DNA of 64,000 bases from Pseudobdellovibrionaceae bacterium (lineage in GTDB: Bacteria > Bdellovibrionota > Bdellovibrionia > Bdellovibrionales > Bdellovibrionaceae), in NCBI GenBank assembly GCA_030158485.1, contig JAOASS010000016.1, positions 97,961 to 161,960 of the forward strand. The letters are read 5' to 3'. Below the pieces are notes generated by a model that searched no databases, was not told where the DNA came from, and saw only the letters and a list, made by a program, of their open reading frames with translations. The position numbers were made by a program, and so were the translations under genes. Below are positions 1 to 64,000 of the stretch, piece by piece. The stretch's first letter is position 1. Every line of letters starts with the position of its first letter.

Positions 1-482
1 AGGGTTTTCACAGGTCCGATTGGTGAAACATAATAGTTCTTCCAAGGAAACCCCATTTTTTCTTTTAAAGGATCACGTTCGACGTCAAGATCTCGAAGAA
101 AATAAAAATTCTCATCGAAAGTTAAATTTCTTATATGCGTAATACCTTTTTCGTTTAACTTTGAAATCACAAAGTGGAATTTTTCTTGTCCAAAATAAGG
201 GTCTTGAGCTCCTTGAAAGTGAAGATCAAATTCGTTTTCACCGACAGGTGTTGCATGGACAATTGTTAAAAATTTAAAGTTTGGGCCCTTGGATGAAAGA
301 GCCCAGTAGCTTGTCACTAGTTTTGAAACCGAGGCTATTGGAAACATTTTGTCGATGTTTAAGCCTTGGACTTGATTAAAATTTTGAGGATTTGAGTAGC
401 AATATGATTGAAGAGTTTGAGTATTTCCCATGACCCCCAAAAACATTGGCAATAAAAATCCCAGAAGTGCCAGTCGTTTCAT
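1..482 (-). CDS. PBP4/DacB-family D-Ala-D-Ala carboxypeptidase/endopeptidase, N-terminal part only (3' end lies beyond the window edge)
   Basis: Manual reverse translation from the ATG at 482 gives MKRLALLGFLLPMFLGVMGNT (signal peptide) ... DKMFPIASVSKLVTSYWALSSKG. This contains an SxxK active-site motif in a context like the PASTQK region of class C PBPs. It is absent from the ORF track because it runs off the window edge. Confidence 0.55.
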   Translation of the reverse strand, partial: MKRLALLGFLLPMFLGVMGNTQTLQSYCYSNPQNFNQVQGLNIDKMFPIASVSKLVTSYWALSSKGPNFKFLTIVHATPVGENEFDLHFQGAQDPYFGQEKFHFVISKLNEKGITHIRNLTFDENFYFLRDLDVERDPLKEKMGFPWKNYYVSPIGPVKT

Positions 483-596
483 GAAATCAAGTTAAAGGAA
501 CTCATTTAAAATAGAAACTGTCATGATTTTAGACAGTAGAAAGTTCTCGAATTGACGAATTGAACGATAATAAACATAACCGTAGGATTGACAGTT

Positions 597-1577
597 TTAC
601 ACTTTTAAACAAGAAACAAGATGTTCTGAGCCAGCGATTGATTTCCGGGGGGTTAGTAAGGGTTCGTTGCGAGAGCATTCCGCGTCAGCAGATGGGCAGC
701 GTGGGTTGAAGTGACATCCTGGTGGGGGATTTAAAGGGCTAGGAACATCACCTGTTAGTATGATTCTTTGTTCTTTACCTTTTGGATCGGGAACTGGTAT
801 CGCAGACAGTAAAGCTTTTGTGTAAGGATGAAGCGGGTTTTTATAAAGTTCATCGCTATCTGCAAATTCAACTATTTTACCTAAGTACATGACAGCCACT
901 CGATGAGAAACGTGTTCAACAACTTTTAAATCGTGTGCAATAAAAATATAAGTCAGACCTAACTTTTTTTGCAAATCCATCAAAAGATTAATAACTTGTG
1001 CTTGTATCGAAACGTCTAAAGCGCTGACGGGTTCGTCGCAAATAATAAGTTCTGGATTGACGGCAAGAGCCCGCGCAATCCCTACACGTTGTCGTTGTCC
1101 ACCCGAAAATTCATGGGGGTAGCGATTCAAGTGTTCAGGCCTGAGGCCCACCAAATCAACGAGTTCACGAATTCGGTTTTTTCTTTCTTCTGGGTTTGGA
1201 TAAAGATTATGAATCAACAAAGGCTCTTCTAAAATTGCACCAATCGTCATCCGAGGATTGAGCGATGCGTAGGGATCCTGGAAGATAATTTGAATTTTTC
1301 GGCGTAATTCCCGAAGAGCTTCCCCTTTAAGATGTGTGATATCATTTCCGCGATAAGAAATTTTCCCAGATGTTGCTTCATACAAACGGACAAGACAGCG
1401 TCCTAAAGTTGATTTTCCACATCCCGATTCTCCAACGAGGCCTAAAGTTTCACCTTTGTGAAGGTCAAACGAAACGCCTTGAACTGCTTTAACGGAAGCA
1501 ATTTCTTTTTGCATCAGTCCGCCAAAAATGGGGAATGATTTCGTGATATTTTCAACTTTCAATAAAACTTCACTCAC
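597..1577 (-). CDS. oppF: Oligopeptide/dipeptide ABC transporter ATP-binding protein (OppF/DppF type)
   Basis: Walker [10 protein letters not shown], signature FSGGQRQRV and Walker [12 protein letters not shown]. The C-terminal Opp-type extension carries a Cys cluster ([15 protein letters not shown]). Start moved to the GTG at 1577, preceded by AGGAG. This forms a GTGA overlap with the oppD stop. Confidence 0.85.
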
Positions 1578-2581
1578 GTTGAAGGCTCCTGAGAAGAAAT
1601 GGCATCGGCGGGAATCGGGTGGTGGCAAGCCACTTTATGAACTCCACGTAAGTTTTCAAGACGGGGATCAATGGCTTTGCAATCTTCTTGGAAACGATTG
1701 CAACGGTCTTGAAAACGACAGCCTTTAGGAAGATTCATGAGATTTGGCACAAGCCCAGGAATTGTTTGAAGTTGTTGAAGCTTGGTTCCCGTTTCAAAAT
1801 GGGGAATGGAATCCAAAAGACCTTTTGTGTAAGGATGCTTGGGGCGATAAAAAATATCTTCAACAGTGCCTTGTTCCACGACTCGGCCAGCGTACATCAC
1901 AATCACATCTTGACACATTTCTGCAACCACGCCCAAGTCATGAGTAATCAATATCATACCCATATTAAAATCTTTTTGGAGCTTTCTCATAAGATCAAGA
2001 ATTTGAGCTTGTATTGTCACATCCAGAGCAGTCGTAGGCTCATCTGCAATTAAAAATTGAGGATCACAAGACATAGCCATCGCGATCATAATTCGTTGGC
2101 GCATGCCGCCCGAAAGCTGATGTGGATATTCCGAGTATCGTTTTTCGGGTGCTGGAATTCCCACTTTTTTAAGCATTTCAATCGTACGATTTTGAATTTC
2201 TTGCGAACTTAATCTGGGGTTGTGAATTGCAATGGCTTCATCAATCTGGTTACCGATTGTGTAGACGGGATTCAAAGAAGTCATCGGTTCTTGAAAAATC
2301 ATGGCCATATTACGACCACGTAATTTCATCATTTCATTTTCTGAAATTTTAAGAATATTTTGGCCATTTAAGATAACTTCACCAGCGACAATTTTTCCAG
2401 GAGACTGAATAAGGCGCATAACAGAAAGAGATGTGACGGATTTGCCACATCCAGATTCGCCTACGATTCCAAGAGTTCTTCCAGGTTTAACCGAAAAGCT
2501 CACATCGTCGACAGCATAAAATTCGCCATCGTCAGTGCGAAATTTAGTTTTTAGATTTTTAACTTCTAATAGATCACTCAA
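1574..2581 (-). CDS. oppD: Oligopeptide/dipeptide ABC transporter ATP-binding protein (OppD/DppD type)
   Basis: Walker [10 protein letters not shown], signature LSGGMRQRI, Walker [12 protein letters not shown], and the C-terminal [15 protein letters not shown] motif. Confidence 0.85.
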
Positions 2582-2678
2582 AGTTTCAATCTCCCGAGAA
2601 GTATTTATAGGGCGAATTAAGATTTAAGTCTATGATATTGTCTTGCTTTTAAGCTACAGGTTACGTAAGCCGATAAAC

Positions 2679-3344
2679 ATGCGAACTGAACAAGATCATT
2701 TACTTTCAGAATACTTAGAAAAACTCGTTTCTGGACTACAACCTTTTGAAAAACAAACCCGAGAAGCAGCTCTCAGTTTTGGCTTAAATGGGATCTCTTT
2801 ATCTCGGGGGGAAGCCCATGTCTTAAGGTGGCTTATTCAGTCTAAGTCTTTGAAAAAAGCTGTGGAAATTGGAACTCTCACGGGTTTGTCAGGGCTTTAT
2901 ATTTTAGATGCTCTTCAGGAAGGTGGAACTTTATGGACACTAGAAAAAAATGAAGAGCATGCAAATGTTGCCGAATCGATTTTAAAAAAATTTGCGACTG
3001 AAACAAAAAAAAATGTTGAAGTCATCCGGGGCGACGCTCGACTCACTTTACAAAAACTGAACACAATGGGGCCTTATGATTTTATTTTTATTGATGGGAA
3101 TAAAGCCGCCTACTGTGATTATTTAATTTGGGCTGAACAGAACTTAAGTCCAGGGGGCTTACTTATTGCGGACAATGTTTTCTTATCAGGTAGTGTTTAT
3201 AGCTCAATCAAATCAAATTTTTCCGAAAAGCAAATTAGTGTGATGCAAAAATTTAATGAACGTTTGATGGATTCTTCTATTTGGCGTGGGGCTTTGATTC
3301 CTACAAGAGAAGGCTTATTCGTAGCCGAAAAAATGCCGATATGA
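2679..3344 (+). CDS. Class I SAM-dependent O-methyltransferase (caffeoyl-CoA O-methyltransferase-like family 3)
   Basis: The motifs AVEIGTLTGLSG (SAM-binding motif I), YDFIFIDGNK and LLIADNV are typical of family-3 O-methyltransferases. Start set at the ATG at 2679; the ORF-track start is an upstream TTG. Confidence 0.7.
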   Translation: MRTEQDHLLSEYLEKLVSGLQPFEKQTREAALSFGLNGISLSRGEAHVLRWLIQSKSLKKAVEIGTLTGLSGLYILDALQEGGTLWTLEKNEEHANVAESILKKFATETKKNVEVIRGDARLTLQKLNTMGPYDFIFIDGNKAAYCDYLIWAEQNLSPGGLLIADNVFLSGSVYSSIKSNFSEKQISVMQKFNERLMDSSIWRGALIPTREGLFVAEKMPI

Positions 3345-3368
3345 ATCAAGCGGGTCAATCGATTGATC

Positions 3369-4127
3369 TCAATCAGCTGATGAGTGTTCGAAGTAAGTCT
3401 CAAGCCACTTTTTAAGGACTGCTTTGTAAACTTCGGGTTCTTTTTTGCACGCATCTAAATGTCCCGCTTGTTCGAAAATAATAGCTGTTACAAAAATATA
3501 AGACTCCATTTTTTTAAATATTTTTTCAATATGCCAGGGTGGAATTATCGGGTCTAACTGTCCTCGGATGGACAAGATCGGGAATTGTAATGGAAATCTT
3601 CTCAATTGATATCTGATTTCTTGATGTAAAAAAAGTGACCAAGCAACAGCGAACAAAGCCAGAAGAGAATTTTGGCCACGTAAAGAAAATGCGAGATTCC
3701 AAGCAGATCTTATAAAAGCCTGGCTTGGACCCGAATCGCAGATAAGTCCAACAACATCATTTCGATTTTCTTTTGTGCGATCATAAATAACTTCGATAGC
3801 GGCAGCACTGGGATTGGAAAACGAAAAAATAATTTTTTTTCCAGGCAGCTGATCTAAAAAATAACTCAGCATATGGCTAAATAAATGTTTTAAACCGAAG
3901 CGTCCTTTATAAAAAAGGGAAAGCTTTGATCCTGCAAAACTTGGCATATTGTATGCGAAGACATCATAACCTAAATCATTTAAAATCTGGATGTGTCGGC
4001 TTAAGATGCGCTGTTGTCCGCCGTAAAAATGAACCATAACAACAATTGGCGATCCGACAATTTTATTTTGAGAGTTATAAAATTTCGGATCGCTTTTGGG
4101 GAAATTGGGAAATGGTTTCAGATTCAT
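3369..4127 (-). CDS. Alpha/beta-hydrolase-fold protein with an atypical nucleophile motif
   Basis: VVMVHFYGG (oxyanion-region-like), IIFSFSNPSAAA in the position of GxSxG, and a C-terminal AGHLD histidine region. Its start lies 2 nt after the stop of the upstream E1-like gene, so the two form an operon. Confidence 0.5.
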   Translation of the reverse strand: MNLKPFPNFPKSDPKFYNSQNKIVGSPIVVMVHFYGGQQRILSRHIQILNDLGYDVFAYNMPSFAGSKLSLFYKGRFGLKHLFSHMLSYFLDQLPGKKIIFSFSNPSAAAIEVIYDRTKENRNDVVGLICDSGPSQAFIRSAWNLAFSLRGQNSLLALFAVAWSLFLHQEIRYQLRRFPLQFPILSIRGQLDPIIPPWHIEKIFKKMESYIFVTAIIFEQAGHLDACKKEPEVYKAVLKKWLETYFEHSSAD

Positions 4128-4129
4128 TT

Positions 4130-6976
4130 TTAATGTTTAGTTGTCGAACTTGTGGGCCATAGCTCTGCCCAATTTTGAATACGGGTTCCTTGCGAATTAA
4201 TAGCAGCTTCAAGTTGTCGACTAGGAATCACAGTTTGTTCTAAAGCTGTTTCTGATAAAACTTTTCCAACAGCTTCGATAATACTGTCTGCATCGAGTCC
4301 ATGGTAGGCGTAGATTTCGTCCGGACGCCCACATTTTGAGTGCTTGCGGACAGCACAGCTTTCATGGCGAACTCCAATTATAGAACCCAAATTATCAAGT
4401 AATCCGGCTTCGCCATCATGAACGCTTACTATTGGAATTCGTTTTCCAGAAATTGTGACAAGATCTTCTGCTGAATTTTCTTCAGGATTTTTAATATAAA
4501 GTTTTGAGTCGATTTGCAGACCATTTTTTAAATGAGAGTAGTCGTTTTCATGACCTAATATCCCGCATAGTAAGTCAGGTGAAGTCACAACAATCACATT
4601 TGCATAAATACCTTTTGTTAACAATTTTTCCGAAGCTAGAATAGCTTCAGTTGTCGGTGAACCCATGCTCAGAATATGAACAACATTGTCCCCTGGTTCA
4701 TATCCAGAATAACCGCGGTAATCAATCAAGTAGTAAGCGCCAGCTAAAACTTCAGTTCTGATTTGATTCATGATTTCATGTTCTTCAATTGAAGAAATAG
4801 TTTCTTCATCAACAGCCCCATCTAACATAAATCCTGTGCGCGCTAATGGTGTCGATTTTGATTGCTTGAAGCGAAGTTGTTTTTTTAAGTAAGTGATCAT
4901 ATCTTTTTGTTCAATCCCACGAGTCACGCCACGAATCAAAACCCCAGTTCGACCCTGATTATCATTCATGACATGTCGTTTGATAGAATCACAAAAAATC
5001 CAATCAAGTTCCTGAGTAAAAAGAGGTTCCCAAGTAATTTGATTTGGAATTTGAAAATCTGATTTCCAACCATGCTGGGCCCCTTCGGGTGATAAAGTTA
5101 CTCCAGCTGGGGTTCCCACACAAATAAATGAGCTTTTCCAATAGAGATTATAAAAATACTGATCATGCGCTCGCTTAATAAAAAAATCGTAGACAGTCAT
5201 TAAAGGTATTACGGGAATGCCTAAAGTATCGCGTAAGCGTCCGAATGAACCGACGCAGCTCATGACGTTACCTTCAGCAATTTCAAATCTTAAAAAACGA
5301 TCAGAGACTTCTTCCCCAGGAACAAGATCAGGAAGTTTCAAGTCTTTGACGCCAAGTTCGGTTTCCACATCAGTAACAATAGGAGCGCCAAAAATTTTAC
5401 CATCCATTGCGGGGTTAAGATTTGTAGAAGTACCAACATCCGGTGCCATGGAAATAAAAAGTTCTCCTGGAAGTTTCCAAGGTTTTTCTGAATCAGTGAG
5501 TGCTTTTTGTCCTTTAGTTAAATTATTTTGGTCTAGCGAAGTATTGGAAATACGTGTCAACTTGGCAGTCAATTGTCCTAACATCCACTGGGTATGAGGG
5601 TAACTTGTCATCTTCGTATTGATGTCTAAAGTTTCAGGAATTTCACCAAATCGAGTCAATTGTTTTAAAAACAAATCTTGATTAGTTTTTTTCAAATTGT
5701 TTTGGAGTTTGATTTCAGAATAAAGTTTTTCACCGCGGGCTTTTAAAAATTGTGCTTCCGGACTTTGAGCCGGAAATTTTTCAAAAAGTTTTCCGGCTGA
5801 TATTTTTTGTTTTTCTTTGAGCTCGGTCATTTCATCATCATTTAACAACGCAGAGTGATTTCCCGGTGCGGCTGCCATTTTTAGGCCCCAGCCTTTAAGA
5901 GTGTGTGCCACAATAATCGTAGGACGACGAGTTGATTTTTTAGATTTTTCAAGGGCTTCCGCCATCGCGATAATATCATGACCACCGAAATCTTTGAAAG
6001 CATCCATCAATTCTTGATCTGTCACTGAGTCTAAGAATTTCTTCATTTTCGGATGTTCTTTGATAATTCCACTTTTTAAAAGCTTAACGTCTTTAACAAG
6101 CAACAAAGCTTGAAGTTCATAATCTTTGAGTTCTTTTTCTAGGAAATTTTGAAAAACTTCGCCGCCGGGTTTATTAAAAAGCGCGAACCGTTTTGATCCA
6201 TGACGAACTTGAATAACTTCCCAGCCATTGGCTGCCATTGTTCTTTCAATTCGGTCCGCATCAGTTCCACCAAAAATATGCTCATTGGTAATGCGATGAC
6301 CATCCAGTGATTGACGATTGTAATCGACAATCCAAGTGAGGTTACCAATTTCTCGTTCTGCAAAATCGGGAACGGCTTCATACATACTGCCTTCCCGAAA
6401 TTCAGAATCGCCGCTCAGGGCCCAGAAATGAGCTTCGGGCACATCATAGCCGTGATCTTTTGCATATCGATAAGCAAGCGCCATGTAACCCGCTTGCACC
6501 GGCGGAATGCCGACTGTTCCTGAAGGAAAAAAATTGTGATGATCACTGTCGTATGCAGAGTGGTAACTTTGGAAAACAGGCTCGCTATTATGAGAATATT
6601 TACGTAAACCCATCATAGCCGTATCACAATCTTCTGCAGACATTTTTGATAAATCTGACTTCAAAAAAAGATCAAGTAAGTAATGGTAAGAGTGATCTGT
6701 CGGAGAAGCGTGTGGTTTGTTTGCGATGTGATCAAATCCCGAGCGAACAATTAAATGAAGTGCGCCCAAAATATGAAGAGAAGACGCGCAAGCCGCTGCA
6801 TGTCCTCCAATTTTAGGATCACCCTTCGATTTGTCATCACGATGATTTGCTTGAAAAATCATTTGCGTTGCAGAGTAATGAGCTCGGCGCGCAATCGATT
6901 CTAAAATATCGCGATTTAGGTTTTGAGGAGTCTGATGATGTACTGTATTTTGCGAAGCATTTTTTTGCGTTTTCAT
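4130..6976 (-). CDS. Homodimeric-type 2-oxoacid dehydrogenase E1 component-like ThDP enzyme (AceE family), 948 aa
   Basis: ThDP-binding motif GDSEFREGSMYEAVPDFAEREIGNLTWIVDYNRQSLDG parallels the AceE sequence GDGEMDEPES...NCNLQRLDG. The N-terminal GGHAAACASSLHILGAL parallels GGHISSFASSA. The size fits AceE-type E1. Confidence 0.7.
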   Translation of the reverse strand: MKTQKNASQNTVHHQTPQNLNRDILESIARRAHYSATQMIFQANHRDDKSKGDPKIGGHAAACASSLHILGALHLIVRSGFDHIANKPHASPTDHSYHYLLDLFLKSDLSKMSAEDCDTAMMGLRKYSHNSEPVFQSYHSAYDSDHHNFFPSGTVGIPPVQAGYMALAYRYAKDHGYDVPEAHFWALSGDSEFREGSMYEAVPDFAEREIGNLTWIVDYNRQSLDGHRITNEHIFGGTDADRIERTMAANGWEVIQVRHGSKRFALFNKPGGEVFQNFLEKELKDYELQALLLVKDVKLLKSGIIKEHPKMKKFLDSVTDQELMDAFKDFGGHDIIAMAEALEKSKKSTRRPTIIVAHTLKGWGLKMAAAPGNHSALLNDDEMTELKEKQKISAGKLFEKFPAQSPEAQFLKARGEKLYSEIKLQNNLKKTNQDLFLKQLTRFGEIPETLDINTKMTSYPHTQWMLGQLTAKLTRISNTSLDQNNLTKGQKALTDSEKPWKLPGELFISMAPDVGTSTNLNPAMDGKIFGAPIVTDVETELGVKDLKLPDLVPGEEVSDRFLRFEIAEGNVMSCVGSFGRLRDTLGIPVIPLMTVYDFFIKRAHDQYFYNLYWKSSFICVGTPAGVTLSPEGAQHGWKSDFQIPNQITWEPLFTQELDWIFCDSIKRHVMNDNQGRTGVLIRGVTRGIEQKDMITYLKKQLRFKQSKSTPLARTGFMLDGAVDEETISSIEEHEIMNQIRTEVLAGAYYLIDYRGYSGYEPGDNVVHILSMGSPTTEAILASEKLLTKGIYANVIVVTSPDLLCGILGHENDYSHLKNGLQIDSKLYIKNPEENSAEDLVTISGKRIPIVSVHDGEAGLLDNLGSIIGVRHESCAVRKHSKCGRPDEIYAYHGLDADSIIEAVGKVLSETALEQTVIPSRQLEAAINSQGTRIQNWAELWPTSSTTKH

Positions 6977-7085
6977 AGTCTATCCGGTGTAGTGCTTAAG
7001 TTGTTGTAATCAAAGCTATTAAACGCCGCGTCTGGAGTTCAAGCTCCAGGCTTGGCATCAGGTTCCATTAAGAATGTAAAAAAGC

Positions 7086-7979
7086 TTAACTTTCAAGTAC
7101 AAAGTCCCAACGAATTTTAACTGTTCCATCGTTTTCAATAATACCAGTCGGTGGATTCGGGAAAGGAGCCGCGGATTGAAAGGCTTCGGTTGCGGCATCA
7201 TCCAAATCCGTCACTCCAGATTCTTTCAGAACTTGTACTTTTACTAAATTTCCGCCTCGATCTAAAACGACAATGAGTTTCGTAATTCGATCTGTTGTCG
7301 AGGCCAAATGCCGACCTTGTTTAAAAAGTTGAGAAAGTTTCGTTCGAACTTTAGGTTCCCAATGTTGGCTCAACTGACGACGAATTCGGTTGTAGTAGCT
7401 ATAATATTTGAACTCACGAGCATTTAACAAAGTTTCTAAGCCTTGATCGACATCTTTAAGATAATCGTTAGTTTGACTTCCTTCAGCTAATTCTGCATTT
7501 TTTTCGGATTCATCACTTGATTCTGTGAGCTCTTCTTTTTTTGGACCTTCTCCGTTAACAAAAGGTGTAGAAGCACTGAGCTTTGGGGTTAAGTTCCATG
7601 ATCTAGAATTTTGAGACTTTTTTAATGATGCAGTCTCTTTTTGAGAGTTTTTAAAATCGCCTTTGTTTTTGGCAACTGTTTGTTTTTTAAACTTTTGATT
7701 TTGCGCGCTTAAAAAGCGTGTGTCAGGTTCCTCTTCAGTTGATTTTTTTTCGTCTTGTTCCACAATCTGTCTTTCAAGTTTCTGGGGCTTATCTTTCTTT
7801 TTTATAACATCAGCTGGCCTAATAGCCTGCGAAGACAGGGCCGGAGTTTGGTCTAAAATTTCAACTGTAATTTTATTCAATTTTGGTTGAATTTTTGGCA
7901 AAGACATAAGTACGACAGTCAATCCGTGTAAGATGAAGGAGAGAATGATAAATTCTGCGAATTTAAGTCTTCTGAACAT
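7086..7979 (-). CDS. TonB-family protein (N-terminal anchor, charged linker, TonB C-terminal domain)
   Basis: N-terminal TM segment FAEFIILSFILHGLTVVLM, a long K/E/Q-rich linker, and a C-terminal VVLDRGGNLVKVQVLKESGVTDLDDAATEAFQSAAPFPNPP typical of the TonB_C fold. Confidence 0.65.
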   Translation of the reverse strand: MFRRLKFAEFIILSFILHGLTVVLMSLPKIQPKLNKITVEILDQTPALSSQAIRPADVIKKKDKPQKLERQIVEQDEKKSTEEEPDTRFLSAQNQKFKKQTVAKNKGDFKNSQKETASLKKSQNSRSWNLTPKLSASTPFVNGEGPKKEELTESSDESEKNAELAEGSQTNDYLKDVDQGLETLLNAREFKYYSYYNRIRRQLSQHWEPKVRTKLSQLFKQGRHLASTTDRITKLIVVLDRGGNLVKVQVLKESGVTDLDDAATEAFQSAAPFPNPPTGIIENDGTVKIRWDFVLES

Positions 7980-8077
7980 AACTATTTATCGGTCGTCCAC
8001 TCTTGAAGACTTAAATAAAACGAGCTGATCGAAAGTCTAGTTTGACCGCACGTTCCTATATCGAGACAATAACTGTG

Positions 8078-8809
8078 ATGAAACCACAAGTATGGGCTGT
8101 ATCAGATAAAGGCAACAAGCGAGACTCCAATCAAGATTCTTATCTTGTAAATGAAAATTTAGGTTTATTTGTCGTTGCCGATGGTATGGGAGGACACAGT
8201 GGTGGTGAAGTCGCTTCAAGTTTAGCTGTTCAAACCTTGGAAACAGAAATCAAACTCATGAAAGCTTCGGCAGAAGTTCCAGTTCGAGAATTGATGCATA
8301 AAGTTTTCGAAAAAGCTTCCATGAGAATTTTTGATAAAGCGGCAATTGAAAGTCCCGAGCTTATGGGCATGGGAACAACAATGGTTAGTTGCTATGTTGA
8401 TAATGGCAAAGTTTTTATCAGCAACGTAGGGGATTCTCGATGTTATCTTTTTGATAAATCGAATCTTTGGCAATTGACGGAAGATCATTCTCTTTTGAAC
8501 GAACAAATTAGAACTGGTCTTTTGAAACCCGAACAGGCGGCAACTTTTACTGGAAGAAATGTGATTACAAGATCAGTCGGTTATGAAAGGGTAGTTCATC
8601 CTGATGTTATAGAGCGGGAAGTAAGGGCAGGGGAAACTTATTTACTTTGTTCGGATGGACTGTCCGGGCTTGTAACTGATCAAAAAATATTAGAATGTTT
8701 TAAAACTAAATCTTTAAATGAAGCGGCCCTCATTTTAGTCAACATGGCCCTGGCTAACGGCGGAGACGATAATGTGACAGTTCTTATCCTCCACTTCCCA
8801 GAGAAATAG
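8078..8809 (+). CDS. PP2C-family Ser/Thr protein phosphatase
   Basis: SDKGNKRDSNQDS, VADGMGGHSGGEVAS, GTTMV, NVGDSRCY and GGDDNVTV are the canonical PP2C/Stp motifs. Start set at the ATG at 8078. Confidence 0.85.
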   Translation: MKPQVWAVSDKGNKRDSNQDSYLVNENLGLFVVADGMGGHSGGEVASSLAVQTLETEIKLMKASAEVPVRELMHKVFEKASMRIFDKAAIESPELMGMGTTMVSCYVDNGKVFISNVGDSRCYLFDKSNLWQLTEDHSLLNEQIRTGLLKPEQAATFTGRNVITRSVGYERVVHPDVIEREVRAGETYLLCSDGLSGLVTDQKILECFKTKSLNEAALILVNMALANGGDDNVTVLILHFPEK

Positions 8810-8812
8810 ATT

Positions 8813-9817
8813 ATGGATAAAAGAAACGTCACCCTCCTTTTAGTTAATAATGAGTCAGGAACGACCAACAAATTAGTGGTCTCTTTAATTTCTCTCAAAG
8901 TTGTTTTATTCACCTTGGCCGTCGTGATTTTAATTTTTGTTGCAGGATTTATTGATTATTTAGGATTGATGTTTCAAGCAATGGAAAATAAACGTTTAGA
9001 AAATGAAAACGTGATGCTTAAAAAACAATTTCAGATTGTTGAAGGAAAACTAGGAGCACTTGAAAACTCCCTAGAGCGAGTCAAAATTTTTACAAATAAA
9101 TTAAAACTGATCACGAATATTAACATGGAAGATCGTGTGACGAAGTTGACTATGGGTGGAAAGCCGGCGGCGGGGCAGGCTATGGAAGAATATGAGCCGA
9201 TGGATCAAAGAGTTTCAAATGAAAGTATGGTTCAGCAAGACCAAGATTTTCCACGTGAAGAAAAAGTGAATGAGGTCAAGTCAGAAGTTGCGGCGCAACC
9301 ATCTTCCCAAGACTATGCAACACTTGTGATTCGAATCGATAAAGCGGTTAAAGAGACGCAATTAAAAGAACAAAGTGTGATTGAGCTTTGGGAAAGTTTA
9401 AGTGAACGATTATCACTTCTTAATTCAACTCCTAATATTAAACCCGCTCGTGGCTGGATTACGTCTCGATTTGGTTATCGTTTAAATCCATTTACTAATA
9501 AAATGCAGCTGCACGCAGGACTGGATATCGCGGCAGCGCCTGGGTCTCCAGTCTATGCTCCTGCTGATGGTGTTGTGATCTTTGCTTCTTACGATGAGAC
9601 TTATGGTAAGCTTGTTAGCATAGATCATGGTTATGGTGTGACGACTCGATTTGCGCACAATTCCCAAGTTTATGTACGTGTTGGCCAAAAAGTTTCAAAA
9701 TACGATGTGATTTCTTCTGTCGGTAACACCGGACGATCCACGGGCCCTCACTGTCACTATGAAGTGCGAGTGAACGGTATACCAGTTGATCCAATTAACT
9801 TTATTCTAGACGAGTAA
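8813..9817 (+). CDS. M23-family metallopeptidase with an N-terminal TM segment and coiled coil (EnvC/NlpD-like)
   Basis: HAGLDIAA (HxxxD), GSPVYAPADGVV and GNTGRSTGPHCHYEVRVNG (HxH). The N-terminal anchor is followed by a heptad-like region. Confidence 0.85.
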   Translation: MDKRNVTLLLVNNESGTTNKLVVSLISLKVVLFTLAVVILIFVAGFIDYLGLMFQAMENKRLENENVMLKKQFQIVEGKLGALENSLERVKIFTNKLKLITNINMEDRVTKLTMGGKPAAGQAMEEYEPMDQRVSNESMVQQDQDFPREEKVNEVKSEVAAQPSSQDYATLVIRIDKAVKETQLKEQSVIELWESLSERLSLLNSTPNIKPARGWITSRFGYRLNPFTNKMQLHAGLDIAAAPGSPVYAPADGVVIFASYDETYGKLVSIDHGYGVTTRFAHNSQVYVRVGQKVSKYDVISSVGNTGRSTGPHCHYEVRVNGIPVDPINFILDE

Positions 9818-9849
9818 TCAAAATCAGAGTTTTGTAATCTGAATAACAG

Positions 9850-12171
9850 TTATAAATTATCACCGGCTTTAGGTAAGCGGCAACCAATCTCAATCATTTT
9901 TTTTGCAACTAGATTTGCTTGTTCTTGCACGCTCATCATTTTTGGTGCGGGTTTTCTGCTTAAGTCTAAAATAGATTGTTCGATATACGATTTTTGTCTC
10001 AAAGACTGTTTACCACTATAATCAGCTTTACCACGACAGTAACTGATAATTTTAGGATCCACTGAATTATCGAGATAGTCATAAATCATATCGCACATAA
10101 AGTGTGTAGTGCCTAAGTGGTCCAAAGCATCAGAGTAGTCTTTAATCGCTTTTTCTAAATCTATACAGGCTAATTCCCATTGAGGTGAATTAATTGGAAG
10201 GTTTTTCCGATTTAAGATAACCATTTTTGTGGCCATTTCGTAGTCTGCTATAAATTGCTTTTGAGTATCGGCTGAGGTTTTTCCGTAAATTCCTTTACCT
10301 GAATTTGTCAGAGCAAATGATTTACTTAAAATTTCACTTATCGTTTTGTCAAAAGCTCCTCGTGCTCTTGCGAACTGGGTGCGTTTATAATCGAGCCACG
10401 CATAAACAGGAGATTCGCCTGCAAAAAAACCAGGTCGTGGTCCCAGTAAACTTCTTTTTAAATTAGCTGCCGCTTCGGCAAACTCAGATCGATTGTAAAC
10501 ACCGGATCCAGGCTTTGTGAGTTCTTTTAAGACTCTTGCCATTCGATTTGTATTTTCCTGCTCATTTAAAATTTTATCAAATTCGAGTTTCCATTTTCGA
10601 TACTCTTCATTCTGAGAAAGATCATCTTCCATTTTATCTAAGTCTTCGACCATAATATTCGTGGTCTCAGTGATCATGCGGCTAATGTGTTGAACAAAAG
10701 CCATTGTCGTCGCAGCGCAAGCTGAAACTTGTTCACCTGTGGGTTCTTCTGGAAAATTAACAATTCTATTCAGCAAACTTTGAAAAGTTCGAATTAAAAC
10801 TTGAACTTTCTTTTTTAATTTCTCATCTTCTTCTCGCACATTAAGTCGAGGTTGACCATAAGCAGCTTGGAAATCAGTTAAATCAATATTTTTTAAATAA
10901 TTATTTTGTTGATAAGCATTTAAAATTCCTTGCTGAACTGAATTTGGAAAAGAACCTTCATCTTGAGACATCAAAACAATTTGTTTACCTTGAATACAAA
11001 TTAGCAAAGCATTGTTCTGTGCTTCTCTTATTCTTAAATTAACTTCTTCTAAAGCTTCTTTATCAGAGCGCACAGCCGCTTGCAGCCCCCCAATATTGTT
11101 TCTAACGTTCCCACGCACTGTCCACATTGTGTTAAGCAATGTCGATCCGCCTGTTACTTTTAACGCATAAGTGTTTATATTTTCTTTTAGCTGCTTTTCA
11201 AGTTCGGCAAAGCGCCCACTTCTTGCGAGTTGAATATAGCTAATTTTTTTTGCGACTTTAGTGAACTGACATGTGTTTTGTAAAACAGCATTTCTTTGAT
11301 CTGCAATTTCCATTTTAACAGTATTGCTTTGAATCACTTGAGCCATTGTTGAAATTACGTTACTACCAACAACTGTTCCCATAATAGCCCCTTTAACGGC
11401 AAGAGATAAAGCCGGTTGGGTCGCTGTTAAAAGAAGTAAAAATGGAGAAGCTGAGTTTATAACATTATTAAGCTCCAGTGCCACTTTTCCCCACGAAAGA
11501 TTTTTTTTTCCGCAAGCACTTGAAAATGTCGAGACATTTTTAAAAACTTCAGACATACGATCAATACCTGATACAAGTGAGCCCACATTATTTTGTAGCT
11601 GGGAAATATTTGCGTAACCAGCTTGAGGATCTTGAACGTAACCTTGAAGTTGTTCGATAGCTTTTTTAATTTGTTCGCTTGTCTGTTTTACGCTTTCAAT
11701 TTGAGGTTGAGAGCTTTGACATTGATCCGAAACTCCTTGAATTGCATTTGTTAAACTTGAAATGGCAATATTCAAATCTTGGTAAGTGCTATTTTCAAAA
11801 AGTGGGCAGCTGTATTGGCTTGGTACGTTTGCAACTCTAATAGTTGCATCTGCTACTGGATTTTGTAGTCCTAGGCCTGGATTTCTTGGATTAGGATTAT
11901 TTGAAATAGGGGGGTTAAAAAGATCAATCGGACTTGGCGCGCCAGGTGCAAAAGGTGAAACAGGAGTGAATGCCGGTAACTCATCGGTTCCTGTTTCATC
12001 AATCGTTACAGGCCCGTTATTGTTGCCAGACTCAGTGACCTTAGGTGTATCTTTGATATTCGGGAATAAGTCGTTATTTTGCGCTAATGCAGAGCTTTGC
12101 CAACCAAAACTTGATACGAGCAGGGCCGTGGTCAAAATATAAGACGTTACCACCTTTATATTTTTAAACAT
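9850..12171 (-). CDS. Large secreted protein of unknown function (paralog A of the 785-aa pair)
   Basis: Start moved to the ATG at 12171 (GAGGA RBS), giving the signal peptide MFKNIKVVTSYILTTALLVSSFGWQSSALA. A Pro-rich linker and conserved Cys pairs follow. The hydrophobic segment SWGKVALELNNVINSASPFLLLLTATQPALSLAVKGAIMGTVVG is bracketed by Cys. I recognise no known domain. Confidence 0.75.
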   Translation of the reverse strand: MFKNIKVVTSYILTTALLVSSFGWQSSALAQNNDLFPNIKDTPKVTESGNNNGPVTIDETGTDELPAFTPVSPFAPGAPSPIDLFNPPISNNPNPRNPGLGLQNPVADATIRVANVPSQYSCPLFENSTYQDLNIAISSLTNAIQGVSDQCQSSQPQIESVKQTSEQIKKAIEQLQGYVQDPQAGYANISQLQNNVGSLVSGIDRMSEVFKNVSTFSSACGKKNLSWGKVALELNNVINSASPFLLLLTATQPALSLAVKGAIMGTVVGSNVISTMAQVIQSNTVKMEIADQRNAVLQNTCQFTKVAKKISYIQLARSGRFAELEKQLKENINTYALKVTGGSTLLNTMWTVRGNVRNNIGGLQAAVRSDKEALEEVNLRIREAQNNALLICIQGKQIVLMSQDEGSFPNSVQQGILNAYQQNNYLKNIDLTDFQAAYGQPRLNVREEDEKLKKKVQVLIRTFQSLLNRIVNFPEEPTGEQVSACAATTMAFVQHISRMITETTNIMVEDLDKMEDDLSQNEEYRKWKLEFDKILNEQENTNRMARVLKELTKPGSGVYNRSEFAEAAANLKRSLLGPRPGFFAGESPVYAWLDYKRTQFARARGAFDKTISEILSKSFALTNSGKGIYGKTSADTQKQFIADYEMATKMVILNRKNLPINSPQWELACIDLEKAIKDYSDALDHLGTTHFMCDMIYDYLDNSVDPKIISYCRGKADYSGKQSLRQKSYIEQSILDLSRKPAPKMMSVQEQANLVAKKMIEIGCRLPKAGDNL

Positions 12172-12539
12172 ATTTTCCTCTTCTTTACGGGAAGCTTGAG
12201 CTTCCATTTTCAAGTTGGACTGAAATTTTTTAATCCATTCGGGATTAAAAATATCTGTCAGTCTGCTTTCCAGACCCTGTTATATTTACATCTTAACGAA
12301 ATTCAAAAATGCGCTAAATCCCTGAAATCTCAAGTTAGTTAATTTGGATATCAAGGTCAGAAAAGGGTATTGCAAATTAGTGGCCTAGTTGTCTCAAATC
12401 GATACGGTGTTAAGTTGACATACGATCTGCGAAAACTTGGGGACAGATGGGCTGAACTCGCTTTAAATGAATGCTATAACTTGAATATCAGATTTGAGCA
12501 CGAGATCTTGGCAAGGAATTTGAAGCTTCAATAAGTAAG

Positions 12540-13196
12540 ATGAAGCGAGTCCTCTTTTTTCATTTATTAGTAGTAAGTTTGGCTTTTGCAAAACAAGATT
12601 TTGTAGAATTTCAGAATATAAATTCACGCGTTCTAGCTCAAGTTCAAAATTATCGAAAAATTCCTCGTAAAAATAAAAAATCATCTTTTAAAAAGTATCA
12701 ATCAATTCGATCCACGAAATACAAAGGTTACAAAGTAACTCAAATTCCTCAGTACGAAATTCCACCATTATTAACACGAGAAGATTTAAATAAAATAATT
12801 CCCTCTCATGTATCGGCAAAAGATCCTTCATCTGTCGTTCTCAGAAAAATGGGCGATAAAGCTATCGGAGTTTGGTTGAAGTCTTCTTCAATGCAGAAGA
12901 TGACAATTGTACAAGCTGCTCAAAAAGTTGAACAAGCTATGAAAGCTGAAATCAATTTGGCCCCCGAAGACTCTGAAATTAAGCACAAACTTAATTTTCA
13001 AGTTGAAGCGTTTCAGGCGACTTCTAAAGTAGATTACACGGGTTTTGTTGATGCATCAGTCAGCTATAATATGCGAGATCAAAAAGCTGGATATGAAGTT
13101 CGTCGCAAAGTTTTACGAAATAAAGATTTGTTTGTAAATCACTCTGAAACTAAAAATGAAAACTTAAGCTCTGTTGGGTTGAAGTGGTCTTTTTAG
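12540..13196 (+). CDS. Secreted/outer-membrane hypothetical protein
   Basis: Signal peptide MKRVLFFHLLVVSLAFA. The C-terminus GLKWSF ends in an aromatic residue (OMP-like). No domain recognised. Confidence 0.55.
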   Translation: MKRVLFFHLLVVSLAFAKQDFVEFQNINSRVLAQVQNYRKIPRKNKKSSFKKYQSIRSTKYKGYKVTQIPQYEIPPLLTREDLNKIIPSHVSAKDPSSVVLRKMGDKAIGVWLKSSSMQKMTIVQAAQKVEQAMKAEINLAPEDSEIKHKLNFQVEAFQATSKVDYTGFVDASVSYNMRDQKAGYEVRRKVLRNKDLFVNHSETKNENLSSVGLKWSF

Positions 13197-13210
13197 AAAA
13201 ATCTAGAAGA

Positions 13211-14470
13211 TTATATTTTTACTTTTGATCCAATATCTTTGCGATACTGCAGCCCAGAGCTGTTAATTTGGCTTGCCAGATTGTAAGCTTCGGTCAATGC
13301 AGACTTAAGTGTTGATCCAATTCCAACACAACCTAAGACCCTGCCACCATTTGTGTAATACTGTCCCTCAATTTTTTTTGTACTAGCATGAATCATCCAT
13401 TGGCTTGGGTTTTCAAGATCAAGTGGGCCGTGAATCAGAATTCCTTTTTTTGGAGATTCTGGGTATCCTTCTGCTGCCATAATGATACAGGCAGAAGAAA
13501 TATTTTTAATTTTGAAGGGCATTAACTTACCTTTTGCAAGATCACAAAAAAGTTGGGCTGTATCAGTATCAATTAAAGGCAGGATGACTTGAGTTTCGGG
13601 GTCACCCAAGCGAGTGTTGTATTCAATGACATGTGGCCCTTCAGCTGTGATCATGATTCCAACAAAAATGATGCCTCGATAAAGAAAATTCCGATTTTTC
13701 ATTTGGTTTAAAGTGGGCTCAATAATTCTTGATTGAATTTTTTCATTCCAATCTGTTGGAATTAAAAGAGGGGCAACAGTTCCCATTCCACCCGTATTTG
13801 GTCCTTCGTCATGGTCCATAAGTCTTTTGTGGTCTTGTGCAATTGGAAGTGAAATGTACTTATTTCCATCAGTCAAAACTGTGTAACTGAGTTCAAATCC
13901 TGGCATAAATTGTTCTAAAACAGCACGTTGCCCTGCAGAACCAAAAATTTTTTTTTCGAAAAAATCATGAGCCACTTTTTGTAAGTCTTTAAGATTTTTG
14001 CAAATAGAAACCCCTTTTCCCGCACAAAGGCCATCGGCTTTGAGTACATAAGGAGGAGTAAACTCTTTGCTTGCTTCAAGGGTTTGCTCGACTGAATCGA
14101 CGATTCTAAAGTGAGCAGTTGGTATTCCCGCTTCTTGCATAAAAATTTTAGCAAAAATTTTTGAACCTTCAAGTTGAGCCGCTTCTTGATCGGGTCCAAT
14201 ACAGTGAATCCCTCGTGTTCTTAAGAAATCAGTCAATCCTAATACAAGTGGGTCTTCGGGACCAATGAAGACAAAATCAATTGCGTGGTTTGTACAAAAT
14301 GTCACAACTGTTTCAAAATTTTTCCATGAAATATCGGGATAGCAAAGTGCTTCTTTCGCCATCCCATCGTTACCGGGGATGACATGAATTTCAGTTACAA
14401 GGGGGCTTAAGCGGAATGATTTAATAAGAGCGTGTTCTCGTCCACCAGAGCCCACTACTAGAATCTTCAT
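13211..14470 (-). CDS. purD: Phosphoribosylamine-glycine ligase
   Basis: MKILVVGSGGREHAL at the N-terminus, ATP-grasp core, the EYNTRLGDPE motif, and a length of 419 aa. Confidence 0.95.
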   Translation of the reverse strand: MKILVVGSGGREHALIKSFRLSPLVTEIHVIPGNDGMAKEALCYPDISWKNFETVVTFCTNHAIDFVFIGPEDPLVLGLTDFLRTRGIHCIGPDQEAAQLEGSKIFAKIFMQEAGIPTAHFRIVDSVEQTLEASKEFTPPYVLKADGLCAGKGVSICKNLKDLQKVAHDFFEKKIFGSAGQRAVLEQFMPGFELSYTVLTDGNKYISLPIAQDHKRLMDHDEGPNTGGMGTVAPLLIPTDWNEKIQSRIIEPTLNQMKNRNFLYRGIIFVGIMITAEGPHVIEYNTRLGDPETQVILPLIDTDTAQLFCDLAKGKLMPFKIKNISSACIIMAAEGYPESPKKGILIHGPLDLENPSQWMIHASTKKIEGQYYTNGGRVLGCVGIGSTLKSALTEAYNLASQINSSGLQYRKDIGSKVKI

Positions 14471-15768
14471 TTCAAAGATCCTTTTAATTCTTTCAAAATT
14501 TTTTCAGCTTCTACAAAAGACTCGGGAGCGACATAAAGTCGGTCAATAACACGAGTGCCTTCATATTTTTGAAAAATTTCTGTTGTTCTTTCTATTTGAG
14601 TCGGCTTGACCCACGGGTCGTACTGGTCAACAACAAACATGGGGAAAGTTTTATGCTCAGTTGACGAATGGTATTTTGATAATCGAATGCGAGATGAAGC
14701 CCAGATAACTTCGACACCTTTTTTTTCAATTTCGGATTTCAAAATTTCGGGTCTTAGTTCATCGGCCACGTTATGCATTTCAATTAAGACTTTATAAGGA
14801 GTTCTTGCTGCAATTCTTTTGGCCCAAGAATTTTCGACGCTCGCTAAGTGTTCATACAGTTTGTAGTCATTGTACTGAGTATAAGCTTGAATGTCTGAAG
14901 GCAAAAAGAAACGACAATCTTTTGAAGTCAGATATCGATTGAGCATTTCTTCGTAAATAATACTTTTATGATGGAAATAAACCATCAAATGCATATGGTG
15001 CCGAGAAATCAAAAAATCATCGAATGAATAAAGAGCTCTGCGGTTCATAGCAAGATAGGCTTTATTGTCGACTAAATGCAGTGTGAGATTCTGAATCAAC
15101 CACTCCATATCGATCTTTCCATAATTTGTACCGCAGAAATAGGAATCACGCTCAAGATAATCCATGCGATCAACATCAAGTTCAGAGCTAATAAGCTGGG
15201 ATAGAATGGGTCTGAAGTCTATTCCTTGATCAGAAAAAAAATCGTCTCTTTCAGGAAGATTTTTATCAATCAAGCAGGCGACATAATAAGGATCGATGTC
15301 ATTGAATTTTGATTTGATCGTGTCGGCAATTGAAGATTCTGTGACGTATTTAATTGTGTAATCTTCATGATTGGATTGTCGTTCTTTAGTTTTTCCGTAA
15401 GCTTTCACTTTTAGTTCGGCAAGTGGCGGCATTACTTCTTCGGTTGTGTGACTAAGTGGGCCATGGCCCACATCGTGTAGCAGTGCTGCTAATCGAAATG
15501 TTTGACGGAAGCGAAGCTTAACAGAATTTTTAGAAAAAGGATATGCACCAAATATAGAATCAAATGCTAAAGCGGCCAGATGCCCCACTCCGATTGAATG
15601 TAAGTAGCGATTGTGTGTGGCTCCTGGAAAGCTAAATTCAGAAAATCCAAGTTGTTTGATTGACCTGAGGCGCTGATATTCCGGTGTATCCAATACCGCC
15701 ACTTCCGCATTCGAATAATGAATAGAACCATGCACCGGATCTCTAATTTCCATAGGTGACTGGTACAT
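14467..15768 (-). CDS. HD-domain phosphohydrolase (COG1078 / SAMHD1-EF1143-like putative dNTP triphosphohydrolase)
   Basis: IRDPVHGSI..., RLRSIKQLG, THNRYLHSIGVGHLA, LLHDVGHGPLSH and DVDRMDYLERDS. The stop overlaps the purD start (ATGA). Confidence 0.75.
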   Translation of the reverse strand: MYQSPMEIRDPVHGSIHYSNAEVAVLDTPEYQRLRSIKQLGFSEFSFPGATHNRYLHSIGVGHLAALAFDSIFGAYPFSKNSVKLRFRQTFRLAALLHDVGHGPLSHTTEEVMPPLAELKVKAYGKTKERQSNHEDYTIKYVTESSIADTIKSKFNDIDPYYVACLIDKNLPERDDFFSDQGIDFRPILSQLISSELDVDRMDYLERDSYFCGTNYGKIDMEWLIQNLTLHLVDNKAYLAMNRRALYSFDDFLISRHHMHLMVYFHHKSIIYEEMLNRYLTSKDCRFFLPSDIQAYTQYNDYKLYEHLASVENSWAKRIAARTPYKVLIEMHNVADELRPEILKSEIEKKGVEVIWASSRIRLSKYHSSTEHKTFPMFVVDQYDPWVKPTQIERTTEIFQKYEGTRVIDRLYVAPESFVEAEKILKELKGSLK

Positions 15769-15822
15769 GAGGCGTGACGATGCGTCAAGAATCTTGTCGG
15801 TGATGGCTTTTGAAGAAGTGTG

Positions 15823-16452
15823 TCATGGTTTATTCTCTTCTGATAGACGCTTTTCAATTCGAGTCTGTTCTCCAGTAAAGCCAGACTTTTCACTTTCGGC
15901 ATGACTGAGGCAAGGTGATATTGCGGAAAAGTCTTTGTTATTTTTTATCATAGCACATTTGGTTCTGAAGTAAGTCATATCCAGGTCTTGCTCTGTTATT
16001 CCATCCAGCCCATGAATGCATTTTACGGCAGATTCATTTGATTTTTCATTTTTGTTTTCTAAATAACGAGCGCAGATATTTGCAAAATCGTTTATTAAAT
16101 TTGAGTTCAAACATTTGAAGACCCAAGCAACACTATTTGATGCAACCAGATTTTCACAAATTTCAGCTTGTTTTTGAGAAGCAAGTGTTGGTGACTTGTC
16201 TGCTATTGTCTCAAGACAGTTCATTGAATTTTCAGGTCCCATTTTTTTATGAACTTCAAAGCAAACAGAAAGAAATTCTTTGCGAAAAATTTTATCTTTA
16301 ATAAATTCATGACATTGAGGTTGATCAACTTTGGCACGCTTAGCGCAAAGTTTGGGTGCGCTATCGCTTAAGAAATTTAAACTCAGATTTGAAAGCTGAA
16401 ATGCATATGAAAATTGAGATAGTGAAATGAAACTTATAAAAATTTTCTTCAT
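15823..16452 (-). CDS. Cysteine-rich secreted hypothetical protein
   Basis: Signal peptide MKKIFISFISLSQFSYA and about 11 Cys spread over a 190-aa mature protein. No domain recognised. Confidence 0.55.
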   Translation of the reverse strand: MKKIFISFISLSQFSYAFQLSNLSLNFLSDSAPKLCAKRAKVDQPQCHEFIKDKIFRKEFLSVCFEVHKKMGPENSMNCLETIADKSPTLASQKQAEICENLVASNSVAWVFKCLNSNLINDFANICARYLENKNEKSNESAVKCIHGLDGITEQDLDMTYFRTKCAMIKNNKDFSAISPCLSHAESEKSGFTGEQTRIEKRLSEENKP

Positions 16453-16614
16453 TTATAAAGCTTAATACTAAACTCAATCCACGAAACTTTAATTTATGAT
16501 TTTCTCTAATATGTAAACTCAGCTGAAATATAAAGCGCCGTCACGCTTCATGTTCCTGTCATCTCCAGACTTTAGACTAATTTTTGGCGTTGGCCCTTTA
16601 GGTGTATCAGGATG

Positions 16615-16622
16615 AGCCGATG
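16615..16622 (+). promoter_or_regulatory. Possible sigma-28 (FliA) -10 element GCCGATGA upstream of flagellin 1
   Basis: GCCGATGA matches the consensus GCCGATAA at 7 of 8 positions and lies 93 nt upstream of the fliC ATG. The -35 position 15 nt upstream reads TTTA rather than TAAA, so the match is only partial. Confidence 0.4.
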
Positions 16623-16714
16623 AGTATTCAAAGGCAGAATACCCAGCCTAGGAATTCATAATGAATTCCCCAGTTTCATGGAATGAAACTGAGATCTTCA
16701 AGGAGGAGGAAACA

Positions 16715-17560
16715 ATGGGATTGCGTATTAATACCAATACCGCTTCGTTAAATGCACAGAAGGTTCTGTGGGGAACGAAGATTGGACTCGATAAAAGTAT
16801 GGAAAAGCTAGCATCTGGCTTCCGTATTAATCGAGCCGGAGACGACGCTGCAGGCTTGGCGATCTCTGAAAACTTAAAAGCCCAAATCCGAGGTCTTAAA
16901 CAGGCTTCTCGAAATGCTCAGGACGGTATCTCACTAGTCCAAGTGGCAGAGGGATCGATGAACGAAATCTCGTCTATCCTGATCAGACTTCGAGAGTTGT
17001 CAGTTCAAGCCGCTTCAGACACGATTGGTCCAGTCGAGCGTCAGTTCCTCAATGTGGAATATGATCAGCTTGTATCAGAGATTGACCGCGTTGCAGAAGG
17101 TACAGAGTTCAACGGAACTCAACTTCTTGCTGGAGTTGGATCTATCTTGGATTTCCAAGTAGGCACTCGAAATAATCCTGAAATTGACCGAATTTCTTTC
17201 GACGCTTCAAAAGCAGACGCAAACTCAGCGGCATTGGGAGTTAACCTCACAAGTGTAGCAGATAAAGCTTCAGCTCAGAATGCCTTGTCAGCTATCGATA
17301 CAGCGATTGTATCCGTATCTGCGATGCGAGCCGATTTCGGTGCGATTCAAAATCGATTGCAATCTACGGTTTCAAATTTATCTGTGAGCATGGAAAACAT
17401 GTCAGCAGCTAATTCTCGAATCAGAGATGTCGATGTAGCTGAAGAAACAAGTGAGATGATGAGAAATAATATCTTACTTCAGGCAGGCACATCAGTATTA
17501 GCCCAAGCGAATCAGCAAGCAAACGTAGCACTTGGACTCTTGAACAAATCATTCGCCTAA
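16715..17560 (+). CDS. fliC: Flagellin (short form, about 281 aa)
   Basis: MGLRINTNTASLNAQ..., LASGFRINRAGDDAAGLAISE, and the C-terminal MSAANSRIRDVDVAEETSEMMRNNILLQAGTSVLAQANQ. ATG at 16715 is preceded by AAGGAGGAGGA. Confidence 0.95.
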   Translation: MGLRINTNTASLNAQKVLWGTKIGLDKSMEKLASGFRINRAGDDAAGLAISENLKAQIRGLKQASRNAQDGISLVQVAEGSMNEISSILIRLRELSVQAASDTIGPVERQFLNVEYDQLVSEIDRVAEGTEFNGTQLLAGVGSILDFQVGTRNNPEIDRISFDASKADANSAALGVNLTSVADKASAQNALSAIDTAIVSVSAMRADFGAIQNRLQSTVSNLSVSMENMSAANSRIRDVDVAEETSEMMRNNILLQAGTSVLAQANQQANVALGLLNKSFA

Positions 17561-17638
17561 GAAACGAGATGAATGATTCCGGGTTTTGATTTCACTTACC
17601 CCCCGAGAAGCCTCGTTGAAAAACGATTGTGCTCAGAG

Positions 17639-17797
17639 GTTGAGTCTGAATTTGTTTGAACAGTTTTGTTCAACGGATAACTCAACTTGTAAAAATTGAG
17701 GGGTACTTCTTAGTTGAAGTACCGACCGGCGAAAGCCGGGCCCTGACCCTAATAGTTTCCTGCGACGTTCCCTCCGCCCTTAGGGGTGGGGGTGAAC
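17639..17797 (+). ncRNA. Block of four tandem stable hairpins (candidate structured 3'UTR or small RNA)
   Basis: Nested stem GTTGAGT (17639-45) / ACTCAAC (17680-86) encloses TTGAACA-gttt-TGTTCAA. GGTACTTC-ttagtt-GAAGTACC lies at 17702-17723. CCGGC-GAAA-GCCGG (GNRA loop) lies at 17726-17739. A 9-bp stem CCCTCCGCCC-ttag-GGGTGGGGG needs G-U pairs that exist only in the + strand RNA. Confidence 0.3.
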
Positions 17798-17848
17798 AAT
17801 TATAAATCCAGACTTGAGCCGTGTTTTGAATGACGGCATCATTATGAC

Positions 17849-18517
17849 ATGCGAATTAATGCGCTTGTTTCTATCTTATTTTTATCAGCTTGTGCTCACA
17901 AAGAAACTTTTCAAAAAAGTCCAGTACCGAAAGCGATTCCTCCTCATCCTTGTTTTACGGCGGCGGCTCAGGGTGACGTCAATTTTATTCAAAAAAATTT
18001 AGAAGTTTGTAAGATCATGAAAAGTGAATCGGGGACAAGCCCATTCATGTTAGCGGCAGCCAGAGGACAAGACCAAGTTCTTCATTTTATGATTTTAAAC
18101 GGTGTCGATGTAAATGAAACAGATTCAACATTTGCCACAGCTTTGAACTACGCAGTTGTAGCTCATCATGTGAGTACGGTTGGACTACTTATTTTATCAG
18201 GTGCTGATTTGGAAGCGAAACATTCAGATGGAATAACGGTTTTGATGCTTGCAATCCAGCAGAGTAGTCCTGAAATGGTGAGGACCTTGACTACGACACG
18301 TCAGGCAATCAATTCAAAAGCTGAAGATGGGTGGACTGCATTATACTTTGCTATTCGTCGGGAAGATCCACGAATTTTATCTCTTTTATTAAGGCAGGGA
18401 GCTTGTAAAAATACCATCGATTCATACAAGCAAAGCCCACTTGATTTTGCGAAAGAAATTAAATGGGAACAAGGAGTCTTGATACTTGAACAAGCTCCTG
18501 CTTGCGGAAAAAGTTAG
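17849..18517 (+). CDS. Ankyrin-repeat lipoprotein
   Basis: Lipobox MRINALVSILFLSAC. At least four ANK-like repeats are present (TSPFMLAAARGQDQVLHFMILNGVDVN; ATALNYAVVAHHVSTVGLLILSGADLE; ITVLMLAIQQSSPEMV; WTALYFAIRREDPRILSLLLRQGA). Confidence 0.8.
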   Translation: MRINALVSILFLSACAHKETFQKSPVPKAIPPHPCFTAAAQGDVNFIQKNLEVCKIMKSESGTSPFMLAAARGQDQVLHFMILNGVDVNETDSTFATALNYAVVAHHVSTVGLLILSGADLEAKHSDGITVLMLAIQQSSPEMVRTLTTTRQAINSKAEDGWTALYFAIRREDPRILSLLLRQGACKNTIDSYKQSPLDFAKEIKWEQGVLILEQAPACGKS

Positions 18518-18759
18518 ATCGAGCTGGACTTTTATCCACAATATTGTCCACGTTTCTGTCAGTCCTGACGAAAAAATTTTCACTAATTTATAAACTAGAC
18601 TCAAGTCATCGGAAAGAATTCCCGAACTGACACATAGAGACCGAATATCGTCAGTTGGTGACGGTATTCAGGTTTCAAATAACCAGCTCCACGGATTGGA
18701 GCTGTTGGCCAAGGTAGGCCGCTAATCAGGAGGATGAGTGAAGAAACAAGGAGGATAAA

Positions 18760-19593
18760 ATGGGGATGCGTATATCGACTAACGTCGCCGCTCTCAATGC
18801 ACAGAAAAATCTGTACATGACGAACATCAATGCCAATAAATCGATGGCAAGGTTAGCGTCAGGTTTCAGAATAAATCAAGCAGCTGACGATGCTGCAGGT
18901 CTTGCGATTTCGGAAAACCTAAAAGGTCAAATCCGGGGTCTCAGGCAGGCGAATCGAAATGCTAACGATGGTATTTCACTCGTGCAAATTGCTGAAGGCA
19001 GTTTGAATGAAGTGTCGAATATGTTGATTCGCCTGAGGGAGCTTGGCGTACAAGCGGCTTCAGATACAATCGGCGATACAGAAAGACAATTTCTGGACAC
19101 AGAATATCAGCAATTAAAATCAGAAATTCAACGGGTTACTGAAAGCACTCAGTACAATGGTTACGACTTACTAAATGGAACTGGTGGAGTACTTGATATT
19201 CAAGTGGGTGTTAATAATGATCCATTTAAAGATCGTATTTCATTTAATGCCGGTGCTGCGAATTCAACTTTAGAAGCGTTGGGAATCGTTGCGGAATCAT
19301 TAGGAACAAAAGAGAGCGCTCAGCAATCTCTTTCGGCTCTTGATATTGCGATGACCAGTGTGAATTCAATCCGCGCGAACTTCGGCGCCATGCAAAATCG
19401 TTTACAATCAACAAGTAACAACTTGCTGATCTACGATGAAAACATGTCTGCTGCAAATTCTCGAATTCGCGATACGGACGTAGCAGCCGAAACTTCTGAA
19501 ATGATTCGCAATAATATTCTCATGCAGGCTGGCGTATCAATTCTGGGGCAAGCAAACCAACAATCTCAGTTAGCCCTCAAGCTACTCGGATAA
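18760..19593 (+). CDS. fliC: Flagellin (short form, 277 aa)
   Basis: MGMRISTNVAALNAQ, LASGFRINQAADDAAGLAISE and the C-terminal MSAANSRIRDTDVAAETSEMIRNNILMQAG. By eye, roughly two-thirds identical to the first flagellin. AAGGAGGA RBS. Confidence 0.95.
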   Translation: MGMRISTNVAALNAQKNLYMTNINANKSMARLASGFRINQAADDAAGLAISENLKGQIRGLRQANRNANDGISLVQIAEGSLNEVSNMLIRLRELGVQAASDTIGDTERQFLDTEYQQLKSEIQRVTESTQYNGYDLLNGTGGVLDIQVGVNNDPFKDRISFNAGAANSTLEALGIVAESLGTKESAQQSLSALDIAMTSVNSIRANFGAMQNRLQSTSNNLLIYDENMSAANSRIRDTDVAAETSEMIRNNILMQAGVSILGQANQQSQLALKLLG

Positions 19594-19798
19594 AATAAAA
19601 GGCACCCACTTACTTACCAGTAGGCGGCGAGTCATAAGGTAAGTGACGTTTTCATCACTTACTGGAAACCGGCGCTGATATTAAGTGAGGCACTGAGTTA
19701 TAAACATAAGAATGTGGAGTTAAGACTTCATTTTCAATTTGAAACTTAGCGAATACTTCGCAAGACTTTCCTTTATTAAGTAAACTTGAGGGAAAATC

Positions 19799-22153
19799 AT
19801 GGCGCAGTATTCATCAAAAAGCCTGAGTGTAGCATGTATGATGTTTGGAAGATTTTTGGCCTACGTTATGGGCCTTGTCCTCCTTGGATCTTCCGCATCT
19901 TCCACGGCTCAGGCTTTTGGCTTCAACGATCCAGAACTATCAAAACAGGAATCTACTCAAATCATAAAACTACTTGATACATTTTCAAGTGGCTGCACTT
20001 TGACACGAGGCCCTTCTGCAGATGCAATTTCAGTCGTCCAAGGCTTAGCTTCAACGATTCGAGCTTCTTTGGAAAACCCTGCATGTAAAAGTCTTGCGGG
20101 TGTTGCGACTTCACTTGATTCTGCAACATTTCAAGCTCAAGGATTAATTCCTAGAGCCAATGATTCTTACGTGAATGATCTTGAACAAAGAGTCAATTCA
20201 CTCGAAAAACAAAAACAAGAGATTACGATTTTACTGACCCAGACAACGAGTCCAGCTGAAATTTCAATTTTAAGATCGCAACTTTATTCAATTCGCATAG
20301 AACTTGCGGGAAGTTTAAGCGAAGCTCGAGATACAGCCTTGAATGATCAGCAAATTCGGCGCTCACAAGCTCTGCGAATATTATTAAGTTCAACAAATCA
20401 AGCAGTGAATCAAGTTTTAGCCAATGAAACATGCTGGGTTGGCCAACCAGGAGTTCTGCAGCAAGTAGCCGGTGTCGGAACAATTTTAAGTGGAAGTGCC
20501 GCTTTGATGACTCCAGCATCGCAAACGGCCGTGCTTTTGACATCAGGAATGTCGATTATATCGACATTGGTTGATTTTTTCGAAAGACTCTCTATCGCCA
20601 AAAAAGTAGCCCAATTTGATTTAGCTTTGGGCTCGACTGCATTGACCTGTGCGCTTGAAAAAATGAATGATGTTTATTGTTCGGCACAAGATACTTTAAA
20701 CGCCATTAAAAAAGTAGGACCTAAACTGCATGATCCAAAAGAAGATCCAGTTTGGAGCGGTCTAGGACTTTTAGAAAAAGATATTCCGATACTATTAAGT
20801 TGGTTACAAAAAATTAAATCTGGTGGCGGCGCGAATACAACTGAAGATGCAGAAAAAAAAGCCGCAATCGAACTTCAAGAAGTGAAGTTGAATAATTCTA
20901 AAACACTTTACGAAGGATTTTCAAGGGATGCTCAGCTTCGTTATGACCAAACAATTGACCCTGAACAAAAGTTTTCTGTTCTTCGAAATATGGTAGGTGG
21001 ATTTGGCTCAAGAATCTGTGCCTCAAGCTCTACGGGAATTGATTATTCGAATCCTATTTGTACGACATTGTCTTTTGAATTTATGTTTTACTACTTACTA
21101 GGCTTAGATTCCATCGATTACCAAAGTTTAAAAAAAATAAATAATAACCTTAGCTTTAGTTCGGTCGATTTAGCTCTTATTAGAGGCTCTGGAATTATGA
21201 AAGAATTGAGCTTAAGAGTAACAAATCAAAGGTTTCAGTCCCTCTACAATTTAGCAAAAGATGCTTTTGAAATTGAAAAAAGATTGTCTCTTGGCCAGGA
21301 TTTGACTCTTATTTTTGACGAAGCTTTGAAAAGAAATTACCGGATTTCAAACCCGGTGACGGCACAAAGCGCATTAGAAGATCTTATTGCTTTTTTAAGA
21401 ACGGGTGGCGAACGTCAGCAGCCAGATCCACAGCGAGGACTTCGGGAGCAAGTTCTATCGAGTATAACGGAAGTGCTAAATCAAATTTTGAGCGTAGCGC
21501 AGGGGCAAGTAACGCCAGAAACAGCGAAAGATGAAATCTTCAAAGCAGCTGAGCTTAAAATTGGAACTTCATTCTTAGGCGATCGCTTGGAAAGATTAAT
21601 ACGTCTTGATTTAGAACAACTTGTTTATGATTCTGATAAAATAGATGATGTGACTCGCTTACCGCTTCTAGCAGCAAGTGATGCGATAGCTGAACTGAGA
21701 AGATTTTATCAAGTCAGTAGTTTACAAGAAATGCAAGAATCTGCCAGTAACGCGCAACTTTTGATGAACAAAACTTTAGACCCCTTTATTCGACTTTTTG
21801 CGACACCTATGCTTCGGTCTTTAGATGAGTTTGATTCAGTTGCAAAAAAAGTGGGTGGCGACGGAGCTGCTCAAGCGATTGCCCTGAAAACAAAAATGTG
21901 TTTTTACTTTTTGGGCTCAATTAAGCCACAAGATTTCTTTTTAAAAGAGTGTCAGGGTTTAATCGCTAAATCAGTTTTAGGTTTAGAAACGCCGGCCTTT
22001 GATAAAGAACTATTTCAGAATCCTCTTCAAAGTCGAGCCTGTATTTACCGTAACTTTATTATGAAAAATAGAATTAAAGAAAGACAAAGCCAAGCTTTTC
22101 GATATCCTGGTTTTGATGTCCTGCTTAAAAAATTAAATCAGAAAGTAATGTAG
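19799..22153 (+). CDS. Large secreted protein of unknown function (paralog B of the 785-aa pair)
   Basis: Signal-like N-terminus MMFGRFLAYVMGLVLLGSSASSTAQA. A Cys pair is spaced 30 aa apart. The hydrophobic segment CWVGQPGVLQQVAGVGTILSGSAALMTPASQTAVLLTSGMSIISTLV is bracketed by Cys. The C-terminal region has a cluster of 3 Cys. No known domain recognised. Confidence 0.75.
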   Translation: MAQYSSKSLSVACMMFGRFLAYVMGLVLLGSSASSTAQAFGFNDPELSKQESTQIIKLLDTFSSGCTLTRGPSADAISVVQGLASTIRASLENPACKSLAGVATSLDSATFQAQGLIPRANDSYVNDLEQRVNSLEKQKQEITILLTQTTSPAEISILRSQLYSIRIELAGSLSEARDTALNDQQIRRSQALRILLSSTNQAVNQVLANETCWVGQPGVLQQVAGVGTILSGSAALMTPASQTAVLLTSGMSIISTLVDFFERLSIAKKVAQFDLALGSTALTCALEKMNDVYCSAQDTLNAIKKVGPKLHDPKEDPVWSGLGLLEKDIPILLSWLQKIKSGGGANTTEDAEKKAAIELQEVKLNNSKTLYEGFSRDAQLRYDQTIDPEQKFSVLRNMVGGFGSRICASSSTGIDYSNPICTTLSFEFMFYYLLGLDSIDYQSLKKINNNLSFSSVDLALIRGSGIMKELSLRVTNQRFQSLYNLAKDAFEIEKRLSLGQDLTLIFDEALKRNYRISNPVTAQSALEDLIAFLRTGGERQQPDPQRGLREQVLSSITEVLNQILSVAQGQVTPETAKDEIFKAAELKIGTSFLGDRLERLIRLDLEQLVYDSDKIDDVTRLPLLAASDAIAELRRFYQVSSLQEMQESASNAQLLMNKTLDPFIRLFATPMLRSLDEFDSVAKKVGGDGAAQAIALKTKMCFYFLGSIKPQDFFLKECQGLIAKSVLGLETPAFDKELFQNPLQSRACIYRNFIMKNRIKERQSQAFRYPGFDVLLKKLNQKVM

Positions 22154-22167
22154 TCTAGCAGAATCCA

Positions 22168-22941
22168 TCAGGACTCATTAATGGAAGTTGAAATTTCAGA
22201 CCAAAGCTGAGGACTTAGAAGTTCGCTTCCAATCAGAAGAACAGGCTCTTGATCTTTTGCTTTTCCTTTTTTGGCTTCGGATGGAAGGAAGCCAGATCCA
22301 CCATATGTTTCAAGCCACTCTTTTCTAATCATAAGGGAGTTCGACACCAGAACATTTTCGTGTGAAGGTCGATCTTTTGGCTGAATACGATTGAATTCAA
22401 AGGTACTAAAAACATCTAAATTTCTTTCGCCCTCAATTTTATCCAAGCGTTGGTAACCAATTTCAATTAAATGTTTATACTTTTGTCGGCCTGGTGATTT
22501 AGAAGAGAAAATCAGATCGAGATCGCCAGAAAGAAAATAAGACTCAAGTTCCGACAGGTCGTAAATATCAAGAGTCACTTTTTTAATACCGACTTTTGAA
22601 AAACAGACTTCAGCCATTTTCATAGCAAAACTAGCAAGTCCTTCAAGTGTGCCGATATGAAGTTCCGCGACCATTTCGTTTTTTGAAACTGTTAGAAGCT
22701 CTAATTCCAAACGTCGTTGCATTTTTCCATAAATTTCAGAAACCTGATTTGCAATTGGTGTCCAGCCTGATTTTCTTTTGGCCGATCGATCTAGCAAAAC
22801 GATTTGCAATTCATTTTCAATTTTTGCAATGATTCGTGATAGTTGAGGTTGGCTTAACCCGACATGTAATGCAGCAGCTGATAAATTTTTATGATGGATA
22901 GCTTTAGCTAAAATACTCAGTTCGTAGTGAATGGCGTGCAT
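22168..22941 (-). CDS. LysR-family transcriptional regulator (short, 257 aa)
   Basis: N-terminal wHTH LSILAKAIHHKNLSAAALHVGLSQPQLSRIIAKIENELQIVLLDR. Confidence 0.75.
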   Translation of the reverse strand: MHAIHYELSILAKAIHHKNLSAAALHVGLSQPQLSRIIAKIENELQIVLLDRSAKRKSGWTPIANQVSEIYGKMQRRLELELLTVSKNEMVAELHIGTLEGLASFAMKMAEVCFSKVGIKKVTLDIYDLSELESYFLSGDLDLIFSSKSPGRQKYKHLIEIGYQRLDKIEGERNLDVFSTFEFNRIQPKDRPSHENVLVSNSLMIRKEWLETYGGSGFLPSEAKKGKAKDQEPVLLIGSELLSPQLWSEISTSINES

Positions 22942-22958
22942 TAAAGGCCCTCAAGCTT

Positions 22959-24632
22959 TTACGGTTTACGAATATAATGGTAAAATCCAACAAGACCCAG
23001 GACTCCTGCCATTGAATATAAAATCAGGCTTAAAATAGGCATTTGGTGAATAGGGTCTTGAGTTGTATGTTGAGCAATCATTGAAGCACTGATAATGAGC
23101 GAAGCCGTTACGATCCCTAAAAATAAGAGACTAAAAGAATTTTCTAAGCTTCGCTTGAGTTCATCCATGTTTTGAAGATTTAATTTGAATGCATGCTGGG
23201 GGCTGTTTGCTTTTCGTATCAGCATTGAAAACTGTCTAGGTAGTGAGTTAATCAAATGCCGAGATTCCCGAAATATTTGAGACATATCGCTAGCCATTTT
23301 AGTTGGATCAATTTGTTTTTTGATCATTTCGCTAGAAAATTCGATGGCAATAGCGAGGGGCTCAAATTGCGGGTTAATTTTTCTTCCTAAGCCCTCTATG
23401 GCTACAAGGGATTTGAAAAACATCATCAATTCAGTCGGAACAGCCAAACCATGTCGAGTTGCAATAGATGAAGAGCTCATCAGCAAACGTCCCATATTAA
23501 CATTTTTCAAAGTCAGACCGTAGTAAGGAGCAATTAATTCTCGAAGCTCTTTTGCAAAAAGATCCACATTCACTTGATCAGTAAAAGGAGCCAAATCAAC
23601 ATATTCATATGCTAAACGTTCGTAATCTTCTTTAGCCAAGGCTAACAACTGACTTGCAACAACAGTTTGAGTCCTAGAATTAAGCCTTCCAACAACGCCG
23701 AAATCGACAAGGCCGATTCGATTATCTGGATAAATAAAGAAATTTCCCGCGTGAAGATCTCCGTGAAAAAGTCCGTCAGTAAAAACCATTTTTAGATAAA
23801 TTTGAAGTGCTTTTTTAACGACTTCTTCTTTGTTAACCCCGGATTGCTGCAGTGAAGTTTCTTGACTGAGAGGAATTCCTTTTAAGAATTCTAGAACTAA
23901 AATTCTTTCGGTTGTTAAGTCTAAGTAAACTTTTGGAATAACAACTGCGGAATCATTTTTAAAGTTTTGTTGAAATCGACGGATATTATTAGCCTCAACA
24001 ATAAAGTCAGTTTCAAGTTCAAGCGTTTTAAAGAATTCATCAACAATTGCAATTGGTGAAAAAGGTCTTGTTTCCGGTACATACTTGTGAAGAAGTTCAG
24101 CTAGCATATAAAGAACATTCAAATCATCATCGATTGTCTTAATAATTCCAGGTCGCTGAATTTTGATCACAACATCGTCACCAGTTTTTAAGCGAGCTTT
24201 GTGAACTTGGGCGATACTGGCCGATCCTAAAACATTCGGATCAATACTTTCGAAAATTTCATCACAGCGTTGACCGTATTCGATTTTAAGAATTTCTTTG
24301 ATGGTGTCAAAAGGTAAAGGTTGAACACGGTCATGCAGTTGACTGAATTCTTCTAAATACTCGGTTGGAACAAGATCGGGGCGAGTCGCTAAAACTTGAC
24401 CGAGTTTAACAAAAGTCGGTCCCAATTCTTCAAAAGCCATTCGGACTCGTTGTGGAGCTGAGTAGCGCTCCATATCGGTACCGATAAAGCGCTCGATTAG
24501 AAATCGGCCGAGTTTAATTCTTTCTGCAACATTAGAAAATCCGTGTTTGGCAAAAACACTGACGATGGTTTTGAGTCTACCGGCGTTTTGGAGGGTTCTT
24601 CGAAGCGGATTTCTTTTGAGCTCCAGAGCCAT
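22959..24632 (-). CDS. ABC1/UbiB-family atypical protein kinase
   Basis: FEELGPTFVKLGQ, GSASIAQVHKA, KIQRPGI and HGDLHAGNF, with C-terminal TM helices. Start moved to the ATG at 24632 (MALELKRNPLRR); the longer ORF would run deep into rnr. Confidence 0.8.
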   Translation of the reverse strand: MALELKRNPLRRTLQNAGRLKTIVSVFAKHGFSNVAERIKLGRFLIERFIGTDMERYSAPQRVRMAFEELGPTFVKLGQVLATRPDLVPTEYLEEFSQLHDRVQPLPFDTIKEILKIEYGQRCDEIFESIDPNVLGSASIAQVHKARLKTGDDVVIKIQRPGIIKTIDDDLNVLYMLAELLHKYVPETRPFSPIAIVDEFFKTLELETDFIVEANNIRRFQQNFKNDSAVVIPKVYLDLTTERILVLEFLKGIPLSQETSLQQSGVNKEEVVKKALQIYLKMVFTDGLFHGDLHAGNFFIYPDNRIGLVDFGVVGRLNSRTQTVVASQLLALAKEDYERLAYEYVDLAPFTDQVNVDLFAKELRELIAPYYGLTLKNVNMGRLLMSSSSIATRHGLAVPTELMMFFKSLVAIEGLGRKINPQFEPLAIAIEFSSEMIKKQIDPTKMASDMSQIFRESRHLINSLPRQFSMLIRKANSPQHAFKLNLQNMDELKRSLENSFSLLFLGIVTASLIISASMIAQHTTQDPIHQMPILSLILYSMAGVLGLVGFYHYIRKP

Positions 24633-26760
24633 GGGGTCCCTTCTTATTTTTCTTTTTACGATCTTTGCTAGAAGGCTTTTCTGAGCCGCTACTACTGCCT
24701 TCTTTACTGCCACGATCGTAACGAGGTTTAAACTTGTTTTTCTTAAAAGGAAACTTCTTTTCTTCAACTACGTCTTTTAAGTCTTTTTTTCTTTCGGATA
24801 ATGCAGTTTTTTCTCCCGGCTTTTGAGCAGGTGTTGATGCAAGTTCAAAATCAATTTGACCGAGCTCAACATGGGCATCAACTACGCGTATTCGAAGAGC
24901 ATCTCCTATCGAGTAAGTCAGGCCACTTCTACGGGCGACCAGTCGGAGGTTGTCTTCGTCATATTCTAAGGGTTCTTTTGCAAGATCACCTAAGCGTATC
25001 AAACCATCAATATCGTATTCTCGTAAAAGTACGAAGGCGCCAAACTTAGTTACTCCTGAAATCATGCCATCAAATTCTTGCCCAATAAATTTTTGCATGA
25101 AGCGAGCTTTTTTAATCGCTTTAATTTGTCTTTCTGACTTTGCAGAACGTTGTTCGCATGCACTGAGCATTGTTCCAGCAGATTCAAGGTCTTCAAGACT
25201 CATCAAGCGATAAGAAGAATTTTTTAAAATTTGATTTTTTAAAAGTCTGTGTACAATCAGGTCCGGATAGCGACGAATAGGTGAAGTAAAATGAGTGTAG
25301 TTTTCAAAACCTAAACCAAAATGACCGACATTGTGTGGTGAGTACTGCGCTTGCTTCATGGACCGTAAAGTCAAAATATTTAAGAGCTGAGCTTCGGGCT
25401 TGCCTTCAAAGTCTTGCAATGATTCTGTCAATTTTTTCTGAAGCTTACCTGGGCCAAATATTTTTGCACGACTCCCAAAAGTTGCTAAATATTTTTGAAG
25501 AATTTCGAGCGCATCTTCAAAAGGGGGTTCATGAATTCGGAAAATAGCTGGAATATCACGAGAATTAAAATATTCAGCTACCGCCACATTAGCTGCCAAC
25601 ATAAGTTCTTCAATTAAGCGATGAGCAAAAAGTCGCTCACTTCTAACTACATCGACAGGAACTCCTTGAGCATCAATTTCAAGTTCAGTTTCAGGAATTT
25701 CAAGATCCAAGGACCCTTCGCGAAATCTTTTAGCCATTAGAATTTTAGCTAAATCAGCACAGCGAAGAATATTTTCTTTCACATGATTCAGGTGAGGCAT
25801 ATCAATACCTTCGACGACTTCTTGAGCTTCGCCGTAAGTGACACGTGCTTTTGATTCCATTATGGCTTCGTAAAACTGGTGCGAAAGTTTTTGACCTGAA
25901 AAGTCGAATTGCATTTCAGCAACGAGACACAATCTCGGGATGTGGGGGTTCAAAGAGCAAAGTCCGTTCGATAAAACTTCAGGAAGCATGGGAATCACAA
26001 AGTTTGGAAAGTAAACAGAAGTTCCGCGAACATAAGCTTCTTTATCGATCTCGCTACCGACTTTAACGTAGTGTGATACGTCAGCAATAGCGACGATACA
26101 AAAAAATCCTTTCGAATTTTTTTCAACATAAACAGCATCATCAAAATCTTTGGCAGTTTTTCCATCAATTGTTATCAAGTTTTTATCGCGTATATCACGG
26201 CGATTTTTAAGTTCTTGCTGAACTTGTTCTTCCGTTAATTCTTTTTGAAAATAAGTGGCTTCTTTTTCAGCTTTGGCAGGCCATTCAAAAGGAAGTTGTT
26301 GGCTAATGATAACTCTTTTAATATCACTGATGGGGTCTTCAAAATTTTTAAGTATTTCTGTAATTCGGCCCCTGAATTCATCTTGATCGGGATACGAAAT
26401 AATTTCGGCGGTAACCATTTCGCCTGGTTTTGCGCCCAGAGAATCAGCCCATTTAATTTTAAGATCTTCGCCCCAGCCCATAGAAACATCTTTTACGATT
26501 CCATATTTTTCATTTAAGTGAGCAAATTTACCAACGACTGTTTTCGTTGATCTTGAAAGGACTTTCATGACTTCTCCGCGAAATCGGTCGCTTCCTTTTT
26601 CAGGTTCGACTTCAGCCATGACTCGGTCAAGGCTCATAACACCTTTCATGCTGTGTTTTGGAATATAGACATCAGGATGATCTGCTAAATCAGGTATTAA
26701 AAAGCCAAATCCATCCGGATGCCGTTTCACGATCCCTTGTACGTACTTTTTCTTTATCAT
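24577..26760 (-). CDS. rnr: Ribonuclease R
   Basis: Cold-shock-like N-terminus GIVKRHPDGFGFL, RNB core (TIDGKTAKDFDDAV, HFGLGFENYTHFTSPIRRYPDL), S1 domain (GMISGVTKFGAFV) and a Lys/Ser-rich basic tail. Confidence 0.9.
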   Translation of the reverse strand: MIKKKYVQGIVKRHPDGFGFLIPDLADHPDVYIPKHSMKGVMSLDRVMAEVEPEKGSDRFRGEVMKVLSRSTKTVVGKFAHLNEKYGIVKDVSMGWGEDLKIKWADSLGAKPGEMVTAEIISYPDQDEFRGRITEILKNFEDPISDIKRVIISQQLPFEWPAKAEKEATYFQKELTEEQVQQELKNRRDIRDKNLITIDGKTAKDFDDAVYVEKNSKGFFCIVAIADVSHYVKVGSEIDKEAYVRGTSVYFPNFVIPMLPEVLSNGLCSLNPHIPRLCLVAEMQFDFSGQKLSHQFYEAIMESKARVTYGEAQEVVEGIDMPHLNHVKENILRCADLAKILMAKRFREGSLDLEIPETELEIDAQGVPVDVVRSERLFAHRLIEELMLAANVAVAEYFNSRDIPAIFRIHEPPFEDALEILQKYLATFGSRAKIFGPGKLQKKLTESLQDFEGKPEAQLLNILTLRSMKQAQYSPHNVGHFGLGFENYTHFTSPIRRYPDLIVHRLLKNQILKNSSYRLMSLEDLESAGTMLSACEQRSAKSERQIKAIKKARFMQKFIGQEFDGMISGVTKFGAFVLLREYDIDGLIRLGDLAKEPLEYDEDNLRLVARRSGLTYSIGDALRIRVVDAHVELGQIDFELASTPAQKPGEKTALSERKKDLKDVVEEKKFPFKKNKFKPRYDRGSKEGSSSGSEKPSSKDRKKKNKKGPHGSGAQKKSASKNPPKRR

Positions 26761-26806
26761 GGCTTAGATTCTGGGGCGGCCTACCCTTTGCTGTCACGCG
26801 AATAAC

Positions 26807-27385
26807 ATGAAACAACAAAAATTTAAGAGACACCGTTTTTTTCATTTCACAACTCAATTTGTGAATCCAAATTGGTTTGAAACAAATTTATGCAAAAATT
26901 GGCTAGATTTTCTTTATAGTTTGGAGCAAATTCAAAAACAGAGACAGGATGAAGATATCGTTTGGCATTCAGGACTTCTGATGTCGAATCACATCCACTT
27001 GCTCTTCAGCACTCAGTCCTACAACGAACATTCTTTAGTTTTGGATCTTGAAAGCAGCTTAAAAAAACAGTTAGGTACTCGCGCTAATTTATTTCAAAGG
27101 CCCTTGCCGTGTGAACCCCTGCAGCATCTTGAGCATTTGAAAGCCGCGTATAAGTATATTTATCGAAATCCAGTAGAAGCGGGAATCGTCAGAAAAGTCG
27201 AAGACTATACTTTTAGTAGTTTATATCTTTTGTTGAACAAAGACCGGCCTTCTCGATTCAATCCTTTTCTAGACCCATTTCAAGTTATTCAAAACTTACC
27301 CAGCCGTTTAAGGTGGCTTAATTCTGAGTCTACTTATTCACAATTTTCATTCGATTTTCAAGAAGATCAGGGCTTTAGATTTTAA
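26807..27385 (+). CDS. IS200/RAYT-like Y1 (HUH) transposase-family protein, solo copy
   Basis: HUH-type motif SNHIHLLF and the catalytic-Tyr region AAYKYIYRNPVEAGIV characteristic of Y1_Tnp/COG1943 (REP-associated tyrosine transposase-like) proteins. Confidence 0.6.
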   Translation: MKQQKFKRHRFFHFTTQFVNPNWFETNLCKNWLDFLYSLEQIQKQRQDEDIVWHSGLLMSNHIHLLFSTQSYNEHSLVLDLESSLKKQLGTRANLFQRPLPCEPLQHLEHLKAAYKYIYRNPVEAGIVRKVEDYTFSSLYLLLNKDRPSRFNPFLDPFQVIQNLPSRLRWLNSESTYSQFSFDFQEDQGFRF

Positions 27386-27421
27386 CCAGTTGAAGTGAAA
27401 AATTAAAGACCCTTTTATTGG

Positions 27422-28207
27422 CTAGAATAATTTTCCTTCAATCGACAAATAAAGAAGGACTTCATTTTGTCCAGCGTTGTCACCGACGCCGATTGGAAAA
27501 GCAAGGCCTGGGACATACTGCCACCCATTGTGATCGATTGCATAGCGAAGACTGGGACTGACTAATAATTCTTGAGACCATGTAGTCGTATCAGCCGCAA
27601 CGGTTTCTTCTTCATGAGATCCTGCAACTTCTAGCATAAAGTTAAGATTGTCTTTGAAAAGGTAAACTTGGCTAAAACCCCAAAAATAACGGCTGTTGTC
27701 AGCCTTCATGCCTGTCGAATCTTTTGCATCGGGTGTGATCGAAGCACCTAAGTTCCAGTGTTGAACCCACTGCTTAGATAATTTAACAGAAGTGATCATC
27801 GACCCCTCAAGGCCGGACTGTCCAGATCCAAACCCTTTTTTATAATCACCAGTCGGAGTTATCAAACTGATCCGACCAGTCATAACCGACGCTTCTGAGC
27901 GAATGATTTCATAGCGATAGTTCAGTTTGATATCACTTAATTGAGTTTTATCATTTGAGTCTAAAAACTGAATTGGAATTTCATATGACAATTGGTGATC
28001 TTGTGAAAAAACTGGAAATTCGTTAATAAAAGTATACTTCCAATCATCTGTTTTTTGGTTTTTTTGCCAAACATTGATAAATTGATAAACTCCGACTTCT
28101 TGATTATAAGCTTCTTCAACTAAGAACGAATTGTCTTCAACAGGTCCAGCAAAAGAGTAAAGTGTAAAAAAAATAGAACATACAAAAACGATTATTTTAT
28201 GAATCAT
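27422..28207 (-). CDS. Outer-membrane beta-barrel protein (unknown function)
   Basis: Signal peptide MIHKIIVFVCSIFFTLYSFA, alternating amphipathic strands, and a C-terminal EGKLF with a terminal Phe. Confidence 0.6.
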   Translation of the reverse strand: MIHKIIVFVCSIFFTLYSFAGPVEDNSFLVEEAYNQEVGVYQFINVWQKNQKTDDWKYTFINEFPVFSQDHQLSYEIPIQFLDSNDKTQLSDIKLNYRYEIIRSEASVMTGRISLITPTGDYKKGFGSGQSGLEGSMITSVKLSKQWVQHWNLGASITPDAKDSTGMKADNSRYFWGFSQVYLFKDNLNFMLEVAGSHEEETVAADTTTWSQELLVSPSLRYAIDHNGWQYVPGLAFPIGVGDNAGQNEVLLYLSIEGKLF

Positions 28208-28945
28208 GAAGTCTCCAGTTGTTGAAAGAAATTAAAGAATAAACCGACAGACTTATCGGATTCAAATAGAATTCAAAAACTCTTTATATTTATAAGGTCT
28301 CGTATGAAAACGAAGCGAAACGAATTGAATTGAAATTTCGAATTGTAAGAAATCTAAACTCATAAATAACAATTAAACTTATTTTGGTTGCCTACTTTAT
28401 CAGCAATAAATTTCAATTTTTTTGATTTTTAACTGAATTAAAACTCTACGCAGCAAGTGCGTTATTTAAACTAGACTTTATGCCTGTGAACAAATTGGCA
28501 CTCAATCTAGATCAATGGTCGGGCTTTTGAAGCAAGTTTAGAAATCCACATTTTTTTTAAATCAGTAAAGAAAATGAAGCTGCAATTTTAAAGCAGAGTC
28601 TTTCGCCAAAGCCTTTCCAGGCTGGGAATTCACAGAATTTTTAATCAAAATAATTTTTTGATTAATGCTCAATTTGCTAAAAAAATAATCAGGCACTTTG
28701 CAAGTCAAAAATTGTTAAAAATCAGGAGCAGATACTTTTATGCAACACCTATCAGTGAACGAAAATATGGCCTAAATTGGAGTTAACAAAAGTGAGTGTT
28801 AGAAATTGTCTTGAACTGAAACGGTCACCTTATTACCATTATTTGTGTAAGAGATAAAAAAGTTTTGGCACAACGAAGGTCCATACCTGCGTTGCGCCCA
28901 AAGTTTAATAACAAAACGTTAAGTAATTAACGAAAGGACACAAAC

Positions 28946-30115
28946 ATGAAAAAGATCTTGTTGATCGCAGCTGTGACAATCGCATCTGTATCTGCACATG
29001 CATCAAAAGCGCGTTTATCTGCTTTGCAAGACGCAAAACATATTGAAGACATCCAAGAGGTGTTTCAATCAGAACCCGATCAAGCTCTCAGATATGAAGC
29101 TGCAACTGTTGAATTCGGTGGTGGCACAGGAGCTCCTGAAGCAGAAGGTGGATTCATCCGCAAAATGGGAGATTCTGCATGGTCAATGTACTTAGGTCGT
29201 TCTTCTACTACTTATTCTGGTGCAGCGGCTTTAGCAGCTGAAGAATTTGGTGGTTCTGATACTGAAACAACTGCACTTAACGATGCATTTGCTCAGGATA
29301 ACACTTTGCAATTAACTTATGCTTCTAAAATGGGTGAAATTTCTTGGGGTGCAGGCTTATTCTACGTAAGCAACGACTTCAAAAATGGTCAATCATTTGG
29401 AACTGTCGGTGGTGCTACAACTGATTTCGATGCTGATAAAAAGCAAGATATCATGGGTCTTTTAATTGGCGCTAACAACGGCACTTGGGATGTTCAATTA
29501 AGACAAGGTTTAACTGGTAAAACAGAGTTGAACGATGTTGCTAACTTGACTAACGGTACATCTCTTGCGAACGGTCAAGATATCGAATTGAACTCAACTA
29601 ACAGCACAAAGCTTTCTGGTGGCTACAAAATGGACACTATGTATTTCCATGGTGCTTACGAAATGTCTGCTGGCGAATTGAAAGTTAACTCTGCTAAGAA
29701 CAAAGATTTAGATGTTTCTGAAATCACTGTTGGCGTTATCAATACACACAAAAAAGATGGTGTTGATTTCTTTTATGGCGCTACAGTTATCATGAATACA
29801 ACTAAAGAAGACGTTGGTGACACTAAAGATGAATCAACACTTGTGCCACTTATCGTGGGTGTAGAGTCTGAAGTAAACACTTGGTTAACTCTTCGTGGTT
29901 CTATCACTCAGAACCTTGGTTTATTAAGTACTTCAAAGCCAGACGGTGGAAGCGCAGCTTCAACTGCTGACAACACAACTACTCGTTTGGGCGCAGGCTT
30001 CAAATGGGGTAAAGCTGATGTCGATGCAGTTATCGGAACTGGTTCAACTGGAACTTTCGGTCTTGATGATGATGGCAATAACTTTGCTAACATGTCAGTT
30101 ACTTACACTTTCTAA
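28946..30115 (+). CDS. Porin-like major outer-membrane beta-barrel protein
   Basis: Signal peptide MKKILLIAAVTIASVSAHA and a Gly/Thr/Ala/Asp/Asn-rich composition with few Lys/Arg. The C-terminus is ANMSVTYTF. It has a long upstream leader and a strong terminator, consistent with high expression. Confidence 0.7.
   Translation: MKKILLIAAVTIASVSAHASKARLSALQDAKHIEDIQEVFQSEPDQALRYEAATVEFGGGTGAPEAEGGFIRKMGDSAWSMYLGRSSTTYSGAAALAAEEFGGSDTETTALNDAFAQDNTLQLTYASKMGEISWGAGLFYVSNDFKNGQSFGTVGGATTDFDADKKQDIMGLLIGANNGTWDVQLRQGLTGKTELNDVANLTNGTSLANGQDIELNSTNSTKLSGGYKMDTMYFHGAYEMSAGELKVNSAKNKDLDVSEITVGVINTHKKDGVDFFYGATVIMNTTKEDVGDTKDESTLVPLIVGVESEVNTWLTLRGSITQNLGLLSTSKPDGGSAASTADNTTTRLGAGFKWGKADVDAVIGTGSTGTFGLDDDGNNFANMSVTYTF
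30045..30080. terminator. Rho-independent terminator, bidirectional
   Basis: AAAAAACCCTGCT-GAAA-AGCGGGGTTTTTTATTTTT: a GC-rich stem with an A-run on one side and a T-run on the other, between convergent genes. Confidence 0.85.
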
Positions 30116-30230
30116 TTCTTGAATTAAAAAGTTTCGTAAAAAATAAAAAACCCTGCTGAAAAGCGGGGTTTTTTATTTTTATCCCAGCATAAATCTGACC
30201 CGGCAAGATCCAAATCAATTTAAAAAACTT

Positions 30231-30647
30231 TTACCAGTCTTGGCTGCTGTTTTCTCTTCGTAACTCTACATCAAAGCGCTTTTGGTCTGCATCAGTTTCA
30301 AGTTCGGAATCTTCTAAACTTTGAGCATCAGTTCCCGCTAAGCAGCCTGGAGTTTCCGATGATTCACATTTTACTTGTGCAGCTGTTTTTGTTTGTTTAA
30401 TTTCGGCTAAAATATCAAGAACTGCGAAGCGTTCATTGATGAAATTTCGAGTCGATACTTTTGAAGAAATGAGCTGTTTTTCAATAGCAATTTCTAAACA
30501 AGGTTGAATATGTCTTGTTTCAAATACGCTCATTGCGATTAAAAACTGAGTCGCTTGTTTTTCAATAGTGATCATATTGCATTGATTTAATTGAGCTTGA
30601 GCGGCCCAAGCCGTCAAAGTGATTAAAATTCCAGTAATAAACTTCAT
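30231..30647 (-). CDS. Small secreted hypothetical protein
   Basis: Start moved to the ATG at 30647 (GGAGG RBS), giving MKFITGILITLTAWAAQA as signal peptide. Several Cys are present. No domain recognised. Confidence 0.5.
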   Translation of the reverse strand: MKFITGILITLTAWAAQAQLNQCNMITIEKQATQFLIAMSVFETRHIQPCLEIAIEKQLISSKVSTRNFINERFAVLDILAEIKQTKTAAQVKCESSETPGCLAGTDAQSLEDSELETDADQKRFDVELRRENSSQDW

Positions 30648-30785
30648 AAAACCTCCGGATTCTGTATCAGATGCCAGAAGTAGACTCTTCAAGTTTCTTG
30701 CCCGTTTAAAACAAATAAACAAGGCTTCAGGACATTAAGCTACTTAATAGAGCCTTAAAATGGCTTGAAAGTGACTTTTTACGAT

Positions 30786-31862
30786 TCATTTTTCTGTTGG
30801 CCCATCGTAATTCGGAAAAATAAAATCAACTTTGAATGGGTACTGATATGACTTATACGCACTTAAGATTGGTTTTCCAGCAGATCGGTAAGCTTCATCC
30901 CATAAGTGGGCGAGCATCCAAGCGGCACGGCTCATATGAGTTATGATTATGGGTTCAAATTTTTTAATAACTTGAGCCGGTTCTTTTCGAGTCGCAGCTG
31001 TTTTTATTTTCATTCCTTTTTCAGTTTTTAATTCGGACTTTTTAATAATGGGATCTAATTTCTTTAATTTTGGAATATCATCATAAGCCGCAATACTAAA
31101 AGCTTTCATTTTTTCTAAAGTTGTTCCTTTGGCCCAAGAGGGCTGGTTTAAAGTCCGAGCTTTTTTAAGAACTTTAGAAAGCAAATCCCCATCAAGTTCT
31201 GCCACAAGCGCCTCTTCGTAGTAGCTATGAATTCCGCCATGGCCACTATCGTAACCATCATAATCAGAAGTGGTGTGGAAGGGCTGTGCAGTGTCAGCTA
31301 CATAATGGCCCATGATTCCTGCTGTAGTTAAAAACTGATAAGCAGTTTTATTGAATACAAGTTCGACATTTTGTTCTTCCGATTTATTTCGAGGCACAGC
31401 TGCTTCTGAAAAATTATTTTTTAACGAAGATAAAATATTCATGAATTGATCGACTCGCCAGTAAACAGATCCTAGTTGGCGAGGCACTGAATAAATTTTT
31501 TCATTTGTATCTAATTGATTTGGAGTTCCAGTGAAATCTTTTTTTAGTTTTTCTAAATCTAGAGGAATTGTTTTCGGAGTATAGCCTATAATTTCGGGAT
31601 CAATGAAGTGTGCGGGGTCGCCAAAAGTTCTGACATCGCCGGGCTCACTTCGCCACTGAATATCTGGAATATTGCAAAGATGTCCCATCGTTTGTGGACG
31701 AGATTGAAGAAATTTTTTAAGCTCTTTTTCTTGGACTAAAAATGCAGCCGCTTCGCAAATTGTATGGTGTCCACGCCCGCCCCATGAAAAAGATTTTTCA
31801 CAAGCTAGAGTCAAAACCCAGAAAGCAAAAAAAAATTTAAGAAAAGATGATTTATCTGACAT
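30786..31862 (-). CDS. Secreted zinc-dependent S1/P1 nuclease / phospholipase C superfamily enzyme
   Basis: After the signal peptide the mature protein begins SWGGRGHHTICEAAAFLV (the WGxxGH start of S1/P1). It also has PAHFID and GHYVADTAQPFHTT (the HxxxDxxQPxH zinc motif), and SGHGGIHSYYE. Confidence 0.55.
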   Translation of the reverse strand: MSDKSSFLKFFFAFWVLTLACEKSFSWGGRGHHTICEAAAFLVQEKELKKFLQSRPQTMGHLCNIPDIQWRSEPGDVRTFGDPAHFIDPEIIGYTPKTIPLDLEKLKKDFTGTPNQLDTNEKIYSVPRQLGSVYWRVDQFMNILSSLKNNFSEAAVPRNKSEEQNVELVFNKTAYQFLTTAGIMGHYVADTAQPFHTTSDYDGYDSGHGGIHSYYEEALVAELDGDLLSKVLKKARTLNQPSWAKGTTLEKMKAFSIAAYDDIPKLKKLDPIIKKSELKTEKGMKIKTAATRKEPAQVIKKFEPIIITHMSRAAWMLAHLWDEAYRSAGKPILSAYKSYQYPFKVDFIFPNYDGPTEK

Positions 31863-32077
31863 AAAATTGTTAATTTTTCGATACAAAAAAATCATTTCAG
31901 AGTCCTTTGTTAGGGTGCGCGATACGGTACATTTGTTAGAGTTATCAGTAATTTACCAATGTGTTAAGAAATCTTGTGTGTCACTCGCCCATTTTGCAGT
32001 AAGAAATATTAAAAAAACTGTCTATTCTTTCTCAAACAAAGTTAATCCATGCCAAGGACCAACAGGGAGATTCGACG

Positions 32078-32827
32078 ATGGAGAAAATGACAGTACTAAA
32101 TGGCGGCTTGAGCAACGGCATCAACAACATGAATAATTTAGGCATCAGTCCAGGCTATGTACCGATGCCTCAATTCCCAACTCAAAAACAAGATATGCCT
32201 TATGAAATAATTCACGTTAAAGAAGGTGACATTTTGTTCACGGAACTTGAGCCTCCACGCGGTCTTTACTACGTTCAAAGTGGATGTATTAAAGTTGTTG
32301 TTAATCGAAAGCAATCACGAGGTCGAACAACATCACCTGAGTATGTTACAAAACTAGTCGGACCTGGAGAGTATTTCGGGTATAAAGCTCTTATTAAAGG
32401 GACGGTATCATCAGCTTTGGCAAAAGCGATAAAGCCAACTGTGATTTGGCTTTATTCCAAAGAATCAGTGGGAGTTGCTTTAAATCAATCCAATCCACTC
32501 TTGAAGCTCGTACTTGAGCAAGCAGTGGGTGATATCGAAAATTTCGAAACAATCAGTCAGCTCCATTATTTAGCAAGTGTGCAAGAAAGAATTGCTTATC
32601 AATTGGTGTTGATGGCAGAAAAATTCGGTGTTGAAACTCCGCAAGGTCTTTCTTTGAATTTAAAACTGACTCGAAATGAATTTGCTCAGCTCGCAAGTAC
32701 AATCAATGAATCTTTATCTCGTCATCTGACAGAATTTAAAAATGAAGGTTTAATTGAACTAAACGGTAAAGAAATTTTGATAAAAAATAAAGAAGGTCTT
32801 ATGAAAAAATCTGGGAACTTTCGCTAA
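32078..32827 (+). CDS. Crp/Fnr-family transcriptional regulator
   Basis: cNMP-binding beta-roll (GDILFTELEPPRGLYYVQSGCIKV ... GPGEYFGYKAL) and a C-terminal HTH (LTRNEFAQLASTINESLSRHLTEFKNEGLI). Confidence 0.8.
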   Translation: MEKMTVLNGGLSNGINNMNNLGISPGYVPMPQFPTQKQDMPYEIIHVKEGDILFTELEPPRGLYYVQSGCIKVVVNRKQSRGRTTSPEYVTKLVGPGEYFGYKALIKGTVSSALAKAIKPTVIWLYSKESVGVALNQSNPLLKLVLEQAVGDIENFETISQLHYLASVQERIAYQLVLMAEKFGVETPQGLSLNLKLTRNEFAQLASTINESLSRHLTEFKNEGLIELNGKEILIKNKEGLMKKSGNFR

Positions 32828-32904
32828 ACTTATAAATTCTGAAGAACCCAACTCTCAGTCGTGGATGTTTATTTTCATGAGTTAAGCTTAGTTTCTGGAT
32901 CATA

Positions 32905-32942
32905 AAAAGCCCTTGAGTCTAAAATCTTAAGGGCTTTTTATT
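32905..32942 (+). terminator. Rho-independent terminator
   Basis: AAAAGCCCTT...(14-nt loop)...AAGGGCTTTTT downstream of the Crp-family gene. Confidence 0.6.
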
Positions 32943-33008
32943 TAAGAGTTTTCAATTGAGTCTCAATATAGTTTGCTAATCTACGAAGTCTTGTTTAAAT
33001 CACGAGTT

Positions 33009-33761
33009 ATGAATCAAAATCCCCATTCCGCTGCTAATGGAAATCAAAATATTCATTTTATTGGTTTTGTTGAGTCTTGCTATGTTGATAAATTTGGGAC
33101 ACCTCGACAGCCAGGATTAGCGCCAGACTCAAAAGCATTTTTAAAAATCAGTCATGAATGGCAACCAGAGAGCTCGTTGCAGGGCCTAGGTGGATTTAGT
33201 CATTTATGGGTTCTGTTTTGGTTTCATAAAAATAGCGAGAACTCACGGTTTCATGCAAAAGTTTTCCCACCTCGTATGGAGGGTGAAAAAGTGGGTGTCT
33301 TTGCGACTCGAAGTCCGCATCGACCTAACCCTATAGGCTTATCTCTGGTTAAAATTCAGAGCATTGAAAGGAATGGAGTTTGGGTCAGCGGAGTCGACTT
33401 GATTGATGGGACTCCAATTTTAGATATTAAACCTTATCTTCATTATGCAGAATCATTGTCAGAAGCAAAAAGTGGTTGGGTTGAAGACAAGTCCGAATTA
33501 ACTCACATTGAAGTTGAGTTTCTTTGCACGCAGGTACTTGAAAAATGGAAGAACCAACGGCCCGAAATTGAATCTTTGATTGTGCAAACTTTGAAGTTAG
33601 ACCCTCGGCCGGGCGTTTATAAAGGATACGAAGGAGAAGCTTCTCCTTATCGCGCTAGGCATGCGGTGCGTCTATATGAGGGTGATGTGCATTTCGAGTT
33701 CGTGTCACCTTTTAAGATTCAAGTTTTTGATATTCGTTTTGCGAATGATGAGATTCCTTAA
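33009..33761 (+). CDS. trmO: tRNA (t6A37) methyltransferase TrmO/TsaA family
   Basis: FGTPRQPGL, FSHLWVLFWFH, GVFATRSPHRPNPIGLSLVKI and DLIDGTPILDIKPY. Start at the ATG at 33009. Confidence 0.85.
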   Translation: MNQNPHSAANGNQNIHFIGFVESCYVDKFGTPRQPGLAPDSKAFLKISHEWQPESSLQGLGGFSHLWVLFWFHKNSENSRFHAKVFPPRMEGEKVGVFATRSPHRPNPIGLSLVKIQSIERNGVWVSGVDLIDGTPILDIKPYLHYAESLSEAKSGWVEDKSELTHIEVEFLCTQVLEKWKNQRPEIESLIVQTLKLDPRPGVYKGYEGEASPYRARHAVRLYEGDVHFEFVSPFKIQVFDIRFANDEIP

Positions 33762-33826
33762 TCCCAGTAGACTTATCACTCGAGGATCGCTAAAAAATAG
33801 AAGTGGTCTAAGCGAAGGGGAAAACC

Positions 33827-34861
33827 ATGGATTCAGGAACTTTTGCAACTGAAGCTTCTCAAGTCTTAAAAAAACCAGTCGAAAATCATAAATCGGGTCT
33901 ACAAACGACAGGTTTAATTAAACGCCAAGTCCCCACTTTAAGTTTAGCTGATTACACGATGGGTACTGCTGAAAAAAAACAAGCTTTCATTGATCACTTA
34001 TGGACAGGCTTACGTCATTACGGATTTATTATTTTAAAAGATCACGGAGTTTCAACTGAACTACAAAAGGAAGCTTACCAAATTTTAGCCCAGTTTTACG
34101 CTCTCCCAACTGAAGTTAAAAGAAATTACATTTCTTCTGCTGGTGGTGGGCAACGTGGCTATACTGCATTCGGCCAAGAGCATGCGAAAGACTCTCCGGT
34201 TATGGATTTGAAAGAATTTTGGCATGTGGGGCGTGAGGTTTCTGCAGATCATCCTATGTCATCTCATTACCCAGCTAATATTTGGCCCCAAGAAATTCCA
34301 GAATTTAAAAAAGTATTCAGCCAACTTTTTAAATCTTTAGAAGAGGCCGGTAAGATTATGCTGGAAGCTCTGACAGGACCACTAAACGTAAAAAATGATT
34401 ATTTTAAAACTCGAGTGCAAGAAGGTAATTCTATCTTAAGACTTCTTCATTATCCTCCAATTCCAGTCGGTGTGGATCCTCGCTGTTTAAGGGCTGCTCC
34501 TCACGAGGATATTAATTTTATTACACTTTTACCAGCGGCTACAACCAGTGGGCTTCAGTTGAAAGATCGTGATGGATCTTGGTTGGATGTTGACGGTGAA
34601 GTTGGAACATTGATTGTGGATGTGGGCGATATGTTGGCACGTTTAACGAATGACGTTCTGCCTTCGACTACTCATCAAGTTATCAACACTGAAGAAGGTC
34701 GTATTCGATCTCGTTATAGCATGCCTTTTTTCATGCATCCACAAGCCGATGTTGATTTGTCATGCTTGCCAAGTTGCAGGGGAGACGGTGAAAAGTACGC
34801 TCCGATAAAAGCCGGAGATTTTTTAATGCAAAGATTGCGAGAGATCGGTCTTATCAAGTAA
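33827..34861 (+). CDS. 2-oxoglutarate/Fe(II)-dependent oxygenase (isopenicillin N synthase-like)
   Basis: LLHYPPIP, AAPHEDINFITLL (HxD), PSTTHQV (distal His) and RYSMPFF (2OG-binding Arg region). Confidence 0.75.
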   Translation: MDSGTFATEASQVLKKPVENHKSGLQTTGLIKRQVPTLSLADYTMGTAEKKQAFIDHLWTGLRHYGFIILKDHGVSTELQKEAYQILAQFYALPTEVKRNYISSAGGGQRGYTAFGQEHAKDSPVMDLKEFWHVGREVSADHPMSSHYPANIWPQEIPEFKKVFSQLFKSLEEAGKIMLEALTGPLNVKNDYFKTRVQEGNSILRLLHYPPIPVGVDPRCLRAAPHEDINFITLLPAATTSGLQLKDRDGSWLDVDGEVGTLIVDVGDMLARLTNDVLPSTTHQVINTEEGRIRSRYSMPFFMHPQADVDLSCLPSCRGDGEKYAPIKAGDFLMQRLREIGLIK

Positions 34862-34872
34862 GAATAAGGAAA

Positions 34873-35646
34873 ATGAGAAAAAACTTTATTCTTCTTGTCA
34901 TCGGCGTTGTTGGGCTTGCAGTCTTACTTTATTTAGTGAGTCCGCTGTCTCGTTCAGATGAAGAAAATAATCAGAGCCAACAAGTTGAAGCTTTACAAGA
35001 AACTCTTGTCGAAGAAAATTTTGAAGCTCCTGAAGCTGAATCGACAATCATTCCAGCGGCGTCACCGGTTTCTTTATCAAATAGTGGTTCAAGTGATAAT
35101 TCAGTCATCAGTCCAGCTGTCATGAAAATTTTCGCTCAAAAATTGCGTGATATGGGAGCCTGTCTTGAAACTCAGAACAACGTACCCGGAGATGAGCTCG
35201 ACCCTCAATTGCAAACTTTAATTGATTCTGTTCGTGGTGAATGGGGTGAATCCGTTATCAGCACAGAAGATTGGATGCAAATTGAAATGGAAACTCCTGA
35301 GGGCGAGAAAAGACGTCTTCGAGTCGAAATGGATTTTGATACTGATACCCAAGTTCAGCGAAAATTAAAATTTATGACGGTCGAAAAAGACGGACAAACA
35401 ACACCGATTTCTGTTCCCGAAGATCAAGCGATTGAACCTTCTGACTCATTAATTGCATCACTAGAGGCCGGAAATAAAATTATGACAAAAGAGAAGTTTG
35501 AGCGAATTTATTTCCAAAATGGTGAAGAAATCGTAGCCCGTCAAAAGGATGGATTTCTAACAGAAATTGAAGTTAACAAAGGGCCTAAAAGCTTTCGCTG
35601 TACAAAAGTGAATGAGGAATCCGCTAACTGCCAGTGTATTCAATAG
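34873..35646 (+). CDS. Membrane-anchored or secreted hypothetical protein
   Basis: N-terminal hydrophobic segment FILLVIGVVGLAVLLYLV, an acidic linker, and a C-terminal CTKVNEESANCQC. No domain recognised. Confidence 0.5.
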   Translation: MRKNFILLVIGVVGLAVLLYLVSPLSRSDEENNQSQQVEALQETLVEENFEAPEAESTIIPAASPVSLSNSGSSDNSVISPAVMKIFAQKLRDMGACLETQNNVPGDELDPQLQTLIDSVRGEWGESVISTEDWMQIEMETPEGEKRRLRVEMDFDTDTQVQRKLKFMTVEKDGQTTPISVPEDQAIEPSDSLIASLEAGNKIMTKEKFERIYFQNGEEIVARQKDGFLTEIEVNKGPKSFRCTKVNEESANCQCIQ

Positions 35647-35652
35647 TTTTAA

Positions 35653-38331
35653 TTATTGAAAGCGAACCAAAGCTTCTTGTAGCTGAACCATCTGTTTTTT
35701 AGAATTTTCTAAAATTTCACGATCTGCAGCCACAACTTCTTCATCGGCATTTTTAACAAACTTTTCATTGGAAAGTTTTATACTTAAATTGCTGATGTCC
35801 TTAGCTAGCTTTTCAATTGTTTTTTCAATACGCTTTATTTCTTCTGCAAAATCAACGAGTCCTTCAAGTGGAATGACAACTTTAACACTGACATCTTTTA
35901 CATGAATCAAGGCAACTGCTGATTTTGCAAGGGGTCCTTCTTTTGCAATATCAAGCTGACTAATTTTTCCAAGAGTCATAATTGATTTTTTATTTGCACC
36001 TAGGATTTTTTGTGCCCTATCGTCATTGACATCAAGCCTGACCGCCATAGTTTGAGCAGGGGAAATTCTATTTTCACCGCGAATATTTCGAATACTCGAA
36101 ATAACTTCTTTAACAACCTCTACTTCGGTAGCAGCTTCCTCATTACCGAAGGCCAAGAAATCCTTGTCTTTGAGAGCTGTGGGATATTCATCAATAATAC
36201 AAGCTTGTCCTTTAATCGGAAGTTTTTGATAAATTTCTTCTGTAATGAATGGCGTAAATGGATGCAAAAGTCTAACGATTCGATTTAAAACCTGGGCTAA
36301 TACAAGTTGAGTCGTTTCTCGTTCTTCTGTTTTGGGACCCTGTAAAAGAGGCTTTGTGAATTCAATATACCAGTCACAATACTGATTCCAGACGAAATGA
36401 TAAAGTGCTAAAGCCGCTTCACTGAAGCGATCAGCATCAAGAGCCGATTCAACTTTTTTTTCAACTTCGCCTAGAGCATAAATGATCCACTGATCATAAG
36501 TTGAAAGTAGAGCTTTTTTAGGTAAAGCCCTAACCCCTTCTGTTGGAGTTTTAAAATCTTGTAAGTGAGATAAAACAAAACGGGCAGCATTCCAGATTTT
36601 ATTCATGAAATTGCGATAACCTTCTAAGCGTTGTTCTGAAAATTTAAAATCTTTTCCACTGTGAAGATGAGCTAAGAAAGAAATTCTTAAGGCATCAGCT
36701 CCATGCTTTTCAATAAGCTCGACGGGATCAATTGAATTTCCAAGAGATTTGCTCATTTTGCGACCTTGGGAGTCTCGGACCAGTCCGTGAATATAGACGG
36801 TTCTAAAAGGAATATCGCCTTTGAATTCAAGCCCCATCATAATCATTCGGGCAACCCAAAAGAAAATAATGTCATGCCCTGTAATCAAATAAGTTGAAGG
36901 ATAGAAAGTTTTGAGGGCCTCTGTGTTTTCGGGCCAACCCATTGTTGAAAAAGGCCATAAAGCAGAGCTAAACCAAGTATCTAAGACATCTTCGTCTTGT
37001 TTAATTTGATCAGATACGCATTTTTCGCAAACAGTAGGAGTCGTTTCGCTTACAGTTGTATGATTGCAGTCTTGGCAAATGTAAGCTGGTATTTGGTGGC
37101 CCCACCAAAGTTGACGAGAGACGCACCAGTCCTCAATGATATTCATCCAATGAAGGTAAACTTTTGTCCACGATTCGGGTTCAAAACGAAGCGTGCCAGA
37201 TTCGACAACTCGCTTTGCTGGGATCGCAAGTTTATCCATCTTCATAAACCACTGTTCGCTAAGAAAAGGTTCAACAACAGCACCCGTTCTAGAGCAGTGA
37301 CCCACTGAATGAATATAAGGTTCTTCCTTTGCGATCAGATTTTGCTTTTTTAAGTCATCAATAACACGTTTTCGAGCTTCTTGAACTTTTAGTCCTTTAT
37401 AAGGACCGGCATTTTCATTGAGAAGACCATTTTTTTCTAAAATATTAATGAACTCAAGATTGTGTGTCTTTCCGATTTTGTAGTCATTAAAATCATGGGC
37501 AGGAGTCATTTTAACAACGCCTGATCCAAATTTAGGATCAACATAAGTATCTGCAATAATTTTTATTGATTTATTGATAAGAGGGAGAACAACATTTTGA
37601 CCAATCAAATGTTTATAACGTTCGTCATCAGGGTTAACGCAAACAGCAGTGTCGCCCAACATTGTTTCTGGACGAGTCGTTGCAACAGTTAGAAATTCTG
37701 AACTATTTTCGATTGAGTAAAGAATATGATAAAGAGTTCCTTTGACTTGCTGAAATTCAACTTCTAAGTCGGAAATGGCGGATTCTAAAGGTGTCGACCA
37801 ATTCACAAGTCTTTGCCCTTTATAAATCCAACCTTTTTTATAAAGTTGTACAAAAACTTTTTTAACAGCTTTTGAGACTCCTTCATCAAGTGTAAATGTG
37901 GCGCGCTCCCAATCGCAGGAGTCCCCCAACTTTCGCATTTGATTGTAAATTCGATCGCCGTATTGATTTTTCCAATCCCAAACTTTTTCAATGAAAACAT
38001 CGCGGCCCAAAGAGTGTCTGGTATGACCTTGCTTTTTTAATTCTTTTTCAACTACTGACTGAGTCGCAATACCAGCATGATCTGTTCCTGGTAACCACAT
38101 GGCATTGAACCCGCTCATCCGCTTCCAACGAATAAGAAGATCTTGTATTGTATGATCAAGCGCATGACCTAAATGTAGAAAGCCCGTCACATTAGGTGGA
38201 GGTAGTATAATTGAATAAGGTGGTTTTGTTGAAAGATCTTGGGCTTTAAAATAGCCGTTTTCTTCCCACCATTTATAGGTTTTAGTTTCAACTTCTTGTG
38301 GATTATAACGGTCGGATAGTGTCGTGCTCAT
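35653..38331 (-). CDS. valS: Valine-tRNA ligase
   Basis: PPPNVTGFLHLGHAL (HIGH), RKMSKSLGN (KMSKS), a C-terminal coiled coil, and 892 aa. Confidence 0.95.
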   Translation of the reverse strand: MSTTLSDRYNPQEVETKTYKWWEENGYFKAQDLSTKPPYSIILPPPNVTGFLHLGHALDHTIQDLLIRWKRMSGFNAMWLPGTDHAGIATQSVVEKELKKQGHTRHSLGRDVFIEKVWDWKNQYGDRIYNQMRKLGDSCDWERATFTLDEGVSKAVKKVFVQLYKKGWIYKGQRLVNWSTPLESAISDLEVEFQQVKGTLYHILYSIENSSEFLTVATTRPETMLGDTAVCVNPDDERYKHLIGQNVVLPLINKSIKIIADTYVDPKFGSGVVKMTPAHDFNDYKIGKTHNLEFINILEKNGLLNENAGPYKGLKVQEARKRVIDDLKKQNLIAKEEPYIHSVGHCSRTGAVVEPFLSEQWFMKMDKLAIPAKRVVESGTLRFEPESWTKVYLHWMNIIEDWCVSRQLWWGHQIPAYICQDCNHTTVSETTPTVCEKCVSDQIKQDEDVLDTWFSSALWPFSTMGWPENTEALKTFYPSTYLITGHDIIFFWVARMIMMGLEFKGDIPFRTVYIHGLVRDSQGRKMSKSLGNSIDPVELIEKHGADALRISFLAHLHSGKDFKFSEQRLEGYRNFMNKIWNAARFVLSHLQDFKTPTEGVRALPKKALLSTYDQWIIYALGEVEKKVESALDADRFSEAALALYHFVWNQYCDWYIEFTKPLLQGPKTEERETTQLVLAQVLNRIVRLLHPFTPFITEEIYQKLPIKGQACIIDEYPTALKDKDFLAFGNEEAATEVEVVKEVISSIRNIRGENRISPAQTMAVRLDVNDDRAQKILGANKKSIMTLGKISQLDIAKEGPLAKSAVALIHVKDVSVKVVIPLEGLVDFAEEIKRIEKTIEKLAKDISNLSIKLSNEKFVKNADEEVVAADREILENSKKQMVQLQEALVRFQ

Positions 38332-38370
38332 TTTTTAAAAACTAGCACAGGAAGCTTTGAGATACCGGGG

Positions 38371-38712
38371 TCAATGCGACGCGTCTGCCCTCAATTTTTC
38401 GGATCCATTTTTTGCAAAGAAAACGTTCGTATAACCTATTGATTCAAGTTTATCGACGATCTGGGCTGAAGCACTACCATCATGACATAAAATTAAAAGA
38501 GCATCATGAAGTGCCACTTTCCGCTTCTGCAATTCAAGCTCAACTGTTTTTTGGGATACTGTGATTGTTTGGGTTTCTAAATGTTGCTGGTAAAGGGGTA
38601 TCGAATAAAAACTTTTAAGATCAGCTCCTAAATTGACAATCAAAAATGGGATACGGTTTCGAATCAAATTATCAAACTGAAAAAAACTAATTTCATTTAA
38701 AATGCTGGGCAT
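38371..38712 (-). CDS. Single-domain rhodanese-like protein
   Basis: ALLILCHDGSASAQIVDKLESIGYTNVFFAKNG resembles the rhodanese active-site loop (C-x-x-G-x-x-S) plus the following helix. 113 aa. Confidence 0.5.
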   Translation of the reverse strand: MPSILNEISFFQFDNLIRNRIPFLIVNLGADLKSFYSIPLYQQHLETQTITVSQKTVELELQKRKVALHDALLILCHDGSASAQIVDKLESIGYTNVFFAKNGSEKLRADASH

Positions 38713-38732
38713 CGAGTCCCTTTCAAATATTT

Positions 38733-39944
38733 TTAAGAACTTATTTTAGCGGTGTTAGGAATAGATTTATATCGAATTAAAATCAAGATCCAAGCGCTTC
38801 CACCCAGTAAAGTTGAAAACCAAAATGGAAAACCTGGTTGAATTGAATATAAGTAGCCCCCAATGGCGGGACCTAATATTCTTCCTAAAGAAGCCAAGCT
38901 TTGATTAGCCCCCATAGTAGCTCCTTGTTCCCCTGGTTCGGCAAGCAGGCTGGCCGCTCCGGATAGCGAAGGATTACTTTGTCCAATGCCAAGAGCAATA
39001 AGTGTCATAGAAATCGCCATCAGTGTGATATTCGTGGCCGGTGCGATCATGGCCATTCCAATAAAAAAAATTGGAACTGAAAAAAGTAATATTCTTCTTT
39101 CGCCCACTTTAGGTAAAAGCTTTCGAACTAAAAACCCTTGAGTTAAAACAAGAATAATTCCGATGTAGGCAAAACCAAAGCTTGTTTCTTTTAAAGTCCA
39201 TGCAAATCGATCCGCCATGAAGTAAACCAATGTGGCTTCCATGCTTGACATAGCTAATGACAAAAGAAAAAAAGTGATCATAACGGGCGCTAAAAGTGGC
39301 TTTTGTAATTTATCAATTAGGATAAACCAGCGCCCTTTTGTTTTTTTAACTCGATTTTCATGACTGAGCGTTTCAGGAAGTTTTTTAATGGCAAAAAGGA
39401 AGGTCAGAAAAAATAAAACTGAGACACTGATAGAAACAAAAGTTGTTTTATAAAAAGGAGCGTTCGAAAAATTTTCAGAAATTAAAGCAAGGCCGCCACC
39501 TAATGCAGGTCCTATGACAAAGCCTAATCCAAAAGCAGCTCCGATCAAGGCCATGCCTTGAGATCGATTTTTTTCACCCGTAATATCAGCCATCGCAGCG
39601 TTTGCGGTTGAAAGGCTAGCACCAAAAAATCCCGTTAAGGCCCGTGCGATAAATAAAGATTCAAGAGATCTCGCAAATGCAAATACTAAATATGAAAGAG
39701 CTTCACCGATCAAGCATATCAGAAGAATTTTTTTTCGACCTAATCGATCACTCAGTCGTCCCCAAAAAGGAGAAAAGAGAAATTGCATAACAGAATAGGT
39801 GGCCATCAGCAGCCCGGCTTGAGTCGAGGTAGCACCTAAGTCCCGGCTGAGGTGAGGAGTGAGGGGAATTAAAATTCCAAAGCCGACGAGATAAAGAAAA
39901 ACAGTCAGAAATAAGATGATTTGAGGTGATTTTTCTTTATTCAA
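38733..39944 (-). CDS. MFS transporter (DHA1/TetA-like, 12 TM)
   Basis: The GRLSDRLGRKK motif between TM2 and TM3, and multiple Gly-rich TM segments. Confidence 0.8.
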   Translation of the reverse strand: MNKEKSPQIILFLTVFLYLVGFGILIPLTPHLSRDLGATSTQAGLLMATYSVMQFLFSPFWGRLSDRLGRKKILLICLIGEALSYLVFAFARSLESLFIARALTGFFGASLSTANAAMADITGEKNRSQGMALIGAAFGLGFVIGPALGGGLALISENFSNAPFYKTTFVSISVSVLFFLTFLFAIKKLPETLSHENRVKKTKGRWFILIDKLQKPLLAPVMITFFLLSLAMSSMEATLVYFMADRFAWTLKETSFGFAYIGIILVLTQGFLVRKLLPKVGERRILLFSVPIFFIGMAMIAPATNITLMAISMTLIALGIGQSNPSLSGAASLLAEPGEQGATMGANQSLASLGRILGPAIGGYLYSIQPGFPFWFSTLLGGSAWILILIRYKSIPNTAKISS

Positions 39945-39981
39945 TTTTTGACCCTTTCCAAGGGTTTGTTATGATTGAAGG

Positions 39982-41139
39982 ATGAAATATAGATCATTCT
40001 TTATCTGCATTGTCTTATTTTTATTCCAAGTTGCTGCTGAAGCCAAGATATATGGACCGAAGCGCTACGATTCAGTGGGTCTTCTGACCTATGTTTCAAC
40101 TGATTTTTATTCGACAAATGAAAATTTTGACTCGAATTCAAGTGTCGCTGGACTTAATTCAGGTCATTCCTACTTGTTGATCGATATTCCATTTGGAATC
40201 AGGTACGCAATTGCTCCACTTTGGTCATTTGAAGCTGAATTGAAAGCTTCTTATGCTCAAAGTAAAAGTTCAGATGTTTTCACCGGTGGTGAGCGAACGA
40301 ATTCGGAAATCAATGAAGCTCGTTTTTCAACGGATATGTTAGTTGAAACGAATGGGTTTGATTTGATTCCTGAATTTGAAGTGATTTTTCCACTTAAAAA
40401 AAACAGTGCCAGTACTGATACCGTGATGATCAACGAAGGTGTTCAGCAAATGACAGGAAAACTGCATTTACAAACTGAGTTCGGACAAAGTGACTTCTTT
40501 TCCTATATTGGTTATCAAATAAGGGATTCCGGTCGATCAGACTTGGTTCCCTGGTCAGTTGGGATGGGCTGGAATCGTCAGGGTTCACTTTTGGGGTTCA
40601 GGGTTTTTGGTTTTCAGTCCATTTCGGATGACACGGATAAAGCCAATCCTTTTACTCGCGAAGCTTTAAATAATAAAGTCAATGGTGGTTCTTTGAAATT
40701 TTACAGTGTGAACCCCTCTGTCATTTCAACAGAAGCTCTTTGGTTTTTTAAACTTCAAAAGCAGTGGCAGTTTCAATTTAATTTGGGTTTAGATCTTGCG
40801 GGTCAAAGATACAGTAAAGGTCTTTTTGGTGGACTTAATCTCGTATTAGACTGGGGTGAAAAGCAAAGAAGTCTTCGTCAGCGGCCAAGAAAAGAAATTC
40901 AACAGCCCCAAGGATCAGGATTTGCGATCGAACCTGAAACAATTGATTTTAAAGAAGATACAAACGAAAGCTCGGATCAAAATTACTTCAAACCTCCACC
41001 AGCTCCAAGAGTACGGGAACTAAGATCTACGCCCATACGTAAAAAATCAAGAACTCGGGTGAGTCCTTCTGATCAACAAATCCAAGAACAAATGGATGAT
41101 GTTGAAATGCAAATCGAACTTAAGCGAAAGAAGAAATAA
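39982..41139 (+). CDS. Outer-membrane-like hypothetical protein with a basic C-terminal tail
   Basis: Signal peptide MKYRSFFICIVLFLFQVAAEA, beta-strand-like alternation, and an R/K/Q-rich 90-aa tail. Confidence 0.5.
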   Translation: MKYRSFFICIVLFLFQVAAEAKIYGPKRYDSVGLLTYVSTDFYSTNENFDSNSSVAGLNSGHSYLLIDIPFGIRYAIAPLWSFEAELKASYAQSKSSDVFTGGERTNSEINEARFSTDMLVETNGFDLIPEFEVIFPLKKNSASTDTVMINEGVQQMTGKLHLQTEFGQSDFFSYIGYQIRDSGRSDLVPWSVGMGWNRQGSLLGFRVFGFQSISDDTDKANPFTREALNNKVNGGSLKFYSVNPSVISTEALWFFKLQKQWQFQFNLGLDLAGQRYSKGLFGGLNLVLDWGEKQRSLRQRPRKEIQQPQGSGFAIEPETIDFKEDTNESSDQNYFKPPPAPRVRELRSTPIRKKSRTRVSPSDQQIQEQMDDVEMQIELKRKKK

Positions 41140-41589
41140 ATGATTATATCGGCTTTTATTTTTTTGATTTTGGTTGTTCGTTTTAACTCAATATGGGAAA
41201 GACGGATTCAAGCCCAGCGAACTTTACACGCTATTATTTTACCACTTTATCATTATTTGGGGCTACTCGATCATGAAATTCAAGGAGAAGTCGAAGAAAT
41301 TAATAATCTTTTTCGCCAAGCTGTTTTAGACCATGTGACAGAGCTTCGGGCTTTTTTACTTCAGCCTGCCTCCACTGATCTTTCTTTGGCTGGAAAATTA
41401 TCTTGGAGTCATAACTTAAATAATATTCTGTTAGCATTGGAAGACTCATTAGATGAAGATTCTGAAAATCTTGACCCCACGGAAATCAGCGCTCAAGTCA
41501 GTCACTTACTTCAGTTCATACAAAAGAATCTGTATTTATCAAAATTAGTAAAAAAGCCCTTAGGAGTTGTGAGTTACTCTGAATTTTAA
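41140..41589 (+). CDS. Small membrane-anchored hypothetical protein
   Basis: The start is directly adjacent to the upstream stop (TAAATG). N-terminal TM segment MIISAFIFLILVV. Confidence 0.45.
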   Translation: MIISAFIFLILVVRFNSIWERRIQAQRTLHAIILPLYHYLGLLDHEIQGEVEEINNLFRQAVLDHVTELRAFLLQPASTDLSLAGKLSWSHNLNNILLALEDSLDEDSENLDPTEISAQVSHLLQFIQKNLYLSKLVKKPLGVVSYSEF

Positions 41590-41668
41590 GTGCAGGAAAG
41601 GAGCTCCAAAATCCTTGGAGCCCCGGAGAATCTTTCTTTGAATTGTAAACACACACACACCTTCAGTA

Positions 41669-43414
41669 TTAAAATCGAGTTCGGCCTCTTGGTTGGCTAA
41701 TAAGGGGTTGCGGTTGTTGTATTATAAGGGGTTGCGGTTGTTGAAGCATCCCTGGCTGTGCATTGAAATTCAAATTTGGAGCTTGGGGAACCGGTCGAGC
41801 CAATTGAATGACTGTTCTGTTTCCTTGTAGTCCATTGGCACCTATTCGTTCTCCACGACCGTTGACTCCGCCTGTTGTGACGACTTGTCCATTCGTGATA
41901 GTAGCCGGAGAATAAGTACCATCACTATTTTGAACCATTAAAGAAGGAGGCAATGTTTGATTCGTTGTCGCTTTAACACTTCCATTGATACCAGTTGTAT
42001 TTGTTGATGTTAAGTAGCTTGTAATTTCTTGAGCTCGTGGTGTGTAGTGGCCGTAAATTTCATTCAGGATTGTTGTTGAATCAAGACCAGACATTTCCGC
42101 ATTTTGTGACAGTTCTCTACGGAATTTATTATTGCTCATCATCCCATGATAATTCATTCCAGCCTGTTGATAATAAAGAGCAGATTCGGAAAAATGAATT
42201 TTTTGTACAGGGTCATTAGTTTTATTAGCCATTTCATTAAAAGCTAAATATGTCTGGGCTTGTCGTCTGTAAATATCAAGCAAACTATTTGAAGCGGCTT
42301 GACGGACTCCTTTAAAAGAATCTGGAGTTGTTGCAGCTAAGTCATGTAAGTAAAAATCTTCTGCTGTAAAAAATTTACGAGTTGCCAGATCTGAAACAGC
42401 TGGATTGATAATCAAACGTCTTGCAACACTTGAAGTCGCTTTGTCGTAAGCAGCAGCTATTTTCTTAGTTTCCGTTAATTCTTTTTGTATTTTTTCAATT
42501 TCAACTTTTGAAGCATTAATTTTTTTTTCAATTCTTGCCCGTAATGCTTCTGAAGTTTCACGTCGCAAATCTAATTTCCATTGTTTCTGGGCTAGTTTCA
42601 GCTCGGCGAGATTATCTTTTAAATCACTTAAGTCTTCTGTTTCATATTGTTCCATAAATTCTGTGAGAACGTTTGCTGAACACTCGGCATCAGATTTATA
42701 TTTGTCGTCTGGAATTGAATCTCGACTTTTTTCTGGAATATCAAGGCCAGCAAAGCGAGTGCTTTCTAAAGCTGAATCTAAATTTTGATGATTTCGCAAA
42801 TCACGCGAATTTCTTGTGGAAGTCACTGCGTCTTCGTCTAGACCACATTCATTGCTTAACATCAGAGATATTTCTTCACGAACATCGTTTTCTGTTATGG
42901 TCGTCACTTCAGCTTCTTTTTTTCTTTCAAGTCTTCTTTTTTCAGCAGTCGTTAAGATTTCATCTTGGTCGTCTAAATCGACTGACGGCTTCGCAGCTTT
43001 TGCTAAAGCATCTCGAATAGCTTTCATGTCAGTCATATCTTCGGCTGTTTTTTTATCGAATACGACAACTTTAGTACAATCACCAGCTTTGCAACTATCA
43101 GGAGTGAATTTTAGTACGGCATCTTCGCCGACAATTCCAACTTCTAAATTGCCAATAGTTCCATCTTGATCTTGAAAACCTGTTATTTTTTTCTGCTTCA
43201 GTTCAGCATTGTTTTTAACCTGAGGTTCAATTTTATCTTGAGCCTCTGCTTCCATTTTTGCTTTCGCAAGAACATCGGCTTTCGTTTTTTGATCTTTTTT
43301 ATTTTTTTCGTCAGATGTCGTTGCAGCGACTTCTGCTTTTACATCGGTAAATTCTGCATGCGCAGTGATACTAAGTGCCATCAGCACCGCAGTTGCTAAT
43401 ATTGTCGTTTTCAT
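41669..43414 (-). CDS. Secreted coiled-coil protein with a Q/P-rich repeat C-terminus
   Basis: Start moved to the ATG at 43414 (AAAGGAGGA RBS), giving the signal peptide MKTTILATAVLMALSITAHA. The middle is K/E-rich and helical. The C-terminus is MLQQPQPLIIQQPQPLISQP. Confidence 0.6.
   Translation of the reverse strand: MKTTILATAVLMALSITAHAEFTDVKAEVAATTSDEKNKKDQKTKADVLAKAKMEAEAQDKIEPQVKNNAELKQKKITGFQDQDGTIGNLEVGIVGEDAVLKFTPDSCKAGDCTKVVVFDKKTAEDMTDMKAIRDALAKAAKPSVDLDDQDEILTTAEKRRLERKKEAEVTTITENDVREEISLMLSNECGLDEDAVTSTRNSRDLRNHQNLDSALESTRFAGLDIPEKSRDSIPDDKYKSDAECSANVLTEFMEQYETEDLSDLKDNLAELKLAQKQWKLDLRRETSEALRARIEKKINASKVEIEKIQKELTETKKIAAAYDKATSSVARRLIINPAVSDLATRKFFTAEDFYLHDLAATTPDSFKGVRQAASNSLLDIYRRQAQTYLAFNEMANKTNDPVQKIHFSESALYYQQAGMNYHGMMSNNKFRRELSQNAEMSGLDSTTILNEIYGHYTPRAQEITSYLTSTNTTGINGSVKATTNQTLPPSLMVQNSDGTYSPATITNGQVVTTGGVNGRGERIGANGLQGNRTVIQLARPVPQAPNLNFNAQPGMLQQPQPLIIQQPQPLISQPRGRTRF
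41701..41743. repeat. Two-copy 24-bp-period tandem repeat inside a coding region
   Basis: TAAGGGGTTGCGGTTGTTG occurs at 41701-41719 and again at 41725-41743. It encodes QQPQPLI twice on the - strand. Confidence 0.8.
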
Positions 43415-43706
43415 AAAAAAATCCTCCTTTTTTAGGCTTAAATCACAAAAATGCCTACCACTTGTGAGATCAAATGCCATGGACAGAGCCAATCCAGCTC
43501 TGTCGCTACTCAGTAAGAATGCTTAGCCTGTACCAAAATAAAGATTCTTTTTTTTGTCTGTAACTATTTAGAATCTTAAAGAAAAATTGAAATATCAGAT
43601 TGATACAAAAAAGCTGAAAGTGTAAAAATATTGGTGTCTGATTTTGAGAATTATAAATTCATAGGTGATTTCAAGGGCTTCTTAAGGTAATTGGTGACCA
43701 CTAACG

Positions 43707-44900
43707 ATGGCCAGATTTGAGTTTAAAAAAGCACCTAAAATCGATTTCGCAACAACTACTGATTGGGATCAGTGGCAGTGGCAATTGCGTTCGGCCCTCA
43801 AGTCTTTATCTGATTTCGAAAAGTACTTCGTATTAAGCGAAGAAGAGAGGCAATCTTTTTGGGGATCAGAAGCCGTTTTTAATATTAGAACAACACCTTA
43901 TTACGCTTCACTTGCTGATAAAAATTTAGTTGAAGATCCTATTCGCAAAATTTTAATGCCGCATCTATCAGAAAAAACACTTGGGTTACAGCAAATGCTA
44001 GACCCTTTGGGCGAAAAAAAAAATAATCCCGTTTCCAGGGTCATTCATCGTTATTCAGATCGTTGTCTTCTTTTGATAACGGATACGTGCAGCGTCTATT
44101 GCAGGTTTTGTACTCGAAAACACTTTACCGGGCAGGAACAAGCTTTTCTTAAAAATGACGAATTAGAAAAAGCACTTGATTATATTAAAGCCCATTCGGG
44201 AATTCGTGAAGTTATTCTTTCAGGCGGTGATCCTTTAACAGTTTCAGATGTCCAATTAGATCGAGTGCTATCGGAACTTAGAAAAATAGATCATGTTGAA
44301 ATTATTCGCATTGGTTCAAGAATGCCGGTAGTCTGTCCCCAGCGGATAACAGACGATTTAGTCAAAGTAATCAAAAAACATAAACCTGTGTTCTTAATGA
44401 CCCATTTTAATCATCCCAAAGAGCTCACGGAAGAAGCAGCGCTTGCATTAGAAAAATGTGTTGATAATGGAATTCCTATTTTTAATCAGATGGTTTTATT
44501 GAATGGCGTGAATAACCACGAAGTTATCGTGCAGGCATTATCGCGAAGACTTTTGTATTTAAGAGTTAAGCCTTATTATATGTTTCAGTGTGATCCTTCA
44601 GAAGGAACGGATCATTTTAGAACTTCAATCGAAGATTCTTTGGAAATACAAAAAAAACTTTGGGGACATCTCAGTGGTCTTGCTATGCCACACTTATCCA
44701 TCGATATTCCAAATGGTGGTGGTAAAGCTTATAAAGTTCCTAATTTTGAAATATTTCACCAAGGAAATACAAGGACATTTCAAGGCTGGGATGGGGTTCA
44801 GGCTGATTATATCAGTCCAGACGTGGCCCAAATCAAAAAGCCACTCGATTGGGAATTATACCTCGATGAGTGGCTTCGGTTAACTCATTCTAAAAATTAA
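43707..44900 (+). CDS. KamA-family radical SAM enzyme (lysine 2,3-aminomutase / EpmB-like)
   Basis: The CSVYCRFCTRK (CxxxCxxC) cluster, REVILSGGDPL, HFNHPKE, and a length of 397 aa. Confidence 0.8.
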   Translation: MARFEFKKAPKIDFATTTDWDQWQWQLRSALKSLSDFEKYFVLSEEERQSFWGSEAVFNIRTTPYYASLADKNLVEDPIRKILMPHLSEKTLGLQQMLDPLGEKKNNPVSRVIHRYSDRCLLLITDTCSVYCRFCTRKHFTGQEQAFLKNDELEKALDYIKAHSGIREVILSGGDPLTVSDVQLDRVLSELRKIDHVEIIRIGSRMPVVCPQRITDDLVKVIKKHKPVFLMTHFNHPKELTEEAALALEKCVDNGIPIFNQMVLLNGVNNHEVIVQALSRRLLYLRVKPYYMFQCDPSEGTDHFRTSIEDSLEIQKKLWGHLSGLAMPHLSIDIPNGGGKAYKVPNFEIFHQGNTRTFQGWDGVQADYISPDVAQIKKPLDWELYLDEWLRLTHSKN

Positions 44901-45463
44901 TAAAAAATGCTAAAGTTTAACGCTTGAATTTCAAATCGAGTGTTTTCATCTCCGCGTTTCCAGACTCGAGCGTAAGGCATGTAGTTGATCTTACCCCACA
45001 TTTCAAAACGTTTACCTAAACCTGCGAAAAAAGAAAGTTTGCTTTCGAATCCATCGTTATCTTCGTAAGCTGGATAAAGACCTAATCCACCTTGAGCAAA
45101 AAAAGCGTCTCTTAAGTTTGTTTGAAAATTGTAAGTGAAAACACCTATTGCCGCAAAAAGCGCTTTGTTACCACTTCCATCAGAGTCTGGATAGGAAAGA
45201 ATTCCACCTTCTCCACCAAGCTGAACATTATCTTTAAAGTGACGGTTATAGGCGAAATAGGCATTTACATCGGTACGACTTTCACCTTCCTTGTAGGTCT
45301 CGATTGAAATAAGCGAGGGGCTTAAAACAACTTCATGTTCTGTGTTAGAAGCGAAAGAATAAGCGGTGGGCTTTGCAGTCGGCGGACTTATTCGATTTCG
45401 AGTCTGAGCGTTGACACAAATTGCCAATGCCAATGTGGCGATTGTAATTAAAGTAGATTTCAT
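44897..45463 (-). CDS. Small beta-barrel outer-membrane protein
   Basis: Signal peptide MKSTLITIATLALAICVNA, Gly/aromatic-rich strands, and the C-terminus ALNFSIFY. Confidence 0.6.
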   Translation of the reverse strand: MKSTLITIATLALAICVNAQTRNRISPPTAKPTAYSFASNTEHEVVLSPSLISIETYKEGESRTDVNAYFAYNRHFKDNVQLGGEGGILSYPDSDGSGNKALFAAIGVFTYNFQTNLRDAFFAQGGLGLYPAYEDNDGFESKLSFFAGLGKRFEMWGKINYMPYARVWKRGDENTRFEIQALNFSIFY

Positions 45464-45522
45464 GACTTGTGATCTCCTGTTTTGTGGTTCAAAAATGAAA
45501 GTTACATTTAAGATTAAAACTC

Positions 45523-47871
45523 TTAGATTTTTTCAAGTCTAGCGTATTTAACAACAAATTTTTTGATTGTTTGATCAGAAAACATAACACCAACTTTGGT
45601 TTGATCCCCAGAGCCTTCAACGGAAAAAATTGTTCCCACGCCAAAAGTGGGGTGTTTGACTTTTTGGCCTTTATTGTACAACGAACTATTCCCACTTTCC
45701 TGGGAATGAGAATCGAATTCATAGTCTGGAAATTCCTGAGATTCGTCTTGTCGAAATGGAGCTTTCGAGTTCCATGACGGGGAATAGTTTTGTGAATTGG
45801 CATTAAAAACTCCGCTCCTTGAAGCGAAGGCCGGCATCCGTGGCGCCATGCTTTTAAAATCAACTAAGTTCTGTGGAATTTCATCAATAAAACGAGATGG
45901 GGGATTCATTTGATCTTGGCCCCAGACTTTACGCATTTTTGCATAGGTGAGCCAAAGTTTTTGACGAGCCCGAGTCATTCCAACATATGCCAGTCTTCGT
46001 TCTTCTTCCAGATCGTCAGAGTTTAAGTCGGTTGGATCGATTCGACTTGGAAAAAGATTTTCTTCTAAACCCACTATAAAAACATAAGGATATTCAAGAC
46101 CTTTTGAAATATGTAAAGTCATCAATGTGACGCTATCAATTTGTTCTTTCAAAGAATCTTGGTCAGAAACCAAAGCCATTTCTTCTAAAAAAGATTGTAA
46201 TGTCGCTTCTTCTCCGCGTTCTTGTTCGAATTGCGCTAATGCATTATCGAACTCTTCTAAGTTTTGAAGTCGTGCGGAACTTTCAGTCGTATCTTCTGCT
46301 TGCAGGGCTTTGGCATATCCTGTTTTATCTAGCAGAATCGGATAAAATTCTGTCAGTCTGAAATTCTGAGAGTCAGTTTGAAGGGCGATCATGAGATCAT
46401 AAAACCTTCGTAGTTTGGCTGTTGTGCCTGAATTAAAGTGTTTTTGATCGATTGCATCAGGCAAAATTTCAAATAAAGTTTTTTTATTTTTATAGGCAAG
46501 CTCTTCGAGCTGTTCGACAGTTGTTTTGCCTATTCCCCGAGTCGGAACGTTGATAACACGCTTGAAAGCCATATCATCGGCTGGATTCAGGCAAAGTTTC
46601 ATGTAGCAAATAATATCTTTAATTTCCATTCGCTCAAAGAAGCGAACCCCACCGACAATGCGGTAAGGAACATTATGCGTTCTCAGTTGTTCTTCTAAAA
46701 CCCTAGATTGTGCATTAGTTCTATAAAAAATTGCATAGTCCGAGTACTGACCTTCACCTTGGCTCATCATCATTTGAATTGTTTTAACAACAAAACGAGC
46801 TTCGTCATAATCGCTTCGTTCTTCAATGACTCGAATCAAGTCTCCATCGCTATTTGAAGTAAAAAGTGTTTTATTTTTTCTTTGAGTATTATTTTTAATT
46901 AAATGAGTAGCCGCTTCCACAATATTTTTACTAGACCTGTAATTTTCTTCCAGCTTAATAATTTTAGTTTCTGGGAAATCTTTTTCAAAGTCTAAAATAT
47001 TTCGGATATCGGCCCCGCGCCAACTATAAATAGATTGGTCTTCATCTCCAACAACGCAAAGATTTCGATGGCCTTGGGCCAATTTCTGAACAAGAAGATA
47101 CTGAATATGATTTGTATCTTGGTACTCATCGACCATTATAAATTTAAATTTTTGTTGGAGCTGTTCTAAAACAGCCGGGTACATTTGCAAAAGGTCATAT
47201 GTTTTCATCAGTAAATCATCGAAATCAAGGGCGTTATTTTTTTTCATTTCGATTTCGTAAGCAGTATAGACTTCTATACTTTTTGCATCCATCAAAACAG
47301 AATTTCGATTAGAATTCTGAACGGCTTCAGGGCTTTGCCCCATCATCTTCGCATTCGAAATTCGAGCTTGAAAAGCTTTTGCAGGATGAATCTTGTCGTT
47401 TATGTTCAAGATATTCATCACTTTTTTTATTTGTGAAAGCTGATCTGATGGATCGAAAATTGAAAACTGTGGTTTATAGTCTAGCAGTGTGATGTGAGCT
47501 CTTAAAATTCTGACACAAAAGCTGTGAAATGTGCTGATCCAGAGCTGATTTCGAACATGAGCGCCAATATCAGAAAGGATATGATAAATTCGACTTTCCA
47601 TTTCCTTTGCTGCTTTATTTGTAAATGTAACACATAGAATTTCTTCAGGAGCTGCATGCCCACCCGCAATAATAGCAGCCATTCGATGAGTCAGAACTCG
47701 TGTTTTCCCAGATCCGGCACCAGCCAAAATCAATACGGGGCCCAATGACTGAAGAACAGCTTCTTTTTGAGCAGGATTTAAATTTTTTGTAATGACTTCA
47801 AGCGTGTTCACAAGTTGTGCAAGAGTATGTATTTGTTGAGAATAATCCAGTGAAAAGCTATTATAACGCAT
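45523..47871 (-). CDS. UvrD/PcrA/Rep-type SF1 DNA helicase
   Basis: LNPAQKEAV, AGAGSGKT (Walker A), VDEYQDTN (motif II), ENYRSS, VTLMTLHISKGLEYPYVFIVG, and a C-terminal GQKVKHPTFGVGTI domain. Confidence 0.9.
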   Translation of the reverse strand: MRYNSFSLDYSQQIHTLAQLVNTLEVITKNLNPAQKEAVLQSLGPVLILAGAGSGKTRVLTHRMAAIIAGGHAAPEEILCVTFTNKAAKEMESRIYHILSDIGAHVRNQLWISTFHSFCVRILRAHITLLDYKPQFSIFDPSDQLSQIKKVMNILNINDKIHPAKAFQARISNAKMMGQSPEAVQNSNRNSVLMDAKSIEVYTAYEIEMKKNNALDFDDLLMKTYDLLQMYPAVLEQLQQKFKFIMVDEYQDTNHIQYLLVQKLAQGHRNLCVVGDEDQSIYSWRGADIRNILDFEKDFPETKIIKLEENYRSSKNIVEAATHLIKNNTQRKNKTLFTSNSDGDLIRVIEERSDYDEARFVVKTIQMMMSQGEGQYSDYAIFYRTNAQSRVLEEQLRTHNVPYRIVGGVRFFERMEIKDIICYMKLCLNPADDMAFKRVINVPTRGIGKTTVEQLEELAYKNKKTLFEILPDAIDQKHFNSGTTAKLRRFYDLMIALQTDSQNFRLTEFYPILLDKTGYAKALQAEDTTESSARLQNLEEFDNALAQFEQERGEEATLQSFLEEMALVSDQDSLKEQIDSVTLMTLHISKGLEYPYVFIVGLEENLFPSRIDPTDLNSDDLEEERRLAYVGMTRARQKLWLTYAKMRKVWGQDQMNPPSRFIDEIPQNLVDFKSMAPRMPAFASRSGVFNANSQNYSPSWNSKAPFRQDESQEFPDYEFDSHSQESGNSSLYNKGQKVKHPTFGVGTIFSVEGSGDQTKVGVMFSDQTIKKFVVKYARLEKI

Positions 47872-47888
47872 TGAATAACGGGGGTTTC

Positions 47889-49133
47889 TTGCAGAAGCGA
47901 TGGAGTTTCAAAAGGCTTTTTGGTTGGGTTAAGATAGGCAGCACAATCGCGATCAGTTGTTCTGTTTTACTATTGCAATTCGGCTGTCAGCGTCGTTCTG
48001 AAAAATGGACGCCAAGTAAAAGCTTTAAAACTCAAATTATTATTTCACGTTCTTTTGGAACAGAGTTTCAACTTGTTGAATTGGAAGGTATTAAAAATAA
48101 GAGCACTCTTTTCGGAGACATCGCTGATTTTTATTTCGCTCCGACAGAGAAAAATGGAACACTCATCGGAAGTAAACCCTTGGCTCGGTTTATTGAAGAT
48201 GACGGCGTCTTTATTCCTGCAGATCAAATCAGCTTACAAATGGTCACGTTGTACTATCACTTTCAACAGCTTAAGAAGTTAGAATTAGAGGCACTCAATT
48301 CAGAGCAGTCGATTTTAAAGTGGCCTCGAAAAATTGCTTTAGCGGTGCAAGTCGTAGATGCTCCCGATATGCGTTTTGACAATGCATTCTACAATGGAAA
48401 AGTAGATGCTTATTATTTTGTTCCTTACCGGGAAAAACAATTTCCGATTCCCTTAAATTTAGGGATTATTGCCCATGAACATTTTCATAGTTATTTTTAT
48501 AATCAGGTTTTAAATCCGCTTTTCAAGAAAAACAAATTAGTCAAAAAAGTCGATCATCAACAGCCGAATGAACAAAAAATAGTTGATGATCAATACAATC
48601 TTTATCTCTTGAAAATTGTAAATGAAGGTTTAGCTGATGTTTGGGGCTGGATCTATTCAAATGATCCTGACTTTGTGGCCGTATCTTTGCCCAAAGTGGG
48701 GTCAACGCGAAATCTTGAAAAGGGTTCTCACTTTCAAGAGCGTCGTCTGGTCGAAGCACTTGATCTCAAAAATGAAATTCGACTTATGAATCAGTGCAAG
48801 CAAATCCATCAGGAGTGTTCTGGTGATAATTCATATTTATATGGAACTATTTTGGCTCGAACTCTGAAGTCTTTTGCGTCAGCGCGCCAAAAAGCAGGAA
48901 ATTTTTCGGATCAGTCCATTCGATCTCTTATAGCAAGCAAGGTTTTTAAATTGATTGCAGATATTCAAATCGTATTCTCAGAAAATACAAATTTTGATTT
49001 AGATCAGGTTCTTTTGCTGTGGGAAAAACAATTTGATTCTTTAAGCAGCTCAGAGTGCCAAACGTTGCAGGCGGCAGTAAGTTCGTCAGGAGTTTTGAAG
49101 TGCTCTTCAAGTATAAACTCATCAGTATTTTAA
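47889..49133 (+). CDS. Lipoprotein with an HExxH...EGxAD gluzincin (peptidase MA-like) motif
   Basis: IIAHEHFHSY followed about 45 aa later by VNEGLADVWGW. A lipobox-like LLLQFGC follows a basic N-region if translation starts at the TTG at 47889. The start is uncertain; the ORF track gives 47817, which overlaps the helicase start. Confidence 0.55.
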   Translation: MQKRWSFKRLFGWVKIGSTIAISCSVLLLQFGCQRRSEKWTPSKSFKTQIIISRSFGTEFQLVELEGIKNKSTLFGDIADFYFAPTEKNGTLIGSKPLARFIEDDGVFIPADQISLQMVTLYYHFQQLKKLELEALNSEQSILKWPRKIALAVQVVDAPDMRFDNAFYNGKVDAYYFVPYREKQFPIPLNLGIIAHEHFHSYFYNQVLNPLFKKNKLVKKVDHQQPNEQKIVDDQYNLYLLKIVNEGLADVWGWIYSNDPDFVAVSLPKVGSTRNLEKGSHFQERRLVEALDLKNEIRLMNQCKQIHQECSGDNSYLYGTILARTLKSFASARQKAGNFSDQSIRSLIASKVFKLIADIQIVFSENTNFDLDQVLLLWEKQFDSLSSSECQTLQAAVSSSGVLKCSSSINSSVF

Positions 49134-49642
49134 TTTTATTTTTCTCTCTCATCAGTGAAGCTCAAGTTTATATTTGGCCTGCTATTTTGAAAGCGCGTGC
49201 AGAACGAAATGAAGAACAGTCAATAGAGCTTCGTTCTAATCAATGGCCTAGTTTTGGCCTGAGTTATGTTTTGGATCGATATATTTTTAATTTTGAGAAG
49301 TCTTCTTATAATACAAACTCGGACAACGGTAATGTTTCAATTGAAACTCAATATAGCGATTCAGTTCTTGGTTTTGGTTATAGTTTATTTCAATATGATG
49401 CTTCTGATTTTTATGCTGTTGTCAGTACCGGATTTTATCAGCAAAAAATCAAATCAACAGTTGGTAGTTTATCCACTACGAATCGATCGGAAGATAAAAG
49501 TTTAATTGGGATAGGGGCTGAATATTTATTGAGGACCCCCACGTTTATTTCTTTGACGGTGGGGGGAAGATTTAATTGGACTGAAGATCTTGAGCCTGAA
49601 ATTATGCCTGAACTTTACTTCAAAATAGGCCTGTATTTTTGA
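49100..49642 (+). CDS. Small beta-barrel outer-membrane protein
   Basis: The GTG at 49100 gives the signal peptide (M)LFKYKLISILILFFSLISEA. The C-terminus is ELYFKIGLYF. It overlaps the upstream gene by 34 nt. Confidence 0.5.
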   Translation: MLFKYKLISILILFFSLISEAQVYIWPAILKARAERNEEQSIELRSNQWPSFGLSYVLDRYIFNFEKSSYNTNSDNGNVSIETQYSDSVLGFGYSLFQYDASDFYAVVSTGFYQQKIKSTVGSLSTTNRSEDKSLIGIGAEYLLRTPTFISLTVGGRFNWTEDLEPEIMPELYFKIGLYF

Positions 49643-49652
49643 ATCTGTACGC

Positions 49653-50393
49653 TTATTTAATAATTTCTTTTATAAATCCTGATTGTCCACCATTGTCAGC
49701 TTTGTACTTATCATTTGCCCGTTTGGCTTCGTCTTGAGTTGTGTAGGTTCCGACGTTAACTCGGTACCATGTTTTACCTTCTAAGACTCCTGGAATATAA
49801 AAAGCAGTATAGCCTTTACTTCGAAGCGCTTCAGAACGTTTTTTTGCTTCATCTTCCTTAAGGTATGCACCAACTTGAACTGTGTATTTTGCTGCATTTT
49901 CTTGAGCTGTATTTTGAGGCATTGTTTTTGGTATGGCAGATTGAGCTTTTGGTAAGCTAGCTAGTTTTTTTGTTGAATCTGTATTGGCAATTGATCTGTC
50001 ACTCGTTGGTTCTTTTCGATCAATCAGATTTTGAGCCGCAGTCAGTGCTAGATCATTCATTTCTTCAAATTGTTCAGCGTGGGCTTGGGCCGCTTTATTT
50101 TCAATTGCGGGCACTTCTTGATTTGAAGCTGTTTTTGCAGTTTCAATTGAGTCATCGGTGACAAATTCTTCTGCTAATTTTGCGATTTCTTCATCACTCA
50201 GTTTATTTGATTTGCTATCGCTTGCGACTTCTCTAGACGAGTGTCCGTGTTGTTTATCGTGGGGTTCTAGCTTCGAGAGTTTGTATTGCCGGTCGCTATA
50301 TTCTTTTCCAACTAATGTTCCAATTGCGAAAGAGAGCAAAGAGATGAAAAAAACCAGGCCTAATTTAATGAATGTTTCCGATTTTGCTGCCAT
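49653..50393 (-). CDS. SPOR-domain (peptidoglycan-binding) membrane protein
   Basis: N-terminal TM segment plus a C-terminal YTVQVGAYLKEDEAKKRSEALRSKGYTAFY...WYRVNVGTYTTQDEAKRA typical of SPOR. Confidence 0.75.
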   Translation of the reverse strand: MAAKSETFIKLGLVFFISLLSFAIGTLVGKEYSDRQYKLSKLEPHDKQHGHSSREVASDSKSNKLSDEEIAKLAEEFVTDDSIETAKTASNQEVPAIENKAAQAHAEQFEEMNDLALTAAQNLIDRKEPTSDRSIANTDSTKKLASLPKAQSAIPKTMPQNTAQENAAKYTVQVGAYLKEDEAKKRSEALRSKGYTAFYIPGVLEGKTWYRVNVGTYTTQDEAKRANDKYKADNGGQSGFIKEIIK

Positions 50394-50434
50394 GCCATTC
50401 CTTTTTTCGTGCTTTTGAGCTAGAGTCTACCTCT

Positions 50435-51271
50435 ATGGTACCTGTTAGCTCAAAAAACGGTCAAATAATTTGGACTGAGGTCTTGAAAAAAGCACTTAAA
50501 GCTGTTCGCTTGGGGCGGCAATCTCTTTTGGCTCATTATGGCCGTCTGCAGAATGTTGAAATCAAAGAAATGGCAGGCTTGGTCAGTGAAGCCGACAAGG
50601 AGTCCGAAAAGATAATCAGTCAATATTTAAAGTTGATACATCCAAATTGGGAATTTTTGGGTGAAGAAGACAGCTTTATGAAAGGACAAGAATCGTTTCC
50701 ACCTTCGAAATCTAAGGGCCGTTGGATTTTAGATCCATTAGATGGCACAACAAACTACATCCATCAGTTTCCTATTTTTTGCATCAGTTTAGCCCTTGAA
50801 TACGAAGGACTCTTGCAGCTTGCGATTATCGATGCGCCTCTCTTGAATGAAACCTACACAGCTATCCGCGGACAAGGTGCTTACTTAAACGGTAAAAAAA
50901 TCCAGGTTAGTCAGACTGAAACACTTCAAGACTCTTTACTTGCAACAGGTTTTTTTGCAGATAATAAGCCGGCTCTTGATGAACAACTCAGAGTTTTTTC
51001 TGAACTTGTAAAAGAGTGCCGCGGGATTCGCAGGGCCGGGGCGGCTGCCTATGATTTATGTATGGTCGCTAAAGGTTCGTTCGATGGATTTTGGGAGCCC
51101 AATTTAAAACCTTGGGACGTCGCTGCGGGTCAGCTTCTTGTCGAAGAAGCTGGTGGAATTGTTCTGAATAAAATGGGTGAACAGCATTCCCCTTATGATC
51201 AGTACATCATGGCAAGTAACCAAGTCGTATCTCGACTTTTGATGAGTAAAATTAAATCCCAGGCCAATTGA
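50435..51271 (+). CDS. Inositol monophosphatase-family protein (SuhB-like)
   Basis: FLGEE, WILDPLDGTTNY and GAAAYDLCMVAKG. Start set at the ATG at 50435 to avoid an antisense overlap with the SPOR gene. Confidence 0.85.
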   Translation: MVPVSSKNGQIIWTEVLKKALKAVRLGRQSLLAHYGRLQNVEIKEMAGLVSEADKESEKIISQYLKLIHPNWEFLGEEDSFMKGQESFPPSKSKGRWILDPLDGTTNYIHQFPIFCISLALEYEGLLQLAIIDAPLLNETYTAIRGQGAYLNGKKIQVSQTETLQDSLLATGFFADNKPALDEQLRVFSELVKECRGIRRAGAAAYDLCMVAKGSFDGFWEPNLKPWDVAAGQLLVEEAGGIVLNKMGEQHSPYDQYIMASNQVVSRLLMSKIKSQAN

Positions 51272-51393
51272 CCAAGTCAAAACCCTGACGGGCGTCATTT
51301 TTTTTAATTATTATTTGGCGCTCAAAGTATAAAAGAGATGTCTCTAGATTCATTTGAATCTACTTCATACTATTATTCAGTCTAAAGTCCTGT

Positions 51394-51409
51394 TGGCATT
51401 TTGGTTGCT
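51394..51409 (+). promoter_or_regulatory. Sigma-54 (-24/-12) promoter for the fliL operon
   Basis: TGGCATTTTGGTTGCT fits TGGCAC-N5-TTGCW with exact spacing (GG at 51395-96, GC at 51407-08). It ends 53 nt upstream of the fliL GTG. Confidence 0.7.
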
Positions 51410-51461
51410 TATAACTTCTGTGTACGAGTGTTTTATCATGGCATGATCAAGGAGGATCTCC

Positions 51462-52016
51462 GTGGCCGATCAAAAAGCAGCAGCCGAAAGTCCAGCAGCG
51501 GCAGCACCATCTGGTGGAGGCAATCAGCAAAAGCCACTTCTGTTCATAATTCTTGCGGTTGTGAACATGGTCATCGTTGCCGCAGTTGGATTTATGCTTT
51601 ATGCGGGTAAGAAAAAAGAAGCCGCAGAGCCTTCAGTGGAACAAGTTATCGCGGGTGAAAAAGAAACTTCTGATCTTGAAAGCGGCGAAAAGAAAGATTT
51701 CGTTGGAAAAGTTGTACCTATGGAAACTTTCATTGTGAACTTAGCAGGTTCAAAAGGCCGACGTGTTGCTAAAGTTAACATGGAACTCGAATTAAAAGAA
51801 TCCGAAGCTGAAGGAAAAATTGCAGGTGAGATTGAACAAAGAAAAGCCCAGATTCGGGATATCATTATCATTATTCTTTCTTCTAAAACTTATGAAGAAG
51901 TCTCAAGTCGAGAAGGTAAAGACAATTTACGTAGTGAAATAAAAGATACAATTAATTCATTCATCACAACTGGCAAGATCTCAAACGTGTTTTTCACAGA
52001 GTTTATTTACAACTAG
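51462..52016 (+). CDS. fliL: Flagellar basal-body-associated protein FliL
   Basis: GTG start after AGGAGG, a single TM segment (LLFIILAVVNMVIVAAVGFML), the FliL motif ETFIVNLAG...AKVNMELEL, and its position ahead of fliM. Confidence 0.85.
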   Translation: MADQKAAAESPAAAAPSGGGNQQKPLLFIILAVVNMVIVAAVGFMLYAGKKKEAAEPSVEQVIAGEKETSDLESGEKKDFVGKVVPMETFIVNLAGSKGRRVAKVNMELELKESEAEGKIAGEIEQRKAQIRDIIIIILSSKTYEEVSSREGKDNLRSEIKDTINSFITTGKISNVFFTEFIYN

Positions 52017-52027
52017 GAGAAGCGCAT

Positions 52028-53035
52028 ATGAATCAAGTTTTATCACAAAGCGAAGTTGATGCTCTTCTCGCAGCAGTATCAGACGGTGAAGTTCAAACGG
52101 CTGAAGGCGGATCGGGTGGCGGTAGCAGTGGTGGATCTTCTAAGGTTGAAGATAAAAAAGTTGTTGCGTATGATTTAACAAGTCAAGACAGAATTATTCG
52201 TGGACGATTACCTCAGCTTGAAGTTATTTACGAAAAATTTATGCGCGCTTTTCGCGTGTCGCTATCATCATCTTTAAGAAAAATTGCTTCTATATCTTTA
52301 ACAAGTACTGAATTTCTAAAATTTGGTGAGTTCATTAACACATTGCCAATGCCGACTTGCATGTCAGTTTTGCGATTTGGTAATTTGCGTGGCTCTGCTT
52401 TGATGGTAATTGAGTCAAAATTAGCCTACGCGCTCGTGGATAGTTTTTTTGGTGGTGCGGAACGTCCGTTTACAAAAATTGATGGAAAAGAATTTACGCC
52501 CATTGAGCTTTCTATAGTCAGAAAAGTTGTTGAGCTCGCGATCAGTGATTTAGAAATGGCGTGGGCTTCTGTTGAAAAAATTGGATGCTCCTTTGTTCGA
52601 ACTGAACAAAATCCACAGTTCGTAGGTATCGTCCCGCCAACAGATGTCGTGATTGCTTCTACATTTGATGTTGAATTAGAAAATGCGACTGGAACTATAT
52701 CGATGGTTGTTCCTTACGCTACAATTGAGCCTATTAAGCAAAAACTTTCTTCAGGATTTCAAGTTGAGTCTGACCAAACTGATAAAAAACTATGGACAGC
52801 TATTATTAAAGAACAGCTGATGGAAACCTCGCTCGATATTAAAGTGAATTTAGGAGAAACCCAAATCAGGTTGTCTGATTTAATGGAGTTGAAATTGGGT
52901 GATGTGATTCCACTCACCCAAGATGCTACAGGTGAGCTCGATATCCAAGTTGAAGATGTCAAAAAATTTAAAGGCTATTATGGAAATCATCACGGGACAG
53001 TCGCAGTACAAATTACTCGACCAGTCGAAAAGTAG
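52028..53035 (+). CDS. fliM: Flagellar motor switch protein FliM
   Basis: N-terminal CheY-P-binding motif LSQSEVDALL, a FliM middle domain, and a C-terminal SpoA-like domain. Confidence 0.95.
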   Translation: MNQVLSQSEVDALLAAVSDGEVQTAEGGSGGGSSGGSSKVEDKKVVAYDLTSQDRIIRGRLPQLEVIYEKFMRAFRVSLSSSLRKIASISLTSTEFLKFGEFINTLPMPTCMSVLRFGNLRGSALMVIESKLAYALVDSFFGGAERPFTKIDGKEFTPIELSIVRKVVELAISDLEMAWASVEKIGCSFVRTEQNPQFVGIVPPTDVVIASTFDVELENATGTISMVVPYATIEPIKQKLSSGFQVESDQTDKKLWTAIIKEQLMETSLDIKVNLGETQIRLSDLMELKLGDVIPLTQDATGELDIQVEDVKKFKGYYGNHHGTVAVQITRPVEK

Positions 53036-53068
53036 TCGAGCTAACAACTCGAGAAGCAGGAGGATTAA

Positions 53069-53452
53069 ATGTCAGAAGATTCATTAGAGAATCTGGCAGA
53101 CAAGCTAGCAGCAGAGGCTGCCGCAATGGCAACTGAAAAAACAGTGGACAGTGGAGTCAGTTCGACTAGTCCGACAGGGTCTACTTCAAAAGATCGTAAC
53201 TTAGGTTTGATCTTAGATATTCCACTCAGAGTCACTGTGGAATTGGGCCGTACAAAAATGCCTGTAAGTGAGCTTCTGAATCTTACTCAAGGAAGTGTTG
53301 TGGAACTGAGTAAGCTAGCAGGCGAGCCTATGGAAGTGTTAGTTAACGACAAGCTAATTGCAAAAGGCGAAGCAGTTGTTGTTAATGAAAAATTTGGTGT
53401 GCGTTTGACAGATATTATTTCTCCCACAGAGCGCGTTGAATCTCTTAAGTAA
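53069..53452 (+). CDS. fliN: Flagellar motor switch protein FliN
   Basis: SpoA domain LDIPLRVTVELGRTKMPVSELLNLTQGSVVELSKLAGEPMEVLVNDKLIAKGEAVVVNEKFGVRLTDI. Confidence 0.95.
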   Translation: MSEDSLENLADKLAAEAAAMATEKTVDSGVSSTSPTGSTSKDRNLGLILDIPLRVTVELGRTKMPVSELLNLTQGSVVELSKLAGEPMEVLVNDKLIAKGEAVVVNEKFGVRLTDIISPTERVESLK

Positions 53453-53463
53453 ATGGGGTTTTC

Positions 53464-54144
53464 ATGAAGTTTGGAATTTTACTCAGTTTGTTTTTTGTTT
53501 TTCTATCTTCGGCATGGGGAATTTCAGCAGATACGGCTGTTGGTTTAGCAGCAGATAAAAATCAAGTGGCAGAAATTTCGAATGAAGTGTCTGATATGGT
53601 AGCTGCTGAAAATGCAAAATCAGATGACGAAATTCCTGTTCATTTTTCGAAAACAAAAAAATCTGAAGCTACGGAATCTTCGAACAGTCGATTTTTTCTT
53701 ACTTTTGGTCTGATGGCTCTTTTTTTGGGAGTTGGCTATTATTTTGCTAAAAAATATGGACGACCTAAAAATTCGACTCAAACTAAAATTAAAATTTTAA
53801 CTCAACACTATCTAGGGCCCAAAAAAAGCTTGGCGATTGTTCGTGTGGCCGGGGAATCAATCTTAATAGGAGTGACCGATCAAAATATAAATATGATCAA
53901 GTCCCTTTCCTTGCTTGATGATGAAGTTCCAGATTCAATTTCGAATGCTAGTTTTCAAGAAACTTTTAATGAAAAAAAAGAAATGACAGTTACGAAAGCA
54001 TCATCAAACTCAATCAGCCCTATGAATATCCGTCATTCCGAAAGCTCAGACGATAGAAATCGAGAAGGTGGCGAAGAGTTCTCAATTCGTCACATTAAAG
54101 ATGTTGTCACTTTAAAACTCAAAAGCATGAGGGGCGACATTTGA
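53464..54144 (+). CDS. fliO: Flagellar biosynthesis protein FliO (long form, 226 aa)
   Basis: TM segment followed by LGPKKSLAIVRVAGESILIGVTDQNINMI (the FliO core). It lies between fliN and fliP. Confidence 0.75.
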   Translation: MKFGILLSLFFVFLSSAWGISADTAVGLAADKNQVAEISNEVSDMVAAENAKSDDEIPVHFSKTKKSEATESSNSRFFLTFGLMALFLGVGYYFAKKYGRPKNSTQTKIKILTQHYLGPKKSLAIVRVAGESILIGVTDQNINMIKSLSLLDDEVPDSISNASFQETFNEKKEMTVTKASSNSISPMNIRHSESSDDRNREGGEEFSIRHIKDVVTLKLKSMRGDI

Positions 54145-54884
54145 AAAAAGCGGGTTGGACTTTTTTTATTATGACTCTTTTTTTTGGCGTGTTTTCCCAT
54201 GCGCAACTTACGATTCCAACAGTTAACTTAGGTTTTAAAACGACTGATAATCCGAATGAAATTGTCAGCGCTATTCGACTTATTTTAATCATGACAGTTT
54301 TGACTTTGGCGCCTGCGATTTTAATCATGATGACAGCTTTTACAAGAATTGTGATCGTTTTTTCATTTTTAAGACAGGCTGTTGGCGTTCCGCAACTGCC
54401 TCCAAATCAAATCCTCATAGGTCTAAGTCTTTTTTTAACTTTGTTTATTATGGGCCCTGCATTTAAAGAAATTAATCAAACAGGTGTTCAGCCTTTTATG
54501 TCAGGTAAAATTAATCAAGACGAGGCAATTACCGCTTCATTGGCACCATTAAGAAAATTTATGTTTTCCCAGACTCGTGAAACAGATCTTTCCCTTTTTG
54601 TGCAACTTGCAAAAATTGACAACCCTAAAACCCGAGGCGATGTTCCAACCATCGTGTTAGTGCCCTCTTTTATTTTATCAGAACTAAGAACTGCATTTCA
54701 GATTGGTTTTATTATTTTTTTACCATTTTTAGTGATCGATATTATTGCCTCAAGTGTTTTGATGGCGATGGGTATGATGATGTTACCTCCAGTTGTTATT
54801 TCACTTCCATTAAAAGTAATGTTGTTTGTTTTAGTTGATGGATGGGGATTACTTGTTGGATCGATGGTAAAAAGTTTTGGATGA
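54141..54884 (+). CDS. fliP: Flagellar export apparatus protein FliP
   Basis: Conserved AFQIGFIIFLPFLVIDIIASSVLMAMGMMMLPP. The TTG start overlaps the fliO stop (TTGA). An alternative start is the ATG at 54171. Confidence 0.95.
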   Translation: MKKAGWTFFIMTLFFGVFSHAQLTIPTVNLGFKTTDNPNEIVSAIRLILIMTVLTLAPAILIMMTAFTRIVIVFSFLRQAVGVPQLPPNQILIGLSLFLTLFIMGPAFKEINQTGVQPFMSGKINQDEAITASLAPLRKFMFSQTRETDLSLFVQLAKIDNPKTRGDVPTIVLVPSFILSELRTAFQIGFIIFLPFLVIDIIASSVLMAMGMMMLPPVVISLPLKVMLFVLVDGWGLLVGSMVKSFG

Positions 54885-54891
54885 GGGTTAA

Positions 54892-55164
54892 ATGACTGAA
54901 GAACTTGTATTAAAATTAAGTCAGGATGCGCTTAAGACAACAGCTATGTTGGCAGCACCACTTTTAGTGAGCACTCTTGTTGTGGGTCTTATTGTTTCTA
55001 TCTTTCAAGCTTTGACCCAGATTAATGAGGCAACTCTAACTTTTGTTCCCAAAATGGTTGTCATTGCATTAATTATTATTTTGGCTGGGCCTTGGATGCT
55101 GGATGTTCTATCGCAATACACGATCAATCTTTTTGAGGGTCTAGCGATCATGGTGCGTGAATAA
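54892..55164 (+). CDS. fliQ: Flagellar export apparatus protein FliQ
   Basis: A 90-aa two-TM protein with the motif IFQALTQINEATLTFVPK. Confidence 0.95.
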   Translation: MTEELVLKLSQDALKTTAMLAAPLLVSTLVVGLIVSIFQALTQINEATLTFVPKMVVIALIIILAGPWMLDVLSQYTINLFEGLAIMVRE

Positions 55165-55173
55165 GGTGAAAAG

Positions 55174-55953
55174 ATGTTAATAGGTAAAGTGTTGAATGAT
55201 ACACAAGTGATTTTTTTCGGGCTTATTTGGCTTAGAATGGTCAGCTTTGTCTTTTCATCTGCATTTTTAGGCTCACCGACAGTGACTCCTCCAATCAAAA
55301 TTCTTTTTTCTGTCGTATTAGCATTTATAGTTTTTCCTTTTGCAAAACCTGTTTCAACTGACAGTCAAAGCCTGAATGATTTTTTAATATTGCTAGCGGG
55401 AAGGGAAGTTCTCGTTGGATTAATTCTTGGACTTTTAACTCGTTTTTTCTTTTTTGCGTTGTCTATGGCGGGTGAATTAATTTCGTTGTCAATTGGTCTA
55501 GGTTCGGCTCAAGTTTATAACCCTTTTATCGGTCAGAGTGGTCAAGTTATTGAACAGTTCTTTTCCCTCGCTGGTATGGTGGTGTTTTTGGCATTAAATG
55601 GGCACCATCTTTTTATTACAGCCTTAGTCCAGTCCTTTGATGTGATTCCATTCGCAAACTTAAGTTTACAAGTTGGCGGGCTCGCCGAAGTATCTCAAAA
55701 GTTTCAAGAAATTTTTGTTATCATGGTTAAAATGGCATCACCAGTTATCGCAACAGTTTTTGTTGTCAATTTAGCTATGGCGATTATGGGCCGAGCAGTT
55801 CCTCAGTTGAATGTTTTAGTCACATCATTTCCAGTCACAATATTAATTGGTTTAACAGTCTTCATCATTTCAACTCCACTGATGACGATGGAAATGAATA
55901 TTTTAATGGAACACACTTCAACACAGCTTTTTAAATTAATGAGGTCCCTGTAA
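55174..55953 (+). CDS. fliR: Flagellar export apparatus protein FliR
   Basis: A 259-aa polytopic protein in the fliQ-flhB position, with a GxxLGL-type motif. Confidence 0.9.
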   Translation: MLIGKVLNDTQVIFFGLIWLRMVSFVFSSAFLGSPTVTPPIKILFSVVLAFIVFPFAKPVSTDSQSLNDFLILLAGREVLVGLILGLLTRFFFFALSMAGELISLSIGLGSAQVYNPFIGQSGQVIEQFFSLAGMVVFLALNGHHLFITALVQSFDVIPFANLSLQVGGLAEVSQKFQEIFVIMVKMASPVIATVFVVNLAMAIMGRAVPQLNVLVTSFPVTILIGLTVFIISTPLMTMEMNILMEHTSTQLFKLMRSL

Positions 55954-57020
55954 TGGCTGATTCAGATCAGGGTGAAAAAACTGAACAGGCGACGGACACG
56001 AGACGAGAAGAATTTCGTGATCGTGGACAAGTTGCACACAGTCGGGAATTTTCTTCCGCGTTGTTTTTTTTAGCTGCAGCCGGATCGCTTTATATGGTCA
56101 GTCGATATTCATTCAAACATATTCACGACCTGTTTAATTATGTTTATGGTCTTGATATGGTTTTGGCTGTCCGCGAGGGAAGTCATTTTGATTTGGTTCG
56201 ATTTGCGGCTGTCAAATCCGCAATTGTTATAGCGCCTATTTTAGCTGTTGCCGTGCTTATTGGGACCTTGTCTTCGGTAATGCAAATCGGATTTTTAAGT
56301 GTTAAAGATGCTCTCGGTCCTGATTTTAATAAAATAGATCCGATTACAGGTTTGGGTCGAATTTTTAGTATGCGATCACTGATGGAAGGATTGAAATCAT
56401 TTTTAAAACTTTCCCTGATCGGCCTGATTGTTTATTTAGTATTAAAGTCTGAGGTTCATAAAATTCCGTTTCTAGTGAATTATTCAATGACCGAATTGCT
56501 TCAATATATAGGCTACTTGGCAGTTAAACTGTTTTTTGTTGTGGGTCTTGTCATGGGCGGTCTTGCGGGTCTCGATTTCCTTTATCAAAAATGGGATCTT
56601 GAAAAGCAAATGATGATGACAAAGCAAGAAGTCAAAGAAGAGTCCAAACAGCGAGAGGGTGATCCCATGATCAAAGCCCGTATTCGCAAAATCCAGCGTG
56701 AAATTGCAAATCGTCGGATGATGGACGCCGTACCCAAAGCTGATGTTGTTGTAACAAATCCGACACATATTGCGGTTGTTTTAAAGTACAGTGATAATTT
56801 GCCGGCTCCCCAGCTTGTGGCGAAGGGTGCAGATTTCCTAGCTGAAAAAATTAAACAGCTGGCTCGTGAACATAATATCCCAATTGTTGAAAATAAACCT
56901 TTAGCTCGAACAATTTATAAAACTATGAAGCTTGATCAAGTAATTCCTCGTGAACTATTTGTAGCTGTAGCGGAAGTCTTATCTTACGTTTATAAGCTGA
57001 AAAGAAAGGCTCGACGTTGA
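55953..57020 (+). CDS. flhB: Flagellar export switch protein FlhB
   Basis: EKTEQATDTRREEFRDRGQV at the N-terminus, the autocleavage site VVTNPTHIAV, and a TAATG overlap with fliR. Confidence 0.95.
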   Translation: MADSDQGEKTEQATDTRREEFRDRGQVAHSREFSSALFFLAAAGSLYMVSRYSFKHIHDLFNYVYGLDMVLAVREGSHFDLVRFAAVKSAIVIAPILAVAVLIGTLSSVMQIGFLSVKDALGPDFNKIDPITGLGRIFSMRSLMEGLKSFLKLSLIGLIVYLVLKSEVHKIPFLVNYSMTELLQYIGYLAVKLFFVVGLVMGGLAGLDFLYQKWDLEKQMMMTKQEVKEESKQREGDPMIKARIRKIQREIANRRMMDAVPKADVVVTNPTHIAVVLKYSDNLPAPQLVAKGADFLAEKIKQLAREHNIPIVENKPLARTIYKTMKLDQVIPRELFVAVAEVLSYVYKLKRKARR

Positions 57021-59116
57021 TGGAACAGCTGTTTCAATTTATCAAACGATTTGACAAATACACTAAGAATACAGATCTATTTATTGCGATCGGTATTCTT
57101 GTTATTTTATCAGTTATGATTATACCGCTGCCTCCAGTTTTATTGGACTTGGCTCTTACGATGTCTTTGGCATTATCAATTTTAATTCTACTTGTATCCG
57201 TTTATGCTAAAAGAGCTCTGGATTTTACTTCTTTTCCTTCTTTACTACTTATTACAACACTATTTCGTTTGTCTTTAAACGTAGCAACAACTCGTCTTAT
57301 TCTTTCACATGGTCACGAAGGAACAGAATCAGCAGGACAGGTGATTGCAGCATTTGGAAATTTTGTTGTCGGCAATAATTACGTTATTGGATTTATTGTT
57401 TTCGTTATTTTAATTATCATTAACTTTATTGTTATCACAAAAGGTTCGGGCCGTGTGGCAGAGGTTGCGGCAAGGTTCACTTTGGATGCGATGCCAGGTA
57501 AGCAAATGTCGATTGATGCGGATCTTAACTCGGGTCTTATAAATGAAGATCAAGCGCGAAAACGACGAAAAGAAATTGAACAAGAAGCAGATTTTTATGG
57601 ATCTATGGATGGTGCCAGTAAATTCGTTCGTGGAGATGCGATCGCTGGTATTATTATTATGATCATTAATGTCGTAGGGGGACTTTTAATCGGCGTGATT
57701 CAAAAGGATCTTGATTTTGCGACCGCTGCTAAGTTTTATACAATGCTCACTATCGGCGACGGTCTGGTTGCTCAAATTCCAGCTCTCATTATTTCAACAG
57801 CAGCTGGTATTATTGTGACTCGAAATTCTTCAAGTGACAGCAATATGGGTAATGAAGTTGCGAGTCAGTTATTTCTATCGACTAAAGCCGTTTATGTTTC
57901 TGCAGTTGTGATACTAGGTATGGGTCTTGTTCCAGGTCTTCCTAAGTTCCCATTCTTTCTTATGTCATTTTTTATGGCTGCGATTGCCTGGACTATGGAT
58001 AAGTACAAAGTCGAAAATGAAAATACAGAAAAAAGAAAAGCTGAACAGAGCGCACTGGGTCCTAAAAAAGAAAATATCGAAACGATGCTGCCTCTTGATA
58101 TGGTTGAACTTGAAGTGGGATATGGCCTGATCAATATCGTTGAATCTGATAAAAGTGGTGATTTACTAGAAAGAATTGTCAGCATTAGAAAACAATTTGC
58201 TTTGGATTTAGGAATTATTGTTCCCTCAATTCATATTAGGGATAATCTTCAACTAGCTCCTGGTGAATATCGTGTTTTAATAAAAGGCAATCGAGTTGGC
58301 GGTGGTATATTACGGCCAGACTCAATTTTAGCAATGGATCCAGGTAATGTAACATCTCGAATCGAAGGTTACCCTACGAAAGAACCTGCTTTTGGTTTAG
58401 ATGCAATTTGGATTTCGCCTAGTCGAAAAGAAGATGCTGAAATGTCCGGCTACACAGTTGTCGATTTACCAACAGTGATGGCAACACATTTAACTGAAAT
58501 TGTGCGTACTCATGCGCACGAGCTTTTAGGTCGTCAAGAAGCGGCCCAGCTGATCGAAAACTTCAAGAAAACTCATCCAAAAGTGGTTGAAGAACTTATT
58601 CCTGATCTTTTAACGCTTGGATCTGTAGTTCGAGTTCTCCAGAATTTATTAAAAGAACATATTTCTATCCGCGATATCTTAACGATATTTGAAACGCTTG
58701 CCGACGAAGCGAGCAAAACTAAGGACGTGGACGTTTTAACTGAAGGTGTTCGAAAAGCAATGTCTCGTTCAATTACGGCAAAATATTCGAGCGAAGGCCA
58801 GATCCCGGTTATGACCTTATCTGCCAATGTGGAAGAACTTGTGTCTAACTCACTTCTGCAGACCGAACAGGGTATTCAACTTGTGATGGATCCTAATACG
58901 GCACATCACCTTATTAATGAAGTGGCATCTGCAGTTGAAAGTCATCCTGAAATTGCAGGACAACCTATTTTGTTAACAAGTCCAACAGCACGTCGTCATT
59001 TATCTAAATTAATGACGCGTTTTATACCTCAGTTAATCGTTTTATCTCATAGCGAACTAGCATCGACTGCGAATGTAAAATCAGTTGCGACAGTGGAGTT
59101 AAAGTATGCAGGTTAA
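57020..59116 (+). CDS. flhA: Flagellar export gate protein FlhA
   Basis: FHIPEP motif ITKGSGRVAEVAARFTLDAMPGKQMSIDADL, and about 698 aa. The ATG at 57020 overlaps the flhB stop (TGATG). Confidence 0.95.
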   Translation: MEQLFQFIKRFDKYTKNTDLFIAIGILVILSVMIIPLPPVLLDLALTMSLALSILILLVSVYAKRALDFTSFPSLLLITTLFRLSLNVATTRLILSHGHEGTESAGQVIAAFGNFVVGNNYVIGFIVFVILIIINFIVITKGSGRVAEVAARFTLDAMPGKQMSIDADLNSGLINEDQARKRRKEIEQEADFYGSMDGASKFVRGDAIAGIIIMIINVVGGLLIGVIQKDLDFATAAKFYTMLTIGDGLVAQIPALIISTAAGIIVTRNSSSDSNMGNEVASQLFLSTKAVYVSAVVILGMGLVPGLPKFPFFLMSFFMAAIAWTMDKYKVENENTEKRKAEQSALGPKKENIETMLPLDMVELEVGYGLINIVESDKSGDLLERIVSIRKQFALDLGIIVPSIHIRDNLQLAPGEYRVLIKGNRVGGGILRPDSILAMDPGNVTSRIEGYPTKEPAFGLDAIWISPSRKEDAEMSGYTVVDLPTVMATHLTEIVRTHAHELLGRQEAAQLIENFKKTHPKVVEELIPDLLTLGSVVRVLQNLLKEHISIRDILTIFETLADEASKTKDVDVLTEGVRKAMSRSITAKYSSEGQIPVMTLSANVEELVSNSLLQTEQGIQLVMDPNTAHHLINEVASAVESHPEIAGQPILLTSPTARRHLSKLMTRFIPQLIVLSHSELASTANVKSVATVELKYAG

Positions 59117-60461
59117 AAAGTTTGAAGCTAAAACAATGAAAGAAGCCTTAGAGCTTGTTAAAAAAGATCTAGGTCCTGAAGCGGTCATTCTTTCTGCGCG
59201 TGATAACAAGCGGGGTTTTGGATTAGCGGGTGAAGGTAGCGTCGAAATTACGGCTGCTGTATCTGAAGTGACTTTACGAAAAAAACATTTTACTGAATCA
59301 AAGCTTTTAGAAAAAGATAAACAACGATTTCAGAATTCTCCGGCAAAACAGCAAAAGGAAATGATTGAAAAAGTAGTGCAGAAGCAAGTTGAAAAAACTC
59401 GTCCACGTCCGGTAACAGCTCAAAGATACATCGATATTGAACCGGCAATGCAGAATCAAAACTATACACACACGGCGAATCATTCTTTAGAGCAAAATCA
59501 GTCTCAGATATCTTTGCGGAATATTCGACAAGTGATGCAAACAGAATCTCCGACAGAAATTTTGACACTCAAGTCTGAAATTCAGTCTTTAAAATCGATG
59601 TTGAGTCAGTTTCAGTCGATGCCTCAAAATATTCATGAATCTCAGTTTTCAACTCCAGAATTACGCAGTATTTATGAGCGTCTTTGTGACGAACAAATAC
59701 ACCCGTTAGATGCTCAATCTCTTGTGCAAAAAGCACAGGCAGGTTTGCCGGCTTCAAGACAAAGAGATCGCAATATGATCGAAGGATGGATTGCAAGATC
59801 AATTATGGATCAGAGCTTAATTTCAGATTCAGGAAATGATAAAAAAATTCATGTATTTTGGGGACCACCAGGAGTTGGTAAAACCACAACGATGGTGAAG
59901 CTAGCTGCGCAATGGATGAAAAGCTATAATAAAAAAATAGCACTTGTAACAATGGATACTCTTAAAGTTGGAGCGACTGATCAGCTCAGAATTTGTGCGC
60001 AAATTTTGAATGCACCTTTTGCTGTATTGCGATCAACGACTGACTGGAACGAAATTTTACGTTATTTGGATTCTGTTGATTATATTTTTGTTGATACTCC
60101 AGGACCAGCCATTCAATTGCGCCGAGATGCTGACTACTGCCAACAAATTTTGGGCACAAAAAAAGCAAACCATCGACATCATCTGGTACTTTCGGCGACA
60201 TATCCTAAACAAATGTTACAGGATCTTATAAATCGTGCGGATTTATTTTCGTGTGATGATTTGATTGTCACACACTTGGATGAATGTCAGCACTTTGGCG
60301 CAATCTATAGTTTGATGCTTGAAATGGCTTTGCCACTACATAGCTTTGGATTGGGTACAAAAATGCCCGATGACTATGAAGTGGCAACTAAGGAAAGAAT
60401 ACTTGATTTAATTTTTCATATTACAAAAACCAATCGCAATGAGTTCATTTCAAATAGATAA
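59106..60461 (+). CDS. flhF: Flagellar SRP-type GTPase FlhF
   Basis: MQVKKFEAKTMKEALELVKKDLGPEAVIL (B domain), GPPGVGKTTT (G1), DTPG (G3), and THLDE. Confidence 0.9.
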   Translation: MQVKKFEAKTMKEALELVKKDLGPEAVILSARDNKRGFGLAGEGSVEITAAVSEVTLRKKHFTESKLLEKDKQRFQNSPAKQQKEMIEKVVQKQVEKTRPRPVTAQRYIDIEPAMQNQNYTHTANHSLEQNQSQISLRNIRQVMQTESPTEILTLKSEIQSLKSMLSQFQSMPQNIHESQFSTPELRSIYERLCDEQIHPLDAQSLVQKAQAGLPASRQRDRNMIEGWIARSIMDQSLISDSGNDKKIHVFWGPPGVGKTTTMVKLAAQWMKSYNKKIALVTMDTLKVGATDQLRICAQILNAPFAVLRSTTDWNEILRYLDSVDYIFVDTPGPAIQLRRDADYCQQILGTKKANHRHHLVLSATYPKQMLQDLINRADLFSCDDLIVTHLDECQHFGAIYSLMLEMALPLHSFGLGTKMPDDYEVATKERILDLIFHITKTNRNEFISNR

Positions 60462-60470
60462 GAGGGTAAA

Positions 60471-61286
60471 ATGTTGCATCAGCGGATGACTCGAACTATC
60501 AGTTTAACTTCTGGAAAAGGCGGAGTGGGAAAAACCACTCTGACATGTAATTTAGCTCTGACTCTTGCGCAATCGGGTCGCAAAGTCTTAATTTTTGATG
60601 GTGATTTAGGTATGGCTAATGTGGATATATTTTTTGGAACAAAAGCCAAAGGTAGTTTGCATGAAGTTGTTAAAGGTGAAAAATCAATTCAAGAAATTCT
60701 AACTGAGTTGTACCCCAACATCTATTTGATATCGGGTGGGTCGGGAGTTGTTGATTACAACTCGATGTCTTCATTAGAAAAAAAAGTACTTGTTGATTCT
60801 TTGTCACAGTTACCTATGCGTTTTGACTATGTACTTGTTGATACGGCGCCTGGAATTGCAGACCATGTTCTTTATCTGAATTCAGCTTCTGATGATATAA
60901 ATGTGATACTAACACCCGATCCTTCATCATTAGCTGATTCTTATGCGCTCATAAAAATTCTTCATCAGAAATTTAAACGAAATAAGTTCTCTATTATTTG
61001 TAATCAAGTTCGTGATGAGGAAGAAGGGCGACAGCTATTCATTAGATTCCAGGACGTATGCGACCGGTTCCTCATGATTCGATTGGATTTTACTGGAGCT
61101 GTTCCTTTTGATACAACCGTCAAAAAATCAAATCAGAATCAGAAATTATTTATGCGACAGGAAACGGCAACGGCTAGCACAAAAGCATTACGAAGCTTAA
61201 GTTTGCAGCTGATGAACGAATCGTCTCGAACTGAAGCGCATCATGGTCTTCAAATGTTTTGGGAACAGGTCGTAGGCACAGCTTAA
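60471..61286 (+). CDS. flhG: MinD/ParA-type flagellar number regulator FlhG (FleN)
   Basis: Deviant Walker A SGKGGVGKTT, DGDLGMAN and VDTAPG. It lies between flhF and fliA. Confidence 0.85.
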   Translation: MLHQRMTRTISLTSGKGGVGKTTLTCNLALTLAQSGRKVLIFDGDLGMANVDIFFGTKAKGSLHEVVKGEKSIQEILTELYPNIYLISGGSGVVDYNSMSSLEKKVLVDSLSQLPMRFDYVLVDTAPGIADHVLYLNSASDDINVILTPDPSSLADSYALIKILHQKFKRNKFSIICNQVRDEEEGRQLFIRFQDVCDRFLMIRLDFTGAVPFDTTVKKSNQNQKLFMRQETATASTKALRSLSLQLMNESSRTEAHHGLQMFWEQVVGTA

Positions 61287-61363
61287 AAAATCAGGACTTC
61301 CTAGTCAGGACGACAGGAACATAAACTAAAAGAGTGAGAAATTTGAGTACACAGGGAAGTGAT

Positions 61364-62149
61364 ATGTCGAAACAGTCCGCTTTATTGAAAAAGTACAAAG
61401 AGGATCCGCGTAAACTAAGTCCTAAACAAAAAGACGAGTTAATCCAAGAGTACGCTCCATTAATAAAATACATTGCGCAAAAGATTGCGGTTAGGCTTCC
61501 TTCTAACATTGAATTAGATGATCTCATATCGGCTGGTGTTATTGGCTTAATGGATGCCATTGAAAAGTACGATCAGTCACGTGATAATAAGTTTAAAACC
61601 TATGCTGAATTTCGAGTTCGAGGCGCTATTCTTGACGAACTCAGATCTCAAGATTGGGTTCCAAGATCAATTCGTGATAAAGCAAAAATTCTTGATAAAA
61701 CAATGATTAATCTTGAACAAGAACTGGGAAGATCACCAACGGACGAAGAAGTCGCTAAAGCTCTTCAGTGTACAATGGAAGAGTTCCATGACCTTGTTCA
61801 CCAGGTCAGACCTGTTTCTCTATTGTCAATTGACGATCAGCAAACGTTTGATAATAGCGATAAGCGCTCGATTATGAACTTACTTGAAGGGTCAAAATCC
61901 TTTAACCCTCTGAATCAGCTCAATGTAAAAGTTGTTAAAGATATTGTTGCAAAAGCTATCGAAGAGTTACCCGAACGTCAGCGTTTAGTACTTTCTCTTT
62001 ATTATTTTGAAGATCTTAATCTAAAAGAGATCGGCCAGGTCCTCAGAGTCACAGAATCACGCGTTTCTCAACTTCATGCCCAAGCCGTTCAACGCCTTCG
62101 GGCCAAACTCCAAATCTCGCTAGGTAATTCTGAAATCGAAATGGCCTAA
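61364..62149 (+). CDS. fliA: Flagellar sigma factor sigma-28 FliA
   Basis: Region 2 (LIQEYAPLIKYIA, GLMDAIEKYD, FKTYAEFRVRGAILDELR) and the region 4.2 HTH (LNLKEIGQVLRVTESRVSQLHAQAV). The start could also be the GTG at 61334. Confidence 0.9.
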   Translation: MSKQSALLKKYKEDPRKLSPKQKDELIQEYAPLIKYIAQKIAVRLPSNIELDDLISAGVIGLMDAIEKYDQSRDNKFKTYAEFRVRGAILDELRSQDWVPRSIRDKAKILDKTMINLEQELGRSPTDEEVAKALQCTMEEFHDLVHQVRPVSLLSIDDQQTFDNSDKRSIMNLLEGSKSFNPLNQLNVKVVKDIVAKAIEELPERQRLVLSLYYFEDLNLKEIGQVLRVTESRVSQLHAQAVQRLRAKLQISLGNSEIEMA

Positions 62150-62328
62150 CGTGATAGGTAAATCAGGCATGATGGTGCCTTGAAGTATCGTGAATTTTAA
62201 ATAAGTGGCTTAAGAATAAATTGGGATTTAAGTCTGTATTAAGTTCATAACTGGATCATAGTCTGAGGATATCAATTCATCAATCGATAATGAATGACAA
62301 GTTGGTAACGCCAGCAGAAATTATCAAT

Positions 62329-64000
62329 ATGAAAAAAAATATTGCTAAAGTTTCTTTTATTGTTTTTTTGACACAATTTTTGCTTGCGGTGTCATATGCC
62401 AAAAATTCTGTTCCGACTTCCGATATTCCAATGAAACGAGAGTTTCCGGTCAATAGTGAAGTTAATCCATGTGATAATTTTCATGCTTATGTGTGCTCGA
62501 TCGCAGAGTCTCAATTCAAACTACGTGATGATCGCAGTCGGCATACTTTTTCATTTAATGATTCCCGAGAAAGACTTCTTGATGCAAAGAAAAATTTTAT
62601 GAAAAACATTTCAAAAGAAAAGAGTTTGAGTCAACGTGGGACTCAAATTAAAAATTTTTACACAAGTTGTATGAATATTAAATCTCGTGCAATTGAGGAA
62701 AAGGAAAAAATATCTCGACTCAAGAAAGAATTAGCTGAAATAAAAGACGCTAAGTCTTTTATGCTGTATTTGAATTCCCAAACTCAAAAAGGGGAATCAA
62801 GTCTTATTTCATTTTGGGACCGACCGAATATGGACGATCCATTAAAGTTGAACTTGCTAGTGAGTGTTGGGTTAATGGACTTACCAGATCATACGTACTA
62901 CGAAAAGTCTGATGTTATATTGGCTTACCAAAACCTACTTACAACTTTTTTTAAAACAGTTAATCCCGATGAAACTCAAGAGCAAGCTTCTGCTCGAGCA
63001 GAAAAACAAATTATTCTGCAAAAAGATTTTATTAAAACATATCCTGTTGCGTCTATTCGTCGCCAAAGGTATTCAGAAAAAAGAACTTCAACACAAGTTG
63101 AAGTATTAAAAAAATATATTTTCTTAAATCTTGATCAAATTTTCAAAAATGTTCCTGCGCAAAGTATGGTTAATATTCCAATTCCAGAATCTATGGACTA
63201 TTTAAATGCCAATATGAATAATGATAAACTAGATATTTTAAAAGATTTTTATCTTTATAGAGTAGCTTCTGATTTGATGGATGAAGCTTATCCTAAGTAC
63301 TTTGAATCTCAGTTCAACTTCGAAAAAAACTTTTTTGGTGGGCCACAGTTGCGGCCAGATTTACAAGAGCGTTGCACAACAACCACAAGTCAAATTTTTC
63401 AATTAGAATTAGATCAAATTTTGATTGATAGACTTTTTCCGGGATTTAAAGATGAAAAAGTTTTAGCATTAGGTGATAAGATCCGAGGAAGTATTATTTT
63501 AGGTCTTGAAAGAAATAAATGGCTTTCGACCCAATCCAAATCGGAAGCCATCAGAAAAGTGAAAACAGCGCGTTTGCAGTTAGTCCGTCCACAAAATGAA
63601 AAAGAATGGGATTTTATTCCTGTTCAAAAATATTCACCACGAAAATTCTTGGACAATAAACGAGTCTACTCTTTAGCTCGCTTTAAAAAAAGCATGGAAG
63701 ATTTAAAATATCCAGCAAATCAGTTGTCTTGGGGAATGGGGCCATTAACTGTGAATGCTTACTATAGCGGAAGTGAAAATAAATTTGTTCTTCCCATCGG
63801 CATTCTCCAATATCCTTTTTATGATAAAGAGGGAGATATGCTTGAAAACCTAGGGGCCGTTGGAGCCGTGATAGGTCATGAATTAGGTCACGGAATAGAT
63901 GATCAAGGATCCAAATATAATGCGGATGGTAAGCTTCATGATTGGATGAGTATGCGTGATAAAGCTGAATTTAGTCAGCGTGGACAAAAAATGATCGATC
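62329..64000 (+). CDS. M13-family (neprilysin/PepO-like) zinc metallopeptidase, partial (continues past the window end)
   Basis: Manual translation gives MKKNIAKVSFIVFLTQFLLAVSYA (signal peptide) and NPCDNFHAYVCS (the M13 N-terminal motif). In the same frame, VIGHELGHGIDDQGS (HExxH; its CAT codon is at 63877). It is absent from the ORF track because no stop lies within the window. An alternative start is the ATG at 62290. Confidence 0.8.
   Translation, partial: MKKNIAKVSFIVFLTQFLLAVSYAKNSVPTSDIPMKREFPVNSEVNPCDNFHAYVCSIAESQFKLRDDRSRHTFSFNDSRERLLDAKKNFMKNISKEKSLSQRGTQIKNFYTSCMNIKSRAIEEKEKISRLKKELAEIKDAKSFMLYLNSQTQKGESSLISFWDRPNMDDPLKLNLLVSVGLMDLPDHTYYEKSDVILAYQNLLTTFFKTVNPDETQEQASARAEKQIILQKDFIKTYPVASIRRQRYSEKRTSTQVEVLKKYIFLNLDQIFKNVPAQSMVNIPIPESMDYLNANMNNDKLDILKDFYLYRVASDLMDEAYPKYFESQFNFEKNFFGGPQLRPDLQERCTTTTSQIFQLELDQILIDRLFPGFKDEKVLALGDKIRGSIILGLERNKWLSTQSKSEAIRKVKTARLQLVRPQNEKEWDFIPVQKYSPRKFLDNKRVYSLARFKKSMEDLKYPANQLSWGMGPLTVNAYYSGSENKFVLPIGILQYPFYDKEGDMLENLGAVGAVIGHELGHGIDDQGSKYNADGKLHDWMSMRDKAEFSQRGQKMID

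Follow-up and report, generated by a model that had tools for sequence, protein, structure and literature searches.

Two genes that point away from a flagellin locus in the window (the whole 64,000-nucleotide stretch of DNA analysed), here called A and B, are best explained as members of two separate, uncharacterised protein families: probably exported, disulfide-stapled helical bundles that carry a hairpin which may act at a membrane. We put this overall explanation forward tentatively, at somewhat short of an even chance. What an earlier note on this DNA had described as a paralog pair around a flagellin island would become two independent orphan genes and a case of regional synteny.

Reading frames, families and cysteine framework

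The two reading frames lie on opposite strands and face outward, as the note had claimed, and both were recovered where it had placed them (Table 1). For B (784 aa, plus strand) the start codon is conserved among close relatives. For A, the 787 residues originally counted belong to a longer open reading frame with a TTG start (9850–12213, minus strand). The ATG at 12171, which is preceded by GAGGA and corresponds to the conserved M1 of family A, gives a form of 773 aa.

Table 1. Features of genes A and B and their surroundings (positions are those of the window).
Feature	Position	Strand	Description
Gene A	9850–12171	−	773 aa; signal-peptide-like N-terminus, all-helical prediction, 10 conserved Cys
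A residues 1–30	12082–12171	−	signal-peptide-like by inspection: K-rich n-region, hydrophobic core, ALA/QN site
A residues 31–116	11824–12081	−	linker rich in Pro/Gly/Asn, predicted disordered; a short conserved DLFPNI motif precedes
A first Cys pair, C122–C151	11719–11808	−	C-x28-C, spacing 29, encloses one helix; both Cys 99% conserved
A hairpin region, residues 220–301	11269–11514	−	two-helix hairpin, nearly free of charge, between the invariant C220 and C301
A hairpin core, residues 237–280	11332–11463	−	column statistics from 150 sequences
A C-terminal Cys cluster, residues 669–764	9880–10167	−	four conserved Cys: 669, 693, 712, 764
Small secreted-looking protein	12540–13196	+	218 aa; divergent from A and adjoining it in every syntenic locus examined
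Block upstream of B	19696–19798	+	~100 nt, conserved in the close clade, contains a CGAATAnTTCG palindrome
Gene B	19799–22153	+	784 aa; signal-peptide-like N-terminus, all-helical prediction, 10 invariant mature Cys
B residues 1–38	19799–19912	+	signal-peptide-like by inspection, AQA/FG site
B first Cys pair, C66–C96	19994–20086	+	C-x29-C, spacing 30
B hairpin region, residues 212–284	20432–20650	+	invariant C212 and C284 bracket an uncharged two-helix hairpin
B C-terminal Cys cluster, residues 701–748	21899–22042	+	three invariant Cys: 701, 718, 748

The signal peptides proposed for both proteins also stood up to inspection, with n-, h- and c-regions and AXA sites in each. The hydrophobic N-terminus is kept throughout family A, and residues 1–38 of B hold that protein's window of lowest insertion energy. 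In the AlphaFold2 (AF2) model of A, residues 31–116 have no secondary structure (pLDDT 25–31), although P37 is conserved in the family consensus; from about residue 117 the model is all-alpha, with a pLDDT of 67.7. The model of B is likewise all-alpha (pLDDT 74.9).

Family A comprises 208 clusters at 50% identity, and all of its taxon-labelled members come from Bdellovibrionales. Many of the 150 A sequences aligned are less than 30% identical, yet each of the 10 mature Cys is conserved in at least 97% of them. Family B is small and patchily distributed: a profile search and genome and metagenome scans yielded only about four further copies, at 34% identity, and its labelled members are also all from Bdellovibrionales. 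The 10 mature Cys of B are invariant in the family. Both proteins thus have an N-terminal signal-like region and an even count of conserved Cys, the two features that we took to indicate probable export and disulfide formation.

The note had recognised no known domain in either protein, and the searches bear it out: A and B gave no match in Pfam (none at E ≤ 1), NCBIfam, PHROGs or PDB sequences, and Foldseek comparisons of their models with PDB and BFVD returned nothing significant, the PDB matches being generic. The AF2 models are middling (pTM 0.51–0.54), so the negative fold searches weigh little. A SpiroCoCo domain match, at 16.8 bits with a cut-off of 125 bits, and a phage tail PHROG at E 0.007 were set aside as sub-threshold coiled-coil noise. 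Two groups of Bdellovibrio bacteriovorus HD100 genes were rejected as orthologs of A or B: Bd0412–0420 form a gliding/TonB-like cluster, and Bd0611/0612 are fliD/fliS. A literature search on HD100 Bd0400–0405, locus tags near fliC, found no relevant paper, and an Rfam scan of positions 9000–23000 detected no RNA family.

Comparison of A with B

The earlier note had called A and B paralogs on the strength of an alignment by eye. The landmarks that it used are real: the early Cys pair is spaced by 29 residues in A and 30 in B, and the C-terminal clusters hold four and three Cys, respectively. This first pair and the two Cys that bracket the hairpin correspond between the proteins. The remaining six differ, lying at residues 392, 485, 669, 693, 712 and 764 in A and at 294, 407, 421, 701, 718 and 748 in B.

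As an alignment, however, the likeness did not rise above chance in BLASTP, HMM or profile–profile comparison. Direct BLASTP of A with B gave nothing significant (E 0.9), and hmmsearch found no match in either direction (bit scores of at most 4.3). The hhalign probability was 0.17% with shallow profiles and 0.88% with the 150-sequence A profile, far under the line of about 50% below which the note itself had proposed to abandon the claim. Sequences intermediate between the families were found neither among the 208 A representatives nor with 12 A-subfamily profiles (best 2.1%). When scored against A, the reversed B profile surpassed the real one (38.8 versus 25.5), and the real score fell inside or below the null distributions obtained from block-shuffled and reversed B profiles.

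The block shuffle used 40-column blocks, which keep local motifs, and segment tests were added. The sub-profiles A115–156 and A225–310 found their best B matches at the collinear residues 64–100 and 218–292, and the reverse searches agreed. These matches were beaten by only 1–2 of 150 Cys-fixed column shuffles in three tests and by 9 of 150 in the fourth, with a segment hhalign probability of at most 12%. Yet the control segments A157–224 and A311–410 exceeded the same shuffles while matching non-collinear regions of B. Helical periodicity alone therefore yields such scores, and the collinear matches were rejected as evidence of kinship. Over the C-terminal 450 residues the segment comparison gave no signal between A and B.

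On these comparisons A and B are not a demonstrable paralog pair. They could be genuine but very old paralogs, sharing one fold at least in an N-terminal module (Cys1, helix, Cys2, long helices, Cys3, hairpin, Cys4 helix) and diverged past sequence methods, a possibility that we consider substantial though doubtful. Their common lineage, near-equal size and 10 conserved Cys each would be expected of such relatives, as would the similar first pair and the bracketed hairpin. In the models, the helices that follow the hairpin are predicted to be of similar length (28, 20, 40 and 14 residues in A; 31, 25, 36 and 20 in B), the fourth bearing the next Cys in both. Distant members of family A were moreover found in other genomic contexts, so that this family may already have duplicated. 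The collinear segment matches could be added to this list, but the controls score likewise at non-collinear sites, and the profile probabilities, the reversed-profile result, the missing intermediates, the silent C-terminal part and a register of Cys 5–10 that disagrees between the proteins all argue for treating the families as separate.

Genomic neighbourhoods and the flagellin genes

As far as the sequences tell, A is a very fast-evolving syntenic gene that is always divergently paired with a small secreted protein. This 218-aa neighbour has no Pfam, NCBIfam or PHROG match and evolves fast as well, its homologs beside A in four loci (L001, L014, L018 and L019) being 31–56% identical; on the P0013 contig a 215-aa gene stands in its place. 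The order small protein–A–M23 peptidase–PP2C–TonB, with A convergent to the M23 peptidase gene, recurs in six loci (the window, L001, L014 in part, L018, L019 and the P0013 contig). The identity of A in L018 and L019 is 23–26%, whereas its neighbours are 48–92% identical overall (M23 69–72%, PP2C 61%, TonB 48–50%, fliC ~90%).

The claim that A and B flank a flagellin island holds for their outward orientation on opposite strands; it is loose for A, which is 4.5 kb away from the first flagellin gene. A lies on the strand opposite to fliC and is transcribed away from it. The four genes between encode the 218-aa protein, a 209-aa protein with 10 Cys and no Pfam match, purD and an HD-domain protein, and the last two belong to no flagellar family. 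Flagellin genes occur within ~5–7 kb of A in L001, L018 and the P0013 contig. In L019 the neighbourhood of A is kept and there is no flagellin gene in the 8 kb upstream.

By the same kind of sequence evidence, B is an accessory gene. A conserved block of its own precedes it, and only in one clade is fliC its neighbour. In six loci of that clade (L006, L007, L009, L012, L013 and L014) it immediately follows the second flagellin gene. L003, L004 and L016 have it at another place, and L001 lacks it at the fliC position. Relatives of B at 58–63% identity have PTPS, FeoAB and PS-decarboxylase genes as neighbours and no flagellin gene in the vicinity. A copy in Bdellovibrio sp. HCB337 occupies a third context, and Bdellovibrio sp. 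22V keeps the fliC–fliC locus while lacking B at the equivalent position. A 724-aa Pfam-negative protein beside the HCB337 copy proved to be an unrelated repeat lipoprotein.

Alignment of seven fliC-to-B spacers revealed the block upstream of B, which is kept in the window, L006, L007 and L009, while the sequence right after the fliC stop varies. This conserved stretch of ~100 nt suggests that B is served by a promoter or leader of its own, independent of fliC.

The note had envisaged a module built around the flagellin island and had proposed recurrence next to flagellin genes as a check. That adjacency proved not to be conserved: B adjoins fliC in a single clade and its contexts vary, and the consistent partners of A are the small secreted-looking protein and the M23–PP2C–TonB genes. 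The flagellin link, judged from these gene orders, is regional synteny and not a module. Bdellovibrio flagella are sheathed, and the position of A and B around flagellin genes, with B right after the second one in six related loci and A within 5–7 kb of flagellins in three others, might mark them as flagellar accessory proteins, for example of the membrane sheath. We give this only a very slim chance. Neither protein belongs to a flagellar family in Pfam or NCBIfam, four non-flagellar genes separate A from fliC, and B has its own upstream block. The B relatives away from flagellins, the third context in HCB337, the 22V locus without B and the L019 neighbourhood without flagellins likewise speak for synteny.

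The uncharged hairpin and its possible role

The long uncharged segments bracketed by Cys that the note had picked out proved to be precisely delimited, the spans that it gave having their ends exactly at C220 and C301 in A and at C212 and C284 in B. Within each lies a hairpin of ~45 residues, its core in B comprising residues 213–258 with a polar apex at 239–243. The AF2 models place the hairpin helices at 227–251 and 253–282 in A and at 217–237 and 240–267 in B, and charged amphipathic helices are predicted to flank the cores (A 237–280, B 213–258). The A sequence has uncharged runs of 26 and 25 residues with K260 between them; that of B has a single 48-residue run without charge. Across family A, columns 237–280 hold almost no charge except at the apex, where position 260 is Pro or Lys, and P243 and G265 are conserved in 100% and 90% of sequences, respectively. 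In family B, columns 242 and 243 of the apex are charged in 43–48% of sequences and the core outside the apex is uncharged.

Gly, Ala, Ser and Thr make up 43–48% of the residues in both hairpins, and hydrophobicity is moderate: 19-residue Kyte–Doolittle means reach at most 1.5–1.6. On the Hessa scale, applied as a crude position-independent sum, the best 19-residue window comes to about +5 kcal/mol (median 5.1 for 150 A sequences and 4.8 for 21 B sequences), and the signal peptides of A and B to ~+1 to +4 kcal/mol. By this sum the hairpin segments of both families are not hydrophobic enough for Sec-mediated integration, which makes a Sec stop-transfer unlikely.

We infer a membrane-active role for the hairpin. 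Since the hairpins are too polar for stop-transfer, A and B would be soluble chains when Sec takes them across the inner membrane; about five disulfides would staple each protein in the periplasm, and the chains would fold as helical bundles that shield the hairpin. The hairpin could then be exposed or inserted at a membrane, either the predator outer membrane or the prey envelope. The fast divergence of A on a fixed Cys scaffold would fit a surface-exposed or prey-facing role.

Such an action would resemble that of alpha-helical pore formers and translocators, a likeness that the note had raised as speculation and that is still speculative. Colicin-type pore domains, the Bcl-2 family and the diphtheria toxin T domain are soluble all-alpha bundles with a ~40-residue uncharged hairpin that has a polar apex and can insert in a membrane. 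A and B share the uncharged hairpin at the sequence level and, in their models, its setting amid amphipathic helices. They differ in carrying 10 conserved Cys and a Sec-type signal, and they exceed a colicin pore domain three- to fourfold in size. The proportion of Gly, Ala, Ser, Thr and Pro in their hairpins is also higher. Neither Pfam nor the PDB sequences yielded a match, and the Foldseek comparison with colicin Ia (1cii) reached only E 0.22 and TM 0.09. The ClyA, Hbl, Nhe, AhlB and YaxAB toxins are comparable as elongated helical bundles, exported by Gram-negative bacteria, in which a hydrophobic head segment becomes membrane-embedded. The AhlB matches of A and B are non-significant, however (E 1.0–1.7, probability 0.04–0.06), and the two genes have neither a Pfam or NCBIfam match to these toxins nor adjacent partner genes of the tripartite type. 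Type III secretion system (T3SS) translocators of the IpaB/YopB/SipB class, with ~600–800 aa, mostly helical or coiled-coil structure and a central hydrophobic helix pair, are similar in outline. To our knowledge they have no Sec signal peptides or conserved disulfides, and they are encoded beside their chaperones within T3SS loci, whereas the N-termini of A and B are of Sec type and each protein has 10 conserved Cys; neither gene has neighbours of that kind, and neither protein matched the translocators in sequence.

Predatory Bdellovibrionales must breach and reseal prey membranes, and few membrane-acting proteins are known. Family A, together with its small neighbour, is a concrete, testable candidate since it is widespread in Bdellovibrionales, looks exported and evolves fast on a fixed 10-Cys scaffold with a conserved uncharged hairpin. 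A bolder extension, which we regard as quite improbable, is that A and B found a Bdellovibrionales-specific class of disulfide-locked helical proteins that insert into membranes at the prey envelope. They might serve there, for example, to open, fuse or reseal membranes during prey entry, with a redox or contact trigger freeing the Cys-bracketed hairpin. The divergence of A would be the outcome of an arms race with prey surfaces; the small secreted neighbour would act as its partner or chaperone.

Burial in the core of a large helical bundle could also suffice to account for the uncharged hairpin, and no match to a pore-former fold was significant (colicin Ia and AhlB, the latter at E ~1). If the burial were permanent, without insertion, the role of A and B in the periplasm or outer membrane would be structural or scaffolding only, which we think rather unlikely. 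The moderate hydrophobicity, the lack of a detected toxin-like fold and the housekeeping envelope genes beside A (M23 peptidase, PP2C and a TonB/TolA-like protein) are in keeping with a scaffold. Buried cores are normally the most confidently predicted, however, and the A hairpin (pLDDT 52–64) is the least confident part of the folded region of A. Its conserved Pro residues (P243, P253 and the Pro or Lys at 260) and the share of small residues in both hairpins would be unusual for a simple core, and the low identity of A relative to its neighbours would be unusual for a housekeeping scaffold.

A hairpin that serves as a permanent transmembrane anchor in the predator inner membrane, with both large helical domains periplasmic, appears highly improbable. 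Two uncharged helices of ~17–22 residues joined by a short polar apex would bring both ends of the hairpin out on one side of the membrane, in agreement with flanking Cys oxidised in the periplasm. The best hairpin windows nevertheless cost more on the Hessa scale than the signal peptides do, and the first helix of the A hairpin contains several Pro.

The two exported proteins

The earlier note had reported two secreted, Cys-patterned proteins, A and B, encoded on opposite strands and pointing outward, and its observation is largely correct: both ORFs are present in the window. Gene A reads as a TTG ORF, but the ATG at 12171 has a GAGGA ribosome-binding site in front of it and is the conserved first Met of the A-family alignment, so A is 773 aa long. 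By inspection, both N-termini have a Sec-like signal-peptide layout, with predicted cleavage between ALA and QN in A and between AQA and FG in B. Each detail that the note listed holds up: the early Cys pairs are C122/C151 in A and C66/C96 in B, the C-terminal Cys clusters match its description, and the nucleotide limits proposed for the Cys-bracketed segment correspond exactly to C220–C301 and C212–C284, respectively. B has one 48-residue run without a charged residue; A has charge-free runs of 26 and 25 residues with K260 between them. AF2 models of both proteins are all-alpha (A, pLDDT 67.7, pTM 0.54; B, pLDDT 74.9, pTM 0.51).

Coordinates of features in the window
Feature	Position	Strand	Remarks
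Gene A	9850–12213	−	787 aa as TTG ORF
218-aa protein	12540–13196	+	secreted-looking; no family match; ends ...GLKWSF
209-aa protein	15823–16452	−	signal-like N-terminus, 10 Cys; divergent from first flagellin gene
Putative −10 element	16616–16623		upstream of first flagellin
First flagellin ORF	16661–17560	+	listed 299 aa from ATG at 16661
Inter-flagellin stretch compared	17849–18760		ankyrin gene only
Two stem-loops	19603–19667	+	right after second flagellin stop codon
Upstream block of B	19696–19798	+	~100 nt
Gene B	19799–22153	+	784 aa; start codon kept in close relatives
UbiB/ABC1-kinase ORF	22959–24767	−	602 aa from TTG
RNase R ORF	24577–26760	−	

As also proposed, neither protein has a recognisable domain, with no significant match in Pfam, NCBIfam, PHROGs, PDB profiles or Foldseek. 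Pfam and NCBIfam returned only coiled-coil noise below threshold, and no family recurred when 50 diverse members of A were scanned singly. A single tail-protein match in PHROGs (E 0.007) lies across a coiled-coil stretch. PDB sequence profiles gave no match below E 0.03, and Foldseek none at E ≤0.001 for either model in PDB or for the B model in BFVD, with query-normalised TM-scores ≤0.16; colicin Ia and AhlB were among the Foldseek matches, but non-significant. A and B stand as two orphan exported protein families.

Kinship and the Cys-bracketed hairpin

The idea that A and B are paralogs was supported by none of the sequence methods used (BLASTP, hmmsearch and hhalign). BLASTP gave E 0.9, and hhalign of the first A and B alignments (23 and 17 sequences) a probability of 0.17%. 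With a deeper A profile of 150 sequences, taken from the exhaustive search, hmmsearch in both directions yielded bit scores ≤4.3 and hhalign against B a probability of 0.88%. Both hhalign values lie below the earlier note's refutation mark of about 50%, and by that mark the sequences refute paralogy. Profiles of 12 A subfamilies reached at most 2.1% against B.

Because the best local hhalign alignment was collinear, pairing C122 with C66, C151 with C96, C301 with C284 and the almost charge-free two-helix segments (hairpins) with each other, it was tested harder. Against A, the real B profile scored 25.5 versus 38.8 for the reversed profile and 23–31 for block-shuffled ones. In segment tests, A115–156 matched B64–100 and A225–310 matched B218–292, and reciprocal searches concurred; three of the four tests beat Cys-fixed column shuffles in all but 1–2 of 150 trials, and the fourth in all but 9/150. 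Control segments A157–224 and A311–410 beat the same shuffles equally, yet match non-collinear parts of B, so this null is too lenient for amphipathic helices. The collinear matches, explained by Cys spacing and composition, were rejected as evidence of kinship. In the AF2 models, the helices after the hairpin are similar in length and the next Cys lies on the fourth post-hairpin helix in both proteins. A shared fold is possible on these models; remote common ancestry is a tentative idea, with the balance tilting against it.

On a simple Hessa scale the hairpins add up to about +5 kcal/mol, and would thus be expected to pass through SecYEG instead of stopping there. Once in the periplasm, A and B would become oxidised and fold into helical bundles. 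In both hairpins 43–48% of the residues are small, the apex is polar or Pro and Cys bracket the segment, and in the A model the hairpin is the lowest-confidence part within the fold. The main rival reading takes the hairpin for no more than a buried core. With modest confidence we prefer a membrane-active role, since no other feature of the two proteins comes as close to the insertion hairpins of alpha-helical pore formers.

Family A and its gene block

Exhaustive profile search found 208 representatives of family A at 50% clustering, 118 at E ≤1e-30; all taxon-labelled members are Bdellovibrio, Bdellovibrionaceae or Pseudobdellovibrionaceae. Across 150 sequences, many <30% identical to the window protein, all ten Cys are ≥97% conserved, P243 100% and G265 90%, and hardly any charged residue falls in columns 237–280, whose apex column 260 is Pro or Lys. 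A short conserved DLFPNI motif precedes a Pro-rich linker that is predicted to be disordered (residues 31–116).

A divergent small secreted protein, A, a convergent M23 peptidase, PP2C and a TonB-like protein occur in the same order in the window, in L001 (Bdellovibrio sp. 22V), in the related loci L014 (partial), L018 and L019, and on a JGI contig. Identity to the window proteins in L018 and L019 is only 23–26% for A and 31–33% for its small neighbour, versus 69–72% for M23, 61% for PP2C, 48–50% for TonB and ~90% for the flagellins. These lowest identities mark A and its small partner as the fastest-evolving genes of the block. More distantly related members of the family (P0190, P0196) lie in unrelated contexts. 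Of the two families, A holds more interest, since it is widespread in Bdellovibrionales, evolves fast and is paired with a small secreted protein next door.

The 218-aa protein is divergently paired with A in 6/6 syntenic loci; three of these are more distant, and there its identity is 31–35% (other neighbours, 48–92%). A and this protein may be functional partners.

Family B and the flagellin island

Family B is small: clustering at 90% identity leaves 21 groups, and about four further copies, of the Bdellovibrio type, lie at 34%. All ten mature Cys are invariant, and residues 213–258 are uncharged except at the apex (239–243), two of whose columns have a charged residue in less than half of the sequences.

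Placing both genes at the flanks of the flagellin island holds for B, which directly follows the second flagellin gene, and is generous for A, from which the first flagellin is separated by four genes (those for the 218-aa protein, purD, an HD-domain protein and the 209-aa protein). The second flagellin gene also precedes B in L006, L007, L009, L012, L013 and L014. A flagellin module is not borne out: B relatives at 58–63% identity adjoin PTPS, FeoAB and PS-decarboxylase genes, the HCB337 copy adjoins MCP and DUF3465 genes, and at the equivalent position Bdellovibrio sp. 22V carries no more than a 123-aa ORF.

Within the block upstream of B lie GTTATAAACA and the palindrome CGAATAnTTCG. The close clade (window, L006, L007 and L009) keeps this block, and the 59%-identity clade lacks it. 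Unlike this block, the sequence directly after the fliC stop varies, which argues for transcription of B independently of fliC; the block may be a promoter or operator. In locus L004, a 2027-aa alpha-2-macroglobulin-like protein (MG2/A2M/bMG10; 12388–18471) lies directly 3' of the B homolog on the same strand.

For the first flagellin, an alternative ATG at 16715, preceded by AAGGAGGAGG, gives 281 aa and fits the 281–282-aa homologs in L001, L006 and L007. The sequence GCCGATGA is a putative sigma-28-like −10 element. The 209-aa protein has no Pfam, NCBIfam or PHROG match; L006 has a 210-aa ORF at its position. In relatives (L006 6886–9020, L007 1304–3442 and the P0013 contig, which carries an A-family member), the inter-flagellin stretch encodes an ankyrin protein, an M10 metallopeptidase and a 172–175-aa protein, with further ORFs in L006; with the ankyrin gene only, the window's island is a shortened version. 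On the plus strand, no T-run comes after either stem-loop, CACCCACT...AGTAGGCG or GTAAGTGA...TCACTTAC, and Rfam gave no family at E ≤0.1 in 9000–23000.

Beyond B, the UbiB/ABC1-kinase and RNase R ORFs share 191 nt; since homologs of the kinase have 533–557 aa, the kinase gene probably starts downstream of the TTG.
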